The position numbers and the translations under genes were made by a program. From the NCBI GenBank assembly GCA_034432495.1, contig DAOUCB010000168.1:5527-69526 (forward strand): DNA of 64,000 nucleotides, in the 5' to 3' direction. This DNA is from Anaerolineae bacterium. GTDB taxonomy: Bacteria; Chloroflexota; Anaerolineae; Aggregatilineales; Phototrophicaceae. The notes beneath the pieces were generated by a model that saw only the letters and a list, made by a program, of their open reading frames with translations, had not been told where the DNA came from and made no database searches. Positions 1 through 64,000 of the stretch are shown here, piece after piece (positions within the stretch are counted from its first letter, which is position 1; each line of letters begins with the position of its first letter).

Positions 1-864
1 CGCTATTCAGGCGGCGGCACGTCGATTGCCCAGCAAATGGCGATGGATCTCACTGGTCAGCCGTTCCCTGAATTCGTACGTGAATGGGCGTTGGAGCCGT
101 TAGGGATGACGCGCAGCCTCTTTCAGCATCCGCTCTCGCCACAGCACCACGACAACGCCGCAAGGGGGCATTATTACACGGGCGCGCTGGTTGAAGGCAA
201 CTGGCACACATATCCTGAACTTGCCGCCGCTGGCATGTGGACGACACCTTCGGACGTTGCAAGGTTTGCGCTGGCGCTCCAGGCAGCGTATCAGGGAAAG
301 CCGGGGGTGATCTCAAAGCAGGTCGCGGATTGGATGCTGACGGAGGTCATCGCCGCCGAAACCTACAGCCTGGGCATGGGGCTGTTCCTGTTCCAGCGCG
401 ACCATTCCGCCCGCTTCGCACATGGCGGCGACAATGTCGGCTACAAGAATGACTTCTACGCTTACTACACAGGCGGTGATCAGGGCGCAGTCGTCATGAC
501 CAATGGCGACCAGGGTGGTACGCTCCTTGAAGAAATCTTCGGCAGTATCGCCAGAGTCTATGACTGGCCGGATTACTTCCCTCAAGCAGCGCAGCGCGAA
601 ATCGACGTGACGACGCCGTACAGCGCATATACAGGCAGCTATCGCGTCGGCGAACTGGCGCTGGTCATCGCACTGACGGGCAGCCAACTCCTGCTGCTGA
701 GAGGAGGGCAAAATCCGCTGGAACTGCGACCACTCGCCAATGGCAAATTTCAAGTTCAGGGGTTGAATGCCGCCGTCGCCTTTGAACACCTCGGCGATGG
801 TCACATTTCCGGCCTCGTTTTTGAGCAGAACGGGCGCAGCCTCAAAGCCACACGACTCGGCTGA
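1..864 (+). CDS. serine hydrolase / beta-lactamase-family protein, C-terminal part (5' end lies outside the window)
   Basis: Frame 1 is open from base 1 (RYSGGGTSIAQQMAMDL...), so the Met at 37 is internal. The sequence resembles the C-terminal half of class-C beta-lactamase-like esterases (HGGDNVGY). The catalytic SxxK region is not in the window. Confidence 0.65.
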   Translation, partial: RYSGGGTSIAQQMAMDLTGQPFPEFVREWALEPLGMTRSLFQHPLSPQHHDNAARGHYYTGALVEGNWHTYPELAAAGMWTTPSDVARFALALQAAYQGKPGVISKQVADWMLTEVIAAETYSLGMGLFLFQRDHSARFAHGGDNVGYKNDFYAYYTGGDQGAVVMTNGDQGGTLLEEIFGSIARVYDWPDYFPQAAQREIDVTTPYSAYTGSYRVGELALVIALTGSQLLLLRGGQNPLELRPLANGKFQVQGLNAAVAFEHLGDGHISGLVFEQNGRSLKATRLG

Positions 865-872
865 CTAAAATT

Positions 873-897
873 CCGGGCAGCGCAATGCGCTGCCCGG
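873..897. terminator. GC-rich palindromic hairpin between convergent genes (bidirectional terminator candidate)
   Basis: CCGGGCAGCG-caatg-CGCTGCCCGG, a perfect 10-bp stem. It sits between the stop at 864 (+) and the stop at 907 (-). AATTTTA follows on the minus strand. Confidence 0.5.
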
Positions 898-906
898 CGC
901 AAAAAT

Positions 907-2412
907 CTACTCGTGTTCCTGCGCAAACGTCGCGTCTTCGAGCGTGCGCTGGGGGCTGGCTGGGGTCATTTTCGCCAGCGATGTGATGCCAAACAGCTTG
1001 CCGATATAACTTCCCGGCTGATCATAGGCTTCGAACGACGTGGCGCTGCTGTCCGCCAGCCCCGGTCGCAGCCACCAGGTCGCCTCGGCAGCGAACGCTT
1101 CCGAGCTGTCATCCTGCATCAGCATAATCGCGTTGTTCTGGTGGCGTAAGTAAAAGCCGGGGAAATTGACCGACTCAATCGAAGTTGCCGACGCATCCGC
1201 CAGCCCCGGAACAAAAACGAACTGCGCATCTGCAAGCGGCGTCGGGGCGAAATCGACCCGCACCTGCAAATTATCGTGACGCAGATAGGCGTCGGTGAAG
1301 CCGAAGGCTTTGAGGCGTATAATCGACTCTGGTGGGAAGGCTGGCAGCGGCTCGATTCCGCTGTCGCCCGACGGCGCGGTGATGTCTTCGCCTGTTGAGA
1401 CCGGGATGCCGAAATTGGGCGTGCCATCGGCGTTCCATGTAAATTTCTGGACGCGGGTGGTACGAGTGTCGCCGCAGCCCTGCATGGCTGAATCGTTGGC
1501 ATGATAGACAATCCAGTCTTCTGTGCCGTCCGGCGACTTAAAGAAACCATTATGACCAGGGCCGTAGACGCCGTTGGCATCCGAGCGCTGAAACACGGGT
1601 TCGGGGTTCTTCACCCATGAATTTCCGCTGAGCGGATCGCCGCCGTTGTAGGTCAGCATCCCCAGTTTGTAATCGGGCGTGTTGCAATAGCTGGCGGAAT
1701 AAATGATGAAGGTCTTGTCGTCATGCTGGAGCGCGACCGGCCCCTCATTCACCCACAGACCAACTTTCTCCCAGTCATACTGCGACCGCGAAATCCGCGT
1801 GTGCTTGCCACTCAGCGTCCAGGGGTTGCTCATCGGCGCGATGAACAGCGCCTGAAAATTCCCCTCCCAGGTCGAGGACAGGAAATAGAGCGAACCGTCC
1901 AGCGTCATGACGCTGCCGTCAATCGACCAGACATCGTTCTGTGGATCGTAGAGTTTGCCCTTGAACGTGTACGGCCCCATCGGATCGGTTCCCGCGCTTT
2001 CGAGCACATAGGAGCGCTGGTTATCGAGTGTCCCCGCTGTGCCTGCCGTGTAATAGAAATACCAGCGCAGGCCATCTGGCCCGTCGAGCAAATCAAATTC
2101 CGGTGCCCACATATTGCAGCAGCGCGACTCGTCAGTTTCATAATAGATCGTCACGGGCGTCGCGACTTTCAACCCGGCCAGCGACGGAGACTTGCGCATC
2201 GTCAGCACTGAAGTTCCGGTGGTTGTGGCGAGATAATAGTTACCCTCGTAGTACGTCAGCCAGGGATCCGGCCCCATATCATTGAGCGGATTGCGCAGCG
2301 TCCCGGCGGGTTCCGGCGTTTCCGTACTGGACTGCGCTTGTCCGATGACGACCGTGAACAGGACAAGGAGCAGCACAAACCCATAGTTGAGCCAGCGAAA
2401 ATGATTTTTCAT
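907..2412 (-). CDS. secreted GH43-family glycoside hydrolase with C-terminal AbfB/CBM42-like arabinose-binding domain
   Basis: N-terminal signal-like segment (MKNHFRWLNYGFVLLLVLFTVVIGQAQS). GH43-like core (NPLNDMGPDPWLTYYEGNYYLATTTG). C-terminal duplicated YLRHDNLQVRVD / FYLRHQNNAIML motifs typical of the AbfB domain. Sits next to a GH51 gene. Confidence 0.8.
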   Translation of the reverse strand: MKNHFRWLNYGFVLLLVLFTVVIGQAQSSTETPEPAGTLRNPLNDMGPDPWLTYYEGNYYLATTTGTSVLTMRKSPSLAGLKVATPVTIYYETDESRCCNMWAPEFDLLDGPDGLRWYFYYTAGTAGTLDNQRSYVLESAGTDPMGPYTFKGKLYDPQNDVWSIDGSVMTLDGSLYFLSSTWEGNFQALFIAPMSNPWTLSGKHTRISRSQYDWEKVGLWVNEGPVALQHDDKTFIIYSASYCNTPDYKLGMLTYNGGDPLSGNSWVKNPEPVFQRSDANGVYGPGHNGFFKSPDGTEDWIVYHANDSAMQGCGDTRTTRVQKFTWNADGTPNFGIPVSTGEDITAPSGDSGIEPLPAFPPESIIRLKAFGFTDAYLRHDNLQVRVDFAPTPLADAQFVFVPGLADASATSIESVNFPGFYLRHQNNAIMLMQDDSSEAFAAEATWWLRPGLADSSATSFEAYDQPGSYIGKLFGITSLAKMTPASPQRTLEDATFAQEHE

Positions 2413-2511
2413 GCAACTTACTCCATAGACGGCACTTGATTCAGAGGGAAAAGCCGGGGATGGAAGGTAGGGGGTGAGTTACACCCCCTACGGGGATCAT
2501 TGACCCGCGAT

Positions 2512-4026
2512 TTACAGCGTGACTTCGACGGCGGTGAACGAGAGCGGCGGCAGCGTGATCGAGGCGGTCTGCCCATCAAGCTTCGGTGCAGCGACCTGCG
2601 TCGCAACAATCTGGTTCGGGTTCTCGAAACTGTTGGCGGCTTTGGGATCAGTTCCCGCGACCTGATGGACGGTTCCGATGTTCTTGGGCGCGCGATCCTG
2701 CCAGTGCAGATCGACCGTCAGACTGTCAGTCTGGCTGCGGTTCACCAGGAAAATCGCGCTCGCGCCGCTGGCTTCGTCATAGGACGCAGACACATCGATC
2801 AGCGGCATATCGCCAAATTTCGCGGTCTCGTGCATGGGCGCTTTTACGGCGACATCGAGCGACGCGCCCGCCGCCAGCCGACTGAAAATCATGAAAGGAT
2901 AGTAGATCGACTGCTTGAGCAGCGCATCTTTGGTCGTCAGAATCGGCGCAATCACGTTGACTACCTGCGCGAGGCAGGCGATCTTCAAAACATCCGCTTT
3001 GCGCAGGAAAACGTTCATCCACTGCGCGACAACCAGTGCATCTTCAAGGTTGTAAACTTCCTCGATCAGGTGCGGCGCTTCTGTCCACGCACCCTCGACG
3101 TGCCGTCCCAGACGCGCCTTGTACCACACATTCCACTCGTCCCATTGCAGGAAAACGTCATGATTGGAGCGATTCTTCGCTTTGACGTAGCGCAGCACAC
3201 CACTCAGCGTATCGACAAAGGCTTCCAGTTCGGCGCTGAGCGCGAGGAAGCTGGTCGTGTCGTCATCGACGTTGCTTGCGTAGTAGTGCATCGAGTGGTA
3301 GTTGACCACATCCCAGCAGCGTTCGAGCACCACGCGATCCCATTCAGGATAGGTTGGCATGGTTGCATTCGACGAGCCGCACGACACCAGTTGGATCGAC
3401 GGGTCATGCCAGCGCATCATTTTGGCAGCTTCGCGCGCCTTCTTGCCGTAGTCATCCGCTTCCAGATGACCGATTTGCCAGGGGCCGTCCATCTCGTTGC
3501 CGATGCACCAGTATTTGACGCCATATGGGTCGTGATAGCCATGCGAAGCACGCAAATCGGCGTACTGGGTGCCGACCGGAGCGTTGCAGTATTCAACCAG
3601 ATTGGCGGCGTCCTGAATCGATGCCGTCCCCATGTTGACTGCCAGCATCGGTGCGGTGTTGATGGCCTTGCAGTATTCGATGAATTCGTTCGTGCCGAAC
3701 TGGTTGGTTTCAGTCGATTGCCAGGCCAGGTCACGACGGCGCGGACGCTTATCTTTCGGACCGACGCCATCTTCCCAACGATACCCGCTCAGGAAGTTGC
3801 CGCCGGGATAGCGCATCGCCCGAAAATTGAGTTCGCGCAGCGCGGCAATGACATCCGTTCGCAGGCCATTGGCGTCGGCGTGCGGCGACCCCGGCTCGTA
3901 AATCCCCTCATATATGGAGCGCCCCATATGCTCGGCGAAGCCGCTAAACATCAGCGGCGAAATCGGGCTAATGGTGCGATTCGTGTCCAGATAGACATGC
4001 GCTTTCGTAGATTGGGAAGCAGACAT
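2512..4026 (-). CDS. abfA: alpha-L-arabinofuranosidase, GH51
   Basis: 504 aa with hallmark GH51 stretches: [19 protein letters not shown], and [15 protein letters not shown] (acid/base Glu in the GNEMDG context). Typical length for the family. Confidence 0.9.
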
Positions 4027-4177
4027 CAGCTAGCACCTCGTGAGCATCAAGTAAAATAGCAGGTGATCAACAAACACAAACCCTTCAGGATCATTTTCAC
4101 GATCCTGCTTCATACCTATTCCTGATGAATACTCCCCGCCAAAATCTTAACCCAGGCGCGGGGAGCTATATCCTAAT

Positions 4178-5023
4178 TTAGCGTCCACCCATGCCGGTCA
4201 TGGTGACACCGCGAATAATTCGGCGCTGGAAAATGACGTAGAAAATCACAATCGGAATGGTTGCGAAGACCGCTCCTGCTAACACCATCGGGCGATCCTG
4301 GCCTGCGTAGGACGAGTTCAGAAGCTGCAAACCGACTGGAAGCGTGCGCATATCCAGGCTGTTCATGGTGATGAAGGGCCAGAGCAAATCGTTGTAATGT
4401 CCCAGAAACACCAGAATCCCCAGCGCTGTGACGGCGTTCATCGACAGCGGCAAAACGACATGCCAGAAGCGTCCCCAATAGGTCGCGCCGTCCAGAATAG
4501 CCGCTTCTTCGAGTTCCTGCGGAATCTGCTGGAAAAACTGGCGCAGCAGAAACACGCCGAACACATTTGCCGCGCCCGGCCAGATGAGTGCATTGAAGGT
4601 GTCGAGGAATTTCAAATCGCGCATCAGCAGAAAGTTGGGGATCAGTGTCACCTGCGACGGGATCATCACTGTGAGCAGAAGCAGGCCGAACAGAAGATTG
4701 CGACCGGGAAACTTCAGCCGCGCAAAGGCATAAGCCGCCGGAGTGCAAATGGCAATCACCGCGAAGGTATAGGCCGATGCCGCGTAAATACTGTTCGCAA
4801 GCCACCGCACCAGTCTCAGGTCAGCCTGAGTGAAGGCTTTGTTATAAGAGTCAAACGTTGGTGTCAGCGTGATGATCGGCGGCGGCCAGCGCAGCACTTC
4901 CTGGTTCGTCATCAGCGACTGCGAGAAGATAATCACCAGCGGGAACAGGACAAACAGTCCCATAATAATCAGGAAAATATACGTCCACATATTCCGGTAA
5001 AGATGGCTTTCGCGAATATTCAT
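4178..5023 (-). CDS. carbohydrate ABC transporter permease (MalG-like)
   Basis: Multiple hydrophobic helices and an EAA loop (ELEEAAILDGATYWGRFWHVVLPL). Lies 16 bp downstream of the partner permease gene. Confidence 0.9.
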   Translation of the reverse strand: MNIRESHLYRNMWTYIFLIIMGLFVLFPLVIIFSQSLMTNQEVLRWPPPIITLTPTFDSYNKAFTQADLRLVRWLANSIYAASAYTFAVIAICTPAAYAFARLKFPGRNLLFGLLLLTVMIPSQVTLIPNFLLMRDLKFLDTFNALIWPGAANVFGVFLLRQFFQQIPQELEEAAILDGATYWGRFWHVVLPLSMNAVTALGILVFLGHYNDLLWPFITMNSLDMRTLPVGLQLLNSSYAGQDRPMVLAGAVFATIPIVIFYVIFQRRIIRGVTMTGMGGR

Positions 5024-5039
5024 CTCAGCATTCCTTCAA

Positions 5040-5975
5040 TCAATAATCCACGCGCTGGCCGAGGAATCTAAACTGAATGGCGGTGAAGAGGCCCATAATC
5101 AGCGCCAGCACGACCGCTACCGCTGCGCCATAGCCCATGCGGAACGTACGCCATGCAATCTGATAGAGGTAAAAGATGACGGTGTAAGATGCGCGACCCG
5201 GCCCGCCGGTAGTCATAATGAAAGGCTGACCAAACACCTGGAACTGCGCGATCACCCCTGTAACCGTCACAAACAACATCGTGGGACGCAGCAAAGGCAG
5301 CGTGATATAGAAGAACGCCTGACGACTATTGGCACCGTCAATTTTGGCAGCCTCGTAAAGATGTTCGGGGATGCCCTGCAAACCCGCGATAAAGATCAGC
5401 ATTGGGAAGCCGAAGCCCCACCAAATCGTTGTCAAACTTAGGGCGGGAATGACGAGATTCTCATCACCCAGCCAGTTAATCGGATGGATACCTAGAAAAC
5501 TCAGCCCATAATTGATGACGCCGAACTGCGTGCTCAGTAACCACACCCACACGAGGCCGACCACGCCGACCGAAAGCAACTGCGGCATGTAAAGCAGCAC
5601 GCGAAAGAAACCGACGCCTCTGGCTTTTTGCGTCACTGCCACAGCGCACACTAACGCAACCACGGTCGTGCCGAGTACCGTCAGCACCGTGAAAATAATC
5701 GTGTTTTTGACGGCGATCCACCAGACATAGTCGCCAAGAAGCTCAGCATAATTCGCCAGCCCGACATAAGGATGCACCGGCTTCAGAATTTGCCAGTCAT
5801 AAAAGCTCATGTTGACGGCCTGGACGACGGCTCTGACGACGAATACCAGGAAGAAAATTAAGAAGGGAGCCAGAAACAGATAACCCGCAATCGCTTCACG
5901 GGTACGAAGTTGTATTTGAAATGGACGCCGTTTGGAAACAGCGGCTTCCGACGTTGTTGCAGCAGTTTCTGACAT
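5040..5975 (-). CDS. carbohydrate ABC transporter permease (MalF-like)
   Basis: Polytopic membrane protein with an EAA loop (LYEAAKIDGANSRQAFFYITLPLL). Operon context with the SBP and second permease. Confidence 0.9.
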   Translation of the reverse strand: MSETAATTSEAAVSKRRPFQIQLRTREAIAGYLFLAPFLIFFLVFVVRAVVQAVNMSFYDWQILKPVHPYVGLANYAELLGDYVWWIAVKNTIIFTVLTVLGTTVVALVCAVAVTQKARGVGFFRVLLYMPQLLSVGVVGLVWVWLLSTQFGVINYGLSFLGIHPINWLGDENLVIPALSLTTIWWGFGFPMLIFIAGLQGIPEHLYEAAKIDGANSRQAFFYITLPLLRPTMLFVTVTGVIAQFQVFGQPFIMTTGGPGRASYTVIFYLYQIAWRTFRMGYGAAVAVVLALIMGLFTAIQFRFLGQRVDY

Positions 5976-6207
5976 ATTAGGTATCCCTCAAGGAACATTC
6001 TGGCTACAAATGTGCCACCATTAAATTTTTATGGCTCTATTGGACAAATACTTCTGCTAAATACTCTAACATCACAATAAAAACTGGCAACTAACATCAG
6101 CAAGAATCTTTATTCGGTGTTGTAAAAAATAGTTTCTTCAATAAGGCTGTGGAGGCGAGCGAATCGCCCGCCCCCACAGTCGATTTAGCGTGAAACCTGG
6201 CTAAAGA

Positions 6208-7572
6208 TCAGCCACCAGCCGCAACGCGATCCAGAGCCTGCTGCATACGGGCTGCTGCATCGTCGAGCGCCTGCTTGGCGGACTTCTGGTTGTTCAGCGC
6301 TGCGCTCAGTTCAGGGTCAATCGCCGTGAACAGCTCCAGCAGCGTCGGGCTTGACCAGTCGAGCGTACCGTATTCGGCCATCGTCTTGCCGATGATAATG
6401 TTGGACGAGTAGGTCGCAGGATCGAGGCTAGCCTGAACCGAGAGGCGTGCCGGAACCTGACCGGAAGCCGCCCAGCCCTTCTGATTTTCGCTGAACCACT
6501 GAATCAGGGTCTTGTCCGCCGCCAGTTGATCACCCGTTGCGGTGGAAGGAACCATGAAGGTATGGATACCCATATAGGTAGACTTTGTGGGGCCAAATTG
6601 GACAGTCGGCCAGACTTCGGACTGAATGTCGGTGTCCAGGTTAGCCTGGTTGTGGAACCACGTGCCGGTCGGCAGAATGGCGAGCGCGCCAGCGGCGTAA
6701 GCGCCCCAGCTATCGAAACCAGCTTCAGGCGGCGAGACGTGATACTTGTAGACCAGGTCGACCCACTGCTGAAGCGCCGTGACACCGGCATCCGAATTGA
6801 TGGTGACGGTCTTGCCGTCATCGCTGATCCAGCTTCCACCGTTCTGTACCAGGGCAGCCATGAAGTTGACGCGCGGCCATTCGCTGACCGTGAAGCCCCA
6901 CTGCACGACATTTTCGGGGTCAAAAGCGGGGTCGGCGGCATTCTTGCCGTTCTTGTCGAGCGTCAGTTTCTGCAACAGAGCGACCCAGTCTTCGTAGTTG
7001 GTCGGCTCTTCCATGTTGGGGTCAACACCAGCCTTTTCGAAGGCATTCTTGCTAATCCACAGACCACGACCATGATTGTCCAGCGGAATACCATAGGCCA
7101 CGCCCTGATAATCCATGCCGTCACGGGTAATCTGCGAAATATCGTCAACCGGGAAGAAGCCACCCTTGTCCGAGTACCAATCGCTCAGATCCGCCAACAC
7201 GCCGTAGCTGGCGAACTGCGGAATTTGAGCCGAATGGAGAAGGATGAGATCCGGGGGGGTACCGGCGACGAATGCCGTTTGGAGTTTCGGATACAGCGTA
7301 TCCCAGGGGATTTCTTCCACCGTGACCGAGATCTCCGGATGGGCTTTACTGAATTCTCCCAGCATATCGTTAAACGTTGCACCGTCGGAGCCAGTCAAAC
7401 CATTCCAGAAGGAAATGTGGGTACCGCCGCTACCGAAATCAATCGCCGGAACATCCGTCGGCGTCGGCAGCGGGGCGGGGGTCGCGTCTTGCGCGAAGGT
7501 CGCGCCGACGGAGAGGGTCAGCCCCAGAATCGCGGCAGCGGCTGCACCTGCTAAAGTTGAACGCTTGAACAT
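6208..7572 (-). CDS. extracellular sugar-binding protein (family-1 SBP) of the arabino-oligosaccharide ABC system
   Basis: Signal peptide (MFKRSTLAGAAAAAILGLTLSVGATFAQ) followed by a Pro/Thr linker. About 450 aa, typical of sugar SBPs. First gene of the SBP-permease-permease-GH51-GH43 minus-strand string. Confidence 0.85.
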   Translation of the reverse strand: MFKRSTLAGAAAAAILGLTLSVGATFAQDATPAPLPTPTDVPAIDFGSGGTHISFWNGLTGSDGATFNDMLGEFSKAHPEISVTVEEIPWDTLYPKLQTAFVAGTPPDLILLHSAQIPQFASYGVLADLSDWYSDKGGFFPVDDISQITRDGMDYQGVAYGIPLDNHGRGLWISKNAFEKAGVDPNMEEPTNYEDWVALLQKLTLDKNGKNAADPAFDPENVVQWGFTVSEWPRVNFMAALVQNGGSWISDDGKTVTINSDAGVTALQQWVDLVYKYHVSPPEAGFDSWGAYAAGALAILPTGTWFHNQANLDTDIQSEVWPTVQFGPTKSTYMGIHTFMVPSTATGDQLAADKTLIQWFSENQKGWAASGQVPARLSVQASLDPATYSSNIIIGKTMAEYGTLDWSSPTLLELFTAIDPELSAALNNQKSAKQALDDAAARMQQALDRVAAGG

Positions 7573-7924
7573 TTTTAACTCCTCATCAAATAACGAATTC
7601 AGAACTCACGACCGGATTTCATGTTTTAAATTGGGACGGAACCGTTCGAAGGAACAAAGGCAAGCGCCCAAAAGCGCCCGCCCGCAACGAAAGTTGCGTC
7701 GCGGTGCTGTCACCCCCTTTCGTGGAATTTACGGACTTCAAGACGAGGCATAACTGCAAGCAAACAGGGCATCATGCCAGAAACAGGAGCATAAGCCGCG
7801 CCCCCGGAGGAAGGTATCGATTGTTGGGAACCCAGGAGAACACAAATTTGTTGGTGGACTTGCTTACTTCGGCTAGACATAGAGTTCTTTTCGCAAAATA
7901 ACAATAACAGTGGTAAAAGAATTG

Positions 7925-7938
7925 TGTATTCGAATGCA
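7925..7938. promoter_or_regulatory. LacI-family operator candidate 1 (TGTATTCGAATGCA)
   Basis: 14-bp near-perfect palindrome (6 of 7 pairs) with central CG, as in LacI/GalR operators. Lies just downstream of the predicted minus-strand -10 element. Confidence 0.55.
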
Positions 7939-7948
7939 CGTTATATCG

Positions 7949-7962
7949 TGTATTCGTATGCA
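7949..7962. promoter_or_regulatory. LacI-family operator candidate 2 (TGTATTCGTATGCA)
   Basis: Second copy of the same 14-mer (one substitution), 24 bp centre-to-centre from copy 1. Lies between the predicted -10 and copy 1. Confidence 0.5.
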
Positions 7963-7971
7963 TAGAACCGG

Positions 7972-8000
7972 AATTTAACATGGGCTTGCAATTGTGTCAA
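7972..8000 (-). promoter_or_regulatory. sigma70-type promoter for the arabinan-utilisation ABC operon
   Basis: Minus strand reads TTGACA - 17 nt (caattgcaagcccatgt) - TAAATT. The two operator palindromes follow immediately. Confidence 0.55.
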
Positions 8001-8047
8001 GAAGTCATCTGCTTTTGGCGAAAATTCACAATTCACAAAGCTCCGGC

Positions 8048-8077
8048 TTGAGCCATCATCTTATGAACATCTATAAC
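8048..8077 (+). promoter_or_regulatory. possible promoter of the LacI-family regulator gene
   Basis: TTGAGC - 18 nt - TATAAC, about 35 bp upstream of the ATG at 8113. Weaker match than the divergent promoter. Confidence 0.3.
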
Positions 8078-8112
8078 TTATGTTTCCTGCCTAAAAGGTG
8101 ATTAAGCAAATA

Positions 8113-9132
8113 ATGAAACGCAAGCGCCCAACCATGTATGACGTCGCCAAACTCGCAGGCGTGTCGCAGCCAACCGTCTCACGGGTGCTCTACCGCACCG
8201 AAACGACAGCGCAAATCAGCGACGAAACCAGCCAGCGCGTTCTCGCCGCCGTTGATGAATTGGGCTACCGACCCAATACCATCGCGCGCAGCCTGCGCAC
8301 ACAGCGAACGCAAACCATCGCCCTCTTGATCGCCGACATATCCAACGGTTTCTACCATGTCGTTGCCCGTGCGGTTCAGGATGTGGCGCGACGGCACGAT
8401 TACGAAGTCCTGATTTCAAACAGCGATCACATTTACGAAAACGAAAAACATTTTTGCGAGATTGTTCTGGGACGTGGCGTCGATGGCGTGATTATGGTTC
8501 CCATCCGTCTGACCAATGCCGATTTCGAGCATTACGTTTCACAGACGCACATCCCATTCGTCGTGCTGGCTGAATACGTGACCCACCCGAATATCGATGT
8601 GGTGTTTCTCAACGATGAACGTGCCACCTATGAAGCTACCCAGTGGTTGATCCGCGAGTGTGGGCATAAGAAACTCGGTTATATCGGCGTCGCCGACTTT
8701 TATCCGCCGGGGCCGCGCCGCTTTCGCGGTTTCAGCCGCGCCCTTAACGAAGCGAACCTCCCGATTGAGCCGCGTTTCTTGCTGGAAGGCGATTTTTCGG
8801 TCGAAAGCGGACGTAAAGCCGCCCGCGAACTGATTGAGCGCGGCGACCTGCCAACGGCGTTAGTCGTCGTCAACGACCTGATGGCGATTGGCGTCATCCT
8901 CACGCTTCAGGAAGCAGGCTACAAAGTGCCGGATGATGTTGCCGTGCTGGGCTTCGATAACATCCCTGAAGCGACGATTGTCCGCCCCACCCTGACGACC
9001 ATCGCGCAGGACCCGCGTGACATCGGTGAAAAGATGGCGAAAGCGTTGTTCGAACGCATCGAAAACCCGAACATCTCGGAACGCCGCGTCTTCGAAAGCT
9101 TCTACGAACTCATCCCGCGCGATTCAACCTGA
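8113..9132 (+). CDS. LacI-family transcriptional regulator
   Basis: N-terminal HTH (TMYDVAKLAGVSQPTVSRVL) followed by a periplasmic-binding-protein-like sugar-binding fold. The ORF track starts at GTG 8098. I prefer ATG 8113 (MKRKRPTMYDV) because it is preceded by AAGGTGA. Confidence 0.85.
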   Translation: MKRKRPTMYDVAKLAGVSQPTVSRVLYRTETTAQISDETSQRVLAAVDELGYRPNTIARSLRTQRTQTIALLIADISNGFYHVVARAVQDVARRHDYEVLISNSDHIYENEKHFCEIVLGRGVDGVIMVPIRLTNADFEHYVSQTHIPFVVLAEYVTHPNIDVVFLNDERATYEATQWLIRECGHKKLGYIGVADFYPPGPRRFRGFSRALNEANLPIEPRFLLEGDFSVESGRKAARELIERGDLPTALVVVNDLMAIGVILTLQEAGYKVPDDVAVLGFDNIPEATIVRPTLTTIAQDPRDIGEKMAKALFERIENPNISERRVFESFYELIPRDST

Positions 9133-9195
9133 GCGCGGGCAGGGACAAAGCGCAGTTGCCACGCCTTGCCCCAGTGCACCTCAGCGCTACAGAAA

Positions 9196-10641
9196 TCAAG
9201 TTGCCTGCGCCGTGACCAACTCGTGTTTCATGACAAACGCCACGTTCGGGAATGATTCCATCGTCAGGTGATCAGTCTCAAACTGGATGATCACCGTCCC
9301 ATAAAACGGCGTTTCGTAGAATCGCGTCGTGATGGTGAAGGTGTTTTCGGCTGTCCAGACGCCGCTGGTAACACAGCGGTGCTCCTTCTCTGGAAAGTTA
9401 CGGTTAATCGCAATGATATTCGTGGAGCCTTCTTCCCAGCGACCATAACCGCCCGTCATCGGGTGATCCTTGCCCGCCACCGTGAAGACGGCAGTGAAAC
9501 TAGAGTCGCCAAATTCAAAACAGAGCCGCTCCATTTGCAGATCATTCGCGTCGGCCTTGTAATCACGGCCTGAAACGCGGGCAGCAGTCGGTGACGCGCT
9601 TTCACCGGGCGGCGGAGCAAACTCCAGACTCGCAAGTTTCGCCATGAGCGCCGTCTGAGCCGCTGAATTTTCGGGCAGCGGTGTATCGCCCATTGCGGGC
9701 AGCAGCATGTCCCAGACAAAATTGAGCGGCTGCTGCATATCACCGACGCCGCTGGTGATCGCCAGTACCGCATCCTGCTCAGGCATGACGATACAGTACT
9801 GCCCAAACGCTCCGTCCCCGCGATACGCATTGTGGCGGCAGCGCCAGAACTGAAAGCCATATCCCTGCGCCCAATCGCTGTTCGGATCAGTTCCGTTCGA
9901 GATGTGTTTCGACGAAGCCAGTTCAACCCAGGCTTCAGACAGTATTTGCTTGCCGTTCCACAGCCCGCGTTGCAGATACATCTGCCCGAAGCAGGCAATA
10001 TCCTCGGTTTTGACGTTGAAGCCAAAACCGCCCATATTGATCCCCTGCGGCGACTCTTCCCACCACGTATCCTCGATACCGAGCGGTTCCAGCAGGCGCG
10101 GCGTCAGGTAGTCGATCAGCTTCATCCCGGTGATCTTCTGGATAATCGCCGAGAGCATATAGGTTGCGCCCGTGTTGTAGAGAAAAAAAGTGCCCGGCTC
10201 ATGCTCAACCGGCAGCGACAGAAACGTCTTGATCCAGTTGTCCCCGCCCTCAAACAGCAGCGGCGTCGTGTCCATCGCGTGTCCCGTAGACATCGACAGC
10301 AGGTGCCGCACCCGCATCGCTGACAAGTTCGGGCTGATTTCAGCAGGCACATCGTCCGGGAAGAAGGACAGCACCCGGTCGTCAATCGACAGCCGTCCCT
10401 CGCCAACCGCCAGCCCAATTGCGCTCGACGTGAAGCTCTTGCTCAATGAAAAAAGCATGTGCAGTTTTTCCGGCGCATACGGTGACCACCAGCCCTCGGC
10501 GACGACCTGTCCATGCCGAATCAGCATCAGGCTGTGCAGTTCCTGGATTTGATCCTGAGCGGCTTCGACAAATGCGAGAATGGCAGACGATGAAATGCCC
10601 TGAGATTCAGGCGTGCTGCGCGGAAGTCTATTTTTCATCAT
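9196..10641 (-). CDS. serine hydrolase, class-C beta-lactamase-like family
   Basis: SxxK nucleophile motif in a typical context (LFSLSKSFTSSAIGLAV). 481 aa. No signal peptide evident. Confidence 0.8.
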   Translation of the reverse strand: MMKNRLPRSTPESQGISSSAILAFVEAAQDQIQELHSLMLIRHGQVVAEGWWSPYAPEKLHMLFSLSKSFTSSAIGLAVGEGRLSIDDRVLSFFPDDVPAEISPNLSAMRVRHLLSMSTGHAMDTTPLLFEGGDNWIKTFLSLPVEHEPGTFFLYNTGATYMLSAIIQKITGMKLIDYLTPRLLEPLGIEDTWWEESPQGINMGGFGFNVKTEDIACFGQMYLQRGLWNGKQILSEAWVELASSKHISNGTDPNSDWAQGYGFQFWRCRHNAYRGDGAFGQYCIVMPEQDAVLAITSGVGDMQQPLNFVWDMLLPAMGDTPLPENSAAQTALMAKLASLEFAPPPGESASPTAARVSGRDYKADANDLQMERLCFEFGDSSFTAVFTVAGKDHPMTGGYGRWEEGSTNIIAINRNFPEKEHRCVTSGVWTAENTFTITTRFYETPFYGTVIIQFETDHLTMESFPNVAFVMKHELVTAQAT

Positions 10642-10802
10642 AAAACTCCATCATCATTGAATGAATAAGTATCCAATGCGCAGAGAATAGACCATTTAAC
10701 CGTCGATTGCACAGAACCAAATGATTGGATATTTGCCGGATGCTGTGTTTGTGGCTTACGATCAGCCATATATTGACACTCAAAAATCAGCGAGGCAGCA
10801 AA

Positions 10803-12386
10803 ATGACTTCTGGACAAATTCACTTTTTTGACACTCCGGTCGGCGCAGTTCCCTTTGAGCAAATCGCTGTTCTGCTCAACCCCGCCGACAACGTTGCTAT
10901 CGCCAAAACACCGATTTCCCCCAGCACCACTCTGCGCCGAGCCAATGCGCCAGACATCACGCCCAACGTCTTCATCCCCAGCGGACACAAATTCGCGCTC
11001 AGCGATGTTGCCGTCGGTGAACCGATCCGCCGCTATGGGCAGATTATCGGCTTTGCCACCCAGCCTATCCACACGGGCGATCACGTCCATACGCAGAATC
11101 TGCACGTCGGCGATTTCGCCCGCGATTACGCCTTCTGCTCGGACGTGCACCCGGTTGAGTATGTGCCCGAAGACCAGCGCCGCACCTTCATGGGTTACAA
11201 ACGTGCGGACGGTCGCGTCGGCACACGCAACCTGATCGCCATCATCGGCAGTGTCAACTGCTCCGCGCACACCATTCGCGAAATCGCCGCCCACTTCACG
11301 CCGGAACGCCTCGCCGCCTATCCCAACGTCGATGGCGTGATCGCCATCACACACGGCTCCGGCTGCGGGATGCGCACGGGCGGCGACGACTATGCCATTT
11401 TGCAGCGGACGATGGTCGGCATTGCCTGTCACGCCAACGTCGGCGCGTATCTCATGATCGGCCTCGGTTGTGAGACCAACCAGATTCAGGATGTCATCGA
11501 TAACTACCACCTCGACGCCGACCCGTCCAATCTGCCGCTCAACCTGACCATTCAGGGCAGCGGCGGCATCCGCAAAACTGTGCAAGCGGGCATCGAAATG
11601 GTCGAAAAGCTGCTGCCGCAGGTCAATGCCACGCCGCGCACCCCGCAGCCGATTTCCGAACTAGTCGTCGCCTTGAAGTGCGGCGGCAGTGACGGTTGGT
11701 CGGGCGTGACTGCCAACCCGATTGTCGGGATGGTTGCCGACGAGATCGTCCGTCAGGGTGGCAGCGCCGTCCTCGCCGAAACACCTGAAATCTACGGTGC
11801 GGAGCATCTGCTCACCCGTCGCGCCATCAGCCGTGAAGTCGGCGAGAAGTTGGTCGCTAAAGTTCACTGGTGGGAGAAGCACGCCGCCGCCCATAACATG
11901 GAAATCGACAATAACCCCAGCGCGGGCAACAAGGTTGGCGGACTGACGACGATCTTCGAGAAGTCGCTCGGCGCGGTCGCCAAAGGCGGCACAACGCCGC
12001 TGATGGGCGTTTTCGATTATGCCGAACCGGTCACGACACGCGGCTTCAGCTTCGTCGATACCCCCGGCTACGATCCAGTCTGCGTGACCGGGCAGGTCGC
12101 CAGCGGCTGCAACATTGTCCTGTTCACCACCGGACGCGGCTCGGTCTTTGGCTACAAGCCCGCGCCGAGCATCAAGATCGCCACCAACACACAGATGTAC
12201 GGTCACATGACCGATGACATGGACTTCAACGCGGGCAAAGTCCTCGATGGTGCGGATTTGCAGGCCACCGCCGATGAACTGCTCGATTTGATTATCGACG
12301 TGGCATCGGGGAAGCAGTCGAAAAGCGAGGAACAGGGTGTCGGCGCAGAAGAATTCGTCCCCTGGAATCTCGGCGGCACACTATAA
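10803..12386 (+). CDS. UxaA-family sugar-acid dehydratase (altronate / galactarate dehydratase-like)
   Basis: N-terminal SAF-like domain (NPADNVAIAKTPI), then conserved AIIGSVNCSAHT and ITHGSGCG stretches. The start is moved to MTSGQ (ATG 10803, preceded by GAGG). The track start at 10725 adds an implausible leader. Confidence 0.8.
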   Translation: MTSGQIHFFDTPVGAVPFEQIAVLLNPADNVAIAKTPISPSTTLRRANAPDITPNVFIPSGHKFALSDVAVGEPIRRYGQIIGFATQPIHTGDHVHTQNLHVGDFARDYAFCSDVHPVEYVPEDQRRTFMGYKRADGRVGTRNLIAIIGSVNCSAHTIREIAAHFTPERLAAYPNVDGVIAITHGSGCGMRTGGDDYAILQRTMVGIACHANVGAYLMIGLGCETNQIQDVIDNYHLDADPSNLPLNLTIQGSGGIRKTVQAGIEMVEKLLPQVNATPRTPQPISELVVALKCGGSDGWSGVTANPIVGMVADEIVRQGGSAVLAETPEIYGAEHLLTRRAISREVGEKLVAKVHWWEKHAAAHNMEIDNNPSAGNKVGGLTTIFEKSLGAVAKGGTTPLMGVFDYAEPVTTRGFSFVDTPGYDPVCVTGQVASGCNIVLFTTGRGSVFGYKPAPSIKIATNTQMYGHMTDDMDFNAGKVLDGADLQATADELLDLIIDVASGKQSKSEEQGVGAEEFVPWNLGGTL

Positions 12387-12417
12387 AATCTAAACTTGTC
12401 GAATACAGGCTTTTGTA

Positions 12418-12438
12418 GGGGCGCACAGCGTTCGCCCC
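12418..12438. terminator. GC hairpin (GGGGCG...CGCCCC) downstream of the UxaA-like gene
   Basis: GGGGCG-cacagcgtt-CGCCCC followed by CGTTCTT. A member of the GGGGCGCAC-type hairpin family seen throughout the window. Confidence 0.4.
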
Positions 12439-12444
12439 CGTTCT

Positions 12445-12477
12445 TGCCCCTCTACCCGCCTGAGTGGGAGAGGGGCA
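12445..12477. terminator. GC-rich hairpin between convergent genes
   Basis: TGCCCCTCT - 15 nt - AGAGGGGCA, a perfect 9-bp stem. Lies between the stops at 12386 (+) and 12504 (-). Confidence 0.45.
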
Positions 12478-12503
12478 GGACGCTTCGCGTGCGGGGTGAG
12501 GGG

Positions 12504-13304
12504 TTAGCTTTCTTCCCGTGTATAGCGATACGCCAGCAGCAGCGGAATTAATGTCGTGGCGATCACGATCATCGCGGCGACGTTGGTCACTGGGCGGTCA
12601 CGCGGGCGAATCAACTGGCTAAAGATCCAGATCGGCAGCGTTTGCTGGTTGCCCGCCGTGAAAGTCGTCACGATGATCTCGTCAAACGAGAGGGCAAACG
12701 ACAGCATCCCACCCGCCAGTAGCGCTGTCGCGATATTTGGCAAAATGACGTGGCGGAAGGTTTGCAGCATCGACGCGCCCAAATCCATCGACGCTTCGAC
12801 CTGCGAGTAATTGGTACGTCGCAGCCGAGCGACGACGTTGTTGTAGACTGTCACTACGCAAAAGGTGGCGTGACCGATCACAATTGTCCAGAAGCTGAAA
12901 TCGAGGTTGATGATGTTGATCGCCGAGCGCAGCGCAATTCCGGTGACAATCCCCGGCAGCGCCAGTGGCAAAATCATCATCAGCGAAATGGCATCCTTGC
13001 CGAAGAAACGGCTGCGGTAAATCGCCAGCGCCGTCAACGTGCCGACGATCAGCGCGATGGAGGTCGCGACGACTGCCACCACCAGCGACAGGCCAAGCGC
13101 GTTCCAGAAATCCTGCCGCGCGAACAACGCCCCAAACCATTTCGTCGTCAGACCCGGCGGCGGAAAGGTATAGGCCGAGTCTTCAGTCGTGAAGGCGTAG
13201 AGGAAAATCAGGAGAATTGGGAAATGCAGAAAGACCAGCGCGCCTAGCGTCGCCGCCTTGAGGCCAAGCGGCGCGCGCGGGTTGATCGCCGCTTCAGATG
13301 GCAT
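12504..13304 (-). CDS. polyamine-type ABC transporter permease (PotC-like)
   Basis: Polytopic membrane protein with an EAA-like loop ([21 protein letters not shown]). Overlaps the upstream permease by 11 nt. Confidence 0.85.
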
Positions 13305-14250
13305 CGAACGCCCCTAACCTGCGCGCCAGCAGCAGATAAATGCTCATGATTATCACTGGGACGACCGTGAAGGCCGCCGCCAGCGGAATATTGCCGGATG
13401 TCCCCTGCTGGATGTACACTGCCTGCCCAATGAAGTAGCTCGAATTGCCGAATACGCCGGGAATGATGTAATCGCCCAGCGTCAGCGAAAACGTGAAGAT
13501 CGACCCCGCCACCACACCCGGAAACGCCAGCGGCAAAATCACCTTGCGGAAGGTCAGGCCGGGGCGCGCTCCTAAATCACCTGACGCCTCAATCACCGAT
13601 TTGGGCACCCGCTCCAGCGCCGTCGAAATCGGCAAAATCATATACGGCAGCCAGATGTAGACAAATACGACAAACAGGCCGATGTACGAAAACGACAGCG
13701 ACGACCCACCAATCCCTGGCAGATCGAGCAACCATTGCAGTGCCCCGCCCAAACCGAGGCCGTTCGCCAGCCAGGTGATGATCCCTTCCTGCGCCAGAAT
13801 CAGCTTCCAGGCGTACACTCGCACCAGATAGCTTGACCAGAGCGGCAGCATCACCCCCAAGTACAGCAGCCCTTTGACGCGGTACGAGGCGTAGCGTGCC
13901 ATGTAGTAGGCCAGGGGGAAGGCGATCAGCGCGCAGACCAGTGTCACTGCCGCCGCCATGCCGACCGTCCGCAGGACAATATCGGTGTTGGCCTGCTGAA
14001 ACAGTTGAGCGTAAGTCCGGGTCGAAAACTGGCGGACGATGCGCCCCGAAAAGTCGTCGAGATAGAAGAAGCTCTGCACCAGCAGCGCCGAAAGCGATCC
14101 GAAATAGACCACGCCCAGCCACAGCAACGTCGGCAGCAGCAGCAAAATCAGCGAAATCGTCGGATGTTTGTAAAGATAGTTGGCGATACGGCGCAGTGAT
14201 GATCTTTGACCGATGGTGATACGAGGCGCTGCTGCGTCGCTTGCTGCCAT
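13294..14250 (-). CDS. polyamine-type ABC transporter permease (PotB-like)
   Basis: Membrane permease with an EAA loop ([22 protein letters not shown]). Start set at MAASDAA (ATG 14250), preceded by GGAGCGGAG and 2 nt after the potA-like stop. The track start at 14301 would overlap the upstream gene by 49 nt. Confidence 0.8.
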
Positions 14251-14252
14251 GC

Positions 14253-15305
14253 TTACGCGCTCCGCTCCGTCGCAATCGCCCGGTTGAAGTCGCGCCGCCA
14301 TACCAGCTTGACCTTGCGCCCCTTTGCTGCCAGCACATCCATCGAGGTCGTTTCCAGGTTCTGCTGCACGACCGTCAAATCACTGCCCGTCGCCAGCTCA
14401 ATCAGGTAGCGCGTGTGCATCCCCAGATAAACCACGTCGCGCACCATACCCTCTACGCCAAACGAATCATCCGGGGTGGGCGTCTCCGAAGCGATCATGC
14501 GAATCTTCTCCGGTCGAATAGAAAACGTCCCCGCTTCCCCAGTGATCTCCTGTGCCGCCGCGCCGCTGACGATGTTCGACACGCCGACAAATCCGGCGAC
14601 GAAGCTCGTCTGCGGATTCTCGTAAATCTCGGCGGGCGAGCCAATCTGCTCGATTTTGCCATGATTGAAGACCGCCACCCGGTCGCTCATCGTCAGGGCT
14701 TCTTCCTGGTCATGCGTCACGTAAATAAAGGTGATGCCGACCTGCTCCTGAATTGTCTTGAGTTCGATCTGCATCTGCTGGCGCAGTTTGAGGTCGAGCG
14801 CGCCCAACGGCTCGTCCAGCAGCAGCAAACTCGGTCGGTTGATCAGCGCGCGTGCCAGCGCCACGCGCTGTCGCTGCCCACCCGAAAGCTGCGCCGGTCT
14901 GCGATCCGCCAGCCCCGGCAGACGTACCATTTCCAGCGCCTCGACCACGCGTGCCGCCCTTTCCTGCTTCGGCACTTTCTTGATCATCAGCCCGTAGCCG
15001 ACGTTATCGCCGACCGTCATGTGCGGAAACAGCGCGTAATCCTGAAAAACGGTGTTCACGTCGCGCTCATAGGGCGGCAGTTTGGCGACATCCTGCCCGT
15101 GCAGGATGATCTGCCCGCTGTTCGGGTGCTCGAACCCCGCGATCAGGCGCAGCGAGGTCGTCTTGCCCGACCCCGACGGGCCGAGCATCGAGAAGAATTC
15201 GCCGTCGTACACGTCGAGCGTCACGTCATCGACGGCACGCACCGCGCCAAAGTGACGCGTGACGTTGACCAATTGAACGGCAGTCGTTTTTTCCTGTGCA
15301 GCCAT
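14253..15305 (-). CDS. spermidine/putrescine-type ABC transporter ATP-binding protein (PotA-like)
   Basis: Walker [10 protein letters not shown], signature [15 protein letters not shown], Walker B LLLLDEP. C-terminal TOBE-like regulatory domain. Confidence 0.9.
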
Positions 15306-15343
15306 GAAATGGTTCGCCTAATCCATCAGCGCTTGAGCAGCAA

Positions 15344-15616
15344 TTACGGTTTGCAATCTCCACAATCCTTGAAATCTGGAGACTGCTGCTGTGCCAGCTC
15401 ATCGATTTCCTGTCGGTCAAGCGAACACAGCCGGATGTAGATTGTCGCCTCAAAATTAGGGATTTCCTCCGCAATCGTGTTGCGACAGGTTGCCCGATGC
15501 AGCACATAGGGCTGCTCAGCGCCATTGGCATTTCGGATGGCGTTCGCAACAAACCCCTTAGGGTTCATGTGAATCCAACTCAAGTATGCATCGTCATCAT
15601 TTTCAAAGATGATCAT
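15344..15616 (-). CDS. small Cys-containing hypothetical protein (about 90 aa)
   Basis: ORF inside the polyamine operon. GGAGG lies 6 nt upstream of the second in-frame ATG (MIIFENDDDAYLSWIH...). Four Cys, including a C-terminal CGDC. No family I can name with confidence. Confidence 0.5.
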   Translation of the reverse strand: MIIFENDDDAYLSWIHMNPKGFVANAIRNANGAEQPYVLHRATCRNTIAEEIPNFEATIYIRLCSLDRQEIDELAQQQSPDFKDCGDCKP

Positions 15617-15693
15617 GGTATCCTCCATTCGAATGATCGATCTTCATGCCTTCTGTGACGAAATTTCTCTTTGCTTTTCCTCAGTCCTGTCGT

Positions 15694-17136
15694 TTAGCTA
15701 TTTTTGACCATCACGTGCTTCGTGATACGATAGTCGCCGACGGCTTCTGCCGACAAATCCTTGCCGAAGCCTGACTGCTTGAAGCCGCCATGCGGTGTCT
15801 CCGACGTCAGCGGGATGTGATCGTTGATCCACACCGTGCCGAACTCCAGATCGCGCGAAATCCGCATCGCCCGCCCGATGTCCTTCGTCCACAGCGATGC
15901 CGCCAGCCCATAGAGCACATCGTTGCCCAACTGTACGGCTTCGGCTTCGTCCTTGAAGGGGCTGATCGTCAGCACGGGGCCGAACACTTCGCTCTGGATG
16001 ATTTCGGCTTTCTGGTCGGCATCGACAATCACGGTTGGTTCGTAGAAATAGCCCTTGTCCATCCCTTGCGGAACGCCGCCGCCTGTCAGAATCTTCGCCC
16101 CGGACGCTTTCGCCCGCTCGACAAAGCCGTTGACACGCTCGCGCTGCACCGCCGAAATCAGCGGCCCCATACGCACGTTTTCCTCGAACTGCCCGCCAAC
16201 CTTGACGCCGCGCATCGCTTCGACCAGCGCCTCGGTCACGTTGCCAAGCTGGCTCTGCTCGACATAGACCCGTGTCGCCGCCGTACAATCCTGCCCCGTA
16301 TTGAACGTCGAGGTCAGCGTCGCAATCGCCGCCACCTGCTCGACATCCACGTCGTCAAAGACGATGAACGGCGCTTTGCCGCCTAGTTCGAGATGCACCC
16401 GCTTGAGCGTATCTGCCGCCGACTTCATGATCTTCTTGCCTGTCCCAGTCGATCCAGTCAGGCTAACCATGCGCACGTCCGGGTGTTCGACCAGCGCCTG
16501 TCCGGTGTCGTTGCCGCCCGTGACCACGTTGAGCACGCCGTCGGGGATTCCTGCTTCGCTCGCCAGTTCCGCCAGCATCAGCGCGGTGATCGGCGTACCG
16601 GGTGCAGGCTTGAGCACGACCGTGCAGCCTGCCGCCAGCGCCGGGCCAATCTTCCAGATTGCCATCAGCAGCGGATAGTTCCAGGGCGCAATTTGTCCGA
16701 CCACACCGACCGGTTCGCGCCGATAGATCGAGGTATAGCCTGCCATATATTCGCCTGCGCTGGATCCGTGCGTATCACGGGCTGCCGCCGCGAAAAAGCG
16801 CAGGTTATCCACCCCAAACGGCATATCTGCGCCCAGGCTGACGAACTGATACGGCTTGCCCGTGTTTTCCGACTCTGCTCGCGCGAATTTCTCGGCGTTG
16901 GCTTCGAGCAAATCACCCAGCTTCCAGATCGCCAGCGAGCGCGCCGCCGGGGTCAGTCGTGACCAGCGCCCATCGTAGAAAGCGTCACGCGCCGCACTGA
17001 CCGCCGCATCGACGTCTGCGCGCCCACCGTTGACGACTTCGGCAATCTGCTCACCGGTCGCCGGGTTCTCGACCGCCATCAGGCTGCCGTCGCGCGTCTC
17101 TGTCCAGCGCCCATTAATCCACAATTTGTATGCCAT
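15694..17136 (-). CDS. NAD-dependent aldehyde dehydrogenase (aminobutyraldehyde dehydrogenase-like)
   Basis: ALDH hallmarks: ELGGKAP and catalytic Cys in FNTGQDCTAATR. 480 aa. Embedded in a polyamine-uptake operon. Confidence 0.85.
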   Translation of the reverse strand: MAYKLWINGRWTETRDGSLMAVENPATGEQIAEVVNGGRADVDAAVSAARDAFYDGRWSRLTPAARSLAIWKLGDLLEANAEKFARAESENTGKPYQFVSLGADMPFGVDNLRFFAAAARDTHGSSAGEYMAGYTSIYRREPVGVVGQIAPWNYPLLMAIWKIGPALAAGCTVVLKPAPGTPITALMLAELASEAGIPDGVLNVVTGGNDTGQALVEHPDVRMVSLTGSTGTGKKIMKSAADTLKRVHLELGGKAPFIVFDDVDVEQVAAIATLTSTFNTGQDCTAATRVYVEQSQLGNVTEALVEAMRGVKVGGQFEENVRMGPLISAVQRERVNGFVERAKASGAKILTGGGVPQGMDKGYFYEPTVIVDADQKAEIIQSEVFGPVLTISPFKDEAEAVQLGNDVLYGLAASLWTKDIGRAMRISRDLEFGTVWINDHIPLTSETPHGGFKQSGFGKDLSAEAVGDYRITKHVMVKNS

Positions 17137-17159
17137 GAATTGCCTCGTTAACAGTTACT

Positions 17160-17187
17160 GGAGGGGCACGATATATCGTGCCCCTCC
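17160..17187. repeat. perfect GC-rich palindromic hairpin between the SBP and aldehyde dehydrogenase genes
   Basis: GGAGGGGCACGAT-at-ATCGTGCCCCTCC, 13-bp arms. Lies in the 76-bp gap after the SBP stop. No T-tract follows, so it is more likely an mRNA-stabilising or attenuating element than a full terminator. Confidence 0.6.
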
Positions 17188-17212
17188 AAACAAATCAACT
17201 TTCGAGCTGCGC

Positions 17213-18403
<1,191 letters not shown>

Positions 18404-18513
18404 GGTCAAAGGTCTCCTGAAAAATGACGATTCATTACGCAAGGTAAATTTGGGTTAAATTTAGTTCAGAATAAGAACTACCGCAAGCATTGCTGCGCCA
18501 TTCCGCTTCCCGT

Positions 18514-18774
18514 TTAATCCGTTTCGCCGTCGATGATCTCGTAGACCGAATCGATCAGGTCTTCAGCAGCCTCAAGCTGGTCTAGCGCGGCTTCATCCTG
18601 CAACTGCATCAGGAGCGTCGCCGCTTCCAGCAGCGCGCTGGCGGCCTGCGCGATCAGCGTGGCAACGTCCTGATAATCATGTTCGACAACCAGGTCTTCG
18701 ATGGCGCGATTCGCATCGATTGCGGTTGTTTGTGCCTGTTGCAGCAGCTTGATGGCATCTGCGGATGTGCTCAT
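18514..18774 (-). CDS. small acidic helical hypothetical protein
   Basis: 86-aa ORF from MSTSADAIKLLQQAQ. Ala/Leu/Asp/Glu-rich with predicted helices. A purine-rich stretch lies upstream. No recognisable motif. Confidence 0.35.
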   Translation of the reverse strand: MSTSADAIKLLQQAQTTAIDANRAIEDLVVEHDYQDVATLIAQAASALLEAATLLMQLQDEAALDQLEAAEDLIDSVYEIIDGETD

Positions 18775-19062
18775 GATCTTCCCCTGCGTGTCAGCTCTTG
18801 GAGCGAGGAGTCCAATACTAGCAGGGAGCATACCCTATCGACAAGCCTGTTCCCCTGTTCAAAGCCCATAAGCCACCTATTCCGTTCTTTGTGCTTTCCG
18901 GCACAGCTTGGTCTTGAGCAGCCTCAGACCAAGCGCGTCCGCATGAACATCCTGACCACGATATACCAAATCGAACACTGCTGAACACCGTAACAGGGTA
19001 AAATGAAGGTAGATCATGACGGACTCGGCGCTCGATGATCGAGTGCCGCTGAGAGGATACGT

Positions 19063-20343
19063 ATGAGCATCAGCAACGGTTTGGCAATGACACCTCCGCT
19101 GGGATGGAATAGCTGGGATTGCTACGGCACGACCGTGCATGAGGACGAAGTGAAGGCCAACGCCGACTTCATGGCGGCACGGCTTGCTCAATTCGGCTGG
19201 AATTATGTCGTCGTCGATATTCAATGGTACGAGCCAAACGCGCAGGCGCACGGCTATCGCGAGAACGCCGAACTGGTCATTGACGAATATGGGAGGGTGC
19301 TGCCCGCCATCAACCGTTTCCCGTCTGCCGCAAACGGCGCAGGCTTTAAGCCGCTGGCAGACTACGTTCACAGTCTGGGTCTGAAATTCGGCATTCACAT
19401 CATGCGCGGAATACCGCGCCAGGCCGTGCGCCACAATCTGCCGATCCTCAACACAGCTTCTCACGCTCAGGATATTGCCAATACCAGCAGCCCCTGCCCC
19501 TGGAACTCGGATATGTACGGCCTCGATATGGCGAAACCCGGTGCGCAAGCCTACTACGATTCCATCGTCGCGCTCTATGCTTCATGGGATGTCGATTACA
19601 TCAAGGCCGACGACATGCTCTATCCCTATCACGCCGACGAAATCGCCGCCCTCTATGAGGCACTTCAGCGCTGCGGACGCGAAATTGTCCTCAGCCTCTC
19701 TCCCGGCGTCGATTTGACGACCGACCGCTATCAACATCTGCGCCAGCACTGCGAACTGTTTCGCATCTCCGGCGACTTCTGGGATCGCTGGGACGATTTG
19801 AAAAATCAATTTGAGACCTGCAATACCTGGGCCGCCTTCACCGAAGCGGGCTGCTGGGCTGACGCCGATATGCTGCCGCTGGGGCACATTGGTATTCGCG
19901 CCGAACGCGGTGTGGATCGGCAATCGCTGCTCACTCACGATGAACAGATTATGCTCATGACGCTCTGGGTGATGAATCGTTCGCCTCTCATGTTCGGCGG
20001 CGATTTGCCCACCAGCGATGACTTTGCCATCGGCCTGCTCACCAACGCCGAAGTGCTTCAGATCGAGCATTCAAGCCGTGACAATCGTCAATTGTTTCGC
20101 CACGAGAATCAGGTGGCGTGGATCGCCCGCAGCAGCGACTCAGAGGATCGCTATCTCGCCCTGTTCAATCTTGGCGAAGCGCCTTCGACGTTGGAAGTCG
20201 ATCTCGCCACACTCGGCGCTGGAAGTCGTTATGCAGCCCGTGACCTGTGGGCGCAGAACAGCCTCGGTGAATTTTCGGGCAGTCTGCGCCAACAAATCGC
20301 GCCACACGCCGCGAAACTCTATCGTCTGCACCCGCTTTCCTAA
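19063..20343 (+). CDS. alpha-galactosidase, GH27
   Basis: LGWNSWDCYG near the N-terminus and the nucleophile region WDVDYIKADD. GAGAGGA lies upstream of the ATG. Confidence 0.85.
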   Translation: MSISNGLAMTPPLGWNSWDCYGTTVHEDEVKANADFMAARLAQFGWNYVVVDIQWYEPNAQAHGYRENAELVIDEYGRVLPAINRFPSAANGAGFKPLADYVHSLGLKFGIHIMRGIPRQAVRHNLPILNTASHAQDIANTSSPCPWNSDMYGLDMAKPGAQAYYDSIVALYASWDVDYIKADDMLYPYHADEIAALYEALQRCGREIVLSLSPGVDLTTDRYQHLRQHCELFRISGDFWDRWDDLKNQFETCNTWAAFTEAGCWADADMLPLGHIGIRAERGVDRQSLLTHDEQIMLMTLWVMNRSPLMFGGDLPTSDDFAIGLLTNAEVLQIEHSSRDNRQLFRHENQVAWIARSSDSEDRYLALFNLGEAPSTLEVDLATLGAGSRYAARDLWAQNSLGEFSGSLRQQIAPHAAKLYRLHPLS

Positions 20344-20385
20344 AGCGCGCAAACGAGCGCCAATATGCGCCTTCGCGCCTCGCGT

Positions 20386-20414
20386 TTGACAGAAAATTTG
20401 TTCTACTCTAGAAT
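20386..20414 (+). promoter_or_regulatory. near-consensus sigma70 promoter of the SWIM/MoxR/vWA operon
   Basis: TTGACA - exactly 17 nt (gaaaatttgttctactc) - TAGAAT, about 80 nt upstream of the ATG at 20497. A TTCTA-ctc-TAGAA inverted repeat overlaps the -10. Confidence 0.6.
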
Positions 20415-20496
20415 AAGGAAGCACTCATTTGAGCCTATGGTCGTTCTCTGAAAAACCAAACACAGAACGCCCATGCCTTGAGGATAGCAGCCTTCC

Positions 20497-21795
20497 ATGA
20501 CCCCTGAACAGGTCTTGACCTTCGCCAACAGCGATGCCATGCGTAAGAATGCCCAGAAACTGGCGCGTCCAGCGGCGTGGTTATCGCTCAACGCCAGCGA
20601 ACGCGCCGTCTGGGGTGAAATCAAGGGCAGCGGTGCGGCTCCCTATCAGGTGCGCTTCGATCTGCTCGATTCTGGCTATAAATGCAGTTGTCCCAGCCAG
20701 ATTCATCCCTGCAAACATGCGGTTGCCCTGATGCTGTTGTATGCCGACGCCCCGTCGGCTTTCCTACTCGATGCACAGCCCCCCTGGGTCACGACCTGGC
20801 TGAGCGCCCGCGATGCCAGAGCCGCGAAAAAAGCTGAAAACCCAACGGGTGAAATCGCCGATCCAGCCGCGCAGAACAAACGCATCGCCGAACGTGAACT
20901 GAAGGTCAGCGCGGGTATCGACGCCCTCGATCTTTGGCTGCGCGACCTTATGCGCGGCGGCCTCGACGGACTGCCTGGACAAAAAAGCGCCTTCTGGGAC
21001 GCGCTCGCCGCCCGCATGGTCGATGCGCAGGCGCGCGGCCTCGCCAACCAGCTTCAGGAGATGTCGAAGCTTCCACGCACCGGAGCAGGCTGGGCGGGTA
21101 AGCTGCTCGAACGCGCCGGGATGCTCTACCTCCTGCTTGAAGGCTACCGCCACCAGCACACCCTCCCGCCCGATTTGCGCGCGGATATACGTACCATCGT
21201 CGGCTGGAACCAGAAGCAGGAAGACCTGCACGACCTCCCCGCTGTCACTGATCAGTGGCTTGTCCTCTCGCAGCGCATCCACGACGAAGATCGCGGTGAG
21301 ATTCAGCGAACGTGGCTGCGCGGCCTTACCACCAGGCAAAACGCTCTGCTTCTTGATTACTCGTTCAACGGTCGGCCCTTTGAACTCAAGCTCCCCGGCG
21401 GCTCCTGCTTCGAAGGCGACCTGATCTACTATCCCAGCCACTATCCACAGCGCGCCATCATCAAGGAGCGGCGCAAAACCGTCCCGACTCAGAATATGCT
21501 CGCGGGCGAGACCATTCCGGCGCTGCTGACCGCCTATGCCGAAGCCCTGTCGCGCCAGCCCTGGCTCAACCTATTTCCGATGCTGCTGCGCGACGTTTAT
21601 CCCCTGCGCGGCGAAAGCGGCTGGATTGTGCGCGACGCTGATGGTCATGCACTCTCCATCGGTCAGTATGTCGAAAACGGCTGGAAGCTGCTCGCGCTCA
21701 GCGGCGGCTACCCGCTGACCCTCTTCGGCGAATGGGATGGTCAGCGGCTGCTTACTTTGAGCGCCTGGGTCAATGGACGAATGCTGCTCCTATGA
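20497..21795 (+). CDS. SWIM zinc-finger domain protein (432 aa)
   Basis: Canonical SWIM CxC-x(n)-CxH signature: YKCSCPSQIHPCKHAVALMLLY. The remaining roughly 330 aa have no motif I recognise. Confidence 0.8.
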   Translation: MTPEQVLTFANSDAMRKNAQKLARPAAWLSLNASERAVWGEIKGSGAAPYQVRFDLLDSGYKCSCPSQIHPCKHAVALMLLYADAPSAFLLDAQPPWVTTWLSARDARAAKKAENPTGEIADPAAQNKRIAERELKVSAGIDALDLWLRDLMRGGLDGLPGQKSAFWDALAARMVDAQARGLANQLQEMSKLPRTGAGWAGKLLERAGMLYLLLEGYRHQHTLPPDLRADIRTIVGWNQKQEDLHDLPAVTDQWLVLSQRIHDEDRGEIQRTWLRGLTTRQNALLLDYSFNGRPFELKLPGGSCFEGDLIYYPSHYPQRAIIKERRKTVPTQNMLAGETIPALLTAYAEALSRQPWLNLFPMLLRDVYPLRGESGWIVRDADGHALSIGQYVENGWKLLALSGGYPLTLFGEWDGQRLLTLSAWVNGRMLLL

Positions 21796-21804
21796 GGATA
21801 AATC

Positions 21805-23328
21805 ATGTGGAATGACCTGCTAACCACAGGGCTGATTGGCACAGAGCGCCGCGCGCTCGATCTCGAAAACCTGCCCGAATCCTTCCGCGAACTCGTGGCG
21901 CAGCTTGAAGGTCAGGACTCCGAGCGCATTCTGCTCTCACTGGCGGGCGCAGCAACACTTCAGCGCCGTGTCGGGCAAACCGCGCCGCTCGACGCCACGC
22001 CGCTGCTCGATCCCTGTGATCTTAACGATCTGCCACCTTGTTCACCGCGAGCGGGGCTGCTCCTTCAGCAAATTCTCAATCTCTCGCAGTACGCCCCCCT
22101 TCTGCCCGAATGGATCGCGCTCGCAGCGCGCCGGGGGCAGCGCGTCAGCGAGGAATACTTGCCTCGTTTCCTGACAGCGCTTAACCGCCCCGCCCCGCCT
22201 GAACACTTTTACAACATAATCGGCAAGCGTGGGCGTTGGCTCGCCCAACAGAACGAGGGTTGGTCGTATGCTGTCCTGCCACAAAATGATACGGAATGGG
22301 AAACCGCCAGCTTCCCGGCGCGGCTCGAATATCTGCGCCGCCTGCGTGCCAGCCATCCCAACCATGCGCGTGCGCTCGTCGAGTCTGTCTGGAAAAGCGA
22401 GAAGGCGGATAATCGCTCTGCGCTGATCCAAACGTTCGAAGTCAGCCTCACGCTCGAAGATGAGCCATTTCTCGAAGCGATGCTCGATGATCGCGCTGGC
22501 AAAGTCGGGCTGTACGCAGCATCGGTCTTGAAGAATTTGGCTGCATCGGCTTATCGCCAGCGGATAATCACTCGCGGGCAGCAGTTCATCCATATTCACT
22601 GGCAAAAGCAATTGTTGAGCAGAAAACTGGCGATTGAGATCACACTGCCCGAAACCTGTGACGAGTCAATGATTCGCGATGGAATCGACCAGAAGCCCAG
22701 CACCGACTCGGAGCTAGGTACGCGCGCCTATTGGCTGTTCAGTATCGCTACTCGGTTACCATCGTCATTCTGGCTCAGCGATGACTGGTCAGCGCCTGAT
22801 CTTGTGCAGGCGATCAGCGAGAGCGACGATTCGATCAAAACCTATCTCCATACCGCGCTGGCGAATGTCAGTGGACGCGAGCATCATGATCTGCTTGCCC
22901 TCGCCCTGCTCGAAAACGCAGAGGTCGCAGAAGGCGTAAAGGCTCAGGTATTACAAGCCATCTCGCCCCAACTCTGCGAGAATTTCCTCATGCGCGCCCT
23001 GGACAGTGAGCGCAGTTCTAGCAGCGGAAAGAGTATTTTCGAAGTGACCAATCTCTGTAAGTTTGGCTACACCTGGAGCAGCCCGCTAACTCGCAGCTTC
23101 CTTGCGACACTGAAGCAGACACTGAAAGCACGCAAACGACCGCACCTGTCCGACGCAATCACAGCGCATCTGTCTGCCTACGTCACGTTTTTCTCGCCTA
23201 CTTGTGTCGAGGAATTACGGGAGCTGGCGAATATCGAAACCAGCCGACAATCGCTCTGGATCAAGGTTGTGAAGCAGGCCGTTTCCACGCTCGAATTTCG
23301 TCGAAATATGGACAAGGAGTTCGCTTAA
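21805..23328 (+). CDS. uncharacterised 507-aa protein (my recollection: DUF5691-like partner of SWIM/MoxR/vWA clusters)
   Basis: Starts 9 nt after the SWIM gene stop, with GAGGA overlapping that stop. Leu/Ala-rich helical-repeat-like composition. No catalytic motif seen. The DUF assignment is from memory and unverified. Confidence 0.6.
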   Translation: MWNDLLTTGLIGTERRALDLENLPESFRELVAQLEGQDSERILLSLAGAATLQRRVGQTAPLDATPLLDPCDLNDLPPCSPRAGLLLQQILNLSQYAPLLPEWIALAARRGQRVSEEYLPRFLTALNRPAPPEHFYNIIGKRGRWLAQQNEGWSYAVLPQNDTEWETASFPARLEYLRRLRASHPNHARALVESVWKSEKADNRSALIQTFEVSLTLEDEPFLEAMLDDRAGKVGLYAASVLKNLAASAYRQRIITRGQQFIHIHWQKQLLSRKLAIEITLPETCDESMIRDGIDQKPSTDSELGTRAYWLFSIATRLPSSFWLSDDWSAPDLVQAISESDDSIKTYLHTALANVSGREHHDLLALALLENAEVAEGVKAQVLQAISPQLCENFLMRALDSERSSSSGKSIFEVTNLCKFGYTWSSPLTRSFLATLKQTLKARKRPHLSDAITAHLSAYVTFFSPTCVEELRELANIETSRQSLWIKVVKQAVSTLEFRRNMDKEFA

Positions 23329-24413
23329 TGACCACGCCCCTGCTCCGTGAACACGCCGAAGCGCTCTATGCCGAAGAACTCCACACGCTCGCCGAAGCGG
23401 ATCGCCGCGCCCGCCCACCCAGTTGGGCGCTCTCACCCTGGGCAGTCTCGATCTATCTGCTCGGCGGCACGCTCGATAACGGCTTCGTCATCTCGCCCAA
23501 ATACATCGGCGACCGCCGCGTCATCGAAATCGCTATCGCTACCCTCGCCACCGACCGCGCGCTGCTCCTGCTTGGCGTGCCGGGAACCGCCAAAACCTGG
23601 GTCTCCGAGCATCTGAGCGCCGCCATCTCTGGCGATTCGACGCTGCTGATTCAAGGCACGGCTGGAACCAGCGAGGAAGCCATCCGCTACGGTTGGAACT
23701 ACGCCCGTCTACTGGCGGAAGGCCCCTCCATGAACGCGCTCGTCCCCTCGCCGATGATGCGCGCTATGGACGAAGGCAAAATCGCTCGCGTTGAGGAACT
23801 GACACGCATCCCCGCCGATGTGCAGGACACACTCATTACCATCCTCTCCGAGAAAACGCTGCCCATTCCCGAACTCAACAACGAGACGCAGGCGCGCAAA
23901 GGCTTCAACGTTATCGCCACCGCCAATGACCGCGACCGGGGCGTCAACGATCTGTCGAGCGCCCTTAAACGCCGTTTCAACACCGTTGTGCTGCCCCTGC
24001 CCGCCTCGGTCGAAGAAGAAGTCGAGATTGTCCAGCAGCGCGTCGAGAGTCTTGGTCGCGCGCTCGAACTGCCTGCCGAAGCGCCTGCCCTCGAAGAAAT
24101 TCGCCGCATCGTCACCATCTTCCGCGAACTGCGCGCCGGACTCACCGAAGATGGGCAGACCAAACTCAAATCGCCCAGCGCGACCCTCAGCACCGCCGAA
24201 GTCATATCAGTCGTCACCAATGGCCTCTCGCTTGCAGCCCATTTCGGCGATGGCAGCCTGAGCGCTGAAGATGTCGCGGCGGGCATTGTCGGCGCGATTG
24301 TCAAAGACCCGGTGCAGGATCGCGTCGTCTGGCTCGAATATCTCGAAACCATCGCCAGGGAACGCGACGGTTGGAACGACCTCTATCGCGCCTGCCGGGA
24401 AGTCACCAAATGA
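23328..24413 (+). CDS. MoxR-like AAA+ ATPase
   Basis: Walker A LLLGVPGTAKT. MoxR-like Walker B/sensor region KIARVEELTRIPADVQDTLITILSEK. The ATG overlaps the upstream TAA (TAATG). The track start at 23202 would sit inside the previous gene. Confidence 0.8.
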   Translation: MTTPLLREHAEALYAEELHTLAEADRRARPPSWALSPWAVSIYLLGGTLDNGFVISPKYIGDRRVIEIAIATLATDRALLLLGVPGTAKTWVSEHLSAAISGDSTLLIQGTAGTSEEAIRYGWNYARLLAEGPSMNALVPSPMMRAMDEGKIARVEELTRIPADVQDTLITILSEKTLPIPELNNETQARKGFNVIATANDRDRGVNDLSSALKRRFNTVVLPLPASVEEEVEIVQQRVESLGRALELPAEAPALEEIRRIVTIFRELRAGLTEDGQTKLKSPSATLSTAEVISVVTNGLSLAAHFGDGSLSAEDVAAGIVGAIVKDPVQDRVVWLEYLETIARERDGWNDLYRACREVTK

Positions 24414-24497
24414 CAGTTCAAAGTAAACACAGTTAAAAGTTGAAAGGAGTAAGGTTGTGTCTTTACTTTTAACTTTTAACTTTCGACTTTTAACTGT
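24412..24497 (+). repeat. AT-rich heptad-periodic intercistronic repeat with long hairpin (family A, copy 1)
   Basis: Begins at the AAA+ stop codon with GACAGTTCAAAGT. ACAGTTAAAAGTTGAAAG (24429-24446) pairs with CTTTCGACTTTTAACTGT (24480-24497), 17 of 18 positions. The right arm is a 7-nt periodic ACTTTTA/ACTTTCG array. Confidence 0.75.
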
Positions 24498-24512
24498 GGA
24501 GCGCAGCGAAGA

Positions 24513-26846
24513 ATGACCATCCACATTTTCGGCATTCGCCATCACGGGCCGGGATCGGCGCGCAGCCTGTTGAGCGCTCTCGAAGCGCTTCAGCCCGACT
24601 GCATTCTGGTCGAAGGGCCGCCTGATGCGGACAATCTGCTGCCCCTCATGATGCAGGACTCGATGCAGCCGCCCGTCGCTCTGCTGATCTACGACCCTGC
24701 AAACACCCGTCGCGCCGCCTATTATCCCTTCGCCGAATTTTCGCCGGAATGGCAGGCGCTCCGGTACGGATTGGCTTACGCAATCCCCACGCGCTTCATG
24801 GATTTGCCCCAGTCGAACGCCTTTGCGCTTCAGCCCGATCCTAAAACCCTCGCCGATCTGCTGCCGGTTGAGGAAACCGTGCCATTAAGCAAAACCTCGC
24901 CGGAAGGGGACAGCGGGGTATCCAGCGACGATGATCCGGTCGCGGAAACCAGCAGCGAGGACTTCACCTCCGAAATTGATCCTGTCCGCCTCGATCCGCT
25001 GCGCGCCCTTGCCGAAGCGGCAGGATACAACGACAGTGAGCGCTGGTGGGAGCATCTGGTCGAGCAGCGCCTCGACAGCAGCGACCTATTCGCCGCTATT
25101 CTCGAGGCCATGACCGCCCTCCGTGAGCAGACCTCGCCCCTCGATCCATTCCACGAGCACAATGAAATGCTGCGCGAAGCCCACATGCGCAAGACCATCC
25201 GCGAAGCGGAAAAAGCCAGTTATCAGCGCATCGCCGTCGTCTGCGGCGCGTGGCACACCCCTGCCCTCGTGAACATGCCGCCCGCCAAAGCCGATAACAC
25301 CCTGCTCAAAGGTCTGGCGAAAGTCAAAACGAAAGCCACCTGGGTTCCCTGGACGCATGGTCGGCTGGCGCGCGTCAGTGGCTACGGCGCAGGCATCGAG
25401 TCGCCTGGTTGGTACGCTCACCTCTGGCGCACACCCACCCACGAAATCGCCATTCGCTGGATGGCACACGTCGCTCGTCTGCTGCGTGACGAACGGCTCG
25501 ACGCTTCGACAGCGCAGGTTATCGACGCAGTGCGCCTGAGCGAAACACTCGCCGCGCTGCGCGCCCGTCCTGTCCCCGGCCTGACAGAGATGAACGAGGC
25601 GGCTCAGGCCGTAATCTGTTTCGGGCAGCCAGAACCGATGCGTATTATCGAGCGCAAGCTAATCGTCGGCGAGACAATGGGTACTGTCCCCGACGAAACG
25701 CCAACCGTCCCGCTTCAGCAGGACTTACAGGCGCTGCAAAAGCGCCTGCGACTGAAAGTTGAACCTGTCGAGCGTGTGGTTGAACTCGACCTGCGCAAGT
25801 CGAACGATCTTGAACGCAGCCACCTGCTCCACCGCCTGCTGCTGCTCCAAATCCCCTGGGGACGCGCCGATTACAACGTCAACAAAACCGGGACGTTCCG
25901 CGAAAATTGGGTGCTGGTATGGCGGCCTGAACTGGCGATCAATGTGATTGAGGCGAGCATCTGGGGCAACACCGTGCGCGATGGAGCAGCCGCCTTCGCT
26001 CAGGATCGCGCGGATCAGGCCGAAGACTTGCGCGCGCTGTCGGAACTGCTCACCTTTGTCATCCTCTGCGATCTGCCGGACGCGACCGCACATCTCATGA
26101 AGCGGCTTGAGACACAGGCTACCCTCACAAGCGACGTGACACTGCTCATGGCGGCGCTCCCCGCGCTGGCACAGACCGCCCGCTACACCAACGTCCGCGC
26201 CCTCGACCGCAACCTTGTCGCCCAGGTCATTGATGGCATGGTCGTCCGTCTGTGTATTGGGCTGGCGGGAGCGGTCGCCTCGCTCGATGACGCCGCCGCA
26301 ACACAGATGTTTACACTCATCCTCGGTGTACAGTCGGCGCTGCGCCTGCTTCAGAACGAGGAGCAGATTACGCTCTGGTTCGACACGCTCCAGCTAGCGC
26401 TCGACCGCGACAGCCTGCACGGCTTACTGGCGGGGCGTTTTGCGCGCATCCTGCTTGATGCACGTCGCCTCGACGCCGCTGAAGGAACACGCCGCATGAA
26501 ACTGGCGCTCGCCCGCGCCGCCGATCCGGTACAGGCAGCGGCCTGGGTCGAAGGCTTCCTGCGCGAGAGCGGCTCGATCCTGATTTACGACGATCAGCTC
26601 TGGGGCGTCATTGATGAGTGGGTGACTTCGCTCCCTGGTGAACTGTTCCCGAACCTGCTTCCCTTGCTCCGCCGCACCTTTGCCACCTTTTCAAGCTACG
26701 AGCGCCAGCAGATTGGCGAACGAGCGCGTCAGGGCCAGGTTCGCGCCGCAGACGGCAGCGACACGATTGATCATTTCGACGCCGAACGAGCAGCATCCGT
26801 ACTGCCGCTGATCAAACAGCTTCTAGGCTTGCCCGCCTCAACATAA
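24513..26846 (+). CDS. 777-aa uncharacterised protein; N-terminal about 255 aa TraB/PrgY/Tiki-like (my recollection: DUF5682-like)
   Basis: IHIFGIRHHGPGSARSLLSALEALQPDCILVEGP, then NEMLREAHMRKTI, then RIAVVCGAWHTPAL. These match the paired GxxH motifs plus conserved Glu of the TraB/Tiki superfamily. The C-terminal roughly 500 aa are helical and unassigned. Confidence 0.6.
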   Translation: MTIHIFGIRHHGPGSARSLLSALEALQPDCILVEGPPDADNLLPLMMQDSMQPPVALLIYDPANTRRAAYYPFAEFSPEWQALRYGLAYAIPTRFMDLPQSNAFALQPDPKTLADLLPVEETVPLSKTSPEGDSGVSSDDDPVAETSSEDFTSEIDPVRLDPLRALAEAAGYNDSERWWEHLVEQRLDSSDLFAAILEAMTALREQTSPLDPFHEHNEMLREAHMRKTIREAEKASYQRIAVVCGAWHTPALVNMPPAKADNTLLKGLAKVKTKATWVPWTHGRLARVSGYGAGIESPGWYAHLWRTPTHEIAIRWMAHVARLLRDERLDASTAQVIDAVRLSETLAALRARPVPGLTEMNEAAQAVICFGQPEPMRIIERKLIVGETMGTVPDETPTVPLQQDLQALQKRLRLKVEPVERVVELDLRKSNDLERSHLLHRLLLLQIPWGRADYNVNKTGTFRENWVLVWRPELAINVIEASIWGNTVRDGAAAFAQDRADQAEDLRALSELLTFVILCDLPDATAHLMKRLETQATLTSDVTLLMAALPALAQTARYTNVRALDRNLVAQVIDGMVVRLCIGLAGAVASLDDAAATQMFTLILGVQSALRLLQNEEQITLWFDTLQLALDRDSLHGLLAGRFARILLDARRLDAAEGTRRMKLALARAADPVQAAAWVEGFLRESGSILIYDDQLWGVIDEWVTSLPGELFPNLLPLLRRTFATFSSYERQQIGERARQGQVRAADGSDTIDHFDAERAASVLPLIKQLLGLPAST

Positions 26847-26858
26847 GAGGGATTGTTG

Positions 26859-28064
26859 ATGAACGCGAATTATGAACGCCTTAAACGCTGGCGCTTAATC
26901 CTCGGTGCAGATGCGCAATCGATTTGCAACGGCAGCAGTGGCAGCAGCGGCAGCAGTTCAGGCGATGGCAGCGACGGCATTGGAGACTTGAGCGGGGACG
27001 ACGCCGCGATGGATAGCGCGCTCGAAGCACTCTACGACAAGGAACGCAGCGCCGGGTTGGAAGGCTCCGCGCCGAAAGTCGCGCGCTGGCTCGGCGACAT
27101 TCGCAAATTCTTCCCGTCGTCGGTCGTTCGAGTGATGCAGCAGGACGCCATCGAGCGCCTCAATCTGCGACAGCTTCTGCTTGAACCCGAATTGATGCAA
27201 GCCGTCGAGCCAGACGTACACATGGTTACAACCCTGCTGGCACTCAACCGCGTTATGCCCGGCGAAGCCCGCGCGACTGCGCGCCTCGTTGTGCGCAAAG
27301 TTGTGGACGATTTGCTGCGAAAACTGCAAAGCCCGATGCGGCAGGCCGTCCTCGGCAGCCTGAACCGCGCCATTCGCAACCGCCGCCCCCGACACAACGA
27401 AATCGACTGGAATCGCACCATCCGCGCCAACCTCAAACATTACCAGCCGGACTACCACACCATCATCCCCGAAACGCGAATCGGTTTCGGACGCAAGCAG
27501 ATGGCGCTGCGCGAGATTATCCTTTGCGTCGATGAAAGCGGCTCAATGGCGGCCTCGGTCGTCTACGCGGGTGTCTTTGGTGCGGTCTTGGCTTCGCTTC
27601 CGTCGGTCAAAACGCACATGGTCGTTTTCGATACCTCAGTCGTCGATTTGACCGAAGAACTGCAAGACCCGGTGGAACTGCTCTTTGGAACACAGTTAGG
27701 CGGCGGAACCAACATCCACAAGGCGCTGACCTACTGCACCAGCTTGATCACGCGCCCGCAGGAGACGATTCTGATTCTGATCAGCGATCTGTACGAGGGT
27801 GGCAATCGCCTCGAAATGCTCAAGAGCGCCCAGTCACTGGTCGATTCAGGCGTTCAGTTGATCGCGCTGCTGGCGCTCAACGACGATGGATCACCTGCTT
27901 ATGATCACACCAACGCCGCCGCCTTAGCGAGCATGAATGCTCCCGCCTTCGCCTGCACACCCGATTTGTTTCCTGACCTCATGGCTGCCGCTATTAACAA
28001 GCAGGATATTAGACGCTGGGCTGCTCAGCACGATATTGTCACTTCACGGGACGAGCAGAATTGA
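26859..28064 (+). CDS. vWA-domain protein, CoxE-like
   Basis: MIDAS DxSxS in ILCVDESGSMAASV, with the later Thr/Asp elements (GGGTNIHKAL, LISDLYEGG). Helical N-terminal region as in CoxE-type vWA proteins. ATG 26859 is preceded by AGAGGG. The track start is a TTG 6 nt earlier. Confidence 0.8.
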   Translation: MNANYERLKRWRLILGADAQSICNGSSGSSGSSSGDGSDGIGDLSGDDAAMDSALEALYDKERSAGLEGSAPKVARWLGDIRKFFPSSVVRVMQQDAIERLNLRQLLLEPELMQAVEPDVHMVTTLLALNRVMPGEARATARLVVRKVVDDLLRKLQSPMRQAVLGSLNRAIRNRRPRHNEIDWNRTIRANLKHYQPDYHTIIPETRIGFGRKQMALREIILCVDESGSMAASVVYAGVFGAVLASLPSVKTHMVVFDTSVVDLTEELQDPVELLFGTQLGGGTNIHKALTYCTSLITRPQETILILISDLYEGGNRLEMLKSAQSLVDSGVQLIALLALNDDGSPAYDHTNAAALASMNAPAFACTPDLFPDLMAAAINKQDIRRWAAQHDIVTSRDEQN

Positions 28065-28085
28065 TCCAGCGCGTGGCAAGCGAGA

Positions 28086-31000
28086 TTATTGCCACCGCAC
28101 CTCGAAACGGGTTTCCTCGTTTGCGACCAGTGTAAGCGGTACTTCAACCTGTGTCGTCGGCGCAGCTTCGAAATTCTGCTTTCCCGTCTGCACCGTGATA
28201 CGTGTCGCACTGGCGGGAACGGTGACATACAGCGTGCGCTCGCCGCTCACAATCGCCCGGTAGGCACCTGTGATGCTCCCTGGCGCGATGTCGAGGCGCA
28301 GCAGCGGCATATCCAGCGTGAACTGGTCGCGCGGCACATGCGGATCAATCAGCAGACCCTTTCCGTTGGGCGCTGGCTCGACGCCGCAAACGCGCAGCAG
28401 ACCCAGCAGCGGCATCGCGTGAGCATTGCTGTTCATTGCCGGGAAATCGATCATGGGCGTCGCTGCGCTTTGCCATGTGCCGCCGGGGTTCTCCTGCGAA
28501 GTTTTCGTGAACAGCGCGTCCGGCGCAGTCCAGATACCGACCCACGTTTCTGGGAAAATCTCCGCGTGAACGGCGAGCGTCTGCCGCAGCAGCGAACGCC
28601 ACGCCCATTCCGGTGCGCTGCGGCAGTAGCCCCACGTCAGCAGTTGTGAAATGGCAGGCCAGATCAACCCATTCGTCTGTGTAACCGCACCCGTTTTCGA
28701 AGGGAAATCCAGTAACTGTGTGATCGACTTGACCAACGCCTGATCGGTGCCGTGTTCACACGCTGTCCGGCTGATCAGTGCCCAGGGCTGCGCTTCCAGG
28801 TTGATCGCCTCATTATCAACGACCACCACCCCATTCAACTCGTCACGCAGCAGCGCCCGCGCATACCAGCGTCCATTCCACTGCTGGTGCAGCGCCACAT
28901 CCAGGCCAGAGACGAAGCCAGCTATCGCCTCGGCGAATTCGGGATCACGCTCCTGCAACAGCGCCTGTGTGATCGGCAGGACATACAGCGCCATCTGCGT
29001 ATTCGGAATCGACTCGCCGTAGCGCTTGGAATTGGCGAACCACTGTGGAAAGGTCGCGCCGCCATATTTGACGCAGTTCTCAAACACAATTCCATCCGAC
29101 CAGTCGCCATCCCCCATGCGGATCAGGCCGTGATCGCCGCGCCGCACTTCGTAAATCAGGTGGTTGATCGCGCAGCGAACGTGATCGAGCACCGTCGTAC
29201 CATGCGCGCCATTCGGCAGCACCGACGACAGTTCGGGTGGATAGAATGGCACTTCACCATCGAGAAAGGCCAGGTCGCCTGTCGCAGAAAGATATTCGTT
29301 CAGCGCCATCAGAAAAAACAGGTCGAGATCAGACGGCGTGTCGTGAATTACCGCATTGTCGACCAGCCCATGCCCGCTGAAGCCATACCACAGCGCCCCA
29401 TTCGCGCTGTCCATCAATGACATCACCAACCGCAGATTTGCCCGCGCCAGTTCCGGTCGCAGATAGACCAGCGGCAGCGTCGAGAGACACTGATCGCGCG
29501 GCACGCCATCCGCCCCGTGCAGATACAGATAGGCCGAACCCTGCGGCGTGACGTGCGTTTTAAAATACTCGTTGTAGACCGTCGCCGATTGCAGATAATA
29601 GGCGTGCCATGCCATTTCGCGCTTGAGCGTCGCATCGATGCCTGTGTGGAAATAAGGCAGGCACGTCTTCCAATCCTCGGCAGTCTTCGCCAGCACGTCC
29701 CACTTCGGGAATGGCGTGTGAAATTCCAGCGAAGCACCGGGCTGCACAGTCCCGTAAGCGTAGCGCTGGGCGGATTTCTCGCCGGGAGCCAGCTCAAAAT
29801 CGCGGCGCATGACCATGCAGAAGGGCATCGAATCGCTTACAGGCGCGTCAGCCATTGTCGGAAAACACTGCCGAACCGCCTGCGGCTGCGTCACATCGCC
29901 GTTGCCGAAGAAAGCCTGTTTGTTGACGTAAAAGGCATCTGGCCTGCCGCTTAAGTCGCTCAGGAAGATGTTCGCCGGTTCCACGTCGATGTCGCTGACC
30001 GCATCAGGATCAGCATCATGCATAAAATACTGGCGAAAGCGCAAGGCGTTCGCCGCGAGATCCCACTCGATCTTCGGCTCGAACAGGTCATTGATCGCCG
30101 CCCGTTCGCCGTCGAGCGCTGTCGCGAAGGCCTCGCCGCGCAGCCATTGCAGTTTCATTTGCTGGACGTTGACATCCCAGTACTCGTAGCCGCGAAAATC
30201 GACTTGCTCGCTGCCGACGTTCTCATATTCCACGTCCACCAGCAAAAATGGGTAGTCGCCCTGCGGCGCATGAACCCGACGCGTCATGCGGATGTTGTGA
30301 AAGGTCAGCCGCGTTTCGGCGTAACCCATGCCGAAGACGCGCTCGATCTCGATGCCCTGTTGGCGATAGCGAAAAGCGGTCGCCGTGACATCCCCCCGAC
30401 ATTCGAGATAACCGAAGCCACCCGCGTAAGCGAAACGGGCAGATGGATAGTCGAGCAGTTGCGCCGGAAGCGTCGCAGATACCGGGGGCTGCACGCCGCG
30501 TGCCTGAGCGCTGTCGGACGTAACGCTGTGATGCGCAGTCACCGAGCGCGGAATACCTGCCCACAATCGCCGCGCCGCGATCAAAATCTGTGTCGCCAGC
30601 GCGACCAGTAGTTTGAGCAGATTGTTCGCCAGCAGCGCCAAACCGCTGAGCGCGGGAACGTCTGGCCGCGCTGCGTCGCCGCGCGAAGCGAAATAGTTCA
30701 GAAATACGCCGCCGCGATCCCCCAGATAAACCTGTACTGTTCCGTCGTTCGAGGCCAACCCAGTCACCCGGTCGTTACCGATTTGATGCCAGTGATCACG
30801 CCGATCCAGATTGGCGCTGTTGGGAAAGCGTGCGCGTATGTCCGTGTATTGATCGAGCGTGTAGACGTAACAGGGCAAGCCGTTGGCATCCAGCGACCAT
30901 TCGCCGAAAATGCCGCTGCCTTCGCTGGTCGGTTGGAAACGACGCGGATCATCTGAGGCGGCCTGCGCCTCAAGCGGAATTGGTTTGGGGGAGCGCCTGA

Positions 31001-31088
31001 ACCAGCGCCGCAGCGTCAATATCAGCGAAGAGTGGTCAAGTTCGGCATCGCGCATCAGGACGCTGGGGGACGGCACATGGGCGGGCAT
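28086..31088 (-). CDS. 1000-aa (alpha/alpha)6-barrel glycoside phosphorylase/hydrolase-like protein (GH94-like)
   Basis: RMGDGDWSDGIVF resembles the catalytic xDWND(C/S) stretch of GH94 cellobiose/chitobiose phosphorylases. The N-terminal beta-sandwich-like region has an inserted hydrophobic segment (LSGLALLANNLLKLLVALATQILIAA). GAGGA lies upstream of the ATG. Confidence 0.5.
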   Translation of the reverse strand: MPAHVPSPSVLMRDAELDHSSLILTLRRWFRRSPKPIPLEAQAASDDPRRFQPTSEGSGIFGEWSLDANGLPCYVYTLDQYTDIRARFPNSANLDRRDHWHQIGNDRVTGLASNDGTVQVYLGDRGGVFLNYFASRGDAARPDVPALSGLALLANNLLKLLVALATQILIAARRLWAGIPRSVTAHHSVTSDSAQARGVQPPVSATLPAQLLDYPSARFAYAGGFGYLECRGDVTATAFRYRQQGIEIERVFGMGYAETRLTFHNIRMTRRVHAPQGDYPFLLVDVEYENVGSEQVDFRGYEYWDVNVQQMKLQWLRGEAFATALDGERAAINDLFEPKIEWDLAANALRFRQYFMHDADPDAVSDIDVEPANIFLSDLSGRPDAFYVNKQAFFGNGDVTQPQAVRQCFPTMADAPVSDSMPFCMVMRRDFELAPGEKSAQRYAYGTVQPGASLEFHTPFPKWDVLAKTAEDWKTCLPYFHTGIDATLKREMAWHAYYLQSATVYNEYFKTHVTPQGSAYLYLHGADGVPRDQCLSTLPLVYLRPELARANLRLVMSLMDSANGALWYGFSGHGLVDNAVIHDTPSDLDLFFLMALNEYLSATGDLAFLDGEVPFYPPELSSVLPNGAHGTTVLDHVRCAINHLIYEVRRGDHGLIRMGDGDWSDGIVFENCVKYGGATFPQWFANSKRYGESIPNTQMALYVLPITQALLQERDPEFAEAIAGFVSGLDVALHQQWNGRWYARALLRDELNGVVVVDNEAINLEAQPWALISRTACEHGTDQALVKSITQLLDFPSKTGAVTQTNGLIWPAISQLLTWGYCRSAPEWAWRSLLRQTLAVHAEIFPETWVGIWTAPDALFTKTSQENPGGTWQSAATPMIDFPAMNSNAHAMPLLGLLRVCGVEPAPNGKGLLIDPHVPRDQFTLDMPLLRLDIAPGSITGAYRAIVSGERTLYVTVPASATRITVQTGKQNFEAAPTTQVEVPLTLVANEETRFEVRWQ

Positions 31089-31212
31089 AGGCGATCCTCG
31101 TTGGGGTCAGGCGTCAATGATATTAACGTGGAATTTCACTTTTCGCAGCAATAAAGTAAAAATCAGGCGCGATTTTCACCGTACCCGAAATAATCAGTGG
31201 AGCGTCAGACTT

Positions 31213-32157
31213 TTACCAGCTCACGAGGATGACCGAAATATCATCCTGTGTCGAGCGTCGGTTCGCGCTGTCCTGCGAGCGTGCGTAAGCGGCTTCGCCG
31301 AGGTCATCCGCGCCCGCCTCGCCGTGTGCCAGCCCCTCAATCACTTCGGCCTCAGCCAGATTCTTGTACAGCCCGTCGGAACAGAGCAGCAGCGTATCGC
31401 CCGAACCAATTTCGATGCGCGACGTCTGCGCAATCGGGTCTTCGTCGTGAACGCCCAGCGCGTTGATCACGATGTTGGCGGGTGGGATGTTCAGTACCGT
31501 GTTGCCCACCAGAAACCAGCGCCACGCTATATACAGGTCGTAGGGATTGCCGTTAATCGCAATCGTGCCTTCGGCTTGCGGCTCATCGACGCCGTTATAA
31601 GTGTTAAGAACTGTCCCGATGCGGTCACTGTCTTCGGCGCTCAGCAGCCCCAGCCGCACAAAATATTCGAGGTTATCTTCGTCCGGGCAAAGCTGTATCA
31701 GTTCGCCATCTGTGAAGAGATACCCGCGCGTGTCGCCCACCTGCACCGTCAGCAGCCGACTGCCATTTTCGCAGACGACCACCACCGTCACAACTGCCCC
31801 CACGCGATGCCCCGCCGGGAACTCGTCGCCGTTGTTGAGTTCCAGCCGCAACCGCTCGTGCGCTCGGTTGAGCGCGGCGATCACTTTTTGCTCTGCCTCG
31901 CCGTTTGCCGAGCCATCAATGTCCGGCGGCAGGCGCTGCAAATCCTCAATCAGCGTCGTTCGCACCAACTGCGAAGCATCGCGCCCCGTCATCAGTCGCC
32001 CATCCGCCGTTTCATGCTGCTGCCCGCCCATGCCGTCGATCACGGCGAAAACCGGGGCTTTACTGTCGCCATTACTGTTCCCGTCGAAGACCATCACCGC
32101 GTCTTCGCAGCGATCCGGATGCTCAATCGAAGCTCGGCTAAATTCCTGAATTTTCAA
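31213..32157 (-). CDS. PP2C-family Ser/Thr protein phosphatase
   Basis: PP2C metal-binding motifs: RCEDAVMVF, AVIDGMGGQQHE, LLLCSDGLY, QDDISVILV. The start is TTG in a TTGA overlap with the upstream stop. Confidence 0.85.
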   Translation of the reverse strand: MKIQEFSRASIEHPDRCEDAVMVFDGNSNGDSKAPVFAVIDGMGGQQHETADGRLMTGRDASQLVRTTLIEDLQRLPPDIDGSANGEAEQKVIAALNRAHERLRLELNNGDEFPAGHRVGAVVTVVVVCENGSRLLTVQVGDTRGYLFTDGELIQLCPDEDNLEYFVRLGLLSAEDSDRIGTVLNTYNGVDEPQAEGTIAINGNPYDLYIAWRWFLVGNTVLNIPPANIVINALGVHDEDPIAQTSRIEIGSGDTLLLCSDGLYKNLAEAEVIEGLAHGEAGADDLGEAAYARSQDSANRRSTQDDISVILVSW

Positions 32158-32762
32158 GGTTTGTCATCTCGTATCGCTTTGTACAGGCGCAGAAACACAC
32201 CGGGACGTTCGCCGCCCATCTGGCGCAAACGTTCCAGTTCCTCCTGGGTGATGTAAGGCGCAGGTTCGCCGCTCAGGTCCGGCACTTTCGGTTCGGGTGG
32301 TACGCTCGCCACGTTTTGAATCGTCACCGGGTCAGCCAGCGTATTCGACTGCACCACTGGCTGCTCTGTGGGCGCAGGCGAATGTTCAATCGCTGGGGCT
32401 GCCAGGGCGCTCGACTGAACAACAGGCGGCTCGATTTTGATTTCCTTGAAGCGATAGCCGCAGTATGAGCAGACCTTCGCCCCTTCGCGGCGCTGCGCGC
32501 CACACTGCGGACACCACTTCTGCGTCAGGTTGTGACTCCGTGCTTTACTGCTCAGCAGCTTACCATGAAACTTGCTTCCACACTGACTACAAACCTTCGC
32601 GCCCATCTTGTTCATAAAGCCGCAGTGGGAGCAGCGTTTCCGCAGCATCCCACTGGTATCTTCAAGAAAAAAAGCGTAGCCGCACTCGGTGCAGACCTTC
32701 GCCGCTGCGCGATTGCTGTGCCCACATTTCGGGCAGCGCTTTCGCTCGTGCTCGATGCTCAT
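32154..32762 (-). CDS. triple zinc-ribbon protein
   Basis: Three tandem CxxC-x(10-11)-CxxC ribbons (CPKCGHSN..CTECGYAF; CSHCGFMN..CSQCGSKF; CPQCGAQR..CSYCGYRF), then a Pro-rich linker and a short conserved-looking tail. ATGA overlap with the vWA gene. Confidence 0.75.
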   Translation of the reverse strand: MSIEHERKRCPKCGHSNRAAAKVCTECGYAFFLEDTSGMLRKRCSHCGFMNKMGAKVCSQCGSKFHGKLLSSKARSHNLTQKWCPQCGAQRREGAKVCSYCGYRFKEIKIEPPVVQSSALAAPAIEHSPAPTEQPVVQSNTLADPVTIQNVASVPPEPKVPDLSGEPAPYITQEELERLRQMGGERPGVFLRLYKAIRDDKP

Positions 32763-34015
32763 GAGCCGTCTGTATCCTCTTCGGTCAGGCTCACAGTCGA
32801 TGTGCCGAGTGCCGCCGTCTTACGCGCGACTTCGTTGCCCGTTCCTGCCGCTTCCAGCACCTCAGTCATTGAGCGATTGCCTACTGCCTGCGCGATTTCC
32901 AGCGCTTCGGTGCGATGCCGTTCCGCGCCAGCGGCATCACCCGCATTCAACGCCTCAGTCATAGCCTGCGTCGAAGCCGCCAACTGTCCCTGACCCAGAT
33001 AACCCGCGACAATGGGGTTGACCTGATTGATCTGCGCAGCGTCGTTCGTCTGCTGAAGAATCATCCAGGTCGATTGATCGCCCTTCTCCTCGACGCGCTG
33101 CCCGCCCGCCGCATACAGCACAGACGGCTTGCAGGCGACGACACGCGCTCCAACCGCTGCCAGTTCAATGTGAACGATAAAGTCACGGTGATCTTTCGAC
33201 GCCATCGGCGGCACAGGCACGACCCAGGTATGATCATCACCCAGCGGCGCGGCCTCGCCCTTGACCCAGTTCGGGTACGCCTGCGACAGCGACATAATCC
33301 GCGCGCCCGCGGGCGTCCACAGATGCAGCACCACATCGCTCGCGACGGTCTGCGACATCTTGACCACCAGCGCGTTGAATTCGGCTTGTAGGTCATCGGG
33401 GTTTGGGACGGCCTTCGGCATCCAGCCCTGCGTAATCTGCGCCATCTTCGTCAGTTGATCAGGATTCCAGTCATTGCCGAAGCCATAAGCGCACAGATGG
33501 ATGTGCATATCCGCCGCATCCTTGACCGCCCGCGCCAGCGTCGATTCCTGTTCAGTGTTCTGTCCATCGCTCAGGAAAATGCCGTAACGCGCCACGTCGC
33601 CGCGAATTTCCCGCTGTCCTTCGATAGCGACCCGGATGCCGGTTGACATCGACGTGCCACCGAACATCTTGACCTGCTTGAGCGTGCGCCGGAAGTTCGA
33701 GACCAGTTGATTGCGATCCGTCTGCATCGTGATTTGCGTCGGCGGAACAACTTCGCTGGCGTCGTTGTCGAACACCACTACTTGCAGAATGATGCCGCTC
33801 GGTGCGTTGAGCAGCAAATCCTCCAGCGTCGAAATCGCGGCATTGAATTTTGCGCCCTGCATCGAGCCGGAGACGTCGCAAATCAGCGAAATGACCGTTG
33901 ATTGCGCTGTCGGTGGCAGATCATTGGCAGTGACCGAGACGACGCCCCAGACCGAGTTCGTCGTCGGGCTGATATACGGGTTAAAGTAGGTTTTGAAGCT
34001 GAATGCGCTTGCCAT
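32759..34015 (-). CDS. vWA-domain protein (TerY-like N-terminal vWA plus extra C-terminal domain)
   Basis: MIDAS motif LICDVSGSMQG, then GGTSMSTG and IFLSDGQNT. 418 aa, about twice the size of a minimal vWA domain. Confidence 0.8.
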   Translation of the reverse strand: MASAFSFKTYFNPYISPTTNSVWGVVSVTANDLPPTAQSTVISLICDVSGSMQGAKFNAAISTLEDLLLNAPSGIILQVVVFDNDASEVVPPTQITMQTDRNQLVSNFRRTLKQVKMFGGTSMSTGIRVAIEGQREIRGDVARYGIFLSDGQNTEQESTLARAVKDAADMHIHLCAYGFGNDWNPDQLTKMAQITQGWMPKAVPNPDDLQAEFNALVVKMSQTVASDVVLHLWTPAGARIMSLSQAYPNWVKGEAAPLGDDHTWVVPVPPMASKDHRDFIVHIELAAVGARVVACKPSVLYAAGGQRVEEKGDQSTWMILQQTNDAAQINQVNPIVAGYLGQGQLAASTQAMTEALNAGDAAGAERHRTEALEIAQAVGNRSMTEVLEAAGTGNEVARKTAALGTSTVSLTEEDTDGS

Positions 34016-34051
34016 AATGTTTCTCGACTCCGTTAGAATTTCACCTCGATC

Positions 34052-36178
34052 TTAGACCAGCGCCCACGTTCGGGCTTTCATGATTCGTTCGTTGATGACC
34101 CATTCGCGGTTAGCCTCATCGTCGCGCGCCAGATACTCGCGCCAGGCGTGTTCGTTGGCCTTCGAAATATCGCCAATCGACTTCATCTGTTGATCCGGCC
34201 AGTTGATCGCTGGGATTTTTCCGGTCTTTTGTGCCACCGCGAAGGCCGTGAAGTAAAACTCTGCCAGCAGGCGATAGTAGGCGCGTGTTTCGACGCCGTT
34301 TTCACGCAGCGTCTCGACCGCGCGAGCAGCATTGTCAAGCGTGGTCGCGTCGCCTTCGTCGGCTTTCAGGTTGTACAGCGAAATCAATTCCAGCATCACG
34401 TCGTTATAGCTGGTGTTCCGGCTGCTGACATCTTCCAGCACCTTGATCGCGGCGTCAACCTGCTTGTCCGCCAGATAGGCTTTCGATGCGCCAATATAAG
34501 CCGCGCCCACCGACGGTTTCGCCTGAATGATCGCCTGATATTCGGCAATCGCCTGTTTGGTATTGCCGCTCCGGCGATACAGGTCTGCCAGCAGCAGCCG
34601 CGCTCGGTGATCACCTGGCTTGAGCGCCATCATGCGCCGATAGCGATCCGCCGCTTCCTGAAACCTGCCGCTGTTTTCCATAAACTGGCCTTCCGCCAGC
34701 AGCAGTTCCCACTGTGCCTGCGGATCAGCCGTTGACTGTGCTTGCTTCAGGTCGGCTTCGGCATCCTGTAACTTGCCGTTCTGCGTGTGAATCAACGAAC
34801 GCAGCAGATAGGCCGATGCGCCGCCGTTGTTCTTGACCGCCTGGTTCGCCAGCAGCAGCGCGCGTGTGTAATTATGCTGCTGATAGGCTTCCTGCGCCCC
34901 CAGCAGCACCGTCGAAGCTGGATTACTTGGCGCGATCTCCGGCAGTTCGATCTTGACTGTCCCAGTCACGACGCCCGTTTCTGTGCGTGTGCGAAGCTGC
35001 TCCAGCGTCACGCCCTGGAAACTGGCCTGCTCGCGCTGGCGTCTGAACGCCGTCATATCCGGCGTCTGTCCTTTGACATAGCCGATCACGCCGTCGATTT
35101 CCGCCATAATCTGATCGACATTCTGTGGACGCTGTTCGCGTTCCTGCGCTGTCAGCCACTCGACGAAATAGCGCAGCGAATCGTCATACTGAATCCAGGG
35201 GAACACGTCCGGCGGCGTCAGCGTATAGCGATACTGCTCGGTATGCACTTCCGCCATGCCGATCAGTTCCGCCAGCGTGCGCCCAATGGTGAAATAGTCG
35301 TCGCGCCAGTCCGGGTGCATCGCCTGAGGCGAATGATAACCGGGCGTACCGCGTGCGGGCTTCGGCGGCACGTTCGGGTCATAGCGATAAGCCGTGCCGA
35401 AGTCGAGCAGCACTTCAAGCTGTTCACCGCTTGCCAGCGTCAGCCGCTTGACATTCGACGGCTTGAAGTCGCAGTAAATGATCGGCGGCGTCAGGCTGTG
35501 CAGATACTTGAAAGCAGGCAGCAGCCCTTTGATGTGCAGCAGCGCCTGTTCGGCAGGCATCGGCAGCACCAGTTTGCGCGTGACAGGTTCTTCGATCTCA
35601 TCCGCCCAGCTTGGCCCGTCCACGAACTCCATCACGTAACACAGTTCGTTGCCGATCAGGAAGAAGTCGATCACCGCAACGATGTTCGGGTGACGAATGT
35701 TGATCAGTGTTTCCGCTTCTTTTTGCAGCGCGTCGCGCAAGCCTGGATCGTCCGCCACCACCGTCTTGATCACGACGGTTTTGTTCAGGTTGCGGTCATG
35801 CGCTTTCCAGGCGCGGCCCATGCCGCCCTGCCCCAGCAGCCCTTCGATGCCGTAGCGCTCGGCAATCACCAGCCCGACTTTGAGCGCACTCGGCGGGCCT
35901 TTCAGTTCGACTTCCTGCGGCGCAGGAACGACGTTCGTCAGCTTCTTGCCGCAATTCGGGCAGTGCCGCGCCCCCGGTCGCAGCTTGAAGCCGCAGAATG
36001 GGCAGGTCAGCTTATCCTGTGCCTGCACCGCACCGGTCGCCATTGCCATCGCCGCCGTCACCGGCTTGAGCGCAACCGTATTCAATTCAAGTCCGCATTC
36101 GTCGCAAAATCCGCTCGCCGTCGAGGTCATTTTGTGACAATGTGGACATTCAATCATGTCTGGAGCTTTGGTAGTCAC
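34052..36178 (-). CDS. Ser/Thr protein kinase with two N-terminal zinc ribbons and C-terminal TPR repeats
   Basis: Zinc ribbons CPHCHK..CDECG and CPFCGF..CPNCG. Gly-loop GQGGMG, VVIK lysine, catalytic loop IIYCDFKPSNV, LDFGTA. The C-terminal roughly 300 aa are TPR-like (AYLLRSLIHTQNGKLQDAEADLKQA...). Confidence 0.85.
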   Translation of the reverse strand: MTTKAPDMIECPHCHKMTSTASGFCDECGLELNTVALKPVTAAMAMATGAVQAQDKLTCPFCGFKLRPGARHCPNCGKKLTNVVPAPQEVELKGPPSALKVGLVIAERYGIEGLLGQGGMGRAWKAHDRNLNKTVVIKTVVADDPGLRDALQKEAETLINIRHPNIVAVIDFFLIGNELCYVMEFVDGPSWADEIEEPVTRKLVLPMPAEQALLHIKGLLPAFKYLHSLTPPIIYCDFKPSNVKRLTLASGEQLEVLLDFGTAYRYDPNVPPKPARGTPGYHSPQAMHPDWRDDYFTIGRTLAELIGMAEVHTEQYRYTLTPPDVFPWIQYDDSLRYFVEWLTAQEREQRPQNVDQIMAEIDGVIGYVKGQTPDMTAFRRQREQASFQGVTLEQLRTRTETGVVTGTVKIELPEIAPSNPASTVLLGAQEAYQQHNYTRALLLANQAVKNNGGASAYLLRSLIHTQNGKLQDAEADLKQAQSTADPQAQWELLLAEGQFMENSGRFQEAADRYRRMMALKPGDHRARLLLADLYRRSGNTKQAIAEYQAIIQAKPSVGAAYIGASKAYLADKQVDAAIKVLEDVSSRNTSYNDVMLELISLYNLKADEGDATTLDNAARAVETLRENGVETRAYYRLLAEFYFTAFAVAQKTGKIPAINWPDQQMKSIGDISKANEHAWREYLARDDEANREWVINERIMKARTWALV

Positions 36179-36277
36179 CGTATCTCCTTATCGTTTCTCT
36201 TGCTTACTTTGTGATGGCGATCAGCTTTCAGCAAATGCTTTTCGCTTTCGCTGATGGCTGACTGCTAATCGCTTCTT

Positions 36278-36811
36278 CTAGCTTTCGTGAAAGGTCAGTT
36301 CGATCTTGCCCAGCTTGATCAGGTCACCCTCTTTCAGAGGTTCGGCCTGCCCCTGTGCCAGCTTGATTTCGTTGACCCAGGTGTGATTCGAACTGCCCAG
36401 GTCTTCAATATAGTACTTGTCGTCCATCTTGACGATTTGCGCATGGCGATGACTGACAAATTTCCCGTCGGGGTAGCCGTCCAGGTCGATTTGCAGCGCC
36501 GGGTCTTCCCGACCTAGTACCGCAGCGGCTCCCAGCTTAAAAATCGATCCGGTGCTTTGCAGCAGCAAATGTGGCCCGGTATAAACCGCCGGCGCAGGAT
36601 CGTCAATCGGTGTTAAATTCTGTGCTGGAATGTCGGGCACGGCGTCAGCAGGCGGAACAGGCTCTACAATTGCGGCGCTCGAAGCGGGCGCGGACGCGTC
36701 ACGAACAGGAACCTGATAGTTCCCGCCATTCGTGGACGGCAGTTCGAAACCACATTCTTCGCAAAAGCGTGAACCTGCTTCATTCCAGTGTTGGCAATTT
36801 GGACATTGCAT
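36278..36811 (-). CDS. FHA-domain protein with N-terminal zinc ribbon
   Basis: MQCPNCQHWNEAGSRFCEECG, a Pro/Ala linker, then an FHA core (VLGRED..., VSHRHAQIV, YYIEDLGSSNHTWVN). GGAGG lies upstream of the ATG. Confidence 0.85.
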   Translation of the reverse strand: MQCPNCQHWNEAGSRFCEECGFELPSTNGGNYQVPVRDASAPASSAAIVEPVPPADAVPDIPAQNLTPIDDPAPAVYTGPHLLLQSTGSIFKLGAAAVLGREDPALQIDLDGYPDGKFVSHRHAQIVKMDDKYYIEDLGSSNHTWVNEIKLAQGQAEPLKEGDLIKLGKIELTFHES

Positions 36812-36987
36812 GATGTTATCCTCCCCAACAATGAATCTTATGAGAGATTCAACGAAACGATCCCCCCAATCTGTCGGGGATACGGCATAATCATTTCAGC
36901 AGATGATAGATAAGTTATAGTCCATTTGGAGCGGTTTTTCTACGCTACAAAATGACAGAAATTCCTTAGAGACAGGTGAGCACACCA

Positions 36988-38079
36988 ATGCGTATTCGAT
37001 GGGCAGTTTTGCTTTTGGCTTTGCTGACGGTCTGCGCCGCGCCCGTATTCGCGCAAACCGATTTCTGGACGTGTCCGAGCGGATTTGCGGGACAAACCCT
37101 GCACGTCTACAACTGGACGACCTATATTGCCGAAGACACCGTCTCAAACTTCGAGCGGCTCTGCGGCGTCCATGTCGAGTATGCGACCTATGCCAGCGAT
37201 ACCGACATGATTGCGGAATTGGAACAGGGCAATCCGGGCTACGATATTGTCGTCCCCACCGATGTCAATGTCACAACCATGATCAGCGAAGGGCTGCTGA
37301 ATCCGCTCAATCTGGCGAATATTCCCAATTTCGCCAATATCAGCGACCAGTTCAAAAATCCATTATACGACCCGAATAATGTTCATACCGTCGCCTACCA
37401 GTGGGGGACAATTGGCGTCGGCTACAATCGGACGAAGGTTGGCAAGGATATTGCCAGTTGGAACGATGTCTTCAACTACGACGGCCCCGTCGCCTGGATC
37501 GATTATCCGCGCCAGATGCTCGGCATTGTCCTCAAGCTGCTCGGCTACGATCCCAATACATCGGATACCACGCAGATCAAAGCTGCCAGCCAGTTCTTGA
37601 TCGACCACAGCAAGAATCTCTATGCCATCGCGCCGGACACTGGTCAGGATATGCTCGCTGCTGGGCAAGCGGACATTGTCATCGAGTACAGCGGTGACAT
37701 TTTCCAGGTCATCTCCGACTGCAAATGCAGCGATTTCGCCTACGTCATCCCCGATGAAGGCTCTGTCCTCTGGGTCGATAATCTGGCGATCCCGAAGGGT
37801 GCGCCCAATCAGGCGCTGGCAGAGGTCTTCATCGACTACATTCTCTTTGCTCAGGTCGGCGCAGACATCAGCAACTTTACCGCTTACGCCACACCCAATC
37901 AGACCGCCATCAATGACGGCTTGATCGAGTCTCAGTATCTTGATAACCCGGCGATTTATCCCAGCGCCGATGTTCAGGCGCGCCTCTTTTCCAATAAGGC
38001 CGACCCAACGCTCGACCAACTTTATACGGATGCCTGGAATACCATCAAGGCAGCAGTCGGCAAGGGGACAAGCTCATGA
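36988..38079 (+). CDS. PotD-like (spermidine/putrescine-type) periplasmic binding protein, orphan
   Basis: Signal peptide MRIRWAVLLLALLTVCAAPVFAQ. PotD-like core (LHVYNWTTYIAEDTVSNFE, GYDIVVPTD). No cognate permease or ATPase genes are adjacent. The track start at GTG 36976 is also possible. Confidence 0.75.
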   Translation: MRIRWAVLLLALLTVCAAPVFAQTDFWTCPSGFAGQTLHVYNWTTYIAEDTVSNFERLCGVHVEYATYASDTDMIAELEQGNPGYDIVVPTDVNVTTMISEGLLNPLNLANIPNFANISDQFKNPLYDPNNVHTVAYQWGTIGVGYNRTKVGKDIASWNDVFNYDGPVAWIDYPRQMLGIVLKLLGYDPNTSDTTQIKAASQFLIDHSKNLYAIAPDTGQDMLAAGQADIVIEYSGDIFQVISDCKCSDFAYVIPDEGSVLWVDNLAIPKGAPNQALAEVFIDYILFAQVGADISNFTAYATPNQTAINDGLIESQYLDNPAIYPSADVQARLFSNKADPTLDQLYTDAWNTIKAAVGKGTSS

Positions 38080-39518
38080 CGACCACCCAAATTCCAACCA
38101 CAGCACCCGTCGCCCGACCTGCCGCCGCGCGCCGTGCAATGACAACCCGCACGCGCCTGCTGCTGTTGGGCGCAGTCGGCATCGTGCTGGTATTGATCAC
38201 GCTGCTTCAGGCGCTCAACGCCTACAGCGTTTCCTACGAACTGTTTCGCAACCTGATCGAAGTCAACAGCACCACCGTTGATGCGTCCGAAAGCGCGTTA
38301 CAGGACATCGCGCAGGTTAGTCAGGCCGCTGCTGATTACGCGGTCTTGACCTCGGACACGCCGCTCTACGAGCAGTCGCAGAATAACATCTTCCGCGATT
38401 TCAGCAGCTTCCGCGACGAAATGTTCATTCTGCGCAGCAACCTGCAAAGCGACGAGGAACGCACCGCTTTTACGACGGCGGACACCTTCGCCTACAGTAG
38501 TTTCTGGCGTCACGTCAGCGATCTGGTATCGCAGCGCAGCGACGATACCGTCGCGCGCCAGCAGTATCTCGACGCCGACAACCACGTCCGCACCTGGATC
38601 AATCCGGCGCTTCAGCGGCTGGAAAATCTCAACTTTGAGCAGATGGTCGTGGCAGGTAATCAGGCAGGCAGCACCATTATCGCTCAGGTCGTTCTGCTAG
38701 CGATTCCGGCAGTCGCGCTGGCAATTCTGCTGACCTACCTGTCGTTTATGCTCCGCCGGAAAGTTCACCGCTACCTCACGCCCGGCATTGACATCGCCGT
38801 CGTCCTCAGTTGGGTGATCCTGCTGCTCATGCTCATCAATCTGGTCAATGCCCCCAACCAGTTGAATACCATGATTCAGGACTCGTATCGGAGCGTCAGC
38901 GCCAGTTCGCGCGTGCTGGTCGATGCCAATCTGGCGAACCGCGCCGAAAGCAGCCAACTGCTCGATCCCGAACGCGCTGACGCCTGGAATACGCTCTTCG
39001 ATAACGAAGCCCAGTTGGTCGAACTGCGTATGTGCGGCGCGGTCAACTGCACCCAGACATCATTCATCTCCGGCAGTTCGGATCAGCCAAGCAGCACAGT
39101 GGTCAACGCCGCAAACAACATCACGACGGATAATTCCGCCAAAATCGAAGGCATCGTCCCGTTGATCGCCAACGTGACCTTCTCCGGTGAGACGCAGGCA
39201 CTCGAACAGGCACGCGTCGCCTTCCAGCAGTTTCTCGCGGTCAACACACAGTTACGCGGTCTGGTTCAGGCCAACAACATGACCGATGCGGTCACGCTCA
39301 ATACCAGCAGCGACCCAGGCACAAGCCAGGACACCTTCAATCAGTTCGTCACCGCCATCAATCAGGTGCGCGATATTAATCACGCCGTCTTCGATGACGT
39401 CGGTCAGGCCGCCACCCAAACCCTGCAATCGAACCGTATTCTGTTCGGCTTGTTCGGTTACATCGCCATTGGCATCCTGCTCGTGGTCGGCGTCTATCAC
39501 CGCTATCGCGAACTCTAA
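38076..39518 (+). CDS. 4-TM membrane protein with two large extracytoplasmic helical domains, function unknown
   Basis: ATGA overlap with the SBP stop. Hydrophobic helices near residues 27-46, 200-225, 238-257 and 453-472. The first loop looks like a four-helix-bundle sensor module. No output domain. Confidence 0.6.
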   Translation: MTTTQIPTTAPVARPAAARRAMTTRTRLLLLGAVGIVLVLITLLQALNAYSVSYELFRNLIEVNSTTVDASESALQDIAQVSQAAADYAVLTSDTPLYEQSQNNIFRDFSSFRDEMFILRSNLQSDEERTAFTTADTFAYSSFWRHVSDLVSQRSDDTVARQQYLDADNHVRTWINPALQRLENLNFEQMVVAGNQAGSTIIAQVVLLAIPAVALAILLTYLSFMLRRKVHRYLTPGIDIAVVLSWVILLLMLINLVNAPNQLNTMIQDSYRSVSASSRVLVDANLANRAESSQLLDPERADAWNTLFDNEAQLVELRMCGAVNCTQTSFISGSSDQPSSTVVNAANNITTDNSAKIEGIVPLIANVTFSGETQALEQARVAFQQFLAVNTQLRGLVQANNMTDAVTLNTSSDPGTSQDTFNQFVTAINQVRDINHAVFDDVGQAATQTLQSNRILFGLFGYIAIGILLVVGVYHRYREL

Positions 39519-39534
39519 TCCGCAGCGCATCATC

Positions 39535-39558
39535 GTAGGGCGCGGCTGTGCGCCCTAC
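39535..39558. terminator. GC hairpin terminator (GTAGGGCGC-ggctgt-GCGCCCTAC)
   Basis: Perfect 9-bp stem, followed by TTTGCTCT on the plus strand. Lies between the convergent stops at 39518 (+) and 39596 (-). Confidence 0.6.
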
Positions 39559-39595
39559 TTTGCTCTCCAAAAACGGTTGGCGATGCCGCTGCTTT

Positions 39596-39916
39596 TTAAT
39601 CCGTATGGAAAATTTCTTCCAGCGCCAGCATATTCTCGTCGGGCCGCCCACTGATCGACTCGAAATACGGCTCCATAAACTTCTGCCACATCTCGTTGAT
39701 CGCCTCGGTTTCCATGCCCTTCAGCGAAGCTTCGAAACTCTCTGCTGCTTCGAAATAGCCGAACAACGTCCCATCCTCGCGCAGAAAAATCGAGTAATTG
39801 TGCCACCCCTGACGGCGCAGCGCGTCGAGCATCTCCGGCCAGACTGCCTCGTGATGTTTCTTGTATTCCTCGATTTTGTCGGGCTTCACTTTCAGCAGAA
39901 AACCCACTCGTTTCAT
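39596..39916 (-). CDS. rhaM: L-rhamnose mutarotase
   Basis: 106 aa from MKRVGFLLKVKPDKIEEYKKHHEAVWPEMLDALRRQGWHNYSIF..., matching RhaM along its whole length. The track start at 40000 adds 28 implausible residues. Confidence 0.85.
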   Translation of the reverse strand: MKRVGFLLKVKPDKIEEYKKHHEAVWPEMLDALRRQGWHNYSIFLREDGTLFGYFEAAESFEASLKGMETEAINEMWQKFMEPYFESISGRPDENMLALEEIFHTD

Positions 39917-40019
39917 GACTACTGCTCCAAAAGGTATCTTTCGATAAGAACGTTTAGCAAGATACGCAAGCCCGGCGCTCGTGTAGCCGTCGCAGCCCAC
40001 AACGATCCGTTTTCGGATC

Positions 40020-42059
40020 TCACTCCGCGACTTGCTTCAGAATCGCCACACCGTAGGCTTCCAGCGCCAGTTCGTTCGTAAGCACCTGATCGCTCAGTAA
40101 ATCACGATAGCGCGCCTCGCCCAATTTAACTGTCACTGCCTGAGCGTTATGATTCAGCACAAAAATGAGGGTCTGCCCATCCTTAGAGCGCGCGCTCACC
40201 TCGACACCTCTGGGCGCATTCAGCAGCGCCGTGATTCCGTGTGCCTGCGCGATCTCGCCGTAGAACCGATCCAGAAAAGCATCGTCGGCATCCGTACCGA
40301 GATAATAAGCCGCGCCCGCGCCGAACGCATTACGCGTCACGACGGGCATTCCCGCGTAAAAATCGCTGCCATATGCGGCGATCACTTCGGCTGTGTCGAC
40401 GTGCAGCAGATCCGCCAGTCGTCGGCATGGATACGCGCCGCTGCGGTCGCGCATCACAATCGTGTTCGTCTGGTCAGGATAGAGCGCGTCAATTTCCTCG
40501 ACACGAATCCCAAGTACCTTTTGCAGCGGCCCCGGATAGCCCATCTCGAACGCCAGATCAGTCTCATCGACTAAGCCCGTCATCGTCGTTGCGACAAATG
40601 TCCCGCCCTGCGCCACAAACGCCTCGATTTTTTCCGCAAATCCCGGCTTGAGCATGTAGAGCATCGGCGCAACCAGCACCGAGTAGCCGCTGAAATCCGA
40701 GTCGGGAAAAACCACATCGGCCGCAATATTCCGGCGGTAGAACGCCAGATAATGCTTGCAGACCGTCTCGTGATAACGCTTGTCGCGAATCGGGCCAATG
40801 GCATCTTCAAGCGCGTGCCAGTTATCCCAGTCGAACAGGATGCCGACTTTCGCGTCCGTGCTTGCTCCGATGATCTGATCGCCCAACGCTGTCAGTTCCG
40901 CGCTCAACTGACTGACCTCGCGAAACACGCGCGTGTCCGAGCGCCCCGAATGTTCAATCACCGCGCCGTGCAGCTTCTCACTGCCGCCCCGGCTGCGCCG
41001 CCATTGAAAATACAGCACCGAGTCCGCGCCGTGTGCCACCGCCAGATAGCTCCACAGGCGCAGCACGCCCGGTCGCTTGAGCGCGTTGATGTCCTGCCAG
41101 TTCTGGCTGCTGGGCGTCTGCTCCATTAGCAGAAACGGCTGCCCATCCTTCAGGCCGCGATGGGTATCATGCATGAAGGCGATCTCTCCGGGCGATTGGT
41201 TCGGGCGCGGATAGCAGTCCCAGCCGATCACGTCCATTTCCTTCGCCCAACGCCGATAATCGAGCGGCTTGTAGGCTCCCATCAGATTGGTCGTGATCGG
41301 GACGTTCGGTGTAATCGAGCGTAAAATATCGCGCTCATTGGTGTAGCAGGCGATCTGGCTCTCGGTCATGAAGCGGAAATAATCGACGTTCAGGCCATGT
41401 GTCAGCCGCTCAGCGCCTTCACGCGGCGGCTTGATCTGCGACCAGTCCGTATAGGTGTGGCTCCAGAATTTCGTCCACCACCGTTGATTGAGTTCGTCGA
41501 GCGTCCCGTATTTCGCTTGCAGCCATTCCTGAAAACGCGCCTCGCAGGTTTCGCACAGGCAGCGACCATCATATTCATTGCTGACGTGCCACAAAATCAG
41601 CGCCGGGTGATCTTTATAGCGCTCAGCCAGCTTGCGCGCGATTGCTCCACTCAGGCGGCGATAGTCTTCAGAATTAGGGCAGTAATTGACGCGCCCGCCC
41701 TGTTCATTGCGCACGCCGCGCGCGTCGGATCTCAGCATTTGCGGATACGCCGCCGACATCCAGGCAGGCTGCGCGGCGCTCGGCGTTGCCAGCACCACAT
41801 GAATCCCGTTGGCGTGCAAGCCGTCCATGACCTCATCCAGCCATTCAAATGTGAAATGATCTTCGGCAGGTTGCAGCGATGCCCAGGCGAATACCCCGAC
41901 CGTTGCCGTCGTCATCCCGGCCTCACGCATCAGCCGAAAATCCTCCTGCCACACCTCGCGCGGCCACTGTTCAGGATAATAATCAGCACCATGCCATAGG
42001 TACGGCGCTTTTTGAGAAACTGGCTCATAGTGTTTCAAAATTTTTTCCTTACTTTTCAA
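40020..42059 (-). CDS. beta-galactosidase, GH42
   Basis: WHGADYYPEQWP near the N-terminus and LWHVSNEYDG (acid/base Glu). 679 aa with the typical three-domain GH42 size. Confidence 0.85.
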   Translation of the reverse strand: MKSKEKILKHYEPVSQKAPYLWHGADYYPEQWPREVWQEDFRLMREAGMTTATVGVFAWASLQPAEDHFTFEWLDEVMDGLHANGIHVVLATPSAAQPAWMSAAYPQMLRSDARGVRNEQGGRVNYCPNSEDYRRLSGAIARKLAERYKDHPALILWHVSNEYDGRCLCETCEARFQEWLQAKYGTLDELNQRWWTKFWSHTYTDWSQIKPPREGAERLTHGLNVDYFRFMTESQIACYTNERDILRSITPNVPITTNLMGAYKPLDYRRWAKEMDVIGWDCYPRPNQSPGEIAFMHDTHRGLKDGQPFLLMEQTPSSQNWQDINALKRPGVLRLWSYLAVAHGADSVLYFQWRRSRGGSEKLHGAVIEHSGRSDTRVFREVSQLSAELTALGDQIIGASTDAKVGILFDWDNWHALEDAIGPIRDKRYHETVCKHYLAFYRRNIAADVVFPDSDFSGYSVLVAPMLYMLKPGFAEKIEAFVAQGGTFVATTMTGLVDETDLAFEMGYPGPLQKVLGIRVEEIDALYPDQTNTIVMRDRSGAYPCRRLADLLHVDTAEVIAAYGSDFYAGMPVVTRNAFGAGAAYYLGTDADDAFLDRFYGEIAQAHGITALLNAPRGVEVSARSKDGQTLIFVLNHNAQAVTVKLGEARYRDLLSDQVLTNELALEAYGVAILKQVAE

Positions 42060-42131
42060 GATTCTGAAATGATATCCCCATAGTGCGTACTATTCTAACC
42101 TACCCATCGACGTCTCGCCCTTCCCCGATTG

Positions 42132-42157
42132 CTTTCCTTGCGTACTTTCCTTGCGTA
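42132..42157. repeat. perfect tandem 13-mer (CTTTCCTTGCGTA x2) in a divergent promoter region
   Basis: Read directly from the sequence and followed by AAT. Resembles the CTTTGCGTCTTTGCGTTAAA repeat at 60107. Lies between the GH42 start (42059, -) and the AlkZ-like start (42260, +). Confidence 0.7.
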
Positions 42158-42259
42158 AATGAGCGAAGGCAGACCTCATGCACGCAATCTACAGGCGTGC
42201 GCTTGCTTTTGCTATACTAAACTGCGACACAAGCTATCACTTTACGGGAGCAAATCGTC

Positions 42260-43357
42260 GTGGCAGAACGCAAACTCACCCTTCGCGAACTCAACCGGGC
42301 AACCCTCGCCCGTCAAATGCTGCTTGAACGCGCACCACAGCCGATCCCCGTTGTCGAGCGATTGGTGGGCTTGCAGGCGCAGCAGGCACAGGCTCCTTAC
42401 ATCGGCCTGTGGACGCGCGTCGCCGATTTTCAGCGCGACGACCTCGCTCACCTGATCGACAGCCGCCAGATGGTTAAAGCGACCTGGATACGCGCCACCC
42501 TCCACCTGCTCACTGCCGCCGATTACCTGCGCTTCCGCACGACCCTCCAGCCCGCGCTGGAAGGCGCATCCGCCTCGATTGCCAAGCGACGCGGCGGCGA
42601 CTTTGATCTGGATCGGGTTCTCACAGCAGCCCGCGCCTTCATTGCTGAAACGCCGCGCAGCTTCGCCGAAATCACCGCCATGCTCGAAGCGCTCCTGCCC
42701 GATGTCGATGTTGGTTCGATGCGCTACACGGTTCGCACCCACATACCGATGGTGCAGGTTCCCACAGACACGCGCTGGAGCTACCCTGGCAACCCTCAGT
42801 TCACCCTGGCAGACTCGTGGATTGGACGGTCGGTCTCATCCGACGCCGATTTTCGCGCGCTCTTTTTCCGCTATCTGGCAGCGTTCGGCCCCGCCTCTGC
42901 CGCCGATATGCAATCCTGGTCGGGTCTCGCCAAGCTCAAGGATGCGGTGGAAGCGCTGAAACCGGAACTGGTTGTCTATCGCAACGAGCAGAACCGCGAA
43001 ATCTTCGACCTGCCAGACCTGCCGCTCCCCGATGAGGCCACACCTGCTCCGGTTCGCTTCCTGCCGGAATACGACAATCTGCTGCTCTCTCACGCCAAGC
43101 GCACCCGCGTGATCGCCGATGCCCACCGCTCAAAGGTCTATCTGCCCGGTTTGCGCGTCGCCGCAACCATTCTGGTCGATGGCTTTGTCGCCGGAACCTG
43201 GACAGTCGTGAAGAAAAAAGGCGTCACTGCTCTGACGATCACCCCGTTTGACTCGCTCACCCCGCAGGGTCGCGCCGCACTCAGCGACGAAGCCGAGCGC
43301 TTGGTTCGCTTCATCGAAGCCGACTCCAAAGCCTACGAAATCCACTTTGCGGAGTGA
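42260..43357 (+). CDS. winged-helix DNA glycosylase-like protein (AlkZ/YcaQ, HTH_42 family), paralog 1
   Basis: N-terminus LTLRELNRATLARQMLLERA and VGLQAQQA (Q-x-Q motif), about 365 aa, typical of the family. GTG start with GGGAG 9 nt upstream. Confidence 0.7.
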   Translation: MAERKLTLRELNRATLARQMLLERAPQPIPVVERLVGLQAQQAQAPYIGLWTRVADFQRDDLAHLIDSRQMVKATWIRATLHLLTAADYLRFRTTLQPALEGASASIAKRRGGDFDLDRVLTAARAFIAETPRSFAEITAMLEALLPDVDVGSMRYTVRTHIPMVQVPTDTRWSYPGNPQFTLADSWIGRSVSSDADFRALFFRYLAAFGPASAADMQSWSGLAKLKDAVEALKPELVVYRNEQNREIFDLPDLPLPDEATPAPVRFLPEYDNLLLSHAKRTRVIADAHRSKVYLPGLRVAATILVDGFVAGTWTVVKKKGVTALTITPFDSLTPQGRAALSDEAERLVRFIEADSKAYEIHFAE

Positions 43358-43470
43358 ACCCTGACCAATGCGGTCTGCGCGTGGCCTCATGCCACAGCCG
43401 AATAGGTGTTAAGATACTTTTGATTGTCCCCACAAACTTTTTTACTTAATTTACATTCAAGGAGTAAAGA

Positions 43471-44319
43471 ATGATTCAAATGAGTGACCGGGAAAAATTT
43501 TTGTTTGATCTTCAGGGTTTTTTGCTGGTTCGCAACATCCTCACCGCTGAAGAAGTCGCCGCTCTCAACGCCGCCATCGACGCCAATATGGACAAAAAAG
43601 GCGAAGACGGCAACTCCTACACAGGCAAATCGACGACCCTCGTTGGCACGCACAAGCGCGGCTTCTTCACTGGCATGTTGACCTGGGATCAGCCCTGGTG
43701 CCAGCCCTACCGCGACATCATCGCCCACCCGAAAGCCATCCCTTATCTGAACACGATGTATGGGCGCGGCTGGAAGCTCGATCACGAGCCGTTCATCCTC
43801 ACGGCGGATCGGCAAAGCGAAGGCCTGATGCTGCACGGCTCGACCAACTATCACTTTGACGGCTCGCAGTACTACACCTATCGCAACGGCGAAATCCGCT
43901 GCGGGATGCTCGTCTTTCAGTATCAGTTAGCCGATGTCAATGAAGGTGACGGCGGCCTCTGCGTGATTCCCGGCAGCCACAAAGCCAATTTCCCCTCATC
44001 AGTCGCCCTGCGCGAGTGGGAAGAAGACCGCGATCTCGTCTACAACATCCCCTGCAAGGCGGGCGATCTCGTCATCTTCAACGAGGCGACCATTCACGGC
44101 ACGCTTCCCTGGACAGCCGACCACGAACGCCGCGCCCTGCTCGTCCGCTATTCGCCCAAATATCTGCACTTCGCGGGCGGTTTCTACAAGACTGAAATGC
44201 CGGAATGGGTCAGCGAACTGACCGAAGCACAGCAGGCTGTTGTCGAACCCCCATACATCTACAACCGCCCGCTCATCGAAGACGATGGCGTGACCGTCGT
44301 TCGCCCCCGCCGCGAATGA
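43471..44319 (+). CDS. phytanoyl-CoA dioxygenase (PhyH) family Fe(II)/2-oxoglutarate oxygenase
   Basis: LCVIPGSHK and a distal His in FNEATIHGTLPW. GGAG lies 6 nt upstream of the ATG. Confidence 0.7.
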   Translation: MIQMSDREKFLFDLQGFLLVRNILTAEEVAALNAAIDANMDKKGEDGNSYTGKSTTLVGTHKRGFFTGMLTWDQPWCQPYRDIIAHPKAIPYLNTMYGRGWKLDHEPFILTADRQSEGLMLHGSTNYHFDGSQYYTYRNGEIRCGMLVFQYQLADVNEGDGGLCVIPGSHKANFPSSVALREWEEDRDLVYNIPCKAGDLVIFNEATIHGTLPWTADHERRALLVRYSPKYLHFAGGFYKTEMPEWVSELTEAQQAVVEPPYIYNRPLIEDDGVTVVRPRRE

Positions 44320-44333
44320 TTTAAGGAATCACA

Positions 44334-44354
44334 GGGGCGCACACTGTGCGCCCC
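44334..44354. terminator. rho-independent terminator-like hairpin
   Basis: GGGGCGCACA-c-TGTGCGCCCC followed by ATTTTCTCTC. Lies between the convergent stops at 44319 (+) and 44417 (-). Confidence 0.65.
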
Positions 44355-44367
44355 ATTTTCTCTCATT

Positions 44368-44398
44368 CTTGGCGATCTTGGCATCTTGGCGGTTCAAT
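44368..44398. repeat. pyrimidine-rich dispersed repeat, family B copy 1 (CTTGGCGATCTTGGCATCTTGGCGGTTCAAT)
   Basis: 29 of 31 positions identical to 56691-56721. Lies 19 nt beyond the stop of the minus-strand OppF-like gene. Confidence 0.75.
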
Positions 44399-44416
44399 CG
44401 CCTTTCAATTCGGGAC

Positions 44417-45505
44417 TCACGCCTCTTCCTCATCAATCACACCGCGCAGTGTCAATTCGCCTGTGAAATGACAGGCCGCGAAATGTTCTGCCCCGCTGCC
44501 GCGTACCGGCAGCAGCGATGGCTCTTCGCTGCTGCATTTCTCCTGCGCATATGGACAGCGCGGGTGAAAATAGCAGCCGCTGGGCGGATTCGACGGATCG
44601 GCGACGTCGCCCGTCAGTTGAATTTGATCGCGACTCCCGCGCTGACGTGGGTTAGAGATCGGTACGGATGACAACAGCGCTTCGGTATAGGGGTGCTTCG
44701 GGTGGCGATACAAATCGTCAATCGCCGCTGTTTCGACCAACTTGCCAACGTACATCACATTCACGCGGTCACAGATGTGGCGAATCACCCCCAAATCGTG
44801 AGAGATGAACAGATACGTGAGTTGGAATTCTTCCTGCAATTCCTCCAGCAGATTCAAGATCTGCGCGCGGATCGACACGTCGAGCGCCGACACAGCTTCG
44901 TCGGCGACGATCAGGCGCGGGTTCGTCACCAGCGCCCGCGCCACCACGATGCGCTGGCGTTCGCCGCCGCTGAAGGCGTGCGGATAGCGCGACATATATT
45001 CAGGGTGCAGGCCAACCCGCTTGAGCAGATAGGCCACCCGATCCCGAATCTCGCTGCGCGGCATTTTCGTCTCGCTAACCTGAAGCGCCTCACTCACGTT
45101 GTCGAACACCGTCATGCGTGGGTTCAGCGACGAGTACGGGTCTTGAAAAATCATGCGAATGTCTTTGCGCAGCAGCCGCAGCCGATCCGCTGGCAGATGC
45201 CCCAAATCATCGACCTGCCCGTTAGCCTGGTGGTAGAGCATTTGCCCGCCGCTGATGTCATAAGCGCGCACCAGGCAGCGACCAATCGTCGATTTGCCGC
45301 AGCCGCTTTCCCCGACCAGTCCCAGCGTTTCGCCCCGTTTGATGTCAAAGCTCACGCCATCGACCGCCTTGACGTACCCCGCGACCTGCGAAAACACACC
45401 GCGCCGGATCGGAAAATACATGCGCAAATCGCGCACTTCCAGCAGATTGTCGTCGCTGCTTCCTGCCATTGCTGTGCCTGACTGTTCCATTGGTCGGTCA
45501 ACCAT
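44417..45505 (-). CDS. Opp/Dpp-type ABC transporter ATP-binding protein (OppF-like)
   Basis: Walker A GESGCGKST, LSGGERQRIVVARAL-type signature (FSGGERQRIVVARAL), Walker B IVADEA. C-terminal Cys-rich oligopeptide-type extension (CYFHPRCPYAQEKC). Start set at MVDRP (ATGGTTGA overlap with the OppD-like stop). Met 45490 is also possible. Confidence 0.8.
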   Translation of the reverse strand: MVDRPMEQSGTAMAGSSDDNLLEVRDLRMYFPIRRGVFSQVAGYVKAVDGVSFDIKRGETLGLVGESGCGKSTIGRCLVRAYDISGGQMLYHQANGQVDDLGHLPADRLRLLRKDIRMIFQDPYSSLNPRMTVFDNVSEALQVSETKMPRSEIRDRVAYLLKRVGLHPEYMSRYPHAFSGGERQRIVVARALVTNPRLIVADEAVSALDVSIRAQILNLLEELQEEFQLTYLFISHDLGVIRHICDRVNVMYVGKLVETAAIDDLYRHPKHPYTEALLSSVPISNPRQRGSRDQIQLTGDVADPSNPPSGCYFHPRCPYAQEKCSSEEPSLLPVRGSGAEHFAACHFTGELTLRGVIDEEEA

Positions 45506-46526
45506 GCTGAACGGCCTCCGTCGGCATTGGCTCATACAGCAGACAGCGCACCTGATGCGTCTCGTTAAGCTGTGTTATCGCTGGCTCGACCACGCTGCAA
45601 TGTGCCATCCGCTGCGTGCAGCGCGTATGAAAGGTGCAGCCGGACGGGCGTCGAAACGGACTGGGAACCATCCCCTGAATCGGGTCGAGTTCCTGCCGCT
45701 GCCCAGCGATGCGCGGAATCGACCGCAGCAGCGCCTGGGTATATGGATGCTTCGGACTGTTGAATAACGTATCCACGTCACTGTGTTCGGCAATCCGCCC
45801 CAGATACATGACCGCCACGTCATCGGCGATTTCCGCCACCACCCCCAAATCATGGGTGATGAACAGCACCGCCATACCGTAATCCGCTTGAAGTTTGCGC
45901 ATCAGCTTGAGAATCTGCGCCTGCGTCGTCACATCGAGCGCAGTTGTTGGCTCGTCGGCAATCAGCAGCGTCGGGTTGCAAGACAGCGCCATCGCGATCA
46001 TGGCACGCTGGCGCATCCCGCCGCTCAACCGAAAAGGGTATTCATCGACCAACCGCTCCGGTTTGGGAATCTCGACCAGCCGCAGCAGTTCAATCGCACG
46101 GTTGCGCGCTTCCTGCTTCGACATATCCTCGTGCAGCAAAATCGTCTCGATAATCTGGTTGCCAACAGTGTGCATCACGCTCAGCGATGACATCGGTTCC
46201 TGAAAAATCATCGAGATTTCCTTGCCGCGAATTTTGCGAATCGCCTTGCCTTTGGCGTCGAGTTGGGCAATGTCCACAATCTCCGTGCCGCCGCTCGGCA
46301 GCCGTTGATGGTAGAGCATCTGCCCGCCGACGATTTTGCCGGGGCTGCGCACGATTTTCAGAAAGGCACGGCTCGTCACGCTCTTGCCGCAGCCGCTTTC
46401 GCCGACCAGACACAGCGTCTTGCCGCGCTCAACCGTCAGATCGACGCCATCGACCGCTTTGACCGCGCCTTCGTCGGTGAAGAAGTGAATTCTTAAGTCC
46501 TTGACTTCGAGTAACGGTTCTGCCAT
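45498..46526 (-). CDS. Opp/Dpp-type ABC transporter ATP-binding protein (OppD-like)
   Basis: Walker A GESGCGKS, signature LSGGMRQRAMIAMAL, Walker B LIADEPT. C-terminal extension with CTFHTRC. Confidence 0.9.
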   Translation of the reverse strand: MAEPLLEVKDLRIHFFTDEGAVKAVDGVDLTVERGKTLCLVGESGCGKSVTSRAFLKIVRSPGKIVGGQMLYHQRLPSGGTEIVDIAQLDAKGKAIRKIRGKEISMIFQEPMSSLSVMHTVGNQIIETILLHEDMSKQEARNRAIELLRLVEIPKPERLVDEYPFRLSGGMRQRAMIAMALSCNPTLLIADEPTTALDVTTQAQILKLMRKLQADYGMAVLFITHDLGVVAEIADDVAVMYLGRIAEHSDVDTLFNSPKHPYTQALLRSIPRIAGQRQELDPIQGMVPSPFRRPSGCTFHTRCTQRMAHCSVVEPAITQLNETHQVRCLLYEPMPTEAVQHG

Positions 46527-46554
46527 TGATAAGTCTTTTCTCTAAGTCGAACGC

Positions 46555-46621
46555 AAGTTAAGTGTTAAAAGCGCGGCATTCGGCTCCGCTTTTAACTTTC
46601 GACTTTTAACTTTGAACTGTC
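46555..46621 (-). repeat. AT-rich heptad-periodic intercistronic repeat with hairpin (family A, copy 2)
   Basis: On the minus (sense) strand it starts right after the OppC-like stop with GACAGTTCAAAGT, identical to copy 1, followed by GTTAAAAGTCGAAAGTTAAAAGCG. GTTAAAAGCG (46564-46573) pairs perfectly with CGCTTTTAAC (46587-46596). Confidence 0.75.
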
Positions 46622-46622
46622 C

Positions 46623-47810
46623 TTAGTACGGATCTGCCGCGTCACGCAGGCCATCCCCCAGAAAGTTGAACGCCAGCACAATCGTGATCACCGCGAAAGC
46701 CGGAAACAGCAACCAGGGATACGACGCGATCACGTTGATGCGCTGCGCTTCCTGAAGCTGAACGCCCCAGCTTACCGCCGGAGGTCGCAGCCCCACACCG
46801 AGATAGCTCAGCGCCGTCTCCGCCAGAATCATCCCCGGCAGCGCCAGCGTGATCGAGGCAATGATGTGGCTGTAGAACGACGGCAGCATGTGCCGGAAAA
46901 TCAGTCGGCGTGATTTTGCTCCGTCCAGCCGCGCAGCCAGCACGAAATCTTCTTCGCGCAGCGCAAGGAATTTGCCGCGCACGACGCGCGCCAGCCCCGT
47001 CCAACTCGTGAACGCCAGCAGAATACTCACGATGAAATAGACCAGCAGCACATTCCAGTCAATCGGCACCAACGCTCCGAACGCGATGATAATCGGTAAG
47101 GCTGGCACAGACATCGTGATCTCGATCAAACGCTGAATGATGTTGTCCCAGAAACCACCCACCAGCCCGGAGATTCCGCCCAGAACAATGCCGAGCGTCA
47201 GGCTCAGCGCCACTCCCACCAGACCGATGCTCAGCGAAATCCGCGCACTGAAAATCACCCGACTGAACACGTCACGTCCGCTTTTATCCGCGCCCATCAG
47301 GTAAAAAGGCTGCCCGACCTCGTTCGGCCCAATCAGGTGAATATCGGTTGAGATAAAACCCCACAGCTTATAAGGCTCGCCATGAACAAACAGCCCAATC
47401 GGAATTTCGGCCTGGTCGTCCAGCTCCCAGATTTTCTTGAATGATTTCGGATCACGCTCGAACTTGTAGCCGTTAACATAGGGCGCGAACTGCCCGTTCT
47501 GGAATAAGTTGATCACCTGCGGCGGCGCGTAAGCATAGTCGGCAATGTAGGTCGAAGTTGAAACCGGAGCGAAAAAGTCGGCGAAGATAGCCACGAAATA
47601 AAACAGCAGCACCACAATCAGCCCGATCACAGCCAGACGGTGCTTGCGGAACTTCCACCACATCAACTGCCACTGCGACGCCACTTCTATCGACAGTTCG
47701 CCGTCGATTCCCTGGTCAACTGCTGGCGGATTCGGCGCAGGGGTCGAAATCGGGATTTCTCGTCGCTCCCCGCTTTCCGCTCCGTCCTGACGTTGACTGA
47801 TCGTACCCAT
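46623..47810 (-). CDS. Opp/Dpp-type ABC transporter permease (OppC-like)
   Basis: Polytopic permease with the family N-terminal domain. Start set at MGTISQ (ATG 47810), 10 nt after the OppB-like stop and preceded by AAGGAAAAAG. The track start at 47846 overlaps the upstream gene by 26 nt. Confidence 0.85.
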   Translation of the reverse strand: MGTISQRQDGAESGERREIPISTPAPNPPAVDQGIDGELSIEVASQWQLMWWKFRKHRLAVIGLIVVLLFYFVAIFADFFAPVSTSTYIADYAYAPPQVINLFQNGQFAPYVNGYKFERDPKSFKKIWELDDQAEIPIGLFVHGEPYKLWGFISTDIHLIGPNEVGQPFYLMGADKSGRDVFSRVIFSARISLSIGLVGVALSLTLGIVLGGISGLVGGFWDNIIQRLIEITMSVPALPIIIAFGALVPIDWNVLLVYFIVSILLAFTSWTGLARVVRGKFLALREEDFVLAARLDGAKSRRLIFRHMLPSFYSHIIASITLALPGMILAETALSYLGVGLRPPAVSWGVQLQEAQRINVIASYPWLLFPAFAVITIVLAFNFLGDGLRDAADPY

Positions 47811-47820
47811 GGCTTTTTCC

Positions 47821-48810
47821 TTATTCCAGGCGAATACGCGGGTCAAGCACTGCCAGCAGCACGTCCGAGAGGAAGGTACCGATGACAGTCAGAAAACTCA
47901 GCATCAGGATGAAGCCCGCCGCCACGAACAAATCCTGCTGAAGGAGCGCGTTCAGCAAAACCGGCCCCGATGTCGGCAGATTCATGACCACCGAGACAAT
48001 CACTTCCCCGGCGACCAGCCCCGGCAGCACCCAGCCAATCGTGCTGACAAACGGGTTGAGTGCGTAACGCACCGGGTATTTCCAGAGCAAGCGCCATTCC
48101 GACATTCCTTTGGCGCGTGCGGTATCAACGTAAGGTCGGTTAAGTTCGTCCAGAAGATTAGCGCGCATGGTACGGATCAAGCCCGCCACGCCTGCCAGCC
48201 CGATAATGATCACAGGTATCCAGATATGCTTGAGTAAATCGACAAATCGACCCAGACTCCACGGAGCAGTCGCATATTCCTGCGAAAATAACCCGCTCAG
48301 CGTCTGCCCGGTATAGCGATAGCTGAAGTACATGACAATCAGCGCGAACAGAAAATTCGGGATCGCCAGCCCGATCATGCCCAAAAACGTCGCAATGTAA
48401 TCGCCCAGCGAGTACTTGCTGACGGCTGAATACACACCGATTGGCAAAGCAACCACCCAGATGAACAGCACCGACGAAATCGTCAGCATAAACGTCATCG
48501 GCAGCCGTTCCGAGATAATGTCGGCGGCATCGCGCTTGAACGTCAGCGAATAACCGAAGTTGCCTTTGGTGACGATATTGCGTATCCATTTGAAGTATTG
48601 CACGGGTACGGAATCGTTCAGGCCATATTGTTCGCGCATCTGCTCGATAACTTCGGGCTTAATTTCATTCACGCCCTGCGACATCATCTGCGACACCAGC
48701 GAAGTCACATAATCGCCCGGTGGAAGCTGAATCACCGCAAACGCCACCACCGTAACGATCCACACCGTAAAAATCATGTACAGGAAGCGGCGAATTAAAT
48801 ATTTTTTCAC
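47821..48810 (-). CDS. Opp/Dpp-type ABC transporter permease (OppB-like)
   Basis: MKKYLIRRFLYMIFTVWIVTVVAF is a typical OppB/DppB N-terminus. Six predicted helices. EAA-like loop DTARAKGMSEWRLLWKY. Confidence 0.9.
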   Translation of the reverse strand: MKKYLIRRFLYMIFTVWIVTVVAFAVIQLPPGDYVTSLVSQMMSQGVNEIKPEVIEQMREQYGLNDSVPVQYFKWIRNIVTKGNFGYSLTFKRDAADIISERLPMTFMLTISSVLFIWVVALPIGVYSAVSKYSLGDYIATFLGMIGLAIPNFLFALIVMYFSYRYTGQTLSGLFSQEYATAPWSLGRFVDLLKHIWIPVIIIGLAGVAGLIRTMRANLLDELNRPYVDTARAKGMSEWRLLWKYPVRYALNPFVSTIGWVLPGLVAGEVIVSVVMNLPTSGPVLLNALLQQDLFVAAGFILMLSFLTVIGTFLSDVLLAVLDPRIRLE

Positions 48811-48960
48811 GACTATTTTCCCTCAGTCAACCAACCCTTACCGCGATCCCGTTCAGAAACCCAATCCATTTTTGAAACTGCATCCTACGCGCTCTATATC
48901 GGTGTTTGCTCCTCTTTCCCATCTTGTGTGCGAGGAGGAAGCGGGGAGCGGGAATTGGAG

Positions 48961-48982
48961 GGGGCGCAGCTTACTGCGCCCC
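48961..48982. repeat. GC hairpin after the family-5 SBP gene
   Basis: GGGGCGCAG-ctta-CTGCGCCCC, a perfect 9-bp stem, 16 nt beyond the SBP stop on the minus strand. No T-tract. Lies in the 187-bp SBP-permease spacer. Confidence 0.55.
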
Positions 48983-48997
48983 TCGCTCAATACTGCT

Positions 48998-50947
48998 TTA
49001 TTCTGTCAGGTACCATTGTTCTGGATAGGTGAGCTTCTGAACGCCTTCGATCCATCCGGCGATCCAGGTTTCCGGTTGGTTACCCAGCCTCTGATTGTAG
49101 GGCTGATAGCCCGGAGCAGGCCGCGCGATGCCGATCACCCAGAAGTTGTCCGCCGCGATTTGCAGAACCTTCTTCATCTGCTCGATCTGGCCGTCCTGGG
49201 TGGGCTGCTGCGCAACGGCGTCATAAACCGCGCGAATGTCCTTGATTTCCTGCGGCGGCTCGACCTGAACGGTGTTGGCGGCTTTCACGCGCCAGTTGTA
49301 CCAGCCGTTGCTGAACATGCCGAAATATTCCATCGGCGTGAAATAGCGCGGGTCAAGAATCGCCGTCAAACCAGCGCCGCCTTCGCCCGTATACAGGGTC
49401 GCCTGAAGATCATTCTGGTCTTTATGCGTCTTGAACTCAGCGTCTGCCATCGAATTGAGGGTCACATCGACGCCAACTGCTTTCCAGTAGCCGATCAGCA
49501 GTTCAGCCGTTTGCACCCAGTTCGTGCCGTAGGACAGGTCGTTCGAAACCGTCATGACAATCGACAGCGGAGATCCATCCGGGCGCAGACGCATTCCGTT
49601 CGCATCCTTGTCGGGAATGACTTTGTCGAGTGCTGCGTTCGCCTTATCGACATCGTATTCGGTGTACTGAGTCGCAAGCTGTTCGTTGTACAGCGGCGAG
49701 CTTTCCAGCGGGCCAACCTGCGAGGGTTTGCCCTGACCGTTGTAGACGATGTTGATGATCTCCGGGCGGTTAATCGCATAGGACATGCCAATGCGGAAAT
49801 CCTTGTTACTGAAAATGTCCGCCAGCCCTTGATCCGCATACGTCTCATTGAAGTGGATCGACTGCGAATTTGCGCCGTCCGAAATAGCCGCCGAAATCTT
49901 GATCGGCGCGCCGTTGTCCACCGCATCGAAATACAGGATACGGTTGTCGTCGCCGGGGTCTTTCACGTAATCCAGGTCGCCGTTGACCATTGCCAGCGTG
50001 CGCGCCTGATTATCCTGATAGGAAATGCCCGTGATGTTATCGACATACGGCAGTTGGTTGCCTTCGCTGTCAACTTTCCAGTAGTAGGGGTTGCGCGCCA
50101 TCGCCATCTGTGTGTTGCCACCCAGCACCGAAGTCGGAACCCAGGGGAACAGCAGCGGACGATCCAGATTGTTCCAGTAATTGTTCGTGTCGTCGGTGGG
50201 GCCAGACGCCTTCTTGTTGAACAGACCCACCCAGTCCTGCACGCCTTCTTCAGCCGCCACTAGTGCGTCAATGCCATCCGGGTTATAGGTCTTGTGGAAC
50301 TGCATCAGCCAATGCTTCGGATACCAGGTAATCTGGCGTCCCGACCAGGTCGCGAGGTTGTACAGGAACGTGCCATAGGGGTGCGCAAACGTGAACTTGA
50401 CTGTTTGGTCGTCAATCTTTTCGGCCTTAAAGTCCGCTGCGCCGTCCTGGGGCAGCCAGTCTGCTGCTGGGCCGCTGGGGTTGAGATCAGCATTGAAGAC
50501 CACATCGTTGATGTAGAACATGATGTCGTCAGCGTTGAAATCCACACCGTCCGACCACTTCATGCCTTTGCGCAGATGGAAAGTGTACTGCGTCACGTCA
50601 TCGCTGACGTCCCAGCTCTCGGCGATATTCGGCACGACGCCCGAAAAATCAGGTGCCCACGACACCAGGTTTTCCCAGCCCGCGATATACCACAGTCCGC
50701 CCCAGCCCGGATTACTACCGGTGAAGCCAACGCGCATCGTACCGCCGTACTGACCGACTTCGTTGGTCGGTGTGACCACATCGGGGTTTTCCGGCAGGCG
50801 GTCGGCAACAGCCGGGAGTGTCCCCGCCGTAACGTCCGCATCCAGCATCGGTGATTGTTTGTAGGTCATCTGGGCGGAAATCACCGACGTTCCAAAAACG
50901 CCCACAATCAGCAGAATACTCAGGAAAAATAAGGCTTTGTTTCTCAT
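48998..50947 (-). CDS. family-5 (peptide/oligosaccharide/nickel) extracellular solute-binding protein
   Basis: Signal peptide MRNKALFFLSILLIVGVFGTSVISAQ. 649 aa, larger than classic OppA/DppA. First gene of the opp-like operon. Confidence 0.8.
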   Translation of the reverse strand: MRNKALFFLSILLIVGVFGTSVISAQMTYKQSPMLDADVTAGTLPAVADRLPENPDVVTPTNEVGQYGGTMRVGFTGSNPGWGGLWYIAGWENLVSWAPDFSGVVPNIAESWDVSDDVTQYTFHLRKGMKWSDGVDFNADDIMFYINDVVFNADLNPSGPAADWLPQDGAADFKAEKIDDQTVKFTFAHPYGTFLYNLATWSGRQITWYPKHWLMQFHKTYNPDGIDALVAAEEGVQDWVGLFNKKASGPTDDTNNYWNNLDRPLLFPWVPTSVLGGNTQMAMARNPYYWKVDSEGNQLPYVDNITGISYQDNQARTLAMVNGDLDYVKDPGDDNRILYFDAVDNGAPIKISAAISDGANSQSIHFNETYADQGLADIFSNKDFRIGMSYAINRPEIINIVYNGQGKPSQVGPLESSPLYNEQLATQYTEYDVDKANAALDKVIPDKDANGMRLRPDGSPLSIVMTVSNDLSYGTNWVQTAELLIGYWKAVGVDVTLNSMADAEFKTHKDQNDLQATLYTGEGGAGLTAILDPRYFTPMEYFGMFSNGWYNWRVKAANTVQVEPPQEIKDIRAVYDAVAQQPTQDGQIEQMKKVLQIAADNFWVIGIARPAPGYQPYNQRLGNQPETWIAGWIEGVQKLTYPEQWYLTE

Positions 50948-51197
50948 ACTCTATTTTGCTCCCATTGCAAAACGCTTCTGAAGAGGTGCGTGCAGTTCTA
51001 CCCCTAACCAACCCCTACGCCTCTCTCCTTCATGGTGCTACAATGAGAGACGAAAAGGGTCTGACCTTGATTCTTATCGACTCAAATCCGGCTCCTTTCA
51101 CTCTGTACCGTTTGGCCGGGCGCTGGGAAGCAGACGTTAACCCTTTGGCGAGGAGTGTCTGTCTTCTCCGTGTCCGGTCAAACGCATTCAAACTTGC

Positions 51198-52256
51198 TCA
51201 GGCGGGTTGTTCTTGCCTGTTGCTGCACCGGGTAACCGATTCACGCACAATCAATCGTGTTCCGACGAGTGTGGTGATCGGGGGACGTTCGAGATTCGCC
51301 GCATGTTCGTAAAGTTGGCGCACCGCCAGCGCACCCATCAGTTCCTTGTCGATGCGCATGGTCGTCAGCGGCGGTTGTGTGGTCTGCGCGAGTTCCGTAT
51401 CGTCGAAACCCACCACTGAAATATCCTCCGGGACGCGCAGCCCCAGCTCATGACACACATCAATCACTTGAATCGCTACGTCGTCGCTGCATCCGAGTAC
51501 TGCTGTCAGCTTCGATTCGCGCTGAAGCAGACGGAGCGCGGCACTCCGCGAATTCTCGTGATACAGGTTGCTGTCTTCGATGTATGTCTCGTGGATTCCA
51601 TGCGCCGCCAGCGCCTTGAGATACCCTTCGCGCCGCTGGCTAATGCCAGGATGTTCCGGGCTAACGGTGCTGCTGCCCACCAACCCAATATGCCGATGTC
51701 CCTGCTCGATCAAGTGGGAAACGGCCTCATAAGCGCCGCTGACGTTGTGGCTGATTACCGTGTCGAATTCACTGTTCGTGGCGAAGGCATCGACCAGAAC
51801 AACCGGCAAGTGATGCGGGATGCGGTCAGTAATCAGCGAATCGCTGAACACCACGCCGATAATCGCCAGCGCATCGACATCACCGTTTTCCAGCAGCGGC
51901 GACCAGGCGGTCGCAGAACTGGCTTCGTCAACCGGGATACTGGCGTACATCAGGTTCAGCCCCAGCCGCGCGCACTCGTCTTCGATTCCGCACAGGATGG
52001 CATAGTTGAATGGATCAATTCGGGGGTGTTGGCCGGGGTCGCGCTTGACGGCGACGCCAATGCTGTTGATGCGGGCGGCGACCGTCGTCGCCATCCGAAT
52101 CTGAAGCTTATAGCCGAGGTCAGCCGCAGCTTTCAGCACCAAAGAGCGGGTGGCAGGCAAAACGTTGGATTTGTTGTTGAGCGCGCGCGACGCAGTTCCG
52201 AGAGAGACTCCCGCCGTCTGCGCAACGTCTCGTAAAGAAGGCGCTGTTTTTGCCAT
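51198..52256 (-). CDS. LacI-family transcriptional regulator
   Basis: HTH SLRDVAQTAGVSLGTASRALNN plus a sugar-binding PBP fold. Start moved to MAKTAPS (ATG 52256). The track start adds 22 residues. Confidence 0.85.
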   Translation of the reverse strand: MAKTAPSLRDVAQTAGVSLGTASRALNNKSNVLPATRSLVLKAAADLGYKLQIRMATTVAARINSIGVAVKRDPGQHPRIDPFNYAILCGIEDECARLGLNLMYASIPVDEASSATAWSPLLENGDVDALAIIGVVFSDSLITDRIPHHLPVVLVDAFATNSEFDTVISHNVSGAYEAVSHLIEQGHRHIGLVGSSTVSPEHPGISQRREGYLKALAAHGIHETYIEDSNLYHENSRSAALRLLQRESKLTAVLGCSDDVAIQVIDVCHELGLRVPEDISVVGFDDTELAQTTQPPLTTMRIDKELMGALAVRQLYEHAANLERPPITTLVGTRLIVRESVTRCSNRQEQPA

Positions 52257-52363
52257 AACCAATTTATCTGCTAGAATTATTTTTATGAAACATGTTCTAT
52301 GAACAGTTTTAGAGTAATGCAAATTAAATCGGCTGTCAACAAGTTTTGGGGATTGTGTAAATT

Positions 52364-53227
52364 ATGAGTAACTATTCTCTTTCGGACGAACAGGTGCAGC
52401 ATTTCATCGAATATGGTTTCGTTCACCTGACCGACTGCTTCGACAAAGACTTTGCCCAGCAGTGGACAGATGCAGCCTTTCCACGCCTCGGCTACGACAA
52501 GGACGATCCCTCCACATGGGAAAAACCGATCATCCACATGCCCAATCAGGACTGGGTTCAGGTCAAGGAGTTCTCCCCCAAAGCCTACAGCGCTATCTGC
52601 CAGTTGCTCGGTGGCGAAGAGCGCATCCGCGAAAATCCCCGTTGGGCCAACGGCTTCATCGTTAATTTTTCGCTTGGCGCAGACCGCGAATGGATTCCGC
52701 CCTCACCTGAATCCGGCGGTTGGCACAAAGATGGCGATTTCTTCTGGCACTTCCTCGACAGTCCTGAACAGGGCTTGCTCGTCATCGTGATCTGGAAGGA
52801 CATTCAGCCGCGCGGCGGCGGAACCTTCATCGCCCCCGATTCGATCAAGCCTGTCGCCGAGCATCTGCTTGCCGACCAGACCGGTATTCATCCCTTCATT
52901 GGTGGCTGGGGCGACCTGATCACTCAGTGTCACGACTTCCGCGAAGTTACGGGCAAGGTGGGTGACGTCATCCTGATGCATCCCTACATGCTCCACGCCT
53001 CATCGCAGAATCACAGCGGCATTGCCCGCTTCATCACCAATCCGCCCGTTGCCCTGCGCGAGCCAATGAACTTCAACCGCGAGAATCCGGCGGATTTCTC
53101 TCCGGTCGAACAGGCAGTGCTCCACGCGCTTGGCGTCGAACGGCTCGACTATCATCCGCAGGCCGAGCGCCGTCCCTTTAACTCCAAAGCCTATCGCGAA
53201 GCTCAGGCCGCCAAACAAAAAACATAG
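52364..53227 (+). CDS. PhyH-like Fe(II)/2-oxoglutarate-dependent oxygenase
   Basis: HxD in GGWHKDGDFF and a distal His in ILMHPYMLHASSQN. Divergent from the LacI gene. Confidence 0.6.
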   Translation: MSNYSLSDEQVQHFIEYGFVHLTDCFDKDFAQQWTDAAFPRLGYDKDDPSTWEKPIIHMPNQDWVQVKEFSPKAYSAICQLLGGEERIRENPRWANGFIVNFSLGADREWIPPSPESGGWHKDGDFFWHFLDSPEQGLLVIVIWKDIQPRGGGTFIAPDSIKPVAEHLLADQTGIHPFIGGWGDLITQCHDFREVTGKVGDVILMHPYMLHASSQNHSGIARFITNPPVALREPMNFNRENPADFSPVEQAVLHALGVERLDYHPQAERRPFNSKAYREAQAAKQKT

Positions 53228-53395
53228 CCACACCCTGGCGGCTTCAAACGAGCAGCAGGCATCTCGCAGGGGCACGATACGATACCGCGTGCCCTCTTCT
53301 AGAATGCTCCACCGCACCATCGAGCGTGCGTGTGATGCGCTGTCGCGTTATCCTAGTAATAACGTTTCACTCGCCCTGCATAGGAGCGGCTCACC

Positions 53396-54343
53396 ATGAA
53401 AACTCAACCCTTAGGTGCCACGGGCATCGAAGTCAGCACCATGTGTCTTGGAGCCATGTTCTTCGGCACACGCACGCCCAAAGATGCCTCCCATCGTGTC
53501 CTGGATCGCTATCTCGATGCGGGTGGCACGTTTATCGACACCGCCAATATTTATGCTTCGTGGGTACCAGGCTTCGTCGGCGGCGAAAGTGAAACTCTGC
53601 TCGGCGACTGGATGCGCGTGCGCGGCAACCGCTCCGAACTCTTCATCGCCTCGAAAGTCGGTTTTGGCTATCCTGGCGTTGAAATTGGCCTCAGCGCACA
53701 GCAAATTGAGGACGAATGCAACAAGAGCCTCAAACGTCTCGGCGTCGAAACGATTGATCTCTATTACGGTCACGTAGATGATCGCAAAACCCCGCTCGAA
53801 GAAACCCTGCAAGCCTTCGACAAACTCGTCCGAGCGGGCAAAGTTCGCTTCGTGGGCGCAAGCAACTATCGCGCCTGGCGCTTGGAGAAGGCGAAAACGC
53901 TCGCTGAGGTGAACGGCTGGACGGCTTTTTGCTGCGTCCAGCAGCGCTACACCTATCTGCCGCTCCGTCACGGCGGCGACATCGGCAGGCAGGTGATGAC
54001 CAACGAAGACTTGCTCGATTACTGCCGCAGCACGGACATGACTCTGCTGGCCTATTCGGTACTGCTCGCAGGAGCTTATACTCGCTCTGATCGCCCTGTA
54101 CCGGAAGCCTTTGCCGACGCTGAAAGTGGTCAGCGCCTCGCACTGCTTTCTCAGGTCGCTCAGGAACTCGGCGCGACGGCGAATCAGGTCGTTCTCTGCT
54201 GGGCGATGCAGTCCTCACCCGCCATTCTCCCTTTAATCGCCGCCAGCAGCGAAGCCCAGCTCGACGAAAATCTCGGTGCGCTCGATTTGCGCCTCAGCGA
54301 TGATCAGATGCAGCGCCTCAATCAGGCTGTAGGCGTCCGTTAA
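53396..54343 (+). CDS. aldo/keto reductase
   Basis: AKR catalytic elements: FIDTANIY (Tyr), IASKVG (Lys), YYGHVDD (His). AGGAG lies upstream. Confidence 0.85.
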   Translation: MKTQPLGATGIEVSTMCLGAMFFGTRTPKDASHRVLDRYLDAGGTFIDTANIYASWVPGFVGGESETLLGDWMRVRGNRSELFIASKVGFGYPGVEIGLSAQQIEDECNKSLKRLGVETIDLYYGHVDDRKTPLEETLQAFDKLVRAGKVRFVGASNYRAWRLEKAKTLAEVNGWTAFCCVQQRYTYLPLRHGGDIGRQVMTNEDLLDYCRSTDMTLLAYSVLLAGAYTRSDRPVPEAFADAESGQRLALLSQVAQELGATANQVVLCWAMQSSPAILPLIAASSEAQLDENLGALDLRLSDDQMQRLNQAVGVR

Positions 54344-54344
54344 A

Positions 54345-55751
54345 ATGCTGCCTCGTCTCAGCCGAACGACGGCTCAAGCCCCATCCATGCATCCCGAACG
54401 CATCGTCCAGTTTGGCGGCGGCAATTTTCTGCGCGCCTTCGTCGAACCCATCATCGAGACGCTCAATCAGCAGGCTGCATTCGCCAGCAGCGTCGTCATC
54501 GTCAAAGCCACGCCGCATGGTTCCTACGACGACCTGATGGCACAGGATGGCCTTTATCACGTTCGCCTGCATGATCTGGTAAACGGTCAGCCTGTCGCCC
54601 ACACCCAGTTGATCACCTGCGTCAGCCGCACCGTTAATCCATATGCCGACTACGCCTCGTATCTCAGCTTTGCCCGCCAGCCGGAGATCCGTTTCATCGT
54701 CTCCAACACCACCGAAGCAGGCATCGCTTTCGACCCCGCCGCCGACTTCCAAGATCGTCCGTCCGTCAACTTTCCCGCCAAGCTGACCGCCTTCCTCTAC
54801 GAACGTTATCGCAGCGGCTTGTCAGGCTGCATCATCCTGCCCACCGAACTCATCGAAGACAACGGCACACAGTTGAAGCAGTTTGTCCTCCAGTACGCCG
54901 CGCTTTGGCAGCTTGATCCGGCCTTCGCCGCCTGGCTTGAATCGGACAATCTGTTTTGCAACACGCTTGTGGATCGCATCGTTTCCGGCTTCCCCAAAAC
55001 AGGCAGCGCAGCCATTTTTCAACAGCTTGGTTTTGAGGATCGCCTTTTCGTTGAGGGTGAAGCCTATCACAGTTGGGTTATTGAAGCGCCGCCCGCACTC
55101 GCCGACGAGCTTCCCATCACCCAAACAGATCTCAACATCAAAATCGTCGCCGATGTGCGCCCCTACCGCGAAATGAAAGTGCGCATCCTCAACGGTGCGC
55201 ACACCTCGCTGGTTCCGCTGGGGACGTTCCTCGGCTTGGAGACTGTTCGGCAGGCGGTAGAAGATGATATTCTAGGCGAATTCCTCTACCATTTGCTGTT
55301 TGAGGAAATCATCCCGACGCTCAACATGCCCGAAGCTGCACCCTTCGCCGAGTCGGTTCTCGCCCGCTTCCGCAATCCGTTTCTTCAACATCGCTTGCAG
55401 AGCATCGCCTTGAATTCGCTCTCCAAGTTTCGCGCCCGCCTGCTGCCTTCGCTAATTGACTATACGAACCAGCAAGGCAATCTTCCTGACCGTCTTATTC
55501 TCGTCTTTGCCGTGCTGATTCGCTTTTACAAAGGCGAATGGCACGGTCAGCCGATCCCGCTCAACGACGATCCCGCACAAATCGCATGGTTTCGCCAACT
55601 GTGGGAATCAAACGTTTCAGCACGCGAACTTTGCGAGGAGGTCGTGCGCAATCAAGCACTTTGGGGAACCGATCTCTCCATCATTCCCGGCTTAACTGAC
55701 GCACTCGCCGCGCAGCTTGAACATATCGAAACCGAGGGAACTATTCTCTAA
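54345..55751 (+). CDS. mannitol-dehydrogenase-family oxidoreductase (tagaturonate/altronate oxidoreductase UxaB-like)
   Basis: N-terminal dinucleotide fold IVQFGGGNFLRAF. About 470 aa. The ATG lies 1 nt after the AKR stop. Confidence 0.75.
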   Translation: MLPRLSRTTAQAPSMHPERIVQFGGGNFLRAFVEPIIETLNQQAAFASSVVIVKATPHGSYDDLMAQDGLYHVRLHDLVNGQPVAHTQLITCVSRTVNPYADYASYLSFARQPEIRFIVSNTTEAGIAFDPAADFQDRPSVNFPAKLTAFLYERYRSGLSGCIILPTELIEDNGTQLKQFVLQYAALWQLDPAFAAWLESDNLFCNTLVDRIVSGFPKTGSAAIFQQLGFEDRLFVEGEAYHSWVIEAPPALADELPITQTDLNIKIVADVRPYREMKVRILNGAHTSLVPLGTFLGLETVRQAVEDDILGEFLYHLLFEEIIPTLNMPEAAPFAESVLARFRNPFLQHRLQSIALNSLSKFRARLLPSLIDYTNQQGNLPDRLILVFAVLIRFYKGEWHGQPIPLNDDPAQIAWFRQLWESNVSARELCEEVVRNQALWGTDLSIIPGLTDALAAQLEHIETEGTIL

Positions 55752-56557
55752 GTCGCGGCCTCGACCTTTACCGCTTGCCGATGGCGCACGAACAAAATCA
55801 CCCCCGCGACGACGAAAATCGTCACCGACAGCCACTGCGCCGTCGTCAGTGGGCCAATGCCGTTGCTGTCCAGCCGCACGAAATCAAGCAGGAAGCGCCC
55901 GGTCGCGTAAAACATCAGGTAGATCGCCATCAGATCGCCCCGGCGCAGCCGTTCGCGCCAGCGCCGCTCGATCCCCAGAATGATCCCCAGTGAAATCAAA
56001 TTCCAGATCGACTCATACAGGAACAGTGGGTGAAACGTCGAATACTGTTCATAGCCCGCAACCCGATGCTCCGGCGAAATATAGATTGCCCAGGGCAGCG
56101 TTGATGGCGCGCCATACAATTCCTGGTTGACGAAATTTCCCCAGCGCCCAATCGCCTGTGCGATCAGGATTCCCGGCACTGCCAGGTCGAGAAACTGGAG
56201 CAGCGAATAGCCGTGTCGTCGCGTATACAACCACAGTCCCAGCGCCCCGCCGATGATCGCGCCGTAAATCCCCAGCCCGCCGTTCCATATCGACAATATT
56301 TCCAGCGTATGTTCCAGATAGTACTGCACCGTAATCCCCGAAGCAGGTGTCGGCGTCAGCACGTGATACAGCCGCGCGCCAATGATCCCCGGCACGAACG
56401 CCCACGACAGCGCATCCCAAATCGTATCCGAGCTAATTCCCACGCGCGCCGCCCGCCGCGTCGTGAACCATGTCGCCACCACAATCCCCAGCCCGAGGAT
56501 CAGCGCGTAAAAATGCACGTACAGCGGGCCGAGATGAATTCCGTATGCGTCAATCAA
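55748..56557 (-). CDS. lgt: prolipoprotein diacylglyceryl transferase
   Basis: Lgt signatures: GGLGIYGAIIGG and AIGRWGNFVNQELYG. Polytopic, 269 aa. 4-nt convergent overlap with the UxaB-like gene. Confidence 0.9.
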   Translation of the reverse strand: MIDAYGIHLGPLYVHFYALILGLGIVVATWFTTRRAARVGISSDTIWDALSWAFVPGIIGARLYHVLTPTPASGITVQYYLEHTLEILSIWNGGLGIYGAIIGGALGLWLYTRRHGYSLLQFLDLAVPGILIAQAIGRWGNFVNQELYGAPSTLPWAIYISPEHRVAGYEQYSTFHPLFLYESIWNLISLGIILGIERRWRERLRRGDLMAIYLMFYATGRFLLDFVRLDSNGIGPLTTAQWLSVTIFVVAGVILFVRHRQAVKVEAAT

Positions 56558-56644
56558 AATCGTTTCCCATATCGCTTAAATCGGTCGCGCCCATCCTAAA
56601 TCCGAACCGCATACAATGCCACCGAGAATTATCCCTGAACTTTT

Positions 56645-56670
56645 CTTCTCTGCGTCCTCTGTGGTAGAAA
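56645..56670. repeat. family B-related pyrimidine-rich repeat (CTTCTCTGCGTCCTCTGTGGTAGAAA)
   Basis: Resembles TCTCTGTGTCCTCTGTGGTTCAAT at 60154-60177. Lies between the lgt start and the aminotransferase stop. Confidence 0.5.
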
Positions 56671-56690
56671 CGTCCTTATTTTTAATTTCC

Positions 56691-56721
56691 CTTTGCGATC
56701 TTGGCGTCTTGGCGGTTCAAT
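56691..56721. repeat. pyrimidine-rich dispersed repeat, family B copy 2 (CTTTGCGATCTTGGCGTCTTGGCGGTTCAAT)
   Basis: 29 of 31 positions identical to 44368-44398. Its TCA (56717-56719) supplies the stop codon of the minus-strand aminotransferase gene. Confidence 0.75.
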
Positions 56722-57877
56722 TCTTTCCGCCCTGACTCAGCTCTGCGATGACCTCGCCCAGAATATTCGCCGCTCGCTCAATATCCTTTGGTGGCGCGAA
56801 ACTGTACGTCAGTCGCAGATGATGCGCCCCATCCGTCGGGTTGATGAAGTAGCCTTCGCCCGCCGCCACCGCGACTCCCCGCTCTGCCGCTCGTTTTTTG
56901 ACTTCTTTCCCGTAAACCGTTGGCGGCAGCGTCACCCACACAAAGAACCCGCCCGCCGGCGTCGTCCAACGGACTCCCTCTGGCATCGACCGTTTCAGCG
57001 CATCCAGCAGGGTCTCGCGCCGCATCCGATATAACTCGCGCAGCCCTTCGACATGCCGCTCCCAATCGCCTGCACAGCAGTATTCCGCAACAATCAGTGC
57101 GCTCAGCGGACTCGCGCCGCCGCCCATCTGCGTCGTGCCGCAGCCGACAAAGCCCTCAATCGCCGCCGCCGACCCGATCAGCCACCCCAGCCGCAGTCCC
57201 GGCGCAAGCGTTTTCGAGAAGCTGCCAATTTGCAGCACGTCGATCCCTTCCGCCAGTGCGAAGAAACTCGCCGGAGGCTGCACATCGTAAGCAAGCTGCC
57301 GATAAACATCATCCTCGACTATCGTCACCCCATACTGACGTGCCAGCCGCACAATTTCGCGCCGTCGATCTTCTGGCAGCGTAATCCCCGTCGGATTGTG
57401 AAACGTCGGGATCGTGTAAAACAATTTTGCCGGATTTCCGCTTTCGGCGAGTCGCTTGAGCGTTGCTTCAAACTCCACGACGATCATCCCGCTTTCGTCC
57501 ATCGGGACGCCATGCAGCTCGACCCCATGATCGCGAAAGATGTGCAGCGCGTCGGCGTAGGTCGGCGCTTCCACGATCACCGCCCGCCCGACTCGCGTAT
57601 ACAGCCGCGCAATCATATCGACCGCGTGCGTCGATCCGCCCACGATCATCATCTGCTCCGCGCTCAGCGCCAGTCCTTGCTCGCGGTTGATTTTTTCCGT
57701 CAGGTATTTGATCAGCGCCACGTTCCCCTGCTCACGCCCGTATGACAGCGCTGCGCGCGGCTGCGCCATCGCCCGCTCTACTGCTGCCTCGAATTCTGGC
57801 GTCACCAGCGTCGTTGGGTCAGGATGCCCTAGCATCAGCGAGATGCTGTTGTTCGTTATGCCCTGTGGTTGCATCAA
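56717..57877 (-). CDS. PLP-dependent aminotransferase, class I/II fold
   Basis: PLP-lysine motif in QIGSFSKTLAPGLRLGW. 386 aa. Confidence 0.8.
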   Translation of the reverse strand: MMQPQGITNNSISLMLGHPDPTTLVTPEFEAAVERAMAQPRAALSYGREQGNVALIKYLTEKINREQGLALSAEQMMIVGGSTHAVDMIARLYTRVGRAVIVEAPTYADALHIFRDHGVELHGVPMDESGMIVVEFEATLKRLAESGNPAKLFYTIPTFHNPTGITLPEDRRREIVRLARQYGVTIVEDDVYRQLAYDVQPPASFFALAEGIDVLQIGSFSKTLAPGLRLGWLIGSAAAIEGFVGCGTTQMGGGASPLSALIVAEYCCAGDWERHVEGLRELYRMRRETLLDALKRSMPEGVRWTTPAGGFFVWVTLPPTVYGKEVKKRAAERGVAVAAGEGYFINPTDGAHHLRLTYSFAPPKDIERAANILGEVIAELSQGGKN

Positions 57878-58005
57878 GCGTTACCTTCACAAACAAATGT
57901 CGACGAAAATTTGTTAACATTGCTGTGGTATCAGAAGTTTAAATGTCTATAATACCAGCCTGTCAAATGCACAGGCAGTCAATTCCACACATCAGGAGAT
58001 TAGCG

Positions 58006-59067
58006 ATGAGCAGCGGAAAAGCAAGGATTTCCATTTTCTGTAGTCTTTTGATCGCTTTGGTCGCGCTGGTCGGCGCATCGAGCGCTACTGCGCAGTCGAG
58101 CGATCCGGTCAAGCTGAATTTGGGCTATTCCGTCTGGGTCGGATATGGCCCCTGGTTCATTGCCCAGGAAAAAGGCTATTTCGCCGATAATGGCCTCGAC
58201 GTCACCCTGACCGACGTCGAAAACCCCGCCGACCGCTTCACGGCGATGGCGGGCGGGCAGTTGAACGGCCTCTCGACCACCCTCGACACACTTTCGCAGT
58301 ATTGCAACCCGGAGACACCTTTCAAAGCCGTTCTCGCCCTCGATGAATCTTCCGGTGGCGATGGCATCGTCGCTAATTCCAGCATCACCTCGATTGCCGA
58401 TCTCAAGGGCAAGAAGATCGGCGTCAATCTCGGTTCGGTTTCGCAGTTCCTCCTCGAATATATTTTCAAGGAAAACGGACTCACTGATGCTGATGTGACC
58501 CTCGTCCGCATGTCGCAGGGCGATGTGCCTGCCGCGCTTGCCGCCGGGCAAATCGACGCGGGCGTCACCTGGGAACCGCACCTGACCGCCTCCGTCAAGA
58601 ACGGCGCAACCCTCTTAGTCGATTCGAAATCGACCCCCGGCCTGATCGTGGACATCCTCGTGCTGCGTCAGGATGTTATTGACGAACATCCTGAAGTCCC
58701 CGGCGCGCTCATCGACGCTTGGTATAAGTCGATTGCCTATCTCAACAGCGATACTGAAGACGCCGAAAGCATCATGGCGAAGGGTCTGGGCAGCTTCTAT
58801 GAAACTGCCGCCGACATCGCCGCTGACCTCAAGGGCGCGACCATGTTCGATCAGCCTATGAATGAAGCCTTTTTCGCTCCCGGCATGGACGGCGCGCCCA
58901 GCAAAGCTGCTGAAACGACCGACTTTGCCACGACCACCTACAGCGATCTCGGCATCATCACCAATCCCTGCACTTCGGACAAGCTGATCGATTCATCGTT
59001 CGTCCTTCCCGAAGGCATGATGACCGAAATGCCCATGATGACACCGGAAGCCACCGCATCCTCATAA
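58006..59067 (+). CDS. NitT/TauT-family ABC substrate-binding protein
   Basis: Signal peptide MSSGKARISIFCSLLIALVALVGASSATAQ. Core with VKLNLGYSVWVGYGPWFIAQEKGYF, typical of SsuA/TauA/NrtA-type SBPs. AGGAG lies 7 nt upstream of ATG 58006. Confidence 0.75.
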   Translation: MSSGKARISIFCSLLIALVALVGASSATAQSSDPVKLNLGYSVWVGYGPWFIAQEKGYFADNGLDVTLTDVENPADRFTAMAGGQLNGLSTTLDTLSQYCNPETPFKAVLALDESSGGDGIVANSSITSIADLKGKKIGVNLGSVSQFLLEYIFKENGLTDADVTLVRMSQGDVPAALAAGQIDAGVTWEPHLTASVKNGATLLVDSKSTPGLIVDILVLRQDVIDEHPEVPGALIDAWYKSIAYLNSDTEDAESIMAKGLGSFYETAADIAADLKGATMFDQPMNEAFFAPGMDGAPSKAAETTDFATTTYSDLGIITNPCTSDKLIDSSFVLPEGMMTEMPMMTPEATASS

Positions 59068-59082
59068 TCCGATCTGGCAGCG

Positions 59083-59109
59083 TAGGGGCGCACGCAGCGG
59101 TGCGCCCTA
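59083..59109. repeat. GC hairpin after the SBP gene (TAGGGGCGCAC-gcagcg-GTGCGCCCTA)
   Basis: 10-bp stem with one bulged G, followed by TCCATTTGTCGTTT. Lies in the 160-bp gap between the SBP and permease genes of the same operon. Confidence 0.6.
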
Positions 59110-59227
59110 TCCATTTGTCGTTTAGCCTCCTTCCGAAACTTGTTTCGGCGGGGGCTTTCTTCTTCTCGCCAGATCCTTTGAGGATCTGGCGGTAAACCGA
59201 ACGCCCAACAGAGCAAGCGACTCACCT

Positions 59228-60082
59228 ATGGAAATCACGACCGACAAACCAGCGCCGAAAGCCCCAACCTCCCCAAAACCCACCCATCTCACTGATCTCT
59301 GGAAACCACACGCCCGCATTCCGCGCCGCGTCTATATAGGCACAGTCATCTTCAGCATCGCCCTGCTGCTGATCGTCTGGAGTGTCCTGTCCTACGGCGG
59401 TTTCGTTAAACCGAGTTATTTCCTGCCAAGTCCAACAGCGGTCATCACTGCTGGTGCGCGCATGATCGAAACGGGCGAGTTGGGAGAGCACGCATTCGCC
59501 AGCCTTAGTGTGGTGATCACCGGCTGGGTAGTCGCTGCCTTGTTGGCTATTCCACTCGGCATATTGATGGGCAGTTTGCAAATCTTCGAAGCCTTCGTCG
59601 AGCCGATAGTCGATTTCGTTCGCTATTTGCCCGTCAGCGCCATGATCCCACTGCTGATCCTTTATGTTGGCATCAATTTCGAGGAAAGGGTCGCCGTCAT
59701 CTTCATCGGTACGTTCTTCCAGTTAATCCTAATGGTCGCTGATGTGGCCGCACACGTCGCCAATGATTTGCTCGACAGCGCCTACACACTCGGTACATCG
59801 CGCTTTCGCGTTTTTTCGACAATTCTGCTCCCGGCGACGCTCCCAGGCGTCATGGATGCGCTGCGCATCACCCTCGGTTGGGCCTGGACATACGTAGTCG
59901 TTGCCGAACTCGTCGCCGCTGACCGAGGTCTCGGCTTCCTGATCATGACTTCGGAGCGTGGCCTGCGCATCGACAAAATTTTCGTTGGCCTCGTGACCAT
60001 CGGCCTGCTGGGCTTTGCCAGCGACACTATCCTGAAATTCCTGCATCGGCGGCTCCTGCCCTGGTCGCCGCGCCTGCGCTAA
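59228..60082 (+). CDS. NitT/TauT-family ABC transporter permease
   Basis: Six hydrophobic helices and an EAA-type loop (LLDSAYTLGTSRFRVFSTILLPATLP). Confidence 0.85.
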   Translation: MEITTDKPAPKAPTSPKPTHLTDLWKPHARIPRRVYIGTVIFSIALLLIVWSVLSYGGFVKPSYFLPSPTAVITAGARMIETGELGEHAFASLSVVITGWVVAALLAIPLGILMGSLQIFEAFVEPIVDFVRYLPVSAMIPLLILYVGINFEERVAVIFIGTFFQLILMVADVAAHVANDLLDSAYTLGTSRFRVFSTILLPATLPGVMDALRITLGWAWTYVVVAELVAADRGLGFLIMTSERGLRIDKIFVGLVTIGLLGFASDTILKFLHRRLLPWSPRLR

Positions 60083-60106
60083 TCTGGTCTTGTTCCTTAT
60101 TTTTTA

Positions 60107-60177
60107 CTTTGCGTCTTTGCGTTAAATCTTTTCTCTTTCAGTTTTCTCTGAGGTCTCTGTGTCCTCTGTGGTTCAAT
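60107..60177. repeat. two family B-related repeats (CTTTGCGTCTTTGCGTTAAA and TCTCTGAGGTCTCTGTGTCCTCTGTGGTTCAAT)
   Basis: 8-nt periodic CTTTGCG / CTCTGTG units ending in GTTAAA / GGTTCAAT. They lie in the permease-ATPase spacer. The ORF-track ATG at 60176 lies inside the repeat. Confidence 0.6.
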
Positions 60178-60195
60178 GTTTTTCAAGGGTTTCTG

Positions 60196-60994
<799 letters not shown>

Positions 60995-61148
60995 TCATCA
61001 TCGCAAGAAGTGTTTTCAGAATCACCAGAGCACCGCATGAAAGTTAAAATGGTATCCGAAATAAGTCACAAACGGGTTAAAAAGCATAAGAAAATCAGGT
61101 TGGGTTTTGCCAACCTTCGACCGTCTAATCATGATCCGAGGTGATTTG

Positions 61149-62108
61149 ATGTCCACCAAACCGCGCTACCGCCCCGTTGACGCAATGGTCTACCCGCGCT
61201 TCAGCGGAATTCGCACCTTCATGCGTCTTCCCCTCGTCACTGACCTGACGGACGTGGATTTCGCCGTTGTCGGCGTCCCCTTCGATACCGGCGGAACCTA
61301 CCGCGTCGGCGCGCGTTTCGGCCCCGAAGGTATCCGCAGCCAGTCAACGCTCTTGCGTCCCTTCAATCCCGCCTTGAACATTGCCATCTTCGATTACTGT
61401 TCTGGCATCGACTACGGTGATCTCCCCGTGATACCCGGCTACCTGCCTGAATCGCACCAGCAAATCGAAGCAGGCGCAAGCACCGTTTACGCCAGCGGCG
61501 CGACACCCGTCTTTCTCGGCGGTGATCATTCCGTCTCGCTGCCGCTGCTGCGCGCCACCGCCAAAAAGTTCGGCCCCGTCGCCTTGATCCACTTCGATTC
61601 CCACAGCGATCTCTGGCCGGGGTATTTCGGCGGCAAAGACACGCATGGCACGCCGTTCCGCCGCGCTTATGAGGAGGGTCTGCTCGACACCTCGCGCTCG
61701 ATTCAGGTCGGCCTGCGCGGCTCCGTCTACGACGAAGGCGACGTCACCATGCCCACCGATCTCGGCTTCGAGGCCATCCCCGCCCCCGAAGTCCACGAGA
61801 TCGGCATGAAGGAAACCATCCGCCGCATTCGTGAGCGTGTCGGCAGCGGATCGGCTTACGTCACCTTCGACATTGATTTTGTCGATCCAGCCTACGCACC
61901 CGCGACGGGGACGCCCGAAGTCGGAGGCTTCACCAGCGCCCAAAGTTTGCAACTGGTACGCGGCTTGATTGGCATGAACATCGTCGGTTTTGACGTTGTC
62001 GAGGTCATGCCGCCCTACGATCCGCCTGGCAGCGTCACCTGCTTGCTGGCGGCGAGTGTGGCCTACGAGTTCATTTCACTGATTGCATTGCAGAGGAAGC
62101 AGATTTAG
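61149..62108 (+). CDS. arginase-family ureohydrolase (agmatinase / guanidino-acid hydrolase-like)
   Basis: Complete binuclear-metal ligand set: LGGDHSVSL, HFDSHSDL, FDIDFVDPAYAP, GFDVVEV. Start at MSTKPRYRP (GAGG upstream). Confidence 0.8.
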   Translation: MSTKPRYRPVDAMVYPRFSGIRTFMRLPLVTDLTDVDFAVVGVPFDTGGTYRVGARFGPEGIRSQSTLLRPFNPALNIAIFDYCSGIDYGDLPVIPGYLPESHQQIEAGASTVYASGATPVFLGGDHSVSLPLLRATAKKFGPVALIHFDSHSDLWPGYFGGKDTHGTPFRRAYEEGLLDTSRSIQVGLRGSVYDEGDVTMPTDLGFEAIPAPEVHEIGMKETIRRIRERVGSGSAYVTFDIDFVDPAYAPATGTPEVGGFTSAQSLQLVRGLIGMNIVGFDVVEVMPPYDPPGSVTCLLAASVAYEFISLIALQRKQI

Positions 62109-62109
62109 C

Positions 62110-63219
62110 TTATCCGTTGAGGGTGACTGGGGTTCTCCAGAATCGCCCGATGTCGTCGGCTTCTTCCACGATCAGGCGCTCAACTTCCCTATCAAACGCC
62201 TCAAACGCTTTCACCGTGATTTTGAGGCGTTTTGGTGTGCGTTCGTAGCGCCAAACGCCCGCCGCCAACCCATCGACCAGCACCACCGGAACCGTTTGTC
62301 CGCCATGATAAACTTCCGGCTGATGTTCTTTGCGAACCAAATCTTCCCGCTGGCGATACCCCAGCAGGTAAGCATCAAACGCGGGGAGCAGCCGCACCAT
62401 AGGTTGAGCGCCTGCCATTGGTTTCGCTTTCACAAGTGTTGACAGAGTCCGTTCTCCAACCTGCACGTCAATCAGCCTTTCAGCCTTCTCCAGCGCTGTC
62501 CAACCCAGCTTTGCCTCAGTCAGCGATAAGCCGCTCCACGCTGCAAAGTCCTTTACATCGGCAGGACCATACCCCATCAGATAGCGCTCCGCCAGTTCAG
62601 CCAGCGCCTTGTCTTTTGTGACTGGCTTGCTCGACTTAATCCACACATCCAGCAGCACATAAGTCGTTTCACCGTTCGCCCGATCCGGCCCCAGACAAAT
62701 AATCCCCTCCAGCGCCGCCTGCGCGATCAGGTGAATCAGCGCCTGCCCTTTCGGATCGATCTTCACTGCACGTTCAAGCAGTTTTTCCCGCAGCTCATGG
62801 CGTGTCAGCGGATCGCTTGCCTTCAGAATTTCTCGGATCGCCTTCAGCCCCGCCGCCGACACCTTTTCATCGACGCCGAGTTGCAGCCGCCGCCGCTTGT
62901 CCTTCGCGGAGAATCCTGCGCCTAGCAGCCCGACTATCCAGCCAACATCCTCAGCCGCCAGCAGATGCAGCGTGCCGCGCATCGCCCACGTTCGTGCCAG
63001 CGAATGTTGTTCTGCAATCGCCTGCTCCACGTCGCGCAGCTCTAAATCGCTCACACGCGCCCGCAGCGCCAACTGCATCGCAGCCGCAAGCTGACCCTGA
63101 ATCCCGACAACATCGCGCACCGCTTCAACCAGTTTTGTCGCTGGCAGCCGTCCATCCAGATGCTGCGCTTGTGTCCGTGCCGCCCGGAGTTCATCGCCTG
63201 TGAGTGGTGTCACTTTCAA
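62110..63219 (-). CDS. winged-helix DNA glycosylase-like protein (AlkZ/YcaQ, HTH_42 family), paralog 2
   Basis: Same architecture and length as 42260-43357. VVGIQGQLAAA (Q-x-Q) and TLHLLAAED match TLHLLTAAD in paralog 1. TTG start (GTG 6 nt downstream is possible). Confidence 0.65.
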   Translation of the reverse strand: MKVTPLTGDELRAARTQAQHLDGRLPATKLVEAVRDVVGIQGQLAAAMQLALRARVSDLELRDVEQAIAEQHSLARTWAMRGTLHLLAAEDVGWIVGLLGAGFSAKDKRRRLQLGVDEKVSAAGLKAIREILKASDPLTRHELREKLLERAVKIDPKGQALIHLIAQAALEGIICLGPDRANGETTYVLLDVWIKSSKPVTKDKALAELAERYLMGYGPADVKDFAAWSGLSLTEAKLGWTALEKAERLIDVQVGERTLSTLVKAKPMAGAQPMVRLLPAFDAYLLGYRQREDLVRKEHQPEVYHGGQTVPVVLVDGLAAGVWRYERTPKRLKITVKAFEAFDREVERLIVEEADDIGRFWRTPVTLNG

Positions 63220-63235
63220 CTTTCGACTTTTAACT
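63213..63235 (-). repeat. family A repeat, short copy 3 (sense strand AGTTAAAAGTCGAAAGTTGAAAG)
   Basis: Fills almost the whole 19-nt gap between the hutH stop and the AlkZ-like start and includes that start codon. On the plus strand it is the 7-nt periodic ACTTTCA ACTTTCG ACTTTTA ACTTCTT. Confidence 0.65.
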
Positions 63236-63238
63236 TCT

Positions 63239-64000
63239 TTAGCTTAGAATCTCATCCGTCGCATTGGCGATTTGCCCGCTGGCGACCAGATTCCGCACAC
63301 TTTCCATGTGGCGATACAGCACCGTATCCTCTTCGATGAACGGCACGTGTTCGCGAATCAGCTCATACACGGGTGCAGTCCCGCATCCGAGCGCTTTATC
63401 CGAACCCATCCGCCCACGCCGAAAGTCAATCCCCTGCGCCGCTGCCATCAACTCAATCGCCAGCACCCGCTCGACGTTGATCGCAATCTGCCGCAGTTTC
63501 AGCCCCGCCGTCACCCCCATACTGACGTGATCCTCGACGTTCGCCGAAGTCGAAATCGTATCGACGCTTGCGGGATGCGCCAGCACCTTGTTTTCGGTCG
63601 CCATTGCCGCCGCCGTGTACTGCAAAATCATGAAACCGGAATTCAGCCCGCCATTCTCAGTCAGGAAAGCAGGCAGCACATGCACGTTCGACGCTTCGTC
63701 GGTCAGCCGCATAATCCGCCGCTCAGAGATGTTGCCGAGTTCGCTCAGCGCAATCGCTAAATAATCCATCGCGATTGCCAGCGGCTCACCATGAAAATTC
63801 CCGCCCGAAATCACGTCGATTGCGCCGTTCTCTTCATCAATGAATATCAGCGGGTTATCCGTGACGGCGTTCAGTTCAATCTCGAACGCCCAGCGACAGT
63901 AGGCAATCGCGTCGCGCGCCGCCCCATGCACCTGCGGGATGCAGCGCAGGGTGTAAGCATCCTGCACGTCCGTCGAACTATCCGCGCGCGTGAACTCGCT
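63239..64000 (-). CDS. hutH: histidine ammonia-lyase, C-terminal part (5' end lies beyond the window)
   Basis: VQDAYTLRCIPQVHGAARDAI, NAVTDNPLIF and SGGNFHGEPLA are classic HAL/PAL-family stretches. The frame stays open to base 64000, so the track start (a GTG) is internal. Confidence 0.85.
   Translation of the reverse strand, partial: SEFTRADSSTDVQDAYTLRCIPQVHGAARDAIAYCRWAFEIELNAVTDNPLIFIDEENGAIDVISGGNFHGEPLAIAMDYLAIALSELGNISERRIMRLTDEASNVHVLPAFLTENGGLNSGFMILQYTAAAMATENKVLAHPASVDTISTSANVEDHVSMGVTAGLKLRQIAINVERVLAIELMAAAQGIDFRRGRMGSDKALGCGTAPVYELIREHVPFIEEDTVLYRHMESVRNLVASGQIANATDEILS

Follow-up and report, generated by a model that had tools for sequence, protein, structure and literature searches.

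Putative Chloroflexota orthologue of the Deinococcus ddrTUVWX operon with a candidate LexA-type operator in its promoter

Since 2017, ddrTUVWX has been a named and strongly radiation-induced operon without a function. In D. deserti it is among the most radiation-induced genes, carries an RDRM 5' of the operon and depends on IrrE/DdrO, within an RDR regulon that in Deinococcus answers to desiccation as well as to radiation (Blanchard et al. 2017, PMC5552922). Equally blank is yehLMPQ of E. coli, one of the two MoxR systems of this model bacterium, of which yehLM is H-NS-silenced and not a known SOS member. YehL, defined by this E. coli cluster, is a named MoxR subfamily, and the seven-subfamily scheme is cited in PMC3893208. 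Our literature searches for a functional study of DUF5682 or DUF5691, of MoxR combined with SWIM and vWA, or of SWIM combined with LexA found none. Here we compare these systems with a five-gene operon in a 64,000-nucleotide stretch of DNA from an Anaerolineae bacterium of the Chloroflexota, the whole of which we refer to as the window.

The ORF list of the window placed five tightly spaced forward-strand ORFs at 20497-28064 behind one promoter (Table 1). Read directly, the ddrT and ddrU homologues are 9 nt apart, the ddrU and ddrV homologues are joined by a TAATG stop/start overlap, and gaps of 99 nt and 12 nt separate ddrV from ddrW and ddrW from ddrX, so that the promoter, the common strand and the gaps of the original prediction were all borne out. 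Such spacing speaks for a single transcript whose five reading frames are translated in a coupled manner. The length given for the ddrV product is counted from the ATG within TAATG and that of the ddrX product from its ATG, with a TTG located upstream at 26853. All Pfam families that had been expected were returned (SWIM, DUF5691, AAA_5, DUF5682, and VWA_CoxE), and the translations contain the SWIM motif CSCPSQIHPCKH, the Walker A sequence GVPGTAKT and the vWA MIDAS sequence CVDESGSM, as had been read from the DNA.

Table 1. Features of the ddrTUVWX-type operon, in window coordinates.
Feature	Position	Strand	Remark
sigma70-type promoter TTGACA-17-TAGAAT	20386..20414	+	11/12 positions matched
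LexA-type operator candidate AGAAAATTTGTTCT, 14-bp palindrome-like box	20391..20404	+	promoter spacer
ddrT homologue, SWIM zinc-finger protein, 432 aa	20497..21795	+	Pfam SWIM
ddrU homologue, DUF5691 protein, 507 aa	21805..23328	+	Pfam DUF5691
ddrV homologue, MoxR-class AAA+ ATPase, 361 aa	23328..24413	+	Pfam AAA_5
long hairpin, inverted repeat 19-bp, 95% complementary	24428..24498	+	built of dispersed heptamer repeat
ddrW homologue, DUF5682 protein, 777 aa	24513..26846	+	Pfam DUF5682
ddrX homologue, CoxE-type vWA protein, 401 aa	26859..28064	+	Pfam VWA_CoxE

Judged by its sequence, the operon is the Chloroflexota orthologue of Deinococcus ddrTUVWX. A plasmid locus of D. taeanensis (L081) is annotated as SWIM/DUF5691/AAA/78-aa ORF/DUF5682/VWA, in full agreement with the ddrTUVWX layout reported for this strain (PMC9510100), and tblastn comparison with the window gave identities of 37% for SWIM, 71% for the AAA protein, 41% for DUF5682 and 54% for the vWA protein, the equivalence of the DUF5691 proteins being by annotation only. 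The earlier view that this architecture has no assigned biology and no experimental characterisation is thus unsupported or outdated, as the operon is named in Deinococcus, radiation-induced and IrrE/DdrO-dependent (PMC5552922). It was not found in D. radiodurans or D. geothermalis and is therefore dispensable for extreme radiation resistance. The E. coli locus, annotated yehL/yehM/yehP/yehQ and accompanied by yehI and yehK, is a distant cousin, with identities to the window of 41% for YehL, 28% for YehM (aligned with the N-terminal half of the 777-aa protein) and 35% for YehP. The window ATPase probably belongs with the E. coli YehL subfamily of MoxR ATPases; the features of this subfamily present in the window are a MoxR-class AAA+ module with a vWA gene close by, the similarity to YehL and the linked YehM-type (DUF5682) gene.

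The promoter is the only sigma70-like site within 19800-28400 (8.6 kb). The candidate box in its spacer, AGAAAATTTGTTCT, differs from GAAC-N4-GTTC by one mismatch and was the top site of the 64-kb window with a leave-one-out PWM (15.6 bits). A second PWM, for which 48 cyanobacterial LexA sites were taken from the literature (PMC3091678), gave it only 10.8 bits and third rank in the window. A block comprising the -35 element and the operator, TGACAGAAAATTTGTTCT, is the only long identical upstream stretch common to the window and L084, a relative whose DUF5682 protein is 72% identical to the window's, and the candidate box is thus footprint-conserved there. At 49009 the window has another LexA-like site, which falls within overlapping ORFs and was taken as a chance match. 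With up to 3 mismatches to the consensus allowed, the 300 nt that precede the window's first gene contained no RDRM-like match; since the RDRM belongs to a Deinococcus-specific regulator, its absence bears on regulation and not on orthology. A LexA-type palindrome in the promoter spacer of a ddrTUVWX-type operon is a new observation, and this overlap of candidate box and promoter, a LexA-regulon feature, suggests that the promoter likely carries a DNA-damage switch of the LexA type.

Damage-type motifs were also seen upstream of the operon in other genomes. By the PWM of published cyanobacterial sites, LexA-type boxes of at least 10 bits preceded the first gene at 14 of 51 loci, a strong enrichment over background windows (1.8% of 6968; nominal binomial P 2e-13, related loci being non-independent samples). 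All 14 loci belong to Cyanobacteria, Sericytochromatia or Chloroflexota, and LexA-like boxes were absent from acidobacterial, proteobacterial, planctomycete and armatimonadete loci. The LexA-type operators could have moved with the operon through horizontal transfer. At the proteobacterial loci, we also searched for the Gamma/Beta-proteobacterial box CTGT-N8-ACAG and the alpha-proteobacterial box GTTC-N7-GTTC, neither of which gave a convincing upstream site, and apparent matches at -1 fall within the coding start. Cyanobacterial LexA is known to regulate non-repair genes as well (PMC3091678). At two actinobacterial loci, just 5' of the SWIM gene, Nocardia carries TGTCGGTG-N8-TAGAAA and Nonomuraea TGTCGGTC-N8-TAGTCT, sites that seem to match the RecA-independent damage promoter motif tTGTCRgtg-8nt-TannnT (PMC5656591) in place of a LexA box; a relaxed form of this pattern, which takes in the Nocardia site and excludes the Nonomuraea site for one mismatch, had only 5 matches in 1.42 Mb of sequence. 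With DdrO/IrrE of Deinococcus counted in, the operon appears to be tied to three unrelated DNA-damage regulators.

The cluster is present in about ten phyla with at least 599 confirmed species matches, and all five genes were colinear in 43 of the 57 adequately flanked loci, which supports the original prediction of a self-contained cluster that is kept together across phyla. When all ORFs flanking 80 loci were clustered, no family was common to more than 6 of them, so that neither an adjoining metalloenzyme nor a sixth gene is conserved, and the genomic contexts are unrelated from locus to locus; in the window the neighbours are sugar-metabolism genes. A new observation is the repeated insertion into the operon of genes whose products remove ADP-ribose, namely NADAR genes between ddrW and ddrX at L005, L007, L019, L025, L045, L065, and L084/85, and a Macro gene at the same place in L001. 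NADAR enzymes free DNA bases of ADP-ribose, and in E. coli the gene ybiA is part of an operon controlled by LexA (PMC11125620).

The cluster is patchily distributed, many copies being carried by large plasmids or by replicons recorded as such, and the hosts are often filamentous or multicellular and mostly organisms of soil, crust and mat. Both the patchiness and the multicellular hosts would suit an anti-phage or other conflict system of the MoxR-vWA 'ternary' type, in which an ATPase/vWA threshold switch would release the DUF5682 hydrolase as its effector when a phage infects or a prophage is induced, and in which NADAR and Macro proteins, typical antitoxin domains, act as antitoxin-like safeguards. 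A weak bpMoxR match is in keeping with this (23.5 bits, under the cut-off of 27), and a TerY-P-like trio lies 3 kb from the operon in the window. The latter had been proposed as a meaningful neighbour, but it is not conserved beside the cluster in the 80 loci and is incidental. In addition, PADLOC-DB 2.0 returned only a marginal PDC-S62 match for the SWIM protein (E 1e-4) and none for the other four proteins, a single distant match was found among 50,697 phage records, and the domain content is fixed without a variable effector. Conservation is extreme, with a median identity across phyla of 79% for the ATPase and 64% for the vWA protein, and a window-type system is not described by Kaur et al. 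2020 (PMC7159879). We therefore consider the conflict reading, which the original prediction had also raised, to be weak and decidedly improbable.

The ATPase homologue matched AAA_5 with E 6e-38 and has an intact Walker A motif, and the vWA gene, two genes downstream of it, encodes a protein matching VWA_CoxE (E 3.7e-50) with a MIDAS DxSxS motif. In sequence searches of PDB chains, the closest solved relatives of the ATPase were midasin (E 2.6e-10) and NorQ, and it also matched a phage 'porphyrin biosynthesis' (CobS-like) PHROG. The NorQ, CobS-like and CoxE-type matches would fit a set of chaperones for metal or cofactor insertion like CoxD/CoxE, NorQ/NorD or CobS/CobT-CobN, with the enzyme encoded elsewhere and DUF5682 as a large substrate- or cofactor-binding subunit. 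This reading is at odds with the three different DNA-damage signals upstream, with the unrelated contexts and the lack of any conserved neighbouring family, metalloenzyme or other, in 80 loci, and with the NADAR and Macro inserts, which are ill-suited to cofactor insertion, and we regard it as unlikely, though ahead of the conflict reading. That midasin is the best solved-structure sequence match, and that conservation this high implies a cellular substrate which does not vary, would instead agree with a midasin-like remodeller of proteins or RNPs for general stress (desiccation or oxidative), acting on a conserved cellular assembly, for instance the ribosome or RNA polymerase, with the damage-regulon wiring secondary; the soil, crust and mat hosts and the desiccation response of the Deinococcus RDR regulon point the same way. 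Against it, the cluster has no linked gene for ribosomes or RNA processing in the 80 loci, the regulatory signals that were detected are specific to DNA damage and NADAR enzymes act on nucleic-acid bases, making this the least probable of the readings considered here.

The DdrW homologue matched DUF5682 with E 2e-267, and its AF2 model (pLDDT 82.8) predicts an N-terminal alpha/beta domain of residues ~1-290 followed by a C-terminal alpha-solenoid. In 62 sequences, the N-domain has invariant G7-I-R-H10, G245-A-W-H248, E34, E222 and R226. Paired GxxH motifs with conserved Glu/Arg mark the TraB/PrgY/GumN-Tiki-ChaN-EreA superfamily, and the protein had been called 'TraB-like' in the original prediction. 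A Pfam scan of residues 1-296 with E up to 10 returned DUF5682 alone, and neither single-sequence nor profile searches of PDB chains gave anything relevant to DUF5682. Foldseek with the N-domain model (pLDDT 78) found no match under E 0.1; ChaN 2g5g and the EreA-like 3b55 were aligned over 281-291 columns at ranks 26-27 with non-significant scores (E 4.6, TM 0.29-0.32). The label 'TraB-like' is hence unproven, and the appearance of heme-binding ChaN among these weak full-length matches, although in the direction of a cofactor chaperone, is likewise non-significant. A reading as a histidine phosphatase, based on the RHHG motif and Sts-1 matches, was rejected, as the alignments covered only ~100 columns with E above 2. 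A profile search with the N-domain against 1.84 billion representatives delineated a family of 3065 clusters, and the best 150 matches were all DUF5682. With full-length DdrW, Foldseek gave weak helical-repeat matches only (E >=0.02; cohesin SA2, karyopherins), which seem to indicate architecture rather than homology. With its invariant His, Glu and Arg residues, the modelled N-domain is possibly a hydrolase.

For the DdrT homologue, the Pfam SWIM match at residues 60-82 was just over the cut-off (20.5 bits), and the motif CxCx(n)CxH is invariant across 43 homologues. The DdrU homologue matched DUF5691 over its full length (E 2.5e-98) and is all-alpha, with the HEAT-like motif DEPFLEAALDDR..VR..AA.LL. 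Neither protein gave a relevant match in sequence searches of PDB chains. A new observation is that SWIM and DUF5691 form one fused protein in Hymenobacter.

The 99-nt gap was confirmed to be filled by a structured repeat, as the inverted repeat has an MFE of -33 kcal/mol and z = -3.65. The same heptamer repeat also occurs at 46596-46619 and 63213-63236 in the window (7 matches vs 0.08 expected), thus the hairpin repeat is not operon-specific, and in an Rfam search of the operon neither the hairpin nor the leader matched a family.

With a probability slightly better than even, we read the ddrTUVWX orthologue as a self-contained five-protein machine, built around a YehL-subfamily MoxR ATPase and a vWA protein, that serves the DNA-damage response; a stress-response role as originally proposed is plausible. 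The interpretation we favour by a similarly modest measure is a remodelling machine of the AAA+/vWA type that is induced by DNA damage and combines helical scaffolds with a possible hydrolase domain. In undamaged cells, a LexA-type repressor would sit on AGAAAATTTGTTCT between -35 and -10, its self-cleavage upon damage freeing the promoter, a mode of control we infer from the motif, its position and the comparative enrichment. DdrV would form the ring ATPase, to which DdrX would dock through its vWA/MIDAS domain while gripping an acidic residue of the target, by analogy with NorD and NorQ among the solved MoxR/vWA pairs. As they are fused in some genomes, DdrT and DdrU would act as one unit and, with the DdrW alpha-solenoid, would provide the scaffold that selects the target, in which the SWIM zinc finger would serve for recognition. 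The MoxR/vWA pair might load the SWIM and DUF5682 proteins, as the original prediction had it. ATP-driven pulling may then remodel or evict a conserved protein or nucleoprotein that is problematic after DNA damage, with the invariant His/Glu/Arg N-domain of DdrW as a candidate hydrolytic activity. Since NADAR and Macro genes are recurrently inserted, the substrate might conceivably involve ADP-ribosylated or adducted nucleic acid or protein. Several results speak against the DNA-damage reading: none of the five proteins has a recognised DNA-repair enzyme domain, D. radiodurans and D. geothermalis do without the operon, yehLM of E. coli is H-NS-silenced, LexA-like boxes are missing from the four groups of loci named above, and the window box ranks only third by the PWM of published sites. 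A broader proposal, which we put forward only tentatively and would not expect to hold in full, is that clusters of the ddrTUVWX/yehLMPQ type encode a so far unrecognised and near-universal AAA+/vWA extractor for DNA-damage tolerance with its own hydrolase. It would clear a protein trapped by damage, or else a nucleoprotein lesion that is ADP-ribosylated or adducted, in functional analogy to the repair of DNA-protein crosslinks with the help of p97, and would have been recruited independently into three non-homologous regulons, those of LexA, PafBC/RecA-NDp and DdrO/IrrE. That about ten phyla have the operon as a fixed unit of five parts, with engine proteins 65-80% identical and apparently three damage regulators, turns a Deinococcus curiosity into a general and testable problem of bacterial genome maintenance. 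Handles on this problem are the operator box, mutants in Walker B and MIDAS, the invariant His/Glu/Arg residues of DdrW and the connection to NADAR.

Among known systems, Deinococcus ddrTUVWX is closest, with the same five families in the same order and a damage-type operator that overlaps or adjoins the promoter. The window differs in its host, in having a candidate operator of the LexA type instead of an RDRM, and in the ddrV-ddrW gap, where D. taeanensis has the 78-aa ORF and the window the hairpin. E. coli yehLMPQ shares a homologous ATPase, DUF5682 protein and vWA protein, and also has a SWIM-containing protein, YehQ, but its gene order differs, with SWIM last; by hhalign YehQ and DdrT have only the SWIM motif in common, and DUF5691 showed no similarity to either YehQ or YehI. 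NorQ/NorD, CbbQ/CbbO, CoxD/CoxE and CobS/CobT likewise combine a vWA/MIDAS adaptor with an AAA+ ring; of these, NorQ is detectably similar in sequence to the window ATPase, the window vWA protein being of CoxE type, and by analogy the engine likely works in the same manner, the MIDAS gripping the target and the ATPase remodelling it. In contrast to these pairs, which adjoin the enzyme they mature, the window cluster has no conserved client gene, has three extra dedicated proteins and is under putative damage-type regulation. Midasin/Rea1 resembles the window in its AAA_5 modules, long helical scaffolds and MIDAS domain, but is one polypeptide of 4,900 residues with six AAA modules acting on pre-60S ribosomes, whereas the window has each part as a protein of its own, and no connection to ribosomes was seen. 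Finally, the MoxR-vWA ternary conflict systems share the MoxR and vWA core with extra partners and, like the window cluster, are frequent in multicellular bacteria (PMC7159879), while the window lacks their VMAP, iSTAND and beta-propeller proteins and variable effectors, its bpMoxR match is below threshold, and the window-type cluster, unlike conflict systems, is highly conserved in sequence.

Judged by its proteins, the five-gene operon of the window belongs to a family that has already been named in Deinococcus. The five plus-strand open reading frames of the original prediction were borne out by their coordinates, as were the junctions between them: 9 nt separate the first two genes, the second and third overlap in a stop/start TAATG, and the last two gaps measure 99 and 12 nt. 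The proteins contain the expected Walker A, MIDAS and SWIM motifs, and the Pfam families returned were exactly those predicted for all five; searches with NCBIfam and PADLOC gave nothing further. The promoter TTGACA-17-TAGAAT is the sole sigma70-like site within 8.6 kb. The surroundings are genes of sugar utilisation that bear no relation to the operon, with an alpha-galactosidase gene (19063-20343, plus strand) on one side, a gene for a 1000-aa GH94-like glycoside phosphorylase (28086-31088, minus strand) on the other, and solute-binding protein and permease genes further upstream.

In Deinococcus deserti, Deide_18730-18690, an operon of five genes, is among the genes most induced by radiation; it has an upstream RDRM operator, is IrrE/DdrO-dependent and received the name ddrTUVWX as an operon of unknown function (PMC5552922). 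The literature link to this operon came via the descriptions "CoxE" and "SWIM zinc finger". A tblastn search further identified a plasmid locus of D. taeanensis annotated as SWIM / DUF5691 / AAA / 78-aa hypothetical / DUF5682 / VWA, and ddrTUVWX has been published for this strain, including a 78-residue ORF between ddrV and ddrW (PMC9510100). Since this locus is the published ddrTUVWX and its proteins share 37% (SWIM), 71% (AAA), 41% (DUF5682) and 54% (vWA) identity with those of the window, sequence comparison establishes the window operon as a ddrTUVWX orthologue. The original interpretation is thus partly supported; the five genes are conserved as a unit, but the statement that they have no assigned biology is outdated, as damage induction of ddrTUVWX has been published in Deinococcus.

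At 90% identity, DUF5682 homologues group into over 8000 clusters, and at 50% into 3065. A species scan with one genome each confirmed at least 599 matches, and the 80 loci retained came from Cyanobacteria, Melainabacteria and Sericytochromatia, Chloroflexota, Acidobacteriota, Armatimonadota, Planctomycetota, Deinococcota, Actinomycetota, and Beta- and Gammaproteobacteria; matches in the plasmid collection added Bacteroidota, Alphaproteobacteria and more Actinomycetota. The complete set was present in 43 of the 57 loci with enough flank, and was colinear in every one of the 43. Clustering of all flanking ORFs revealed no sixth conserved family, any one neighbour occurring in at most six loci, and hence no client metalloenzyme. 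A cofactor-insertion chaperone, which would lack a conserved client, therefore ranks lower as an explanation. The TerY-P-like trio about 3 kb downstream, overlapping in tandem and proposed earlier as a functional hint, is not conserved beside the cluster in the 80 other loci and is incidental.

Features of the window operon, its surroundings and homologous loci (L handles denote homologous loci with their own coordinates; median identities are to the window protein)
Feature	Position	Strand	Remarks
Promoter TTGACA-17-TAGAAT	20386-20414	+	11/12 positions match
SWIM gene (ddrT homologue)	20497-21795	+	Pfam SWIM 20.5 bits, marginal; median identity 40%
DUF5691 gene (ddrU homologue)	21805-23328	+	Pfam E 2.5e-98; median identity 31%
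AAA_5 ATPase gene (ddrV homologue)	23328-24413	+	Pfam E 6e-38; median identity 79%
DUF5682 gene (ddrW homologue)	24513-26846	+	Pfam E 2e-267; median identity 53%
VWA_CoxE gene (ddrX homologue)	26859-28064	+	Pfam E 3.7e-50; median identity 64%
Heptamer-repeat sites	24428-24498, 46560-46620, 63210-63236		intergenic; form long hairpins
PP2C phosphatase	31213-32157	-	TerY-P-like trio
Multi-zinc-ribbon protein	32154-32762	-	TerY-P-like trio
vWA protein	32759-34015	-	TerY-P-like trio (whole trio 31213-34015)
NADAR	L005 10626-11078
NADAR	L007 6843-7289
NADAR	L019 7704-8150
NADAR	L025 8255-8684		frameshifted
NADAR	L045 10359-10796
NADAR	L065 10298-10864
NADAR	L084 8295-8750
Macro-domain gene	L001 5413-6150		one cyanobacterial locus; same insertion place as NADAR

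The spacer of the window promoter holds a LexA-type candidate box, AGAAAATTTGTTCT (20391-20404), which is one mismatch off GAAC-N4-GTTC, the box of Gram-positive bacteria that is used by Dehalococcoides too, and is also near the cyanobacterial LexA consensus AGTACWNWTGTACT. Similar 14-mers, such as AGTACATTTGAACT, AGTTCATTTGAACT, AGTACATTTGTGCT, AGAACATAAGTTCT and AGAAAATATGTTCT, were found in other loci of Cyanobacteria and Chloroflexota, at about -60 to -137 upstream of the first gene and often abutting the -10 element. Two consensus patterns from the literature gave a site in nine of 30 cyanobacterial and Chloroflexota loci, where the intergenic background would predict 3.2 (P 0.006), and a PWM built solely from 48 published cyanobacterial sites (PMC3091678) reached at least 10 bits in 14 of 51 upstream regions compared to 1.8% of the 6968 windows that served as background (nominal binomial P 2e-13), and at least 12 bits in 12 of 51 compared to 0.7% of background, the loci in these statistics being related and hence not independent. 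PWM-positive loci were without exception from Cyanobacteria, Sericytochromatia or Chloroflexota, and no LexA-like boxes were found in the loci of Acidobacteria, Proteobacteria, Planctomycetota and Armatimonadota. By the same PWM the window's own box ranks third best in the window, and TGACAGAAAATTTGTTCT is the sole long identical upstream block shared with the relative that has 72% DUF5682 identity.

The closest large-contig relative (L083, 1955-3251 and 1384-1965) has no LexA-like box, and its SWIM gene directly follows genes for an HTH_20-type regulator and a HATPase_c protein; this SWIM gene is frameshifted and may be a pseudogene or reflect an assembly error. A leader block, GAATACGGATGAC...N...AAACGTTA(C/T)(G/C)ACAGC, is conserved in L012, L017, L020, L021 and L026, being common to Leptolyngbya-type, Phormidium and Sericytochromatia loci; it lies between the LexA-like box and the SWIM gene, about 20-90 nt downstream of the former, and could act as a second operator or as an element of the 5'-UTR. 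The promoter region of the D. taeanensis locus (L081, about 2700-2780) reads TTGACAGAAACAGTACATGTGTTACAATTACGCCAGAAACATAA. Its -35 and -10 elements enclose a LexA-like AGTACATGTGTTAC, and after this comes a 17-bp imperfect palindrome, TTACGCCAGAAACATAA, which by consensus is a candidate RDRM. The -35 context TTGACAGAAA is identical in this locus and the window.

Different motifs were observed in Actinomycetota. Nocardia farcinica (L086, 2964-2985) carries TGTCGGTG-N8-TAGAAA directly upstream of the SWIM gene, and Nonomuraea gerenzanensis (L090) carries TGTCGGTC-N8-TAGTCT about 40 nt upstream of it. As putative promoters, both match the RecA-NDp/P1 type, the mycobacterial damage promoter that works independently of LexA, tTGTCRgtg-8nt-TannnT (PMC5656591). 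A relaxed pattern that admits the Nocardia site occurred just five times in 1.42 Mb of sequence; one such match in the window (TGTCGGTGTCCAGGTTAGCCT, 6627-6647) is probably due to chance in a Chloroflexi genome. With the RDRM/DdrO control published for Deinococcus counted in, this one operon appears to have been captured by three non-homologous DNA-damage regulators, and we infer with good support that DNA damage controls it in this genome as well as in other phyla.

Loci of Cyanobacteria, Acidobacteria, Trueperaceae and Chloroflexota, among them a close relative of the window, carry NADAR genes (PF08719, E 1e-43 to 1e-54) inserted after the DUF5682 gene and before the vWA gene, and loci with NADAR or Macro inserts span four phyla. 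NADARs undo the ADP-ribosylation of bases in DNA, and the operon that contains E. coli ybiA is under LexA control (PMC11125620; PMC11543638). On a plasmid of Hymenobacter sp. HDW8 (L087, 2189-5218), SWIM and DUF5691 are fused into one polypeptide of 1009 residues; in this locus a 203-aa ORF separates the ATPase gene from the DUF5682 gene, NUDIX and DUF4406 genes lie upstream of the cluster and a PDDEXK nuclease gene lies downstream. Further inserts (Uma2, 23S-IVP, transporters, a kinase) seem to be passengers with no relation to the operon. A role as a conflict system ranks lower, since sequence conservation of the operon is too high, effector variability is absent, PADLOC gave no match and the cluster is nearly absent from phages. 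The sole DUF5682 match in the phage collection (MT835988.1, 10644-12758; 27% identity, yeh-type) lies on a 14-kb "Bacteriophage sp." contig from human faeces that may be misfiled bacterial DNA.

The 99-nt gap between the ATPase and DUF5682 genes contains a long hairpin (24428-24498) with a 19-bp stem (95% complementarity, MFE -33 kcal/mol, z = -3.65), which matched no Rfam family. Its heptamer repeat, CTTTTAA/CTTTCGA and complement, has seven matches in the window against 0.08 expected, and since it also occurs at two other intergenic sites it represents a dispersed genomic repeat and not an operon-specific RNA; in this Chloroflexi genome it resembles a cyanobacterial STRR or a REP-type element. 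Elsewhere this junction is tightly coupled, or holds very stable hairpins (down to -80 kcal/mol) that consist of local tandem repeats and are unrelated across phyla (e.g. L076, L018, L024, L056 and L083), or inserted genes, including those for a Uma2 nuclease and a 23S-IVP protein, up to 7 kb. The junction is thus a general soft spot, being either a hot spot or under selection for an intra-operon hairpin.

The nearest solved structures to the ATPase are midasin and NorQ. DUF5691 is all-alpha with a HEAT-like motif, DEPFLEAALDDR..VR..AA.LL, and the SWIM protein has an invariant CxC...CxH finger along with several invariant Trp/Gly positions. In the DdrW model (pLDDT 82.8), about 290 residues make up an N-terminal alpha/beta domain that contains a disordered insert, and the alpha-solenoid that follows has weak helical-repeat fold matches only. 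The invariant residues of the N-domain (GIRHHGPGS, EGP, PPVALL.Y, MDLP, REA.MR, CGAWH, SGYGAG..SPGWY.HLW) fit a putative enzyme. Its fold search gave ChaN and EreA-like proteins without significance (E 4.6, TM about 0.3), and Pfam returned no TraB, ChaN or EreA family match for this domain.

Identity with ddrTUVWX, the autonomy of the five genes and the published damage induction in Deinococcus are established, and the reading with the best support is that of a MoxR/vWA remodelling machine induced by DNA damage; a general stress remodeller ranks lower. For such a machine we hypothesise a mode of complex assembly, recognition of the target by the SWIM finger, and a hydrolytic role of DdrW on a substrate whose nature is likewise hypothetical.

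As a named, functionally blank operon, ddrTUVWX is already known, and the window copy is a new member. In the searched literature neither DUF5682 nor DUF5691 was mentioned by any paper, and no study of the mechanism turned up; as far as this literature shows, the evidence for damage regulons across phyla, the NADAR/Macro link and the fusion of SWIM with DUF5691 are new, and they open the function of ddrTUVWX/yehLMPQ to direct testing. The E. coli genes yehL (MoxR), yehM (DUF5682), yehP (VWA) and yehQ (SWIM) are a distant, rearranged cousin of the window operon, with identities of 41% for YehL, 28% for YehM and 35% for YehP; yehLM is H-NS-silenced, and YehL gives its name to one of the seven MoxR subfamilies (PMC3893208).

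What the first reader, a model, noticed from the sequence alone, without database searches (positions are those of the whole stretch)
31213..36811. FHA - Ser/Thr kinase - vWA - triple zinc ribbon - PP2C operon: an expanded TerY-P-like phosphorylation module
Seen: five minus-strand genes with 99-nt and 36-nt gaps and two 4-nt overlaps. All have clear motifs: an FHA core, kinase GQGGMG/VVIK/LDFGTA, vWA MIDAS CDVSGSMQG, and PP2C IDGMGG/CSDGLY/DDISVILV.

Established knowledge, from memory: the TerY-P triad (vWA TerY + PP2C + Ser/Thr kinase) was defined by comparative genomics of tellurite-resistance-associated genes. It was later listed among anti-phage systems validated in a 2020 large-scale screen.

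This locus has the triad plus three additions: an FHA phosphothreonine reader, a stand-alone triple zinc-ribbon protein and a TPR array on the kinase. The vWA protein is also about twice TerY size. That combination is not the canonical triad and may be a distinct variant.
Basis: partly seen in the sequence, partly recalled or inferred. Interest (0 to 1): 0.75.

Follow-up and report, generated by a model that had tools for sequence, protein, structure and literature searches.

The report
PknG-type nutrient sensor with ArnAB-like switch
The five genes are real, but they look less like a TerY-P anti-phage system than like the cytoplasmic half of a conserved seven-gene signalling pathway in a Chloroflexota bacterium, joining a PknG/GlnX-type solute sensor (known from Actinobacteria) to an FHA/vWA phospho-switch of the kind known from the archaeal ArnA/ArnB pair.

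Summary
In detail: five minus-strand genes at the stated coordinates, with the stated spacing and motifs. The TerY-P/defence interpretation is not supported as family membership.

- **vWA protein:** it has the ArnB/4FX5 three-part fold (β-sandwich, vWA domain, helical bundle).
- **Kinase:** its five best PDB hits are all PknG, aligned through the TPR domain.
- **FHA protein:** it has the ArnA layout, a C-x2-C-x10-C-x2-C zinc ribbon followed by FHA.
- **Neighbours:** a PotF/PotD-like solute-binding protein and a 4-TM protein of the GlnX family lie divergently upstream. They stay next to the operon in related genomes through a rearrangement. In distant high- and low-GC lineages they sit inside the same operon as a PknG-type kinase, ZnR-PP2C, vWA and ZnR-FHA.

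Best reading (inferred): a periplasmic solute is sensed by the SBP and passed through the GlnX-like protein to the kinase's TPR domain. The kinase phosphorylates the invariant Thr-rich tail of the vWA protein, the FHA protein binds that tail, and the PP2C resets the switch. The triple zinc-ribbon protein probably replaces the ZnR domain that is fused to the PP2C elsewhere.

I found no description of this combination in the held literature. I rate it a new variant of known kinds, of moderate interest.

The parts
36278..36811 (-). ZnR-FHA protein (177 aa), ArnA-like: N-terminal C-x2-C-x10-C-x2-C zinc ribbon (C3..C20), a Pro/Ala-rich linker, and a C-terminal FHA domain (residues 98-168)
   Evidence: Pfam FHA 4.7e-16 and DZR/Zn_Ribbon_1. 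PDB hits are GarA/OdhI at about 1e-3, ArnA 5A8I at 6e-3 and 8S05_C at 8e-3. The motifs that contain the pThr-binding residues (GRED 100-103, SHRHA 120-124, SSNHT 140-144) are conserved across orthologues.
34052..36178 (-). PknG-like Ser/Thr kinase (708 aa): two N-terminal zinc ribbons (C11..C28, C59..C76), a kinase domain (about 105-370) and a PknG-type TPR domain (about 409-628)
   Evidence: Pfam Pkinase 3.9e-24 and PknG_TPR 3.1e-13, 49.7 bits against a cut-off of 27. The top five PDB hits are all PknG; 2PZI is aligned over residues 99-624, E=6e-24. The catalytic motifs are invariant in 11 orthologues.
32759..34015 (-). ArnB/4FX5-type vWA protein (418 aa): two N-terminal β-strands, a vWA domain with an intact MIDAS, a β-sandwich (about 223-322), a helical bundle (about 334-403) and a disordered Thr-rich tail (397-418)
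   Evidence: 4FX5 matches full length, phmmer 1.2e-20 and profile 2e-29. The AF2 model has pLDDT 76.9. Foldseek gives 4FX5 TM 0.77, ArnB 8S05 TM 0.63/0.69, ArnE 5A8J, then a gap in E-value. D47, S49, S51, T121, D150 and tail residues K399, T400, T407, T411 are invariant.
32154..32762 (-). Triple zinc-ribbon protein (202 aa): three C-x2-C-x10-C-x2-C ribbons, a Pro/Gln-rich linker and a conserved C-terminal motif GEPAPY[IL]xxEELxRLR (165-180). Probably a detached, expanded targeting domain of the PP2C
   Evidence: Pfam Zn_Ribbon_1 2.8e-18, three stretches. It overlaps the PP2C start by 4 nt. [quoted passage not shown]
31213..32157 (-). PP2C-type Ser/Thr phosphatase (314 aa) with no zinc ribbon of its own
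   Evidence: Pfam PP2C_2 9.9e-9, NCBIfam Stp1 family 6e-22 below cut-off. The nearest solved structures are PstP 1.3e-10 and PppA. DGMGG, GDTR, SDG and DD are conserved in 13 orthologues.
36812..36975 (.). 164-nt divergent intergenic region between the FHA gene and the SBP gene; a possible shared regulatory region
   Evidence: Coordinates, sequence. There is a good RBS before the FHA gene (GGGGAGGA). The consensus scan found no promoter-like site inside this spacer.
36976..38079 (+). Periplasmic solute-binding protein (367 aa), PotF/PotD-like, with a signal peptide and a lipobox-like Cys20. It occupies the position of GlnH
   Evidence: Pfam SBP_bac_8 3.2e-26. NCBIfam PotF 3.1e-55 and PotD 3.1e-45, both below cut-off. 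The hydrophobic N-terminus is shown. It stays next to the module in 8 of 12 related loci.
38076..39518 (+). GlnX-family 4-TM signal-transduction membrane protein (480 aa): TM 28-46, 201-219, 238-256 and 455-473, two periplasmic helical-bundle domains, and a cytoplasmic tail HRYREL
   Evidence: NCBIfam NF058618 'GlnX family' 1.4e-22, 80.5 bits against a cut-off of 250. Hydropathy is. hhalign against the GlnX-like proteins of distant clusters gives 98.3% probability, E=1.8e-14. The AF2 model has pLDDT 89.9 and is all-α with two bundles. It overlaps the SBP gene by 4 nt.
39535..39558 (+). Terminator-like hairpin (10-bp stem, 7 G-C pairs, T-rich tail) just after the GlnX-like gene
   Evidence: This is a consensus scan only.

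Best explanation
The five genes are the cytoplasmic part of a seven-gene transmembrane Ser/Thr-phosphorylation pathway that senses an extracytoplasmic solute.

**Proposed steps (all inferred unless marked shown)**
1. A lipoprotein-like solute-binding protein of the PotF/PotD type binds a periplasmic ligand. A polyamine-like ligand is suggested only by family resemblance.
2. The SBP signals to the two periplasmic helical bundles of a GlnX-family 4-TM protein.
3. The short cytoplasmic termini of that protein, which ends ...HRYREL, engage the TPR domain of the soluble PknG-like kinase.
4. The kinase phosphorylates threonines in the invariant C-terminal tail of the ArnB-type vWA protein (K-T400-A-A-L-G-T-S-T407-V-S-L-T411-E-E; both T400 and T407 have Leu at +3).
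5. The ZnR-FHA protein is pre-docked through its zinc ribbon, as ArnA is on ArnB. Its FHA domain then clamps onto the phospho-tail and changes what the vWA protein's MIDAS face and helical bundle can bind.
6. The PP2C resets the switch. It is brought to the same hub by the separately encoded triple zinc-ribbon protein.

The downstream target is unknown.

**Shown here**
- Domain identities and folds.
- Conservation of catalytic and binding residues.
- Gene order, and its conservation across lineages.

**Inferred**
- Every protein-protein contact.
- The phospho-acceptor sites.
- The ligand.
For: **Kinase is PknG-like**
- The five best PDB hits are PknG. The alignment to M. tuberculosis PknG runs through the TPR (99-624, E=6e-24); the next best hits are CaMKs at 1e-16.
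- Pfam PknG_TPR scores above its threshold.

**GlnX-like neighbour**
- NF058618, 1.4e-22.
- Four TM segments, an 18-residue TM2-3 spacer, a 27-residue N-terminal and a 7-residue C-terminal cytoplasmic segment. Published GlnX has 4 TMH, an 11-residue loop, and termini of 35 and 6 residues (PMC9769921; PMC6069109).
- The AF2 model shows two helical bundles continuous with the TM helices, pLDDT 89.9.
- The tail ends in RE[LY]. The C-terminal E437/Y438 of M. smegmatis GlnX are required for function (bioRxiv 10.64898/2026.07.02.735984).

**Linkage**
- The GlnX-like gene adjoins the module in 9 of 12 related loci, with the SBP gene beside it in 8. The pair is divergent from the FHA gene in the window and L002, and convergent after the PP2C in L003-L008 and L010.
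- In distant lineages (locus GC 37-72%) the genes lie in one co-directional cluster: PknG-type STK, ZnR-PP2C, vWA, ZnR-FHA, GlnX-like (+ SBP-like lipoprotein in L016-L019).

**vWA is ArnB-type**
- Foldseek ranks 4FX5, then ArnB (8S05), then ArnE at ranks 1-4.
- The MIDAS is intact.

**vWA-FHA partnership**
- P0148 is a natural fusion of vWA, VWA_3_C and FHA.
- ArnA-ArnB precedent: the ZnF docks on the β-sandwich and helical bundle, and the FHA domain binds pThr in the C-terminal region (PMC12852372; PMC6509490).

**Zinc ribbons**
- All six ribbons of the operon have ArnA's C-x2-C-x10-C-x2-C spacing.
- In distant systems the kinase, PP2C and FHA protein each carry N-terminal ribbons.

**Tail**
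- It is nearly invariant in 26 orthologues.
- 49 of 107 wide-family members carry G[TS]x[RK][LIVMF] near the C-terminus, commonly GTVRL. The motif is 10 times denser there than elsewhere in the same proteins.

**Enzymes look active**
- Catalytic motifs are invariant.

**Conservation fits a core regulatory module**
- vWA 66-84% and STK 67-76% identity, higher than the flanking SBP (59-65%).
Against: - No interaction or phosphorylation was tested.
- The GlnX-family score (80.5 bits) is far below NCBI's curated cut-off of 250 and covers only model positions 131-411. The canonical GlnX equivalog model does not match the window protein at all.
- Pfam PknG_rubred is not detected in the window kinase. 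It has two ordinary ribbons instead.
- The SBP belongs to a different family from GlnH.
- The FHA protein has no GarA-like ETTS motif, so the PknG substrate logic may differ.
- Sequence similarity to ArnA and ArnB themselves is weak (E 6e-3 and 1e-5; for ArnB only the vWA domain aligns).
- The Nostoc plasmid version of the module has no GlnX-like gene within 8 kb, so the sensor is not universal.
- The vWA model is only moderately confident (pLDDT 76.9).
- The output of the pathway is unknown.
Confidence: 0.6

Rival explanations
1. A TerY-P-like anti-phage defence module. The kinase and phosphatase toggle a TerY-type vWA protein in response to infection, and the FHA protein and zinc ribbons are extra sensors or adaptors.
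For: - The vWA + PP2C + STK gene set is the composition of the TerY-P triad (PMC11090510; PMC4978471).
- The kinase domain hits PADLOC kinase models PD-T4-6 and mad6. These are generic Hanks-kinase matches.
- JGI labels the orthologues 'YegL'. From memory, that is the COG name for TerY-type vWA.
Against: - The vWA protein is ArnB/4FX5-type, not TerY-type.
- No TerY hit on 72,556 plasmids.
- Only a 32-residue MIDAS match to E. coli YegL, and no match of the PP2C to PphC.
- The kinase architecture is PknG-like, not kinase plus a C-terminal ZnR or OB fold.
- No nuclease, helicase, restriction or other effector gene nearby. The neighbours are GH94-like, GH42, rhamnose mutarotase, an SBP and a GlnX-like protein.
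- Gene order is conserved and identity is high across an order-level clade, unlike the island-like, decaying TerY-P clusters described in H. pylori.
- The PADLOC result itself is uninformative, because the E. coli triad also gave no TerY-P hit.
Confidence: 0.07
2. A self-contained cytoplasmic FHA/STK/PP2C/vWA regulatory module whose input is not the neighbouring SBP/GlnX-like pair. The kinase would be activated by another cue, for example redox at its zinc sites or autophosphorylation, as proposed for the Deinococcus DRA0331-0334 operon. The sensor genes would be syntenic neighbours only.
For: - A four-gene vWA/STPK/FHA/PP2C operon is described in Deinococcus radiodurans with FHA-versus-phosphatase antagonism (bioRxiv 10.64898/2026.01.23.701218).
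- The Nostoc plasmid module has no GlnX-like gene.
- The window's GlnX-like protein scores below the NCBIfam cut-off.
- In the window the sensor genes are on the other strand.
Against: - The adjacency survives a rearrangement that moves the pair from one end of the operon to the other.
- In three independent distant lineages the GlnX-like gene is co-directional with, and abuts, the FHA gene.
- The kinase's TPR is specifically PknG-type, the domain proposed to bind GlnX.
Confidence: 0.2
3. A housekeeping cell-envelope or cell-division module of the FhaA/FhaB-PknB-PstP type.
For: - The FHA protein's best NCBIfam hit is FhaB/FipA, 3e-11, far below cut-off.
- The PP2C's best solved relative is PstP.
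- The kinase's best NCBIfam hit is the PknB/Stk1 model, 1.3e-22, kinase domain only, 80.6 bits against a cut-off of 450.
Against: - The kinase has no TM segment and no PASTA domain.
- No rodA, pbpA or fhaA-like genes are adjacent.
- PknG outranks every other kinase in the PDB.
Confidence: 0.04
4. A vWA-centred 'biological conflict' system of the kind catalogued in multicellular or filamentous prokaryotes, for example the kinase-ZnR/PP2C/vWA theme next to GAP1-N2 GTPase systems.
For: - Kaur et al. 2020 describe an actinobacterial theme with an active kinase fused to a zinc ribbon, a PP2C and a stand-alone vWA protein (PMC7159879).
- A MoxR/vWA cassette lies 3 kb away in the window.
Against: - No DO-GTPase, GAP1, FNIII-repeat or effector gene is in the operon or its conserved neighbours.
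- That kinase type is described with a β-rich domain or TM helices, not a PknG TPR.
- The MoxR cassette is on the other strand, beyond a GH94-like gene. tblastn probes for two of its genes (DUF5682 and VWA_CoxE) and for the GH94-like gene gave no hit in any related locus.
Confidence: 0.04

Closest known systems
ArnA-ArnB motility-repression module of Sulfolobus acidocaldarius (PDB 8S05, 5A8I, 5A8J)
   Same: - A small protein with an N-terminal C-x2-C-x10-C-x2-C zinc ribbon and a C-terminal FHA domain.
- A roughly 400-aa partner built from a β-sandwich split by a MIDAS-bearing vWA domain, followed by a C-terminal helical bundle with threonines.
- Both are controlled by a Hanks kinase and a phosphatase, and ArnAB is linked to nutrient status.
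- ArnB ranks 2-3 and ArnE (the ArnB paralogue vWA2) rank 4 in the fold search, behind only the bacterial 4FX5.
   Different: - Bacterial, not archaeal.
- Sequence similarity to ArnA and ArnB is marginal.
- Kinase and phosphatase are encoded in the same operon. The phosphatase is a PP2C, not PP2A.
- There are extra zinc ribbons on the kinase and on a separate protein.
- The candidate phospho-sites lie in a disordered tail after the bundle.
- The output cannot be archaellum control.
GlnH-GlnX-PknG-GarA/OdhI nutrient-sensing pathway of Actinobacteria
   Same: - A soluble kinase with N-terminal Cys4 metal site(s), a kinase core and a PknG-type TPR.
- An adjacent 4-TM protein with two periplasmic helical bundles and a conserved C-terminal RE[YL] tail.
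- An adjacent lipoprotein-like SBP.
- An FHA protein as the phospho-dependent partner.
   Different: - Found in Chloroflexota, whereas PknG orthologues are described as mostly restricted to Actinobacteria (PMC8546545).
- The SBP is PotF/PotD-like, not an amino-acid binder.
- The GlnX-like protein is below the family cut-off.
- The FHA protein has a zinc ribbon instead of the ETTS pseudo-substrate.
- The operon adds an ArnB-type vWA protein, a PP2C and a triple zinc-ribbon protein, none of which belongs to the canonical three-gene pknG operon.
Caci_2163 (PDB 4FX5) family of bacterial vWA proteins with Pfam VWA_3_C
   Same: - Full-length homology: profile E=2e-29, TM 0.77.
- Members sampled here sit next to a PknG-type STK, PP2C and/or ZnR-FHA genes.
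   Different: - The window's subfamily does not reach the VWA_3_C model.
- Its tail motif is (K-T-A-A-L-G-T-S-T-V-S-L-T-E-E instead of G-T-V-R-L...S-T-R-T-x-R).
- 4FX5 is a structural-genomics entry with no known function.
Deinococcus radiodurans DRA0331-DRA0334 operon (vWA, STPK, FHA, FHA-PP2C)
   Same: The same four domain types in one operon. Experiments show the FHA protein promoting, and the PP2C opposing, kinase phosphorylation.
   Different: - That kinase is described as transmembrane, not PknG-like.
- That PP2C carries its own FHA domain.
- No SBP/GlnX-like pair and no zinc-ribbon protein are reported.
- I could not fetch those sequences, so homology of the vWA proteins is untested.
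TerY-P triad (TerY vWA + PP2C + STK), including E. coli YegL-PphC-YegI
   Same: The same three domain types are adjacent. The general idea of a phosphorylation switch on a vWA protein is the same.
   Different: - Different vWA architecture and size.
- Different kinase architecture.
- No specific sequence similarity.
- No ter, restriction or DNA-processing context.
- Conserved, not island-like, distribution.

Membership tests
TerY-P triad | Stand-alone TerY-type vWA protein (about 200-220 aa, vWA domain only) | tested here: not met
   The protein is 418 aa with a β-sandwich and a helical bundle. No TerY hit on 72,556 plasmids at E<=1e-3. BLASTP against E. coli YegL matches only 32 residues at the MIDAS. 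Pfam vWA-TerF-like scores 18.4 bits against a cut-off of 29.4.
TerY-P triad | Ser/Thr kinase fused at its C-terminus to a zinc ribbon (or OB fold) | tested here: not met
   The ribbons are N-terminal (C11..C76) and the C-terminus is a PknG-type TPR. The definition is taken from PMC11090510.
TerY-P triad | PP2C phosphatase gene adjacent to the vWA and kinase genes | tested here: met
   A PP2C lies at 31213-32157 in the same operon. However, it shows no similarity to the E. coli triad phosphatase PphC.
TerY-P triad | Association with ter genes, restriction or DNA-processing modules, or defence islands, with patchy distribution | tested here: not met
   The neighbours are a GH94-like gene, GH42, rhamnose mutarotase, an SBP and a GlnX-like protein. 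Order and sequence are conserved in 12 related genomes.
TerY-P triad | Recognition by defence-system HMMs (PADLOC/DefenseFinder TerY-P models) | tested here: inconclusive
   The vWA, PP2C and FHA proteins got no PADLOC hit. The positive control, E. coli YegL/PphC/YegI, also got none, so this library copy cannot decide.
TerY-P triad | Anti-phage activity | not testable with these tools
   Needs phage plating assays.
ArnA/ArnB-type FHA-vWA phospho-switch | vWA partner with the three-part fold: β-sandwich split by the vWA domain, plus a C-terminal helical bundle | tested here: met
   The AF2 model places strands 5-30, the vWA domain, strands 223-322 and helices 334-403. Foldseek gives 4FX5 E=3e-34, ArnB 8S05 E=2e-22 with TM 0.63/0.69, and ArnE 5A8J E=4e-20; the next hit is at 1e-16.
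ArnA/ArnB-type FHA-vWA phospho-switch | Intact MIDAS in the vWA domain | tested here: met
   D47-x-S49-x-S51, T121 and D150 are invariant in 26 orthologues, and the D-x-S-x-S triad and T121 are invariant in the wide alignment as well.
ArnA/ArnB-type FHA-vWA phospho-switch | FHA partner with an N-terminal RanBP2-type Cys4 zinc ribbon and a C-terminal FHA domain that keeps the pThr-binding residues | tested here: met
   The ribbon C3-x2-C6-x10-C17-x2-C20 has the same spacing as ArnA C21/C24/C35/C38. The FHA domain scores 4.7e-16, and GRED, SHRHA and SSNHT are conserved.
ArnA/ArnB-type FHA-vWA phospho-switch | Phosphorylated threonines in the C-terminal region of the vWA protein that are bound by the FHA domain | not testable with these tools
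   Candidate sites exist: T400, T405, T407 and T411 are invariant or nearly so, and there is a family-wide G-T-V-R-L motif. Phosphorylation and binding were not measured.
ArnA/ArnB-type FHA-vWA phospho-switch | Sequence-level orthology to ArnA and ArnB | tested here: inconclusive
   ArnB scores E=1.1e-5 (single sequence) and 4e-8 (profile), over the vWA domain only. ArnA scores E=6e-3. These are homologous domains; orthology is not shown.
GlnH-GlnX-PknG pathway | Kinase with PknG architecture: soluble, kinase core followed by a PknG-type TPR, usually preceded by a rubredoxin-like Cys4 domain | tested here: met
   PknG takes the top five PDB places, with the alignment running through the TPR. 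PknG_TPR scores 49.7 bits, above its cut-off of 27. PknG_rubred itself is not detected, but four CxxC pairs precede the kinase domain. Lisa et al. accept 'two CxxCG motifs' as an Rdx domain.
GlnH-GlnX-PknG pathway | Adjacent GlnX: 4 TM helices, two periplasmic four-helix bundles, short cytoplasmic termini and a conserved C-terminal tail | tested here: inconclusive
   Topology and fold match. NF058618 scores E=1.4e-22, but 80.5 bits is below the cut-off of 250, and the canonical equivalog NF041460 gives no hit. hhalign links the protein at 98.3% probability to GlnX-like proteins that score about 1e-50. It is best described as a divergent member of the wider family.
GlnH-GlnX-PknG pathway | Adjacent lipoprotein SBP (GlnH, an amino-acid binder) | tested here: not met
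   An SBP is adjacent and overlaps the GlnX-like gene by 4 nt, but it is PotF/PotD-like (SBP_bac_8), not a GlnH orthologue. The distant clusters use yet another SBP type, with weak NMT1/SsuA-like matches. The position is the same but the family differs.
GlnH-GlnX-PknG pathway | FHA substrate of the GarA/OdhI type with an N-terminal ETTS phospho-motif | tested here: not met
   The FHA domain resembles GarA/OdhI only at about 1e-3. The N-terminus is a zinc ribbon and there is no ETTS motif.
FhaA/PknB/PstP cell-envelope module | Transmembrane PASTA kinase linked to rodA/pbpA and FhaA/FhaB | tested here: not met
   The kinase has no TM or PASTA domain, and no such neighbours are present. The NCBIfam PknB_PASTA hit covers the kinase domain only, 80.6 bits against a cut-off of 450.

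The most novel reading that the evidence does not exclude
The seven-gene arrangement seen here and in distant lineages is close to the ancestral form of PknG signalling. In it, an SBP/GlnX/PknG sensor acts on an ArnB/Sec23-24-like vWA hub. The kinase, the phosphatase and the FHA reader are all recruited to that hub through interchangeable C-x2-C-x10-C-x2-C zinc ribbons. On this view the three-gene pknG operon plus GarA of Corynebacteriales is a reduced derivative, and archaeal ArnAB is a sister of the hub-and-reader pair.
Probability: 0.2. Interest if true: 0.75.

Novelty: new variant of a known kind. Interest (0 to 1): 0.55.

Why it matters
Two signalling systems that have been studied separately appear here joined in one conserved gene set. 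One is the actinobacterial GlnH-GlnX-PknG nutrient sensor. The other is the archaeal ArnA-ArnB FHA/vWA switch.

If the model holds, it would do four things:
- Extend PknG/GlnX-type sensing well outside Actinobacteria, and to a different ligand class.
- Give the large bacterial 4FX5/VWA_3_C family of vWA proteins, whose function is unknown, a concrete role as a phospho-regulated hub.
- Offer a compact system for studying how GlnX passes a signal to the PknG TPR, and how ArnB-type proteins act downstream. Both questions are open in their sections. Here the sensor, kinase, phosphatase, substrate and reader are encoded together.
- Suggest that small RanBP2-type zinc ribbons act as a common docking tag in bacterial Ser/Thr signalling.

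It also shows that the gene set vWA + PP2C + kinase is not enough on its own to call a TerY-P defence system.

Tried and rejected
- **PADLOC as a TerY-P test.** The window's vWA, PP2C and FHA proteins gave no hits. The E. coli YegL/PphC/YegI control gave none either, so I dropped this test as uninformative.
- **The paper that defined TerY-P** (Anantharaman 2012, PMC4104200) is not held. I took the definitions from PMC11090510 and PMC4978471.
- **The GAP1-N2 'kinase-ZnR/PP2C/vWA' theme** of Kaur et al. 2020 was read and rejected as the same system. No GTPase, GAP1 or FNIII genes are present, and the kinase type differs.
- **FhaA/PknB/PstP type** was rejected because the kinase has no PASTA or TM domain and no cell-wall genes are nearby.
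- **The second word-indexed homology search**, run with a diverse alignment, was again dominated by the close family and added only four distant proteins. The distant contexts came from look-ups of representatives instead.
- **Foldseek of the GlnX-like model** found no significant whole-chain match. The best was E=0.017, to an unrelated TTYH channel. Only local matches to four-helix-bundle sensor domains appeared. This is expected, because no GlnX structure is solved.
- **The Deinococcus ficus plasmid hit** is a 619-aa vWA protein in an unrelated context and was not pursued.
- **The roughly 400-aa helical protein** encoded upstream of the kinase in distant clusters has no counterpart in the window (tblastn).
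- **The promoter scan** found nothing above shuffled expectation.

Full report
**1. Observation**

- 36811..36278, 177 aa
- 36178..34052, 708 aa
- 34015..32759, 418 aa
- 32762..32154, 202 aa
- 32157..31213, 314 aa

They are separated by 99 nt and 36 nt and joined by two 4-nt overlaps. Pfam confirms FHA, Pkinase with TPR, VWA, three zinc ribbons and PP2C. Every quoted motif is at the quoted residue, including D237 and D259 of the kinase and the MIDAS at 46-54.

Three things were missed. The FHA protein begins with a zinc ribbon. The kinase begins with two. The kinase's TPR array passes the gathering threshold of Pfam's PknG_TPR model (49.7 bits against 27).

The window comes from a Chloroflexota bacterium of the Anaerolineae, Aggregatilineales/Phototrophicaceae group.

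**2. The five genes are a conserved unit**

Twelve genome loci from related species carry FHA-STK-vWA-ZnR3-PP2C in the same order, as far as each contig reaches.

| Protein | Identity to the window |
|---|---|
| vWA | 66-84% |
| Kinase | 67-76% |
| PP2C | 50-71% |
| FHA | 49-71% |
| Triple-ribbon protein | 32-53% |
| Flanking SBP | 59-65% |
| Flanking GlnX-like protein | 51-59% |

The vWA and kinase genes are better conserved than either flanking gene. The catalytic motifs of the kinase (G-loop, VIK, CDFKPSN, DFG) and of the PP2C (DGMGG, GDTR, SDG, DD) are invariant. So are the FHA motifs that carry the phosphothreonine-binding residues.

**3. TerY-P was tested and is not supported as a family assignment**

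- PADLOC gave no hit for the vWA, PP2C or FHA proteins, and only generic kinase hits. The E. coli K-12 triad YegL/PphC/YegI, fetched as a positive control, also gave no TerY-P hit. That test is therefore uninformative.
- tblastn of the vWA protein against 72,556 plasmids found no TerY at E<=1e-3.
- BLASTP against YegL aligns only 32 residues around the MIDAS.
- The PP2C does not align with PphC.
- The TerY-P kinase is described as carrying a C-terminal zinc ribbon or OB fold (PMC11090510). This one has N-terminal ribbons and a C-terminal TPR.
- TerY-P clusters are described alongside DNA-processing genes, and in H. pylori as an accessory genomic island with internal deletions and gene disruption (PMC4978471). 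Here the neighbours are a GH94-like gene, a GH42 β-galactosidase, a rhamnose mutarotase, an SBP and a membrane protein.

**4. What the vWA protein is**

- It matches PDB 4FX5 (Caci_2163 of Catenulispora) over its full length: E=1.2e-20 with the single sequence and 2e-29 with a profile.
- It matches ArnB of Sulfolobus (8S05_A) in the vWA domain.
- An AlphaFold2 model (pLDDT 76.9) shows two N-terminal strands, the vWA domain, a β-sandwich, a helical bundle and a disordered tail.
- Foldseek ranks 4FX5 first (TM 0.77), then ArnB (both 8S05 copies) and its paralogue ArnE, then a clear gap in E-value, from about 1e-20 to 1e-16.

This is the three-part fold described for ArnB (PMC6509490; PMC12852372), and it explains the 'twice TerY size'.

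An exhaustive profile search found 7,178 representatives at E<=1e-3 and 821 at E<=1e-10. Most of the 150 best are 410-450-aa proteins matched from end to end, and the members examined carry Pfam VWA_3_C.

**5. The FHA partner and the zinc ribbons**

The FHA protein has ArnA's layout. Its ribbon has ArnA's Cys spacing, C-x2-C-x10-C-x2-C, and so do all six ribbons encoded in the operon. In the ArnAB crystal structure the ribbon docks on the β-sandwich and helical bundle of ArnB, and the FHA domain binds phosphothreonines in ArnB's C-terminal region.

Three observations carry that logic over to this locus:
- A natural fusion protein, P0148, joins the vWA, VWA_3_C and FHA domains in one chain.
- The vWA tail A-R-K-T-A-A-L-G-T-S-T-V-S-L-T-E-E is almost invariant in 26 orthologues. 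In the wide family, 49 of 107 full-length members have G[TS]x[RK][LIVMF] (commonly GTVRL) near the C-terminus, ten times the density found elsewhere in the same proteins. T400 and T407 both have Leu at +3. From memory, that is a common FHA preference.
- In distant versions of the module the kinase, the PP2C and the FHA protein each start with zinc ribbons. In the window's clade the PP2C has none, but the triple-ribbon gene overlaps its start codon by 4 nt.

I therefore read the 'stand-alone triple zinc-ribbon protein' as a detached and multiplied version of the phosphatase's targeting domain. This is an inference. The ribbon count varies between orthologues from three to two, and in one locus (L012) only one was recovered. 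A C-terminal motif, GEPAPY[IL]xxEELxRLR, is conserved.

**6. The kinase and its neighbours change the picture**

The kinase's five best PDB hits are all PknG. The M. tuberculosis alignment runs from the kinase domain through the TPR (residues 99-624, E=6e-24); the next best hits are CaM kinases at 1e-16.

PknG is controlled in Actinobacteria by the lipoprotein SBP GlnH and the 4-TM protein GlnX, which is thought to bind the TPR (PMC6069109; PMC8546545; PMC9769921).

Two overlapping plus-strand genes lie divergently upstream of the FHA gene:
- **A PotF/PotD-like SBP** with a signal peptide (36976-38079).
- **A 480-aa protein** (38076-39518) with TM segments at 28-46, 201-219, 238-256 and 455-473.

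The evidence on the 480-aa protein is as follows:
- It matches NCBIfam NF058618, 'GlnX family signal transduction membrane protein', at E=1.4e-22. The score is well below the curated cut-off, 80.5 against 250 bits.
- Its AlphaFold2 model is confident (pLDDT 89.9, pTM 0.84). It consists of two helical bundles continuous with the TM helices, as described for GlnX.
- Its invariant tail ...H-R-Y-R-E-L recalls the conserved C-terminal E437/Y438 of M. smegmatis GlnX, whose mutation abolishes function (bioRxiv 10.64898/2026.07.02.735984).

**7. Linkage of sensor and operon**

The GlnX-like gene adjoins the module in nine of the twelve related loci, and the SBP gene lies beside it in eight. The pair sits at the FHA end in the window and L002, and at the PP2C end in L003-L008 and L010.

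Distant vWA relatives at about 26% identity, in loci with GC from 37% to 72%, sit in co-directional clusters. Each cluster contains, in order:
1. A kinase with PknG_rubred, Pkinase and PknG_TPR.
2. A ZnR-PP2C.
3. The vWA protein.
4. A ZnR-FHA protein.
5. A 458-488-aa 4-TM protein. It scores NF058618 at 2e-50 and 3e-51 in L016 and L017, and carries Pfam 'Sensor_actino' in L021/L022.
6. In L016-L019, an SBP-like lipoprotein.

A profile-profile comparison links the window's GlnX-like family to those proteins at 98.3% probability, E=1.8e-14.

A Nostoc plasmid carries the four-gene core (vWA, ZnR-FHA, PP2C, STK-TPR) with no GlnX-like gene nearby. The sensor is therefore frequent but not universal.

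**8. Mechanism proposed**

The pathway would run: SBP, then the GlnX-like transducer, then the TPR of the PknG-like kinase, then phosphorylation of the vWA tail, then an FHA clamp on a hub already pre-docked through ribbons, with the PP2C resetting the switch. The MIDAS face or the helical bundle would control an unknown target.

Only the domain identities, folds, residue conservation and gene linkage are shown here. All contacts, the phospho-sites and the ligand are inferred. I put this reading at about 0.6.

The main rival (0.2) keeps the cytoplasmic switch but denies that the neighbouring sensor is its input. The defence, PknB-type and GTPase-conflict readings are each below 0.1.

**9. Comparison with what is known, and novelty**

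The parts are known kinds:
- PknG/GlnX/SBP sensing.
- The ArnA/ArnB switch.
- Bacterial PP2C.
- A vWA/STPK/FHA/PP2C operon, recently described in Deinococcus.

The published view is that PknG orthologues are mostly restricted to Actinobacteria, with isolated homologues in Ktedonobacter and Calothrix.

Full-text searches of the held library found no paper linking PknG or GlnX to a vWA/FHA/PP2C set, or describing ArnAB-like pairs with dedicated kinase, phosphatase and sensor in bacteria. The library is incomplete, so this is absence of evidence only.

I classify the locus as a new variant of known kinds, and not as a member of TerY-P.

Noticed in passing
window 20497-28064 (+ strand): Five co-directional genes: SWIM zinc finger, DUF5691, an AAA_5 MoxR-like ATPase, DUF5682 (E=2e-267) and VWA_CoxE. 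This is a MoxR/vWA cassette of unknown function and a second vWA gene, about 3 kb from the operon, on the other strand beyond the GH94-like gene. tblastn probes for its last two genes (DUF5682, VWA_CoxE) found nothing in any related locus.
   Followed up: partly
L016 3552-4742; L021 2720-3943; probably L023 3-1181: In the distant clusters a protein of about 400 aa with no Pfam hit is encoded immediately upstream of the PknG-type kinase. The L016 and L021 copies are 27% identical (E=5e-27). It has no counterpart in the window. It may be a further component of the system in those lineages.
   Followed up: partly
window 32154-32762 (residues 165-180 of the 202-aa protein): The triple zinc-ribbon protein ends in a conserved motif, L-x-G-E-P-A-P-Y-[IL]-x-x-E-E-L-x-R-L-R, after a variable Pro/Gln-rich linker. 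The ribbon count varies between orthologues from three to two; one locus (L012) yielded only one, possibly a truncated ORF call. The motif's partner is unknown.
   Followed up: partly
window 38076-39518 (residues C320 and C325): Two invariant cysteines (R-M-C-G-A-V-N-C) lie in an insertion (about 321-371) in the second periplasmic bundle of the GlnX-like protein. This could be a disulfide or a ligand site.
   Followed up: no
window 36278-36811 (residues 63-68 of the FHA protein): The otherwise variable linker between the ribbon and the FHA domain keeps a short Q-x-L-T-P motif in 7 of 10 full-length sequences.
   Followed up: no
proteins P0166, P0180, P0184, P0191, P0186, P0205, P0223: Members of the same vWA family with N-terminal extensions of 190-470 residues that have no Pfam match. 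These are uncharacterised fusions.
   Followed up: no
L014 (Nostoc linckia NIES-25 plasmid3, AP018225) 7728-13630: A conjugative plasmid carries the four-gene core: vWA, ZnR-FHA, a 595-aa PP2C with an uncharacterised 350-residue N-terminus, and STK-TPR. It follows a run of nine hypothetical genes, one of them with an ARC6-like IMS domain. No GlnX-like gene is nearby.
   Followed up: partly
L013 (E. coli K-12 yegI, pphC, yegL): The PADLOC-DB 2.0.0 copy used here returns no TerY-P-type hit for the E. coli YegL/PphC/YegI triad. Negative PADLOC results for TerY-P in this setting should not be relied on.
   Followed up: yes
window 28086-31088 and 39596-42059 (- strand): The system is flanked by carbohydrate-metabolism genes: a 1000-aa GH94-like protein, an L-rhamnose mutarotase and a GH42 β-galactosidase. 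The tblastn probes for the GH94-like gene, the mutarotase and the GH42 gene found nothing in any related locus.
   Followed up: no
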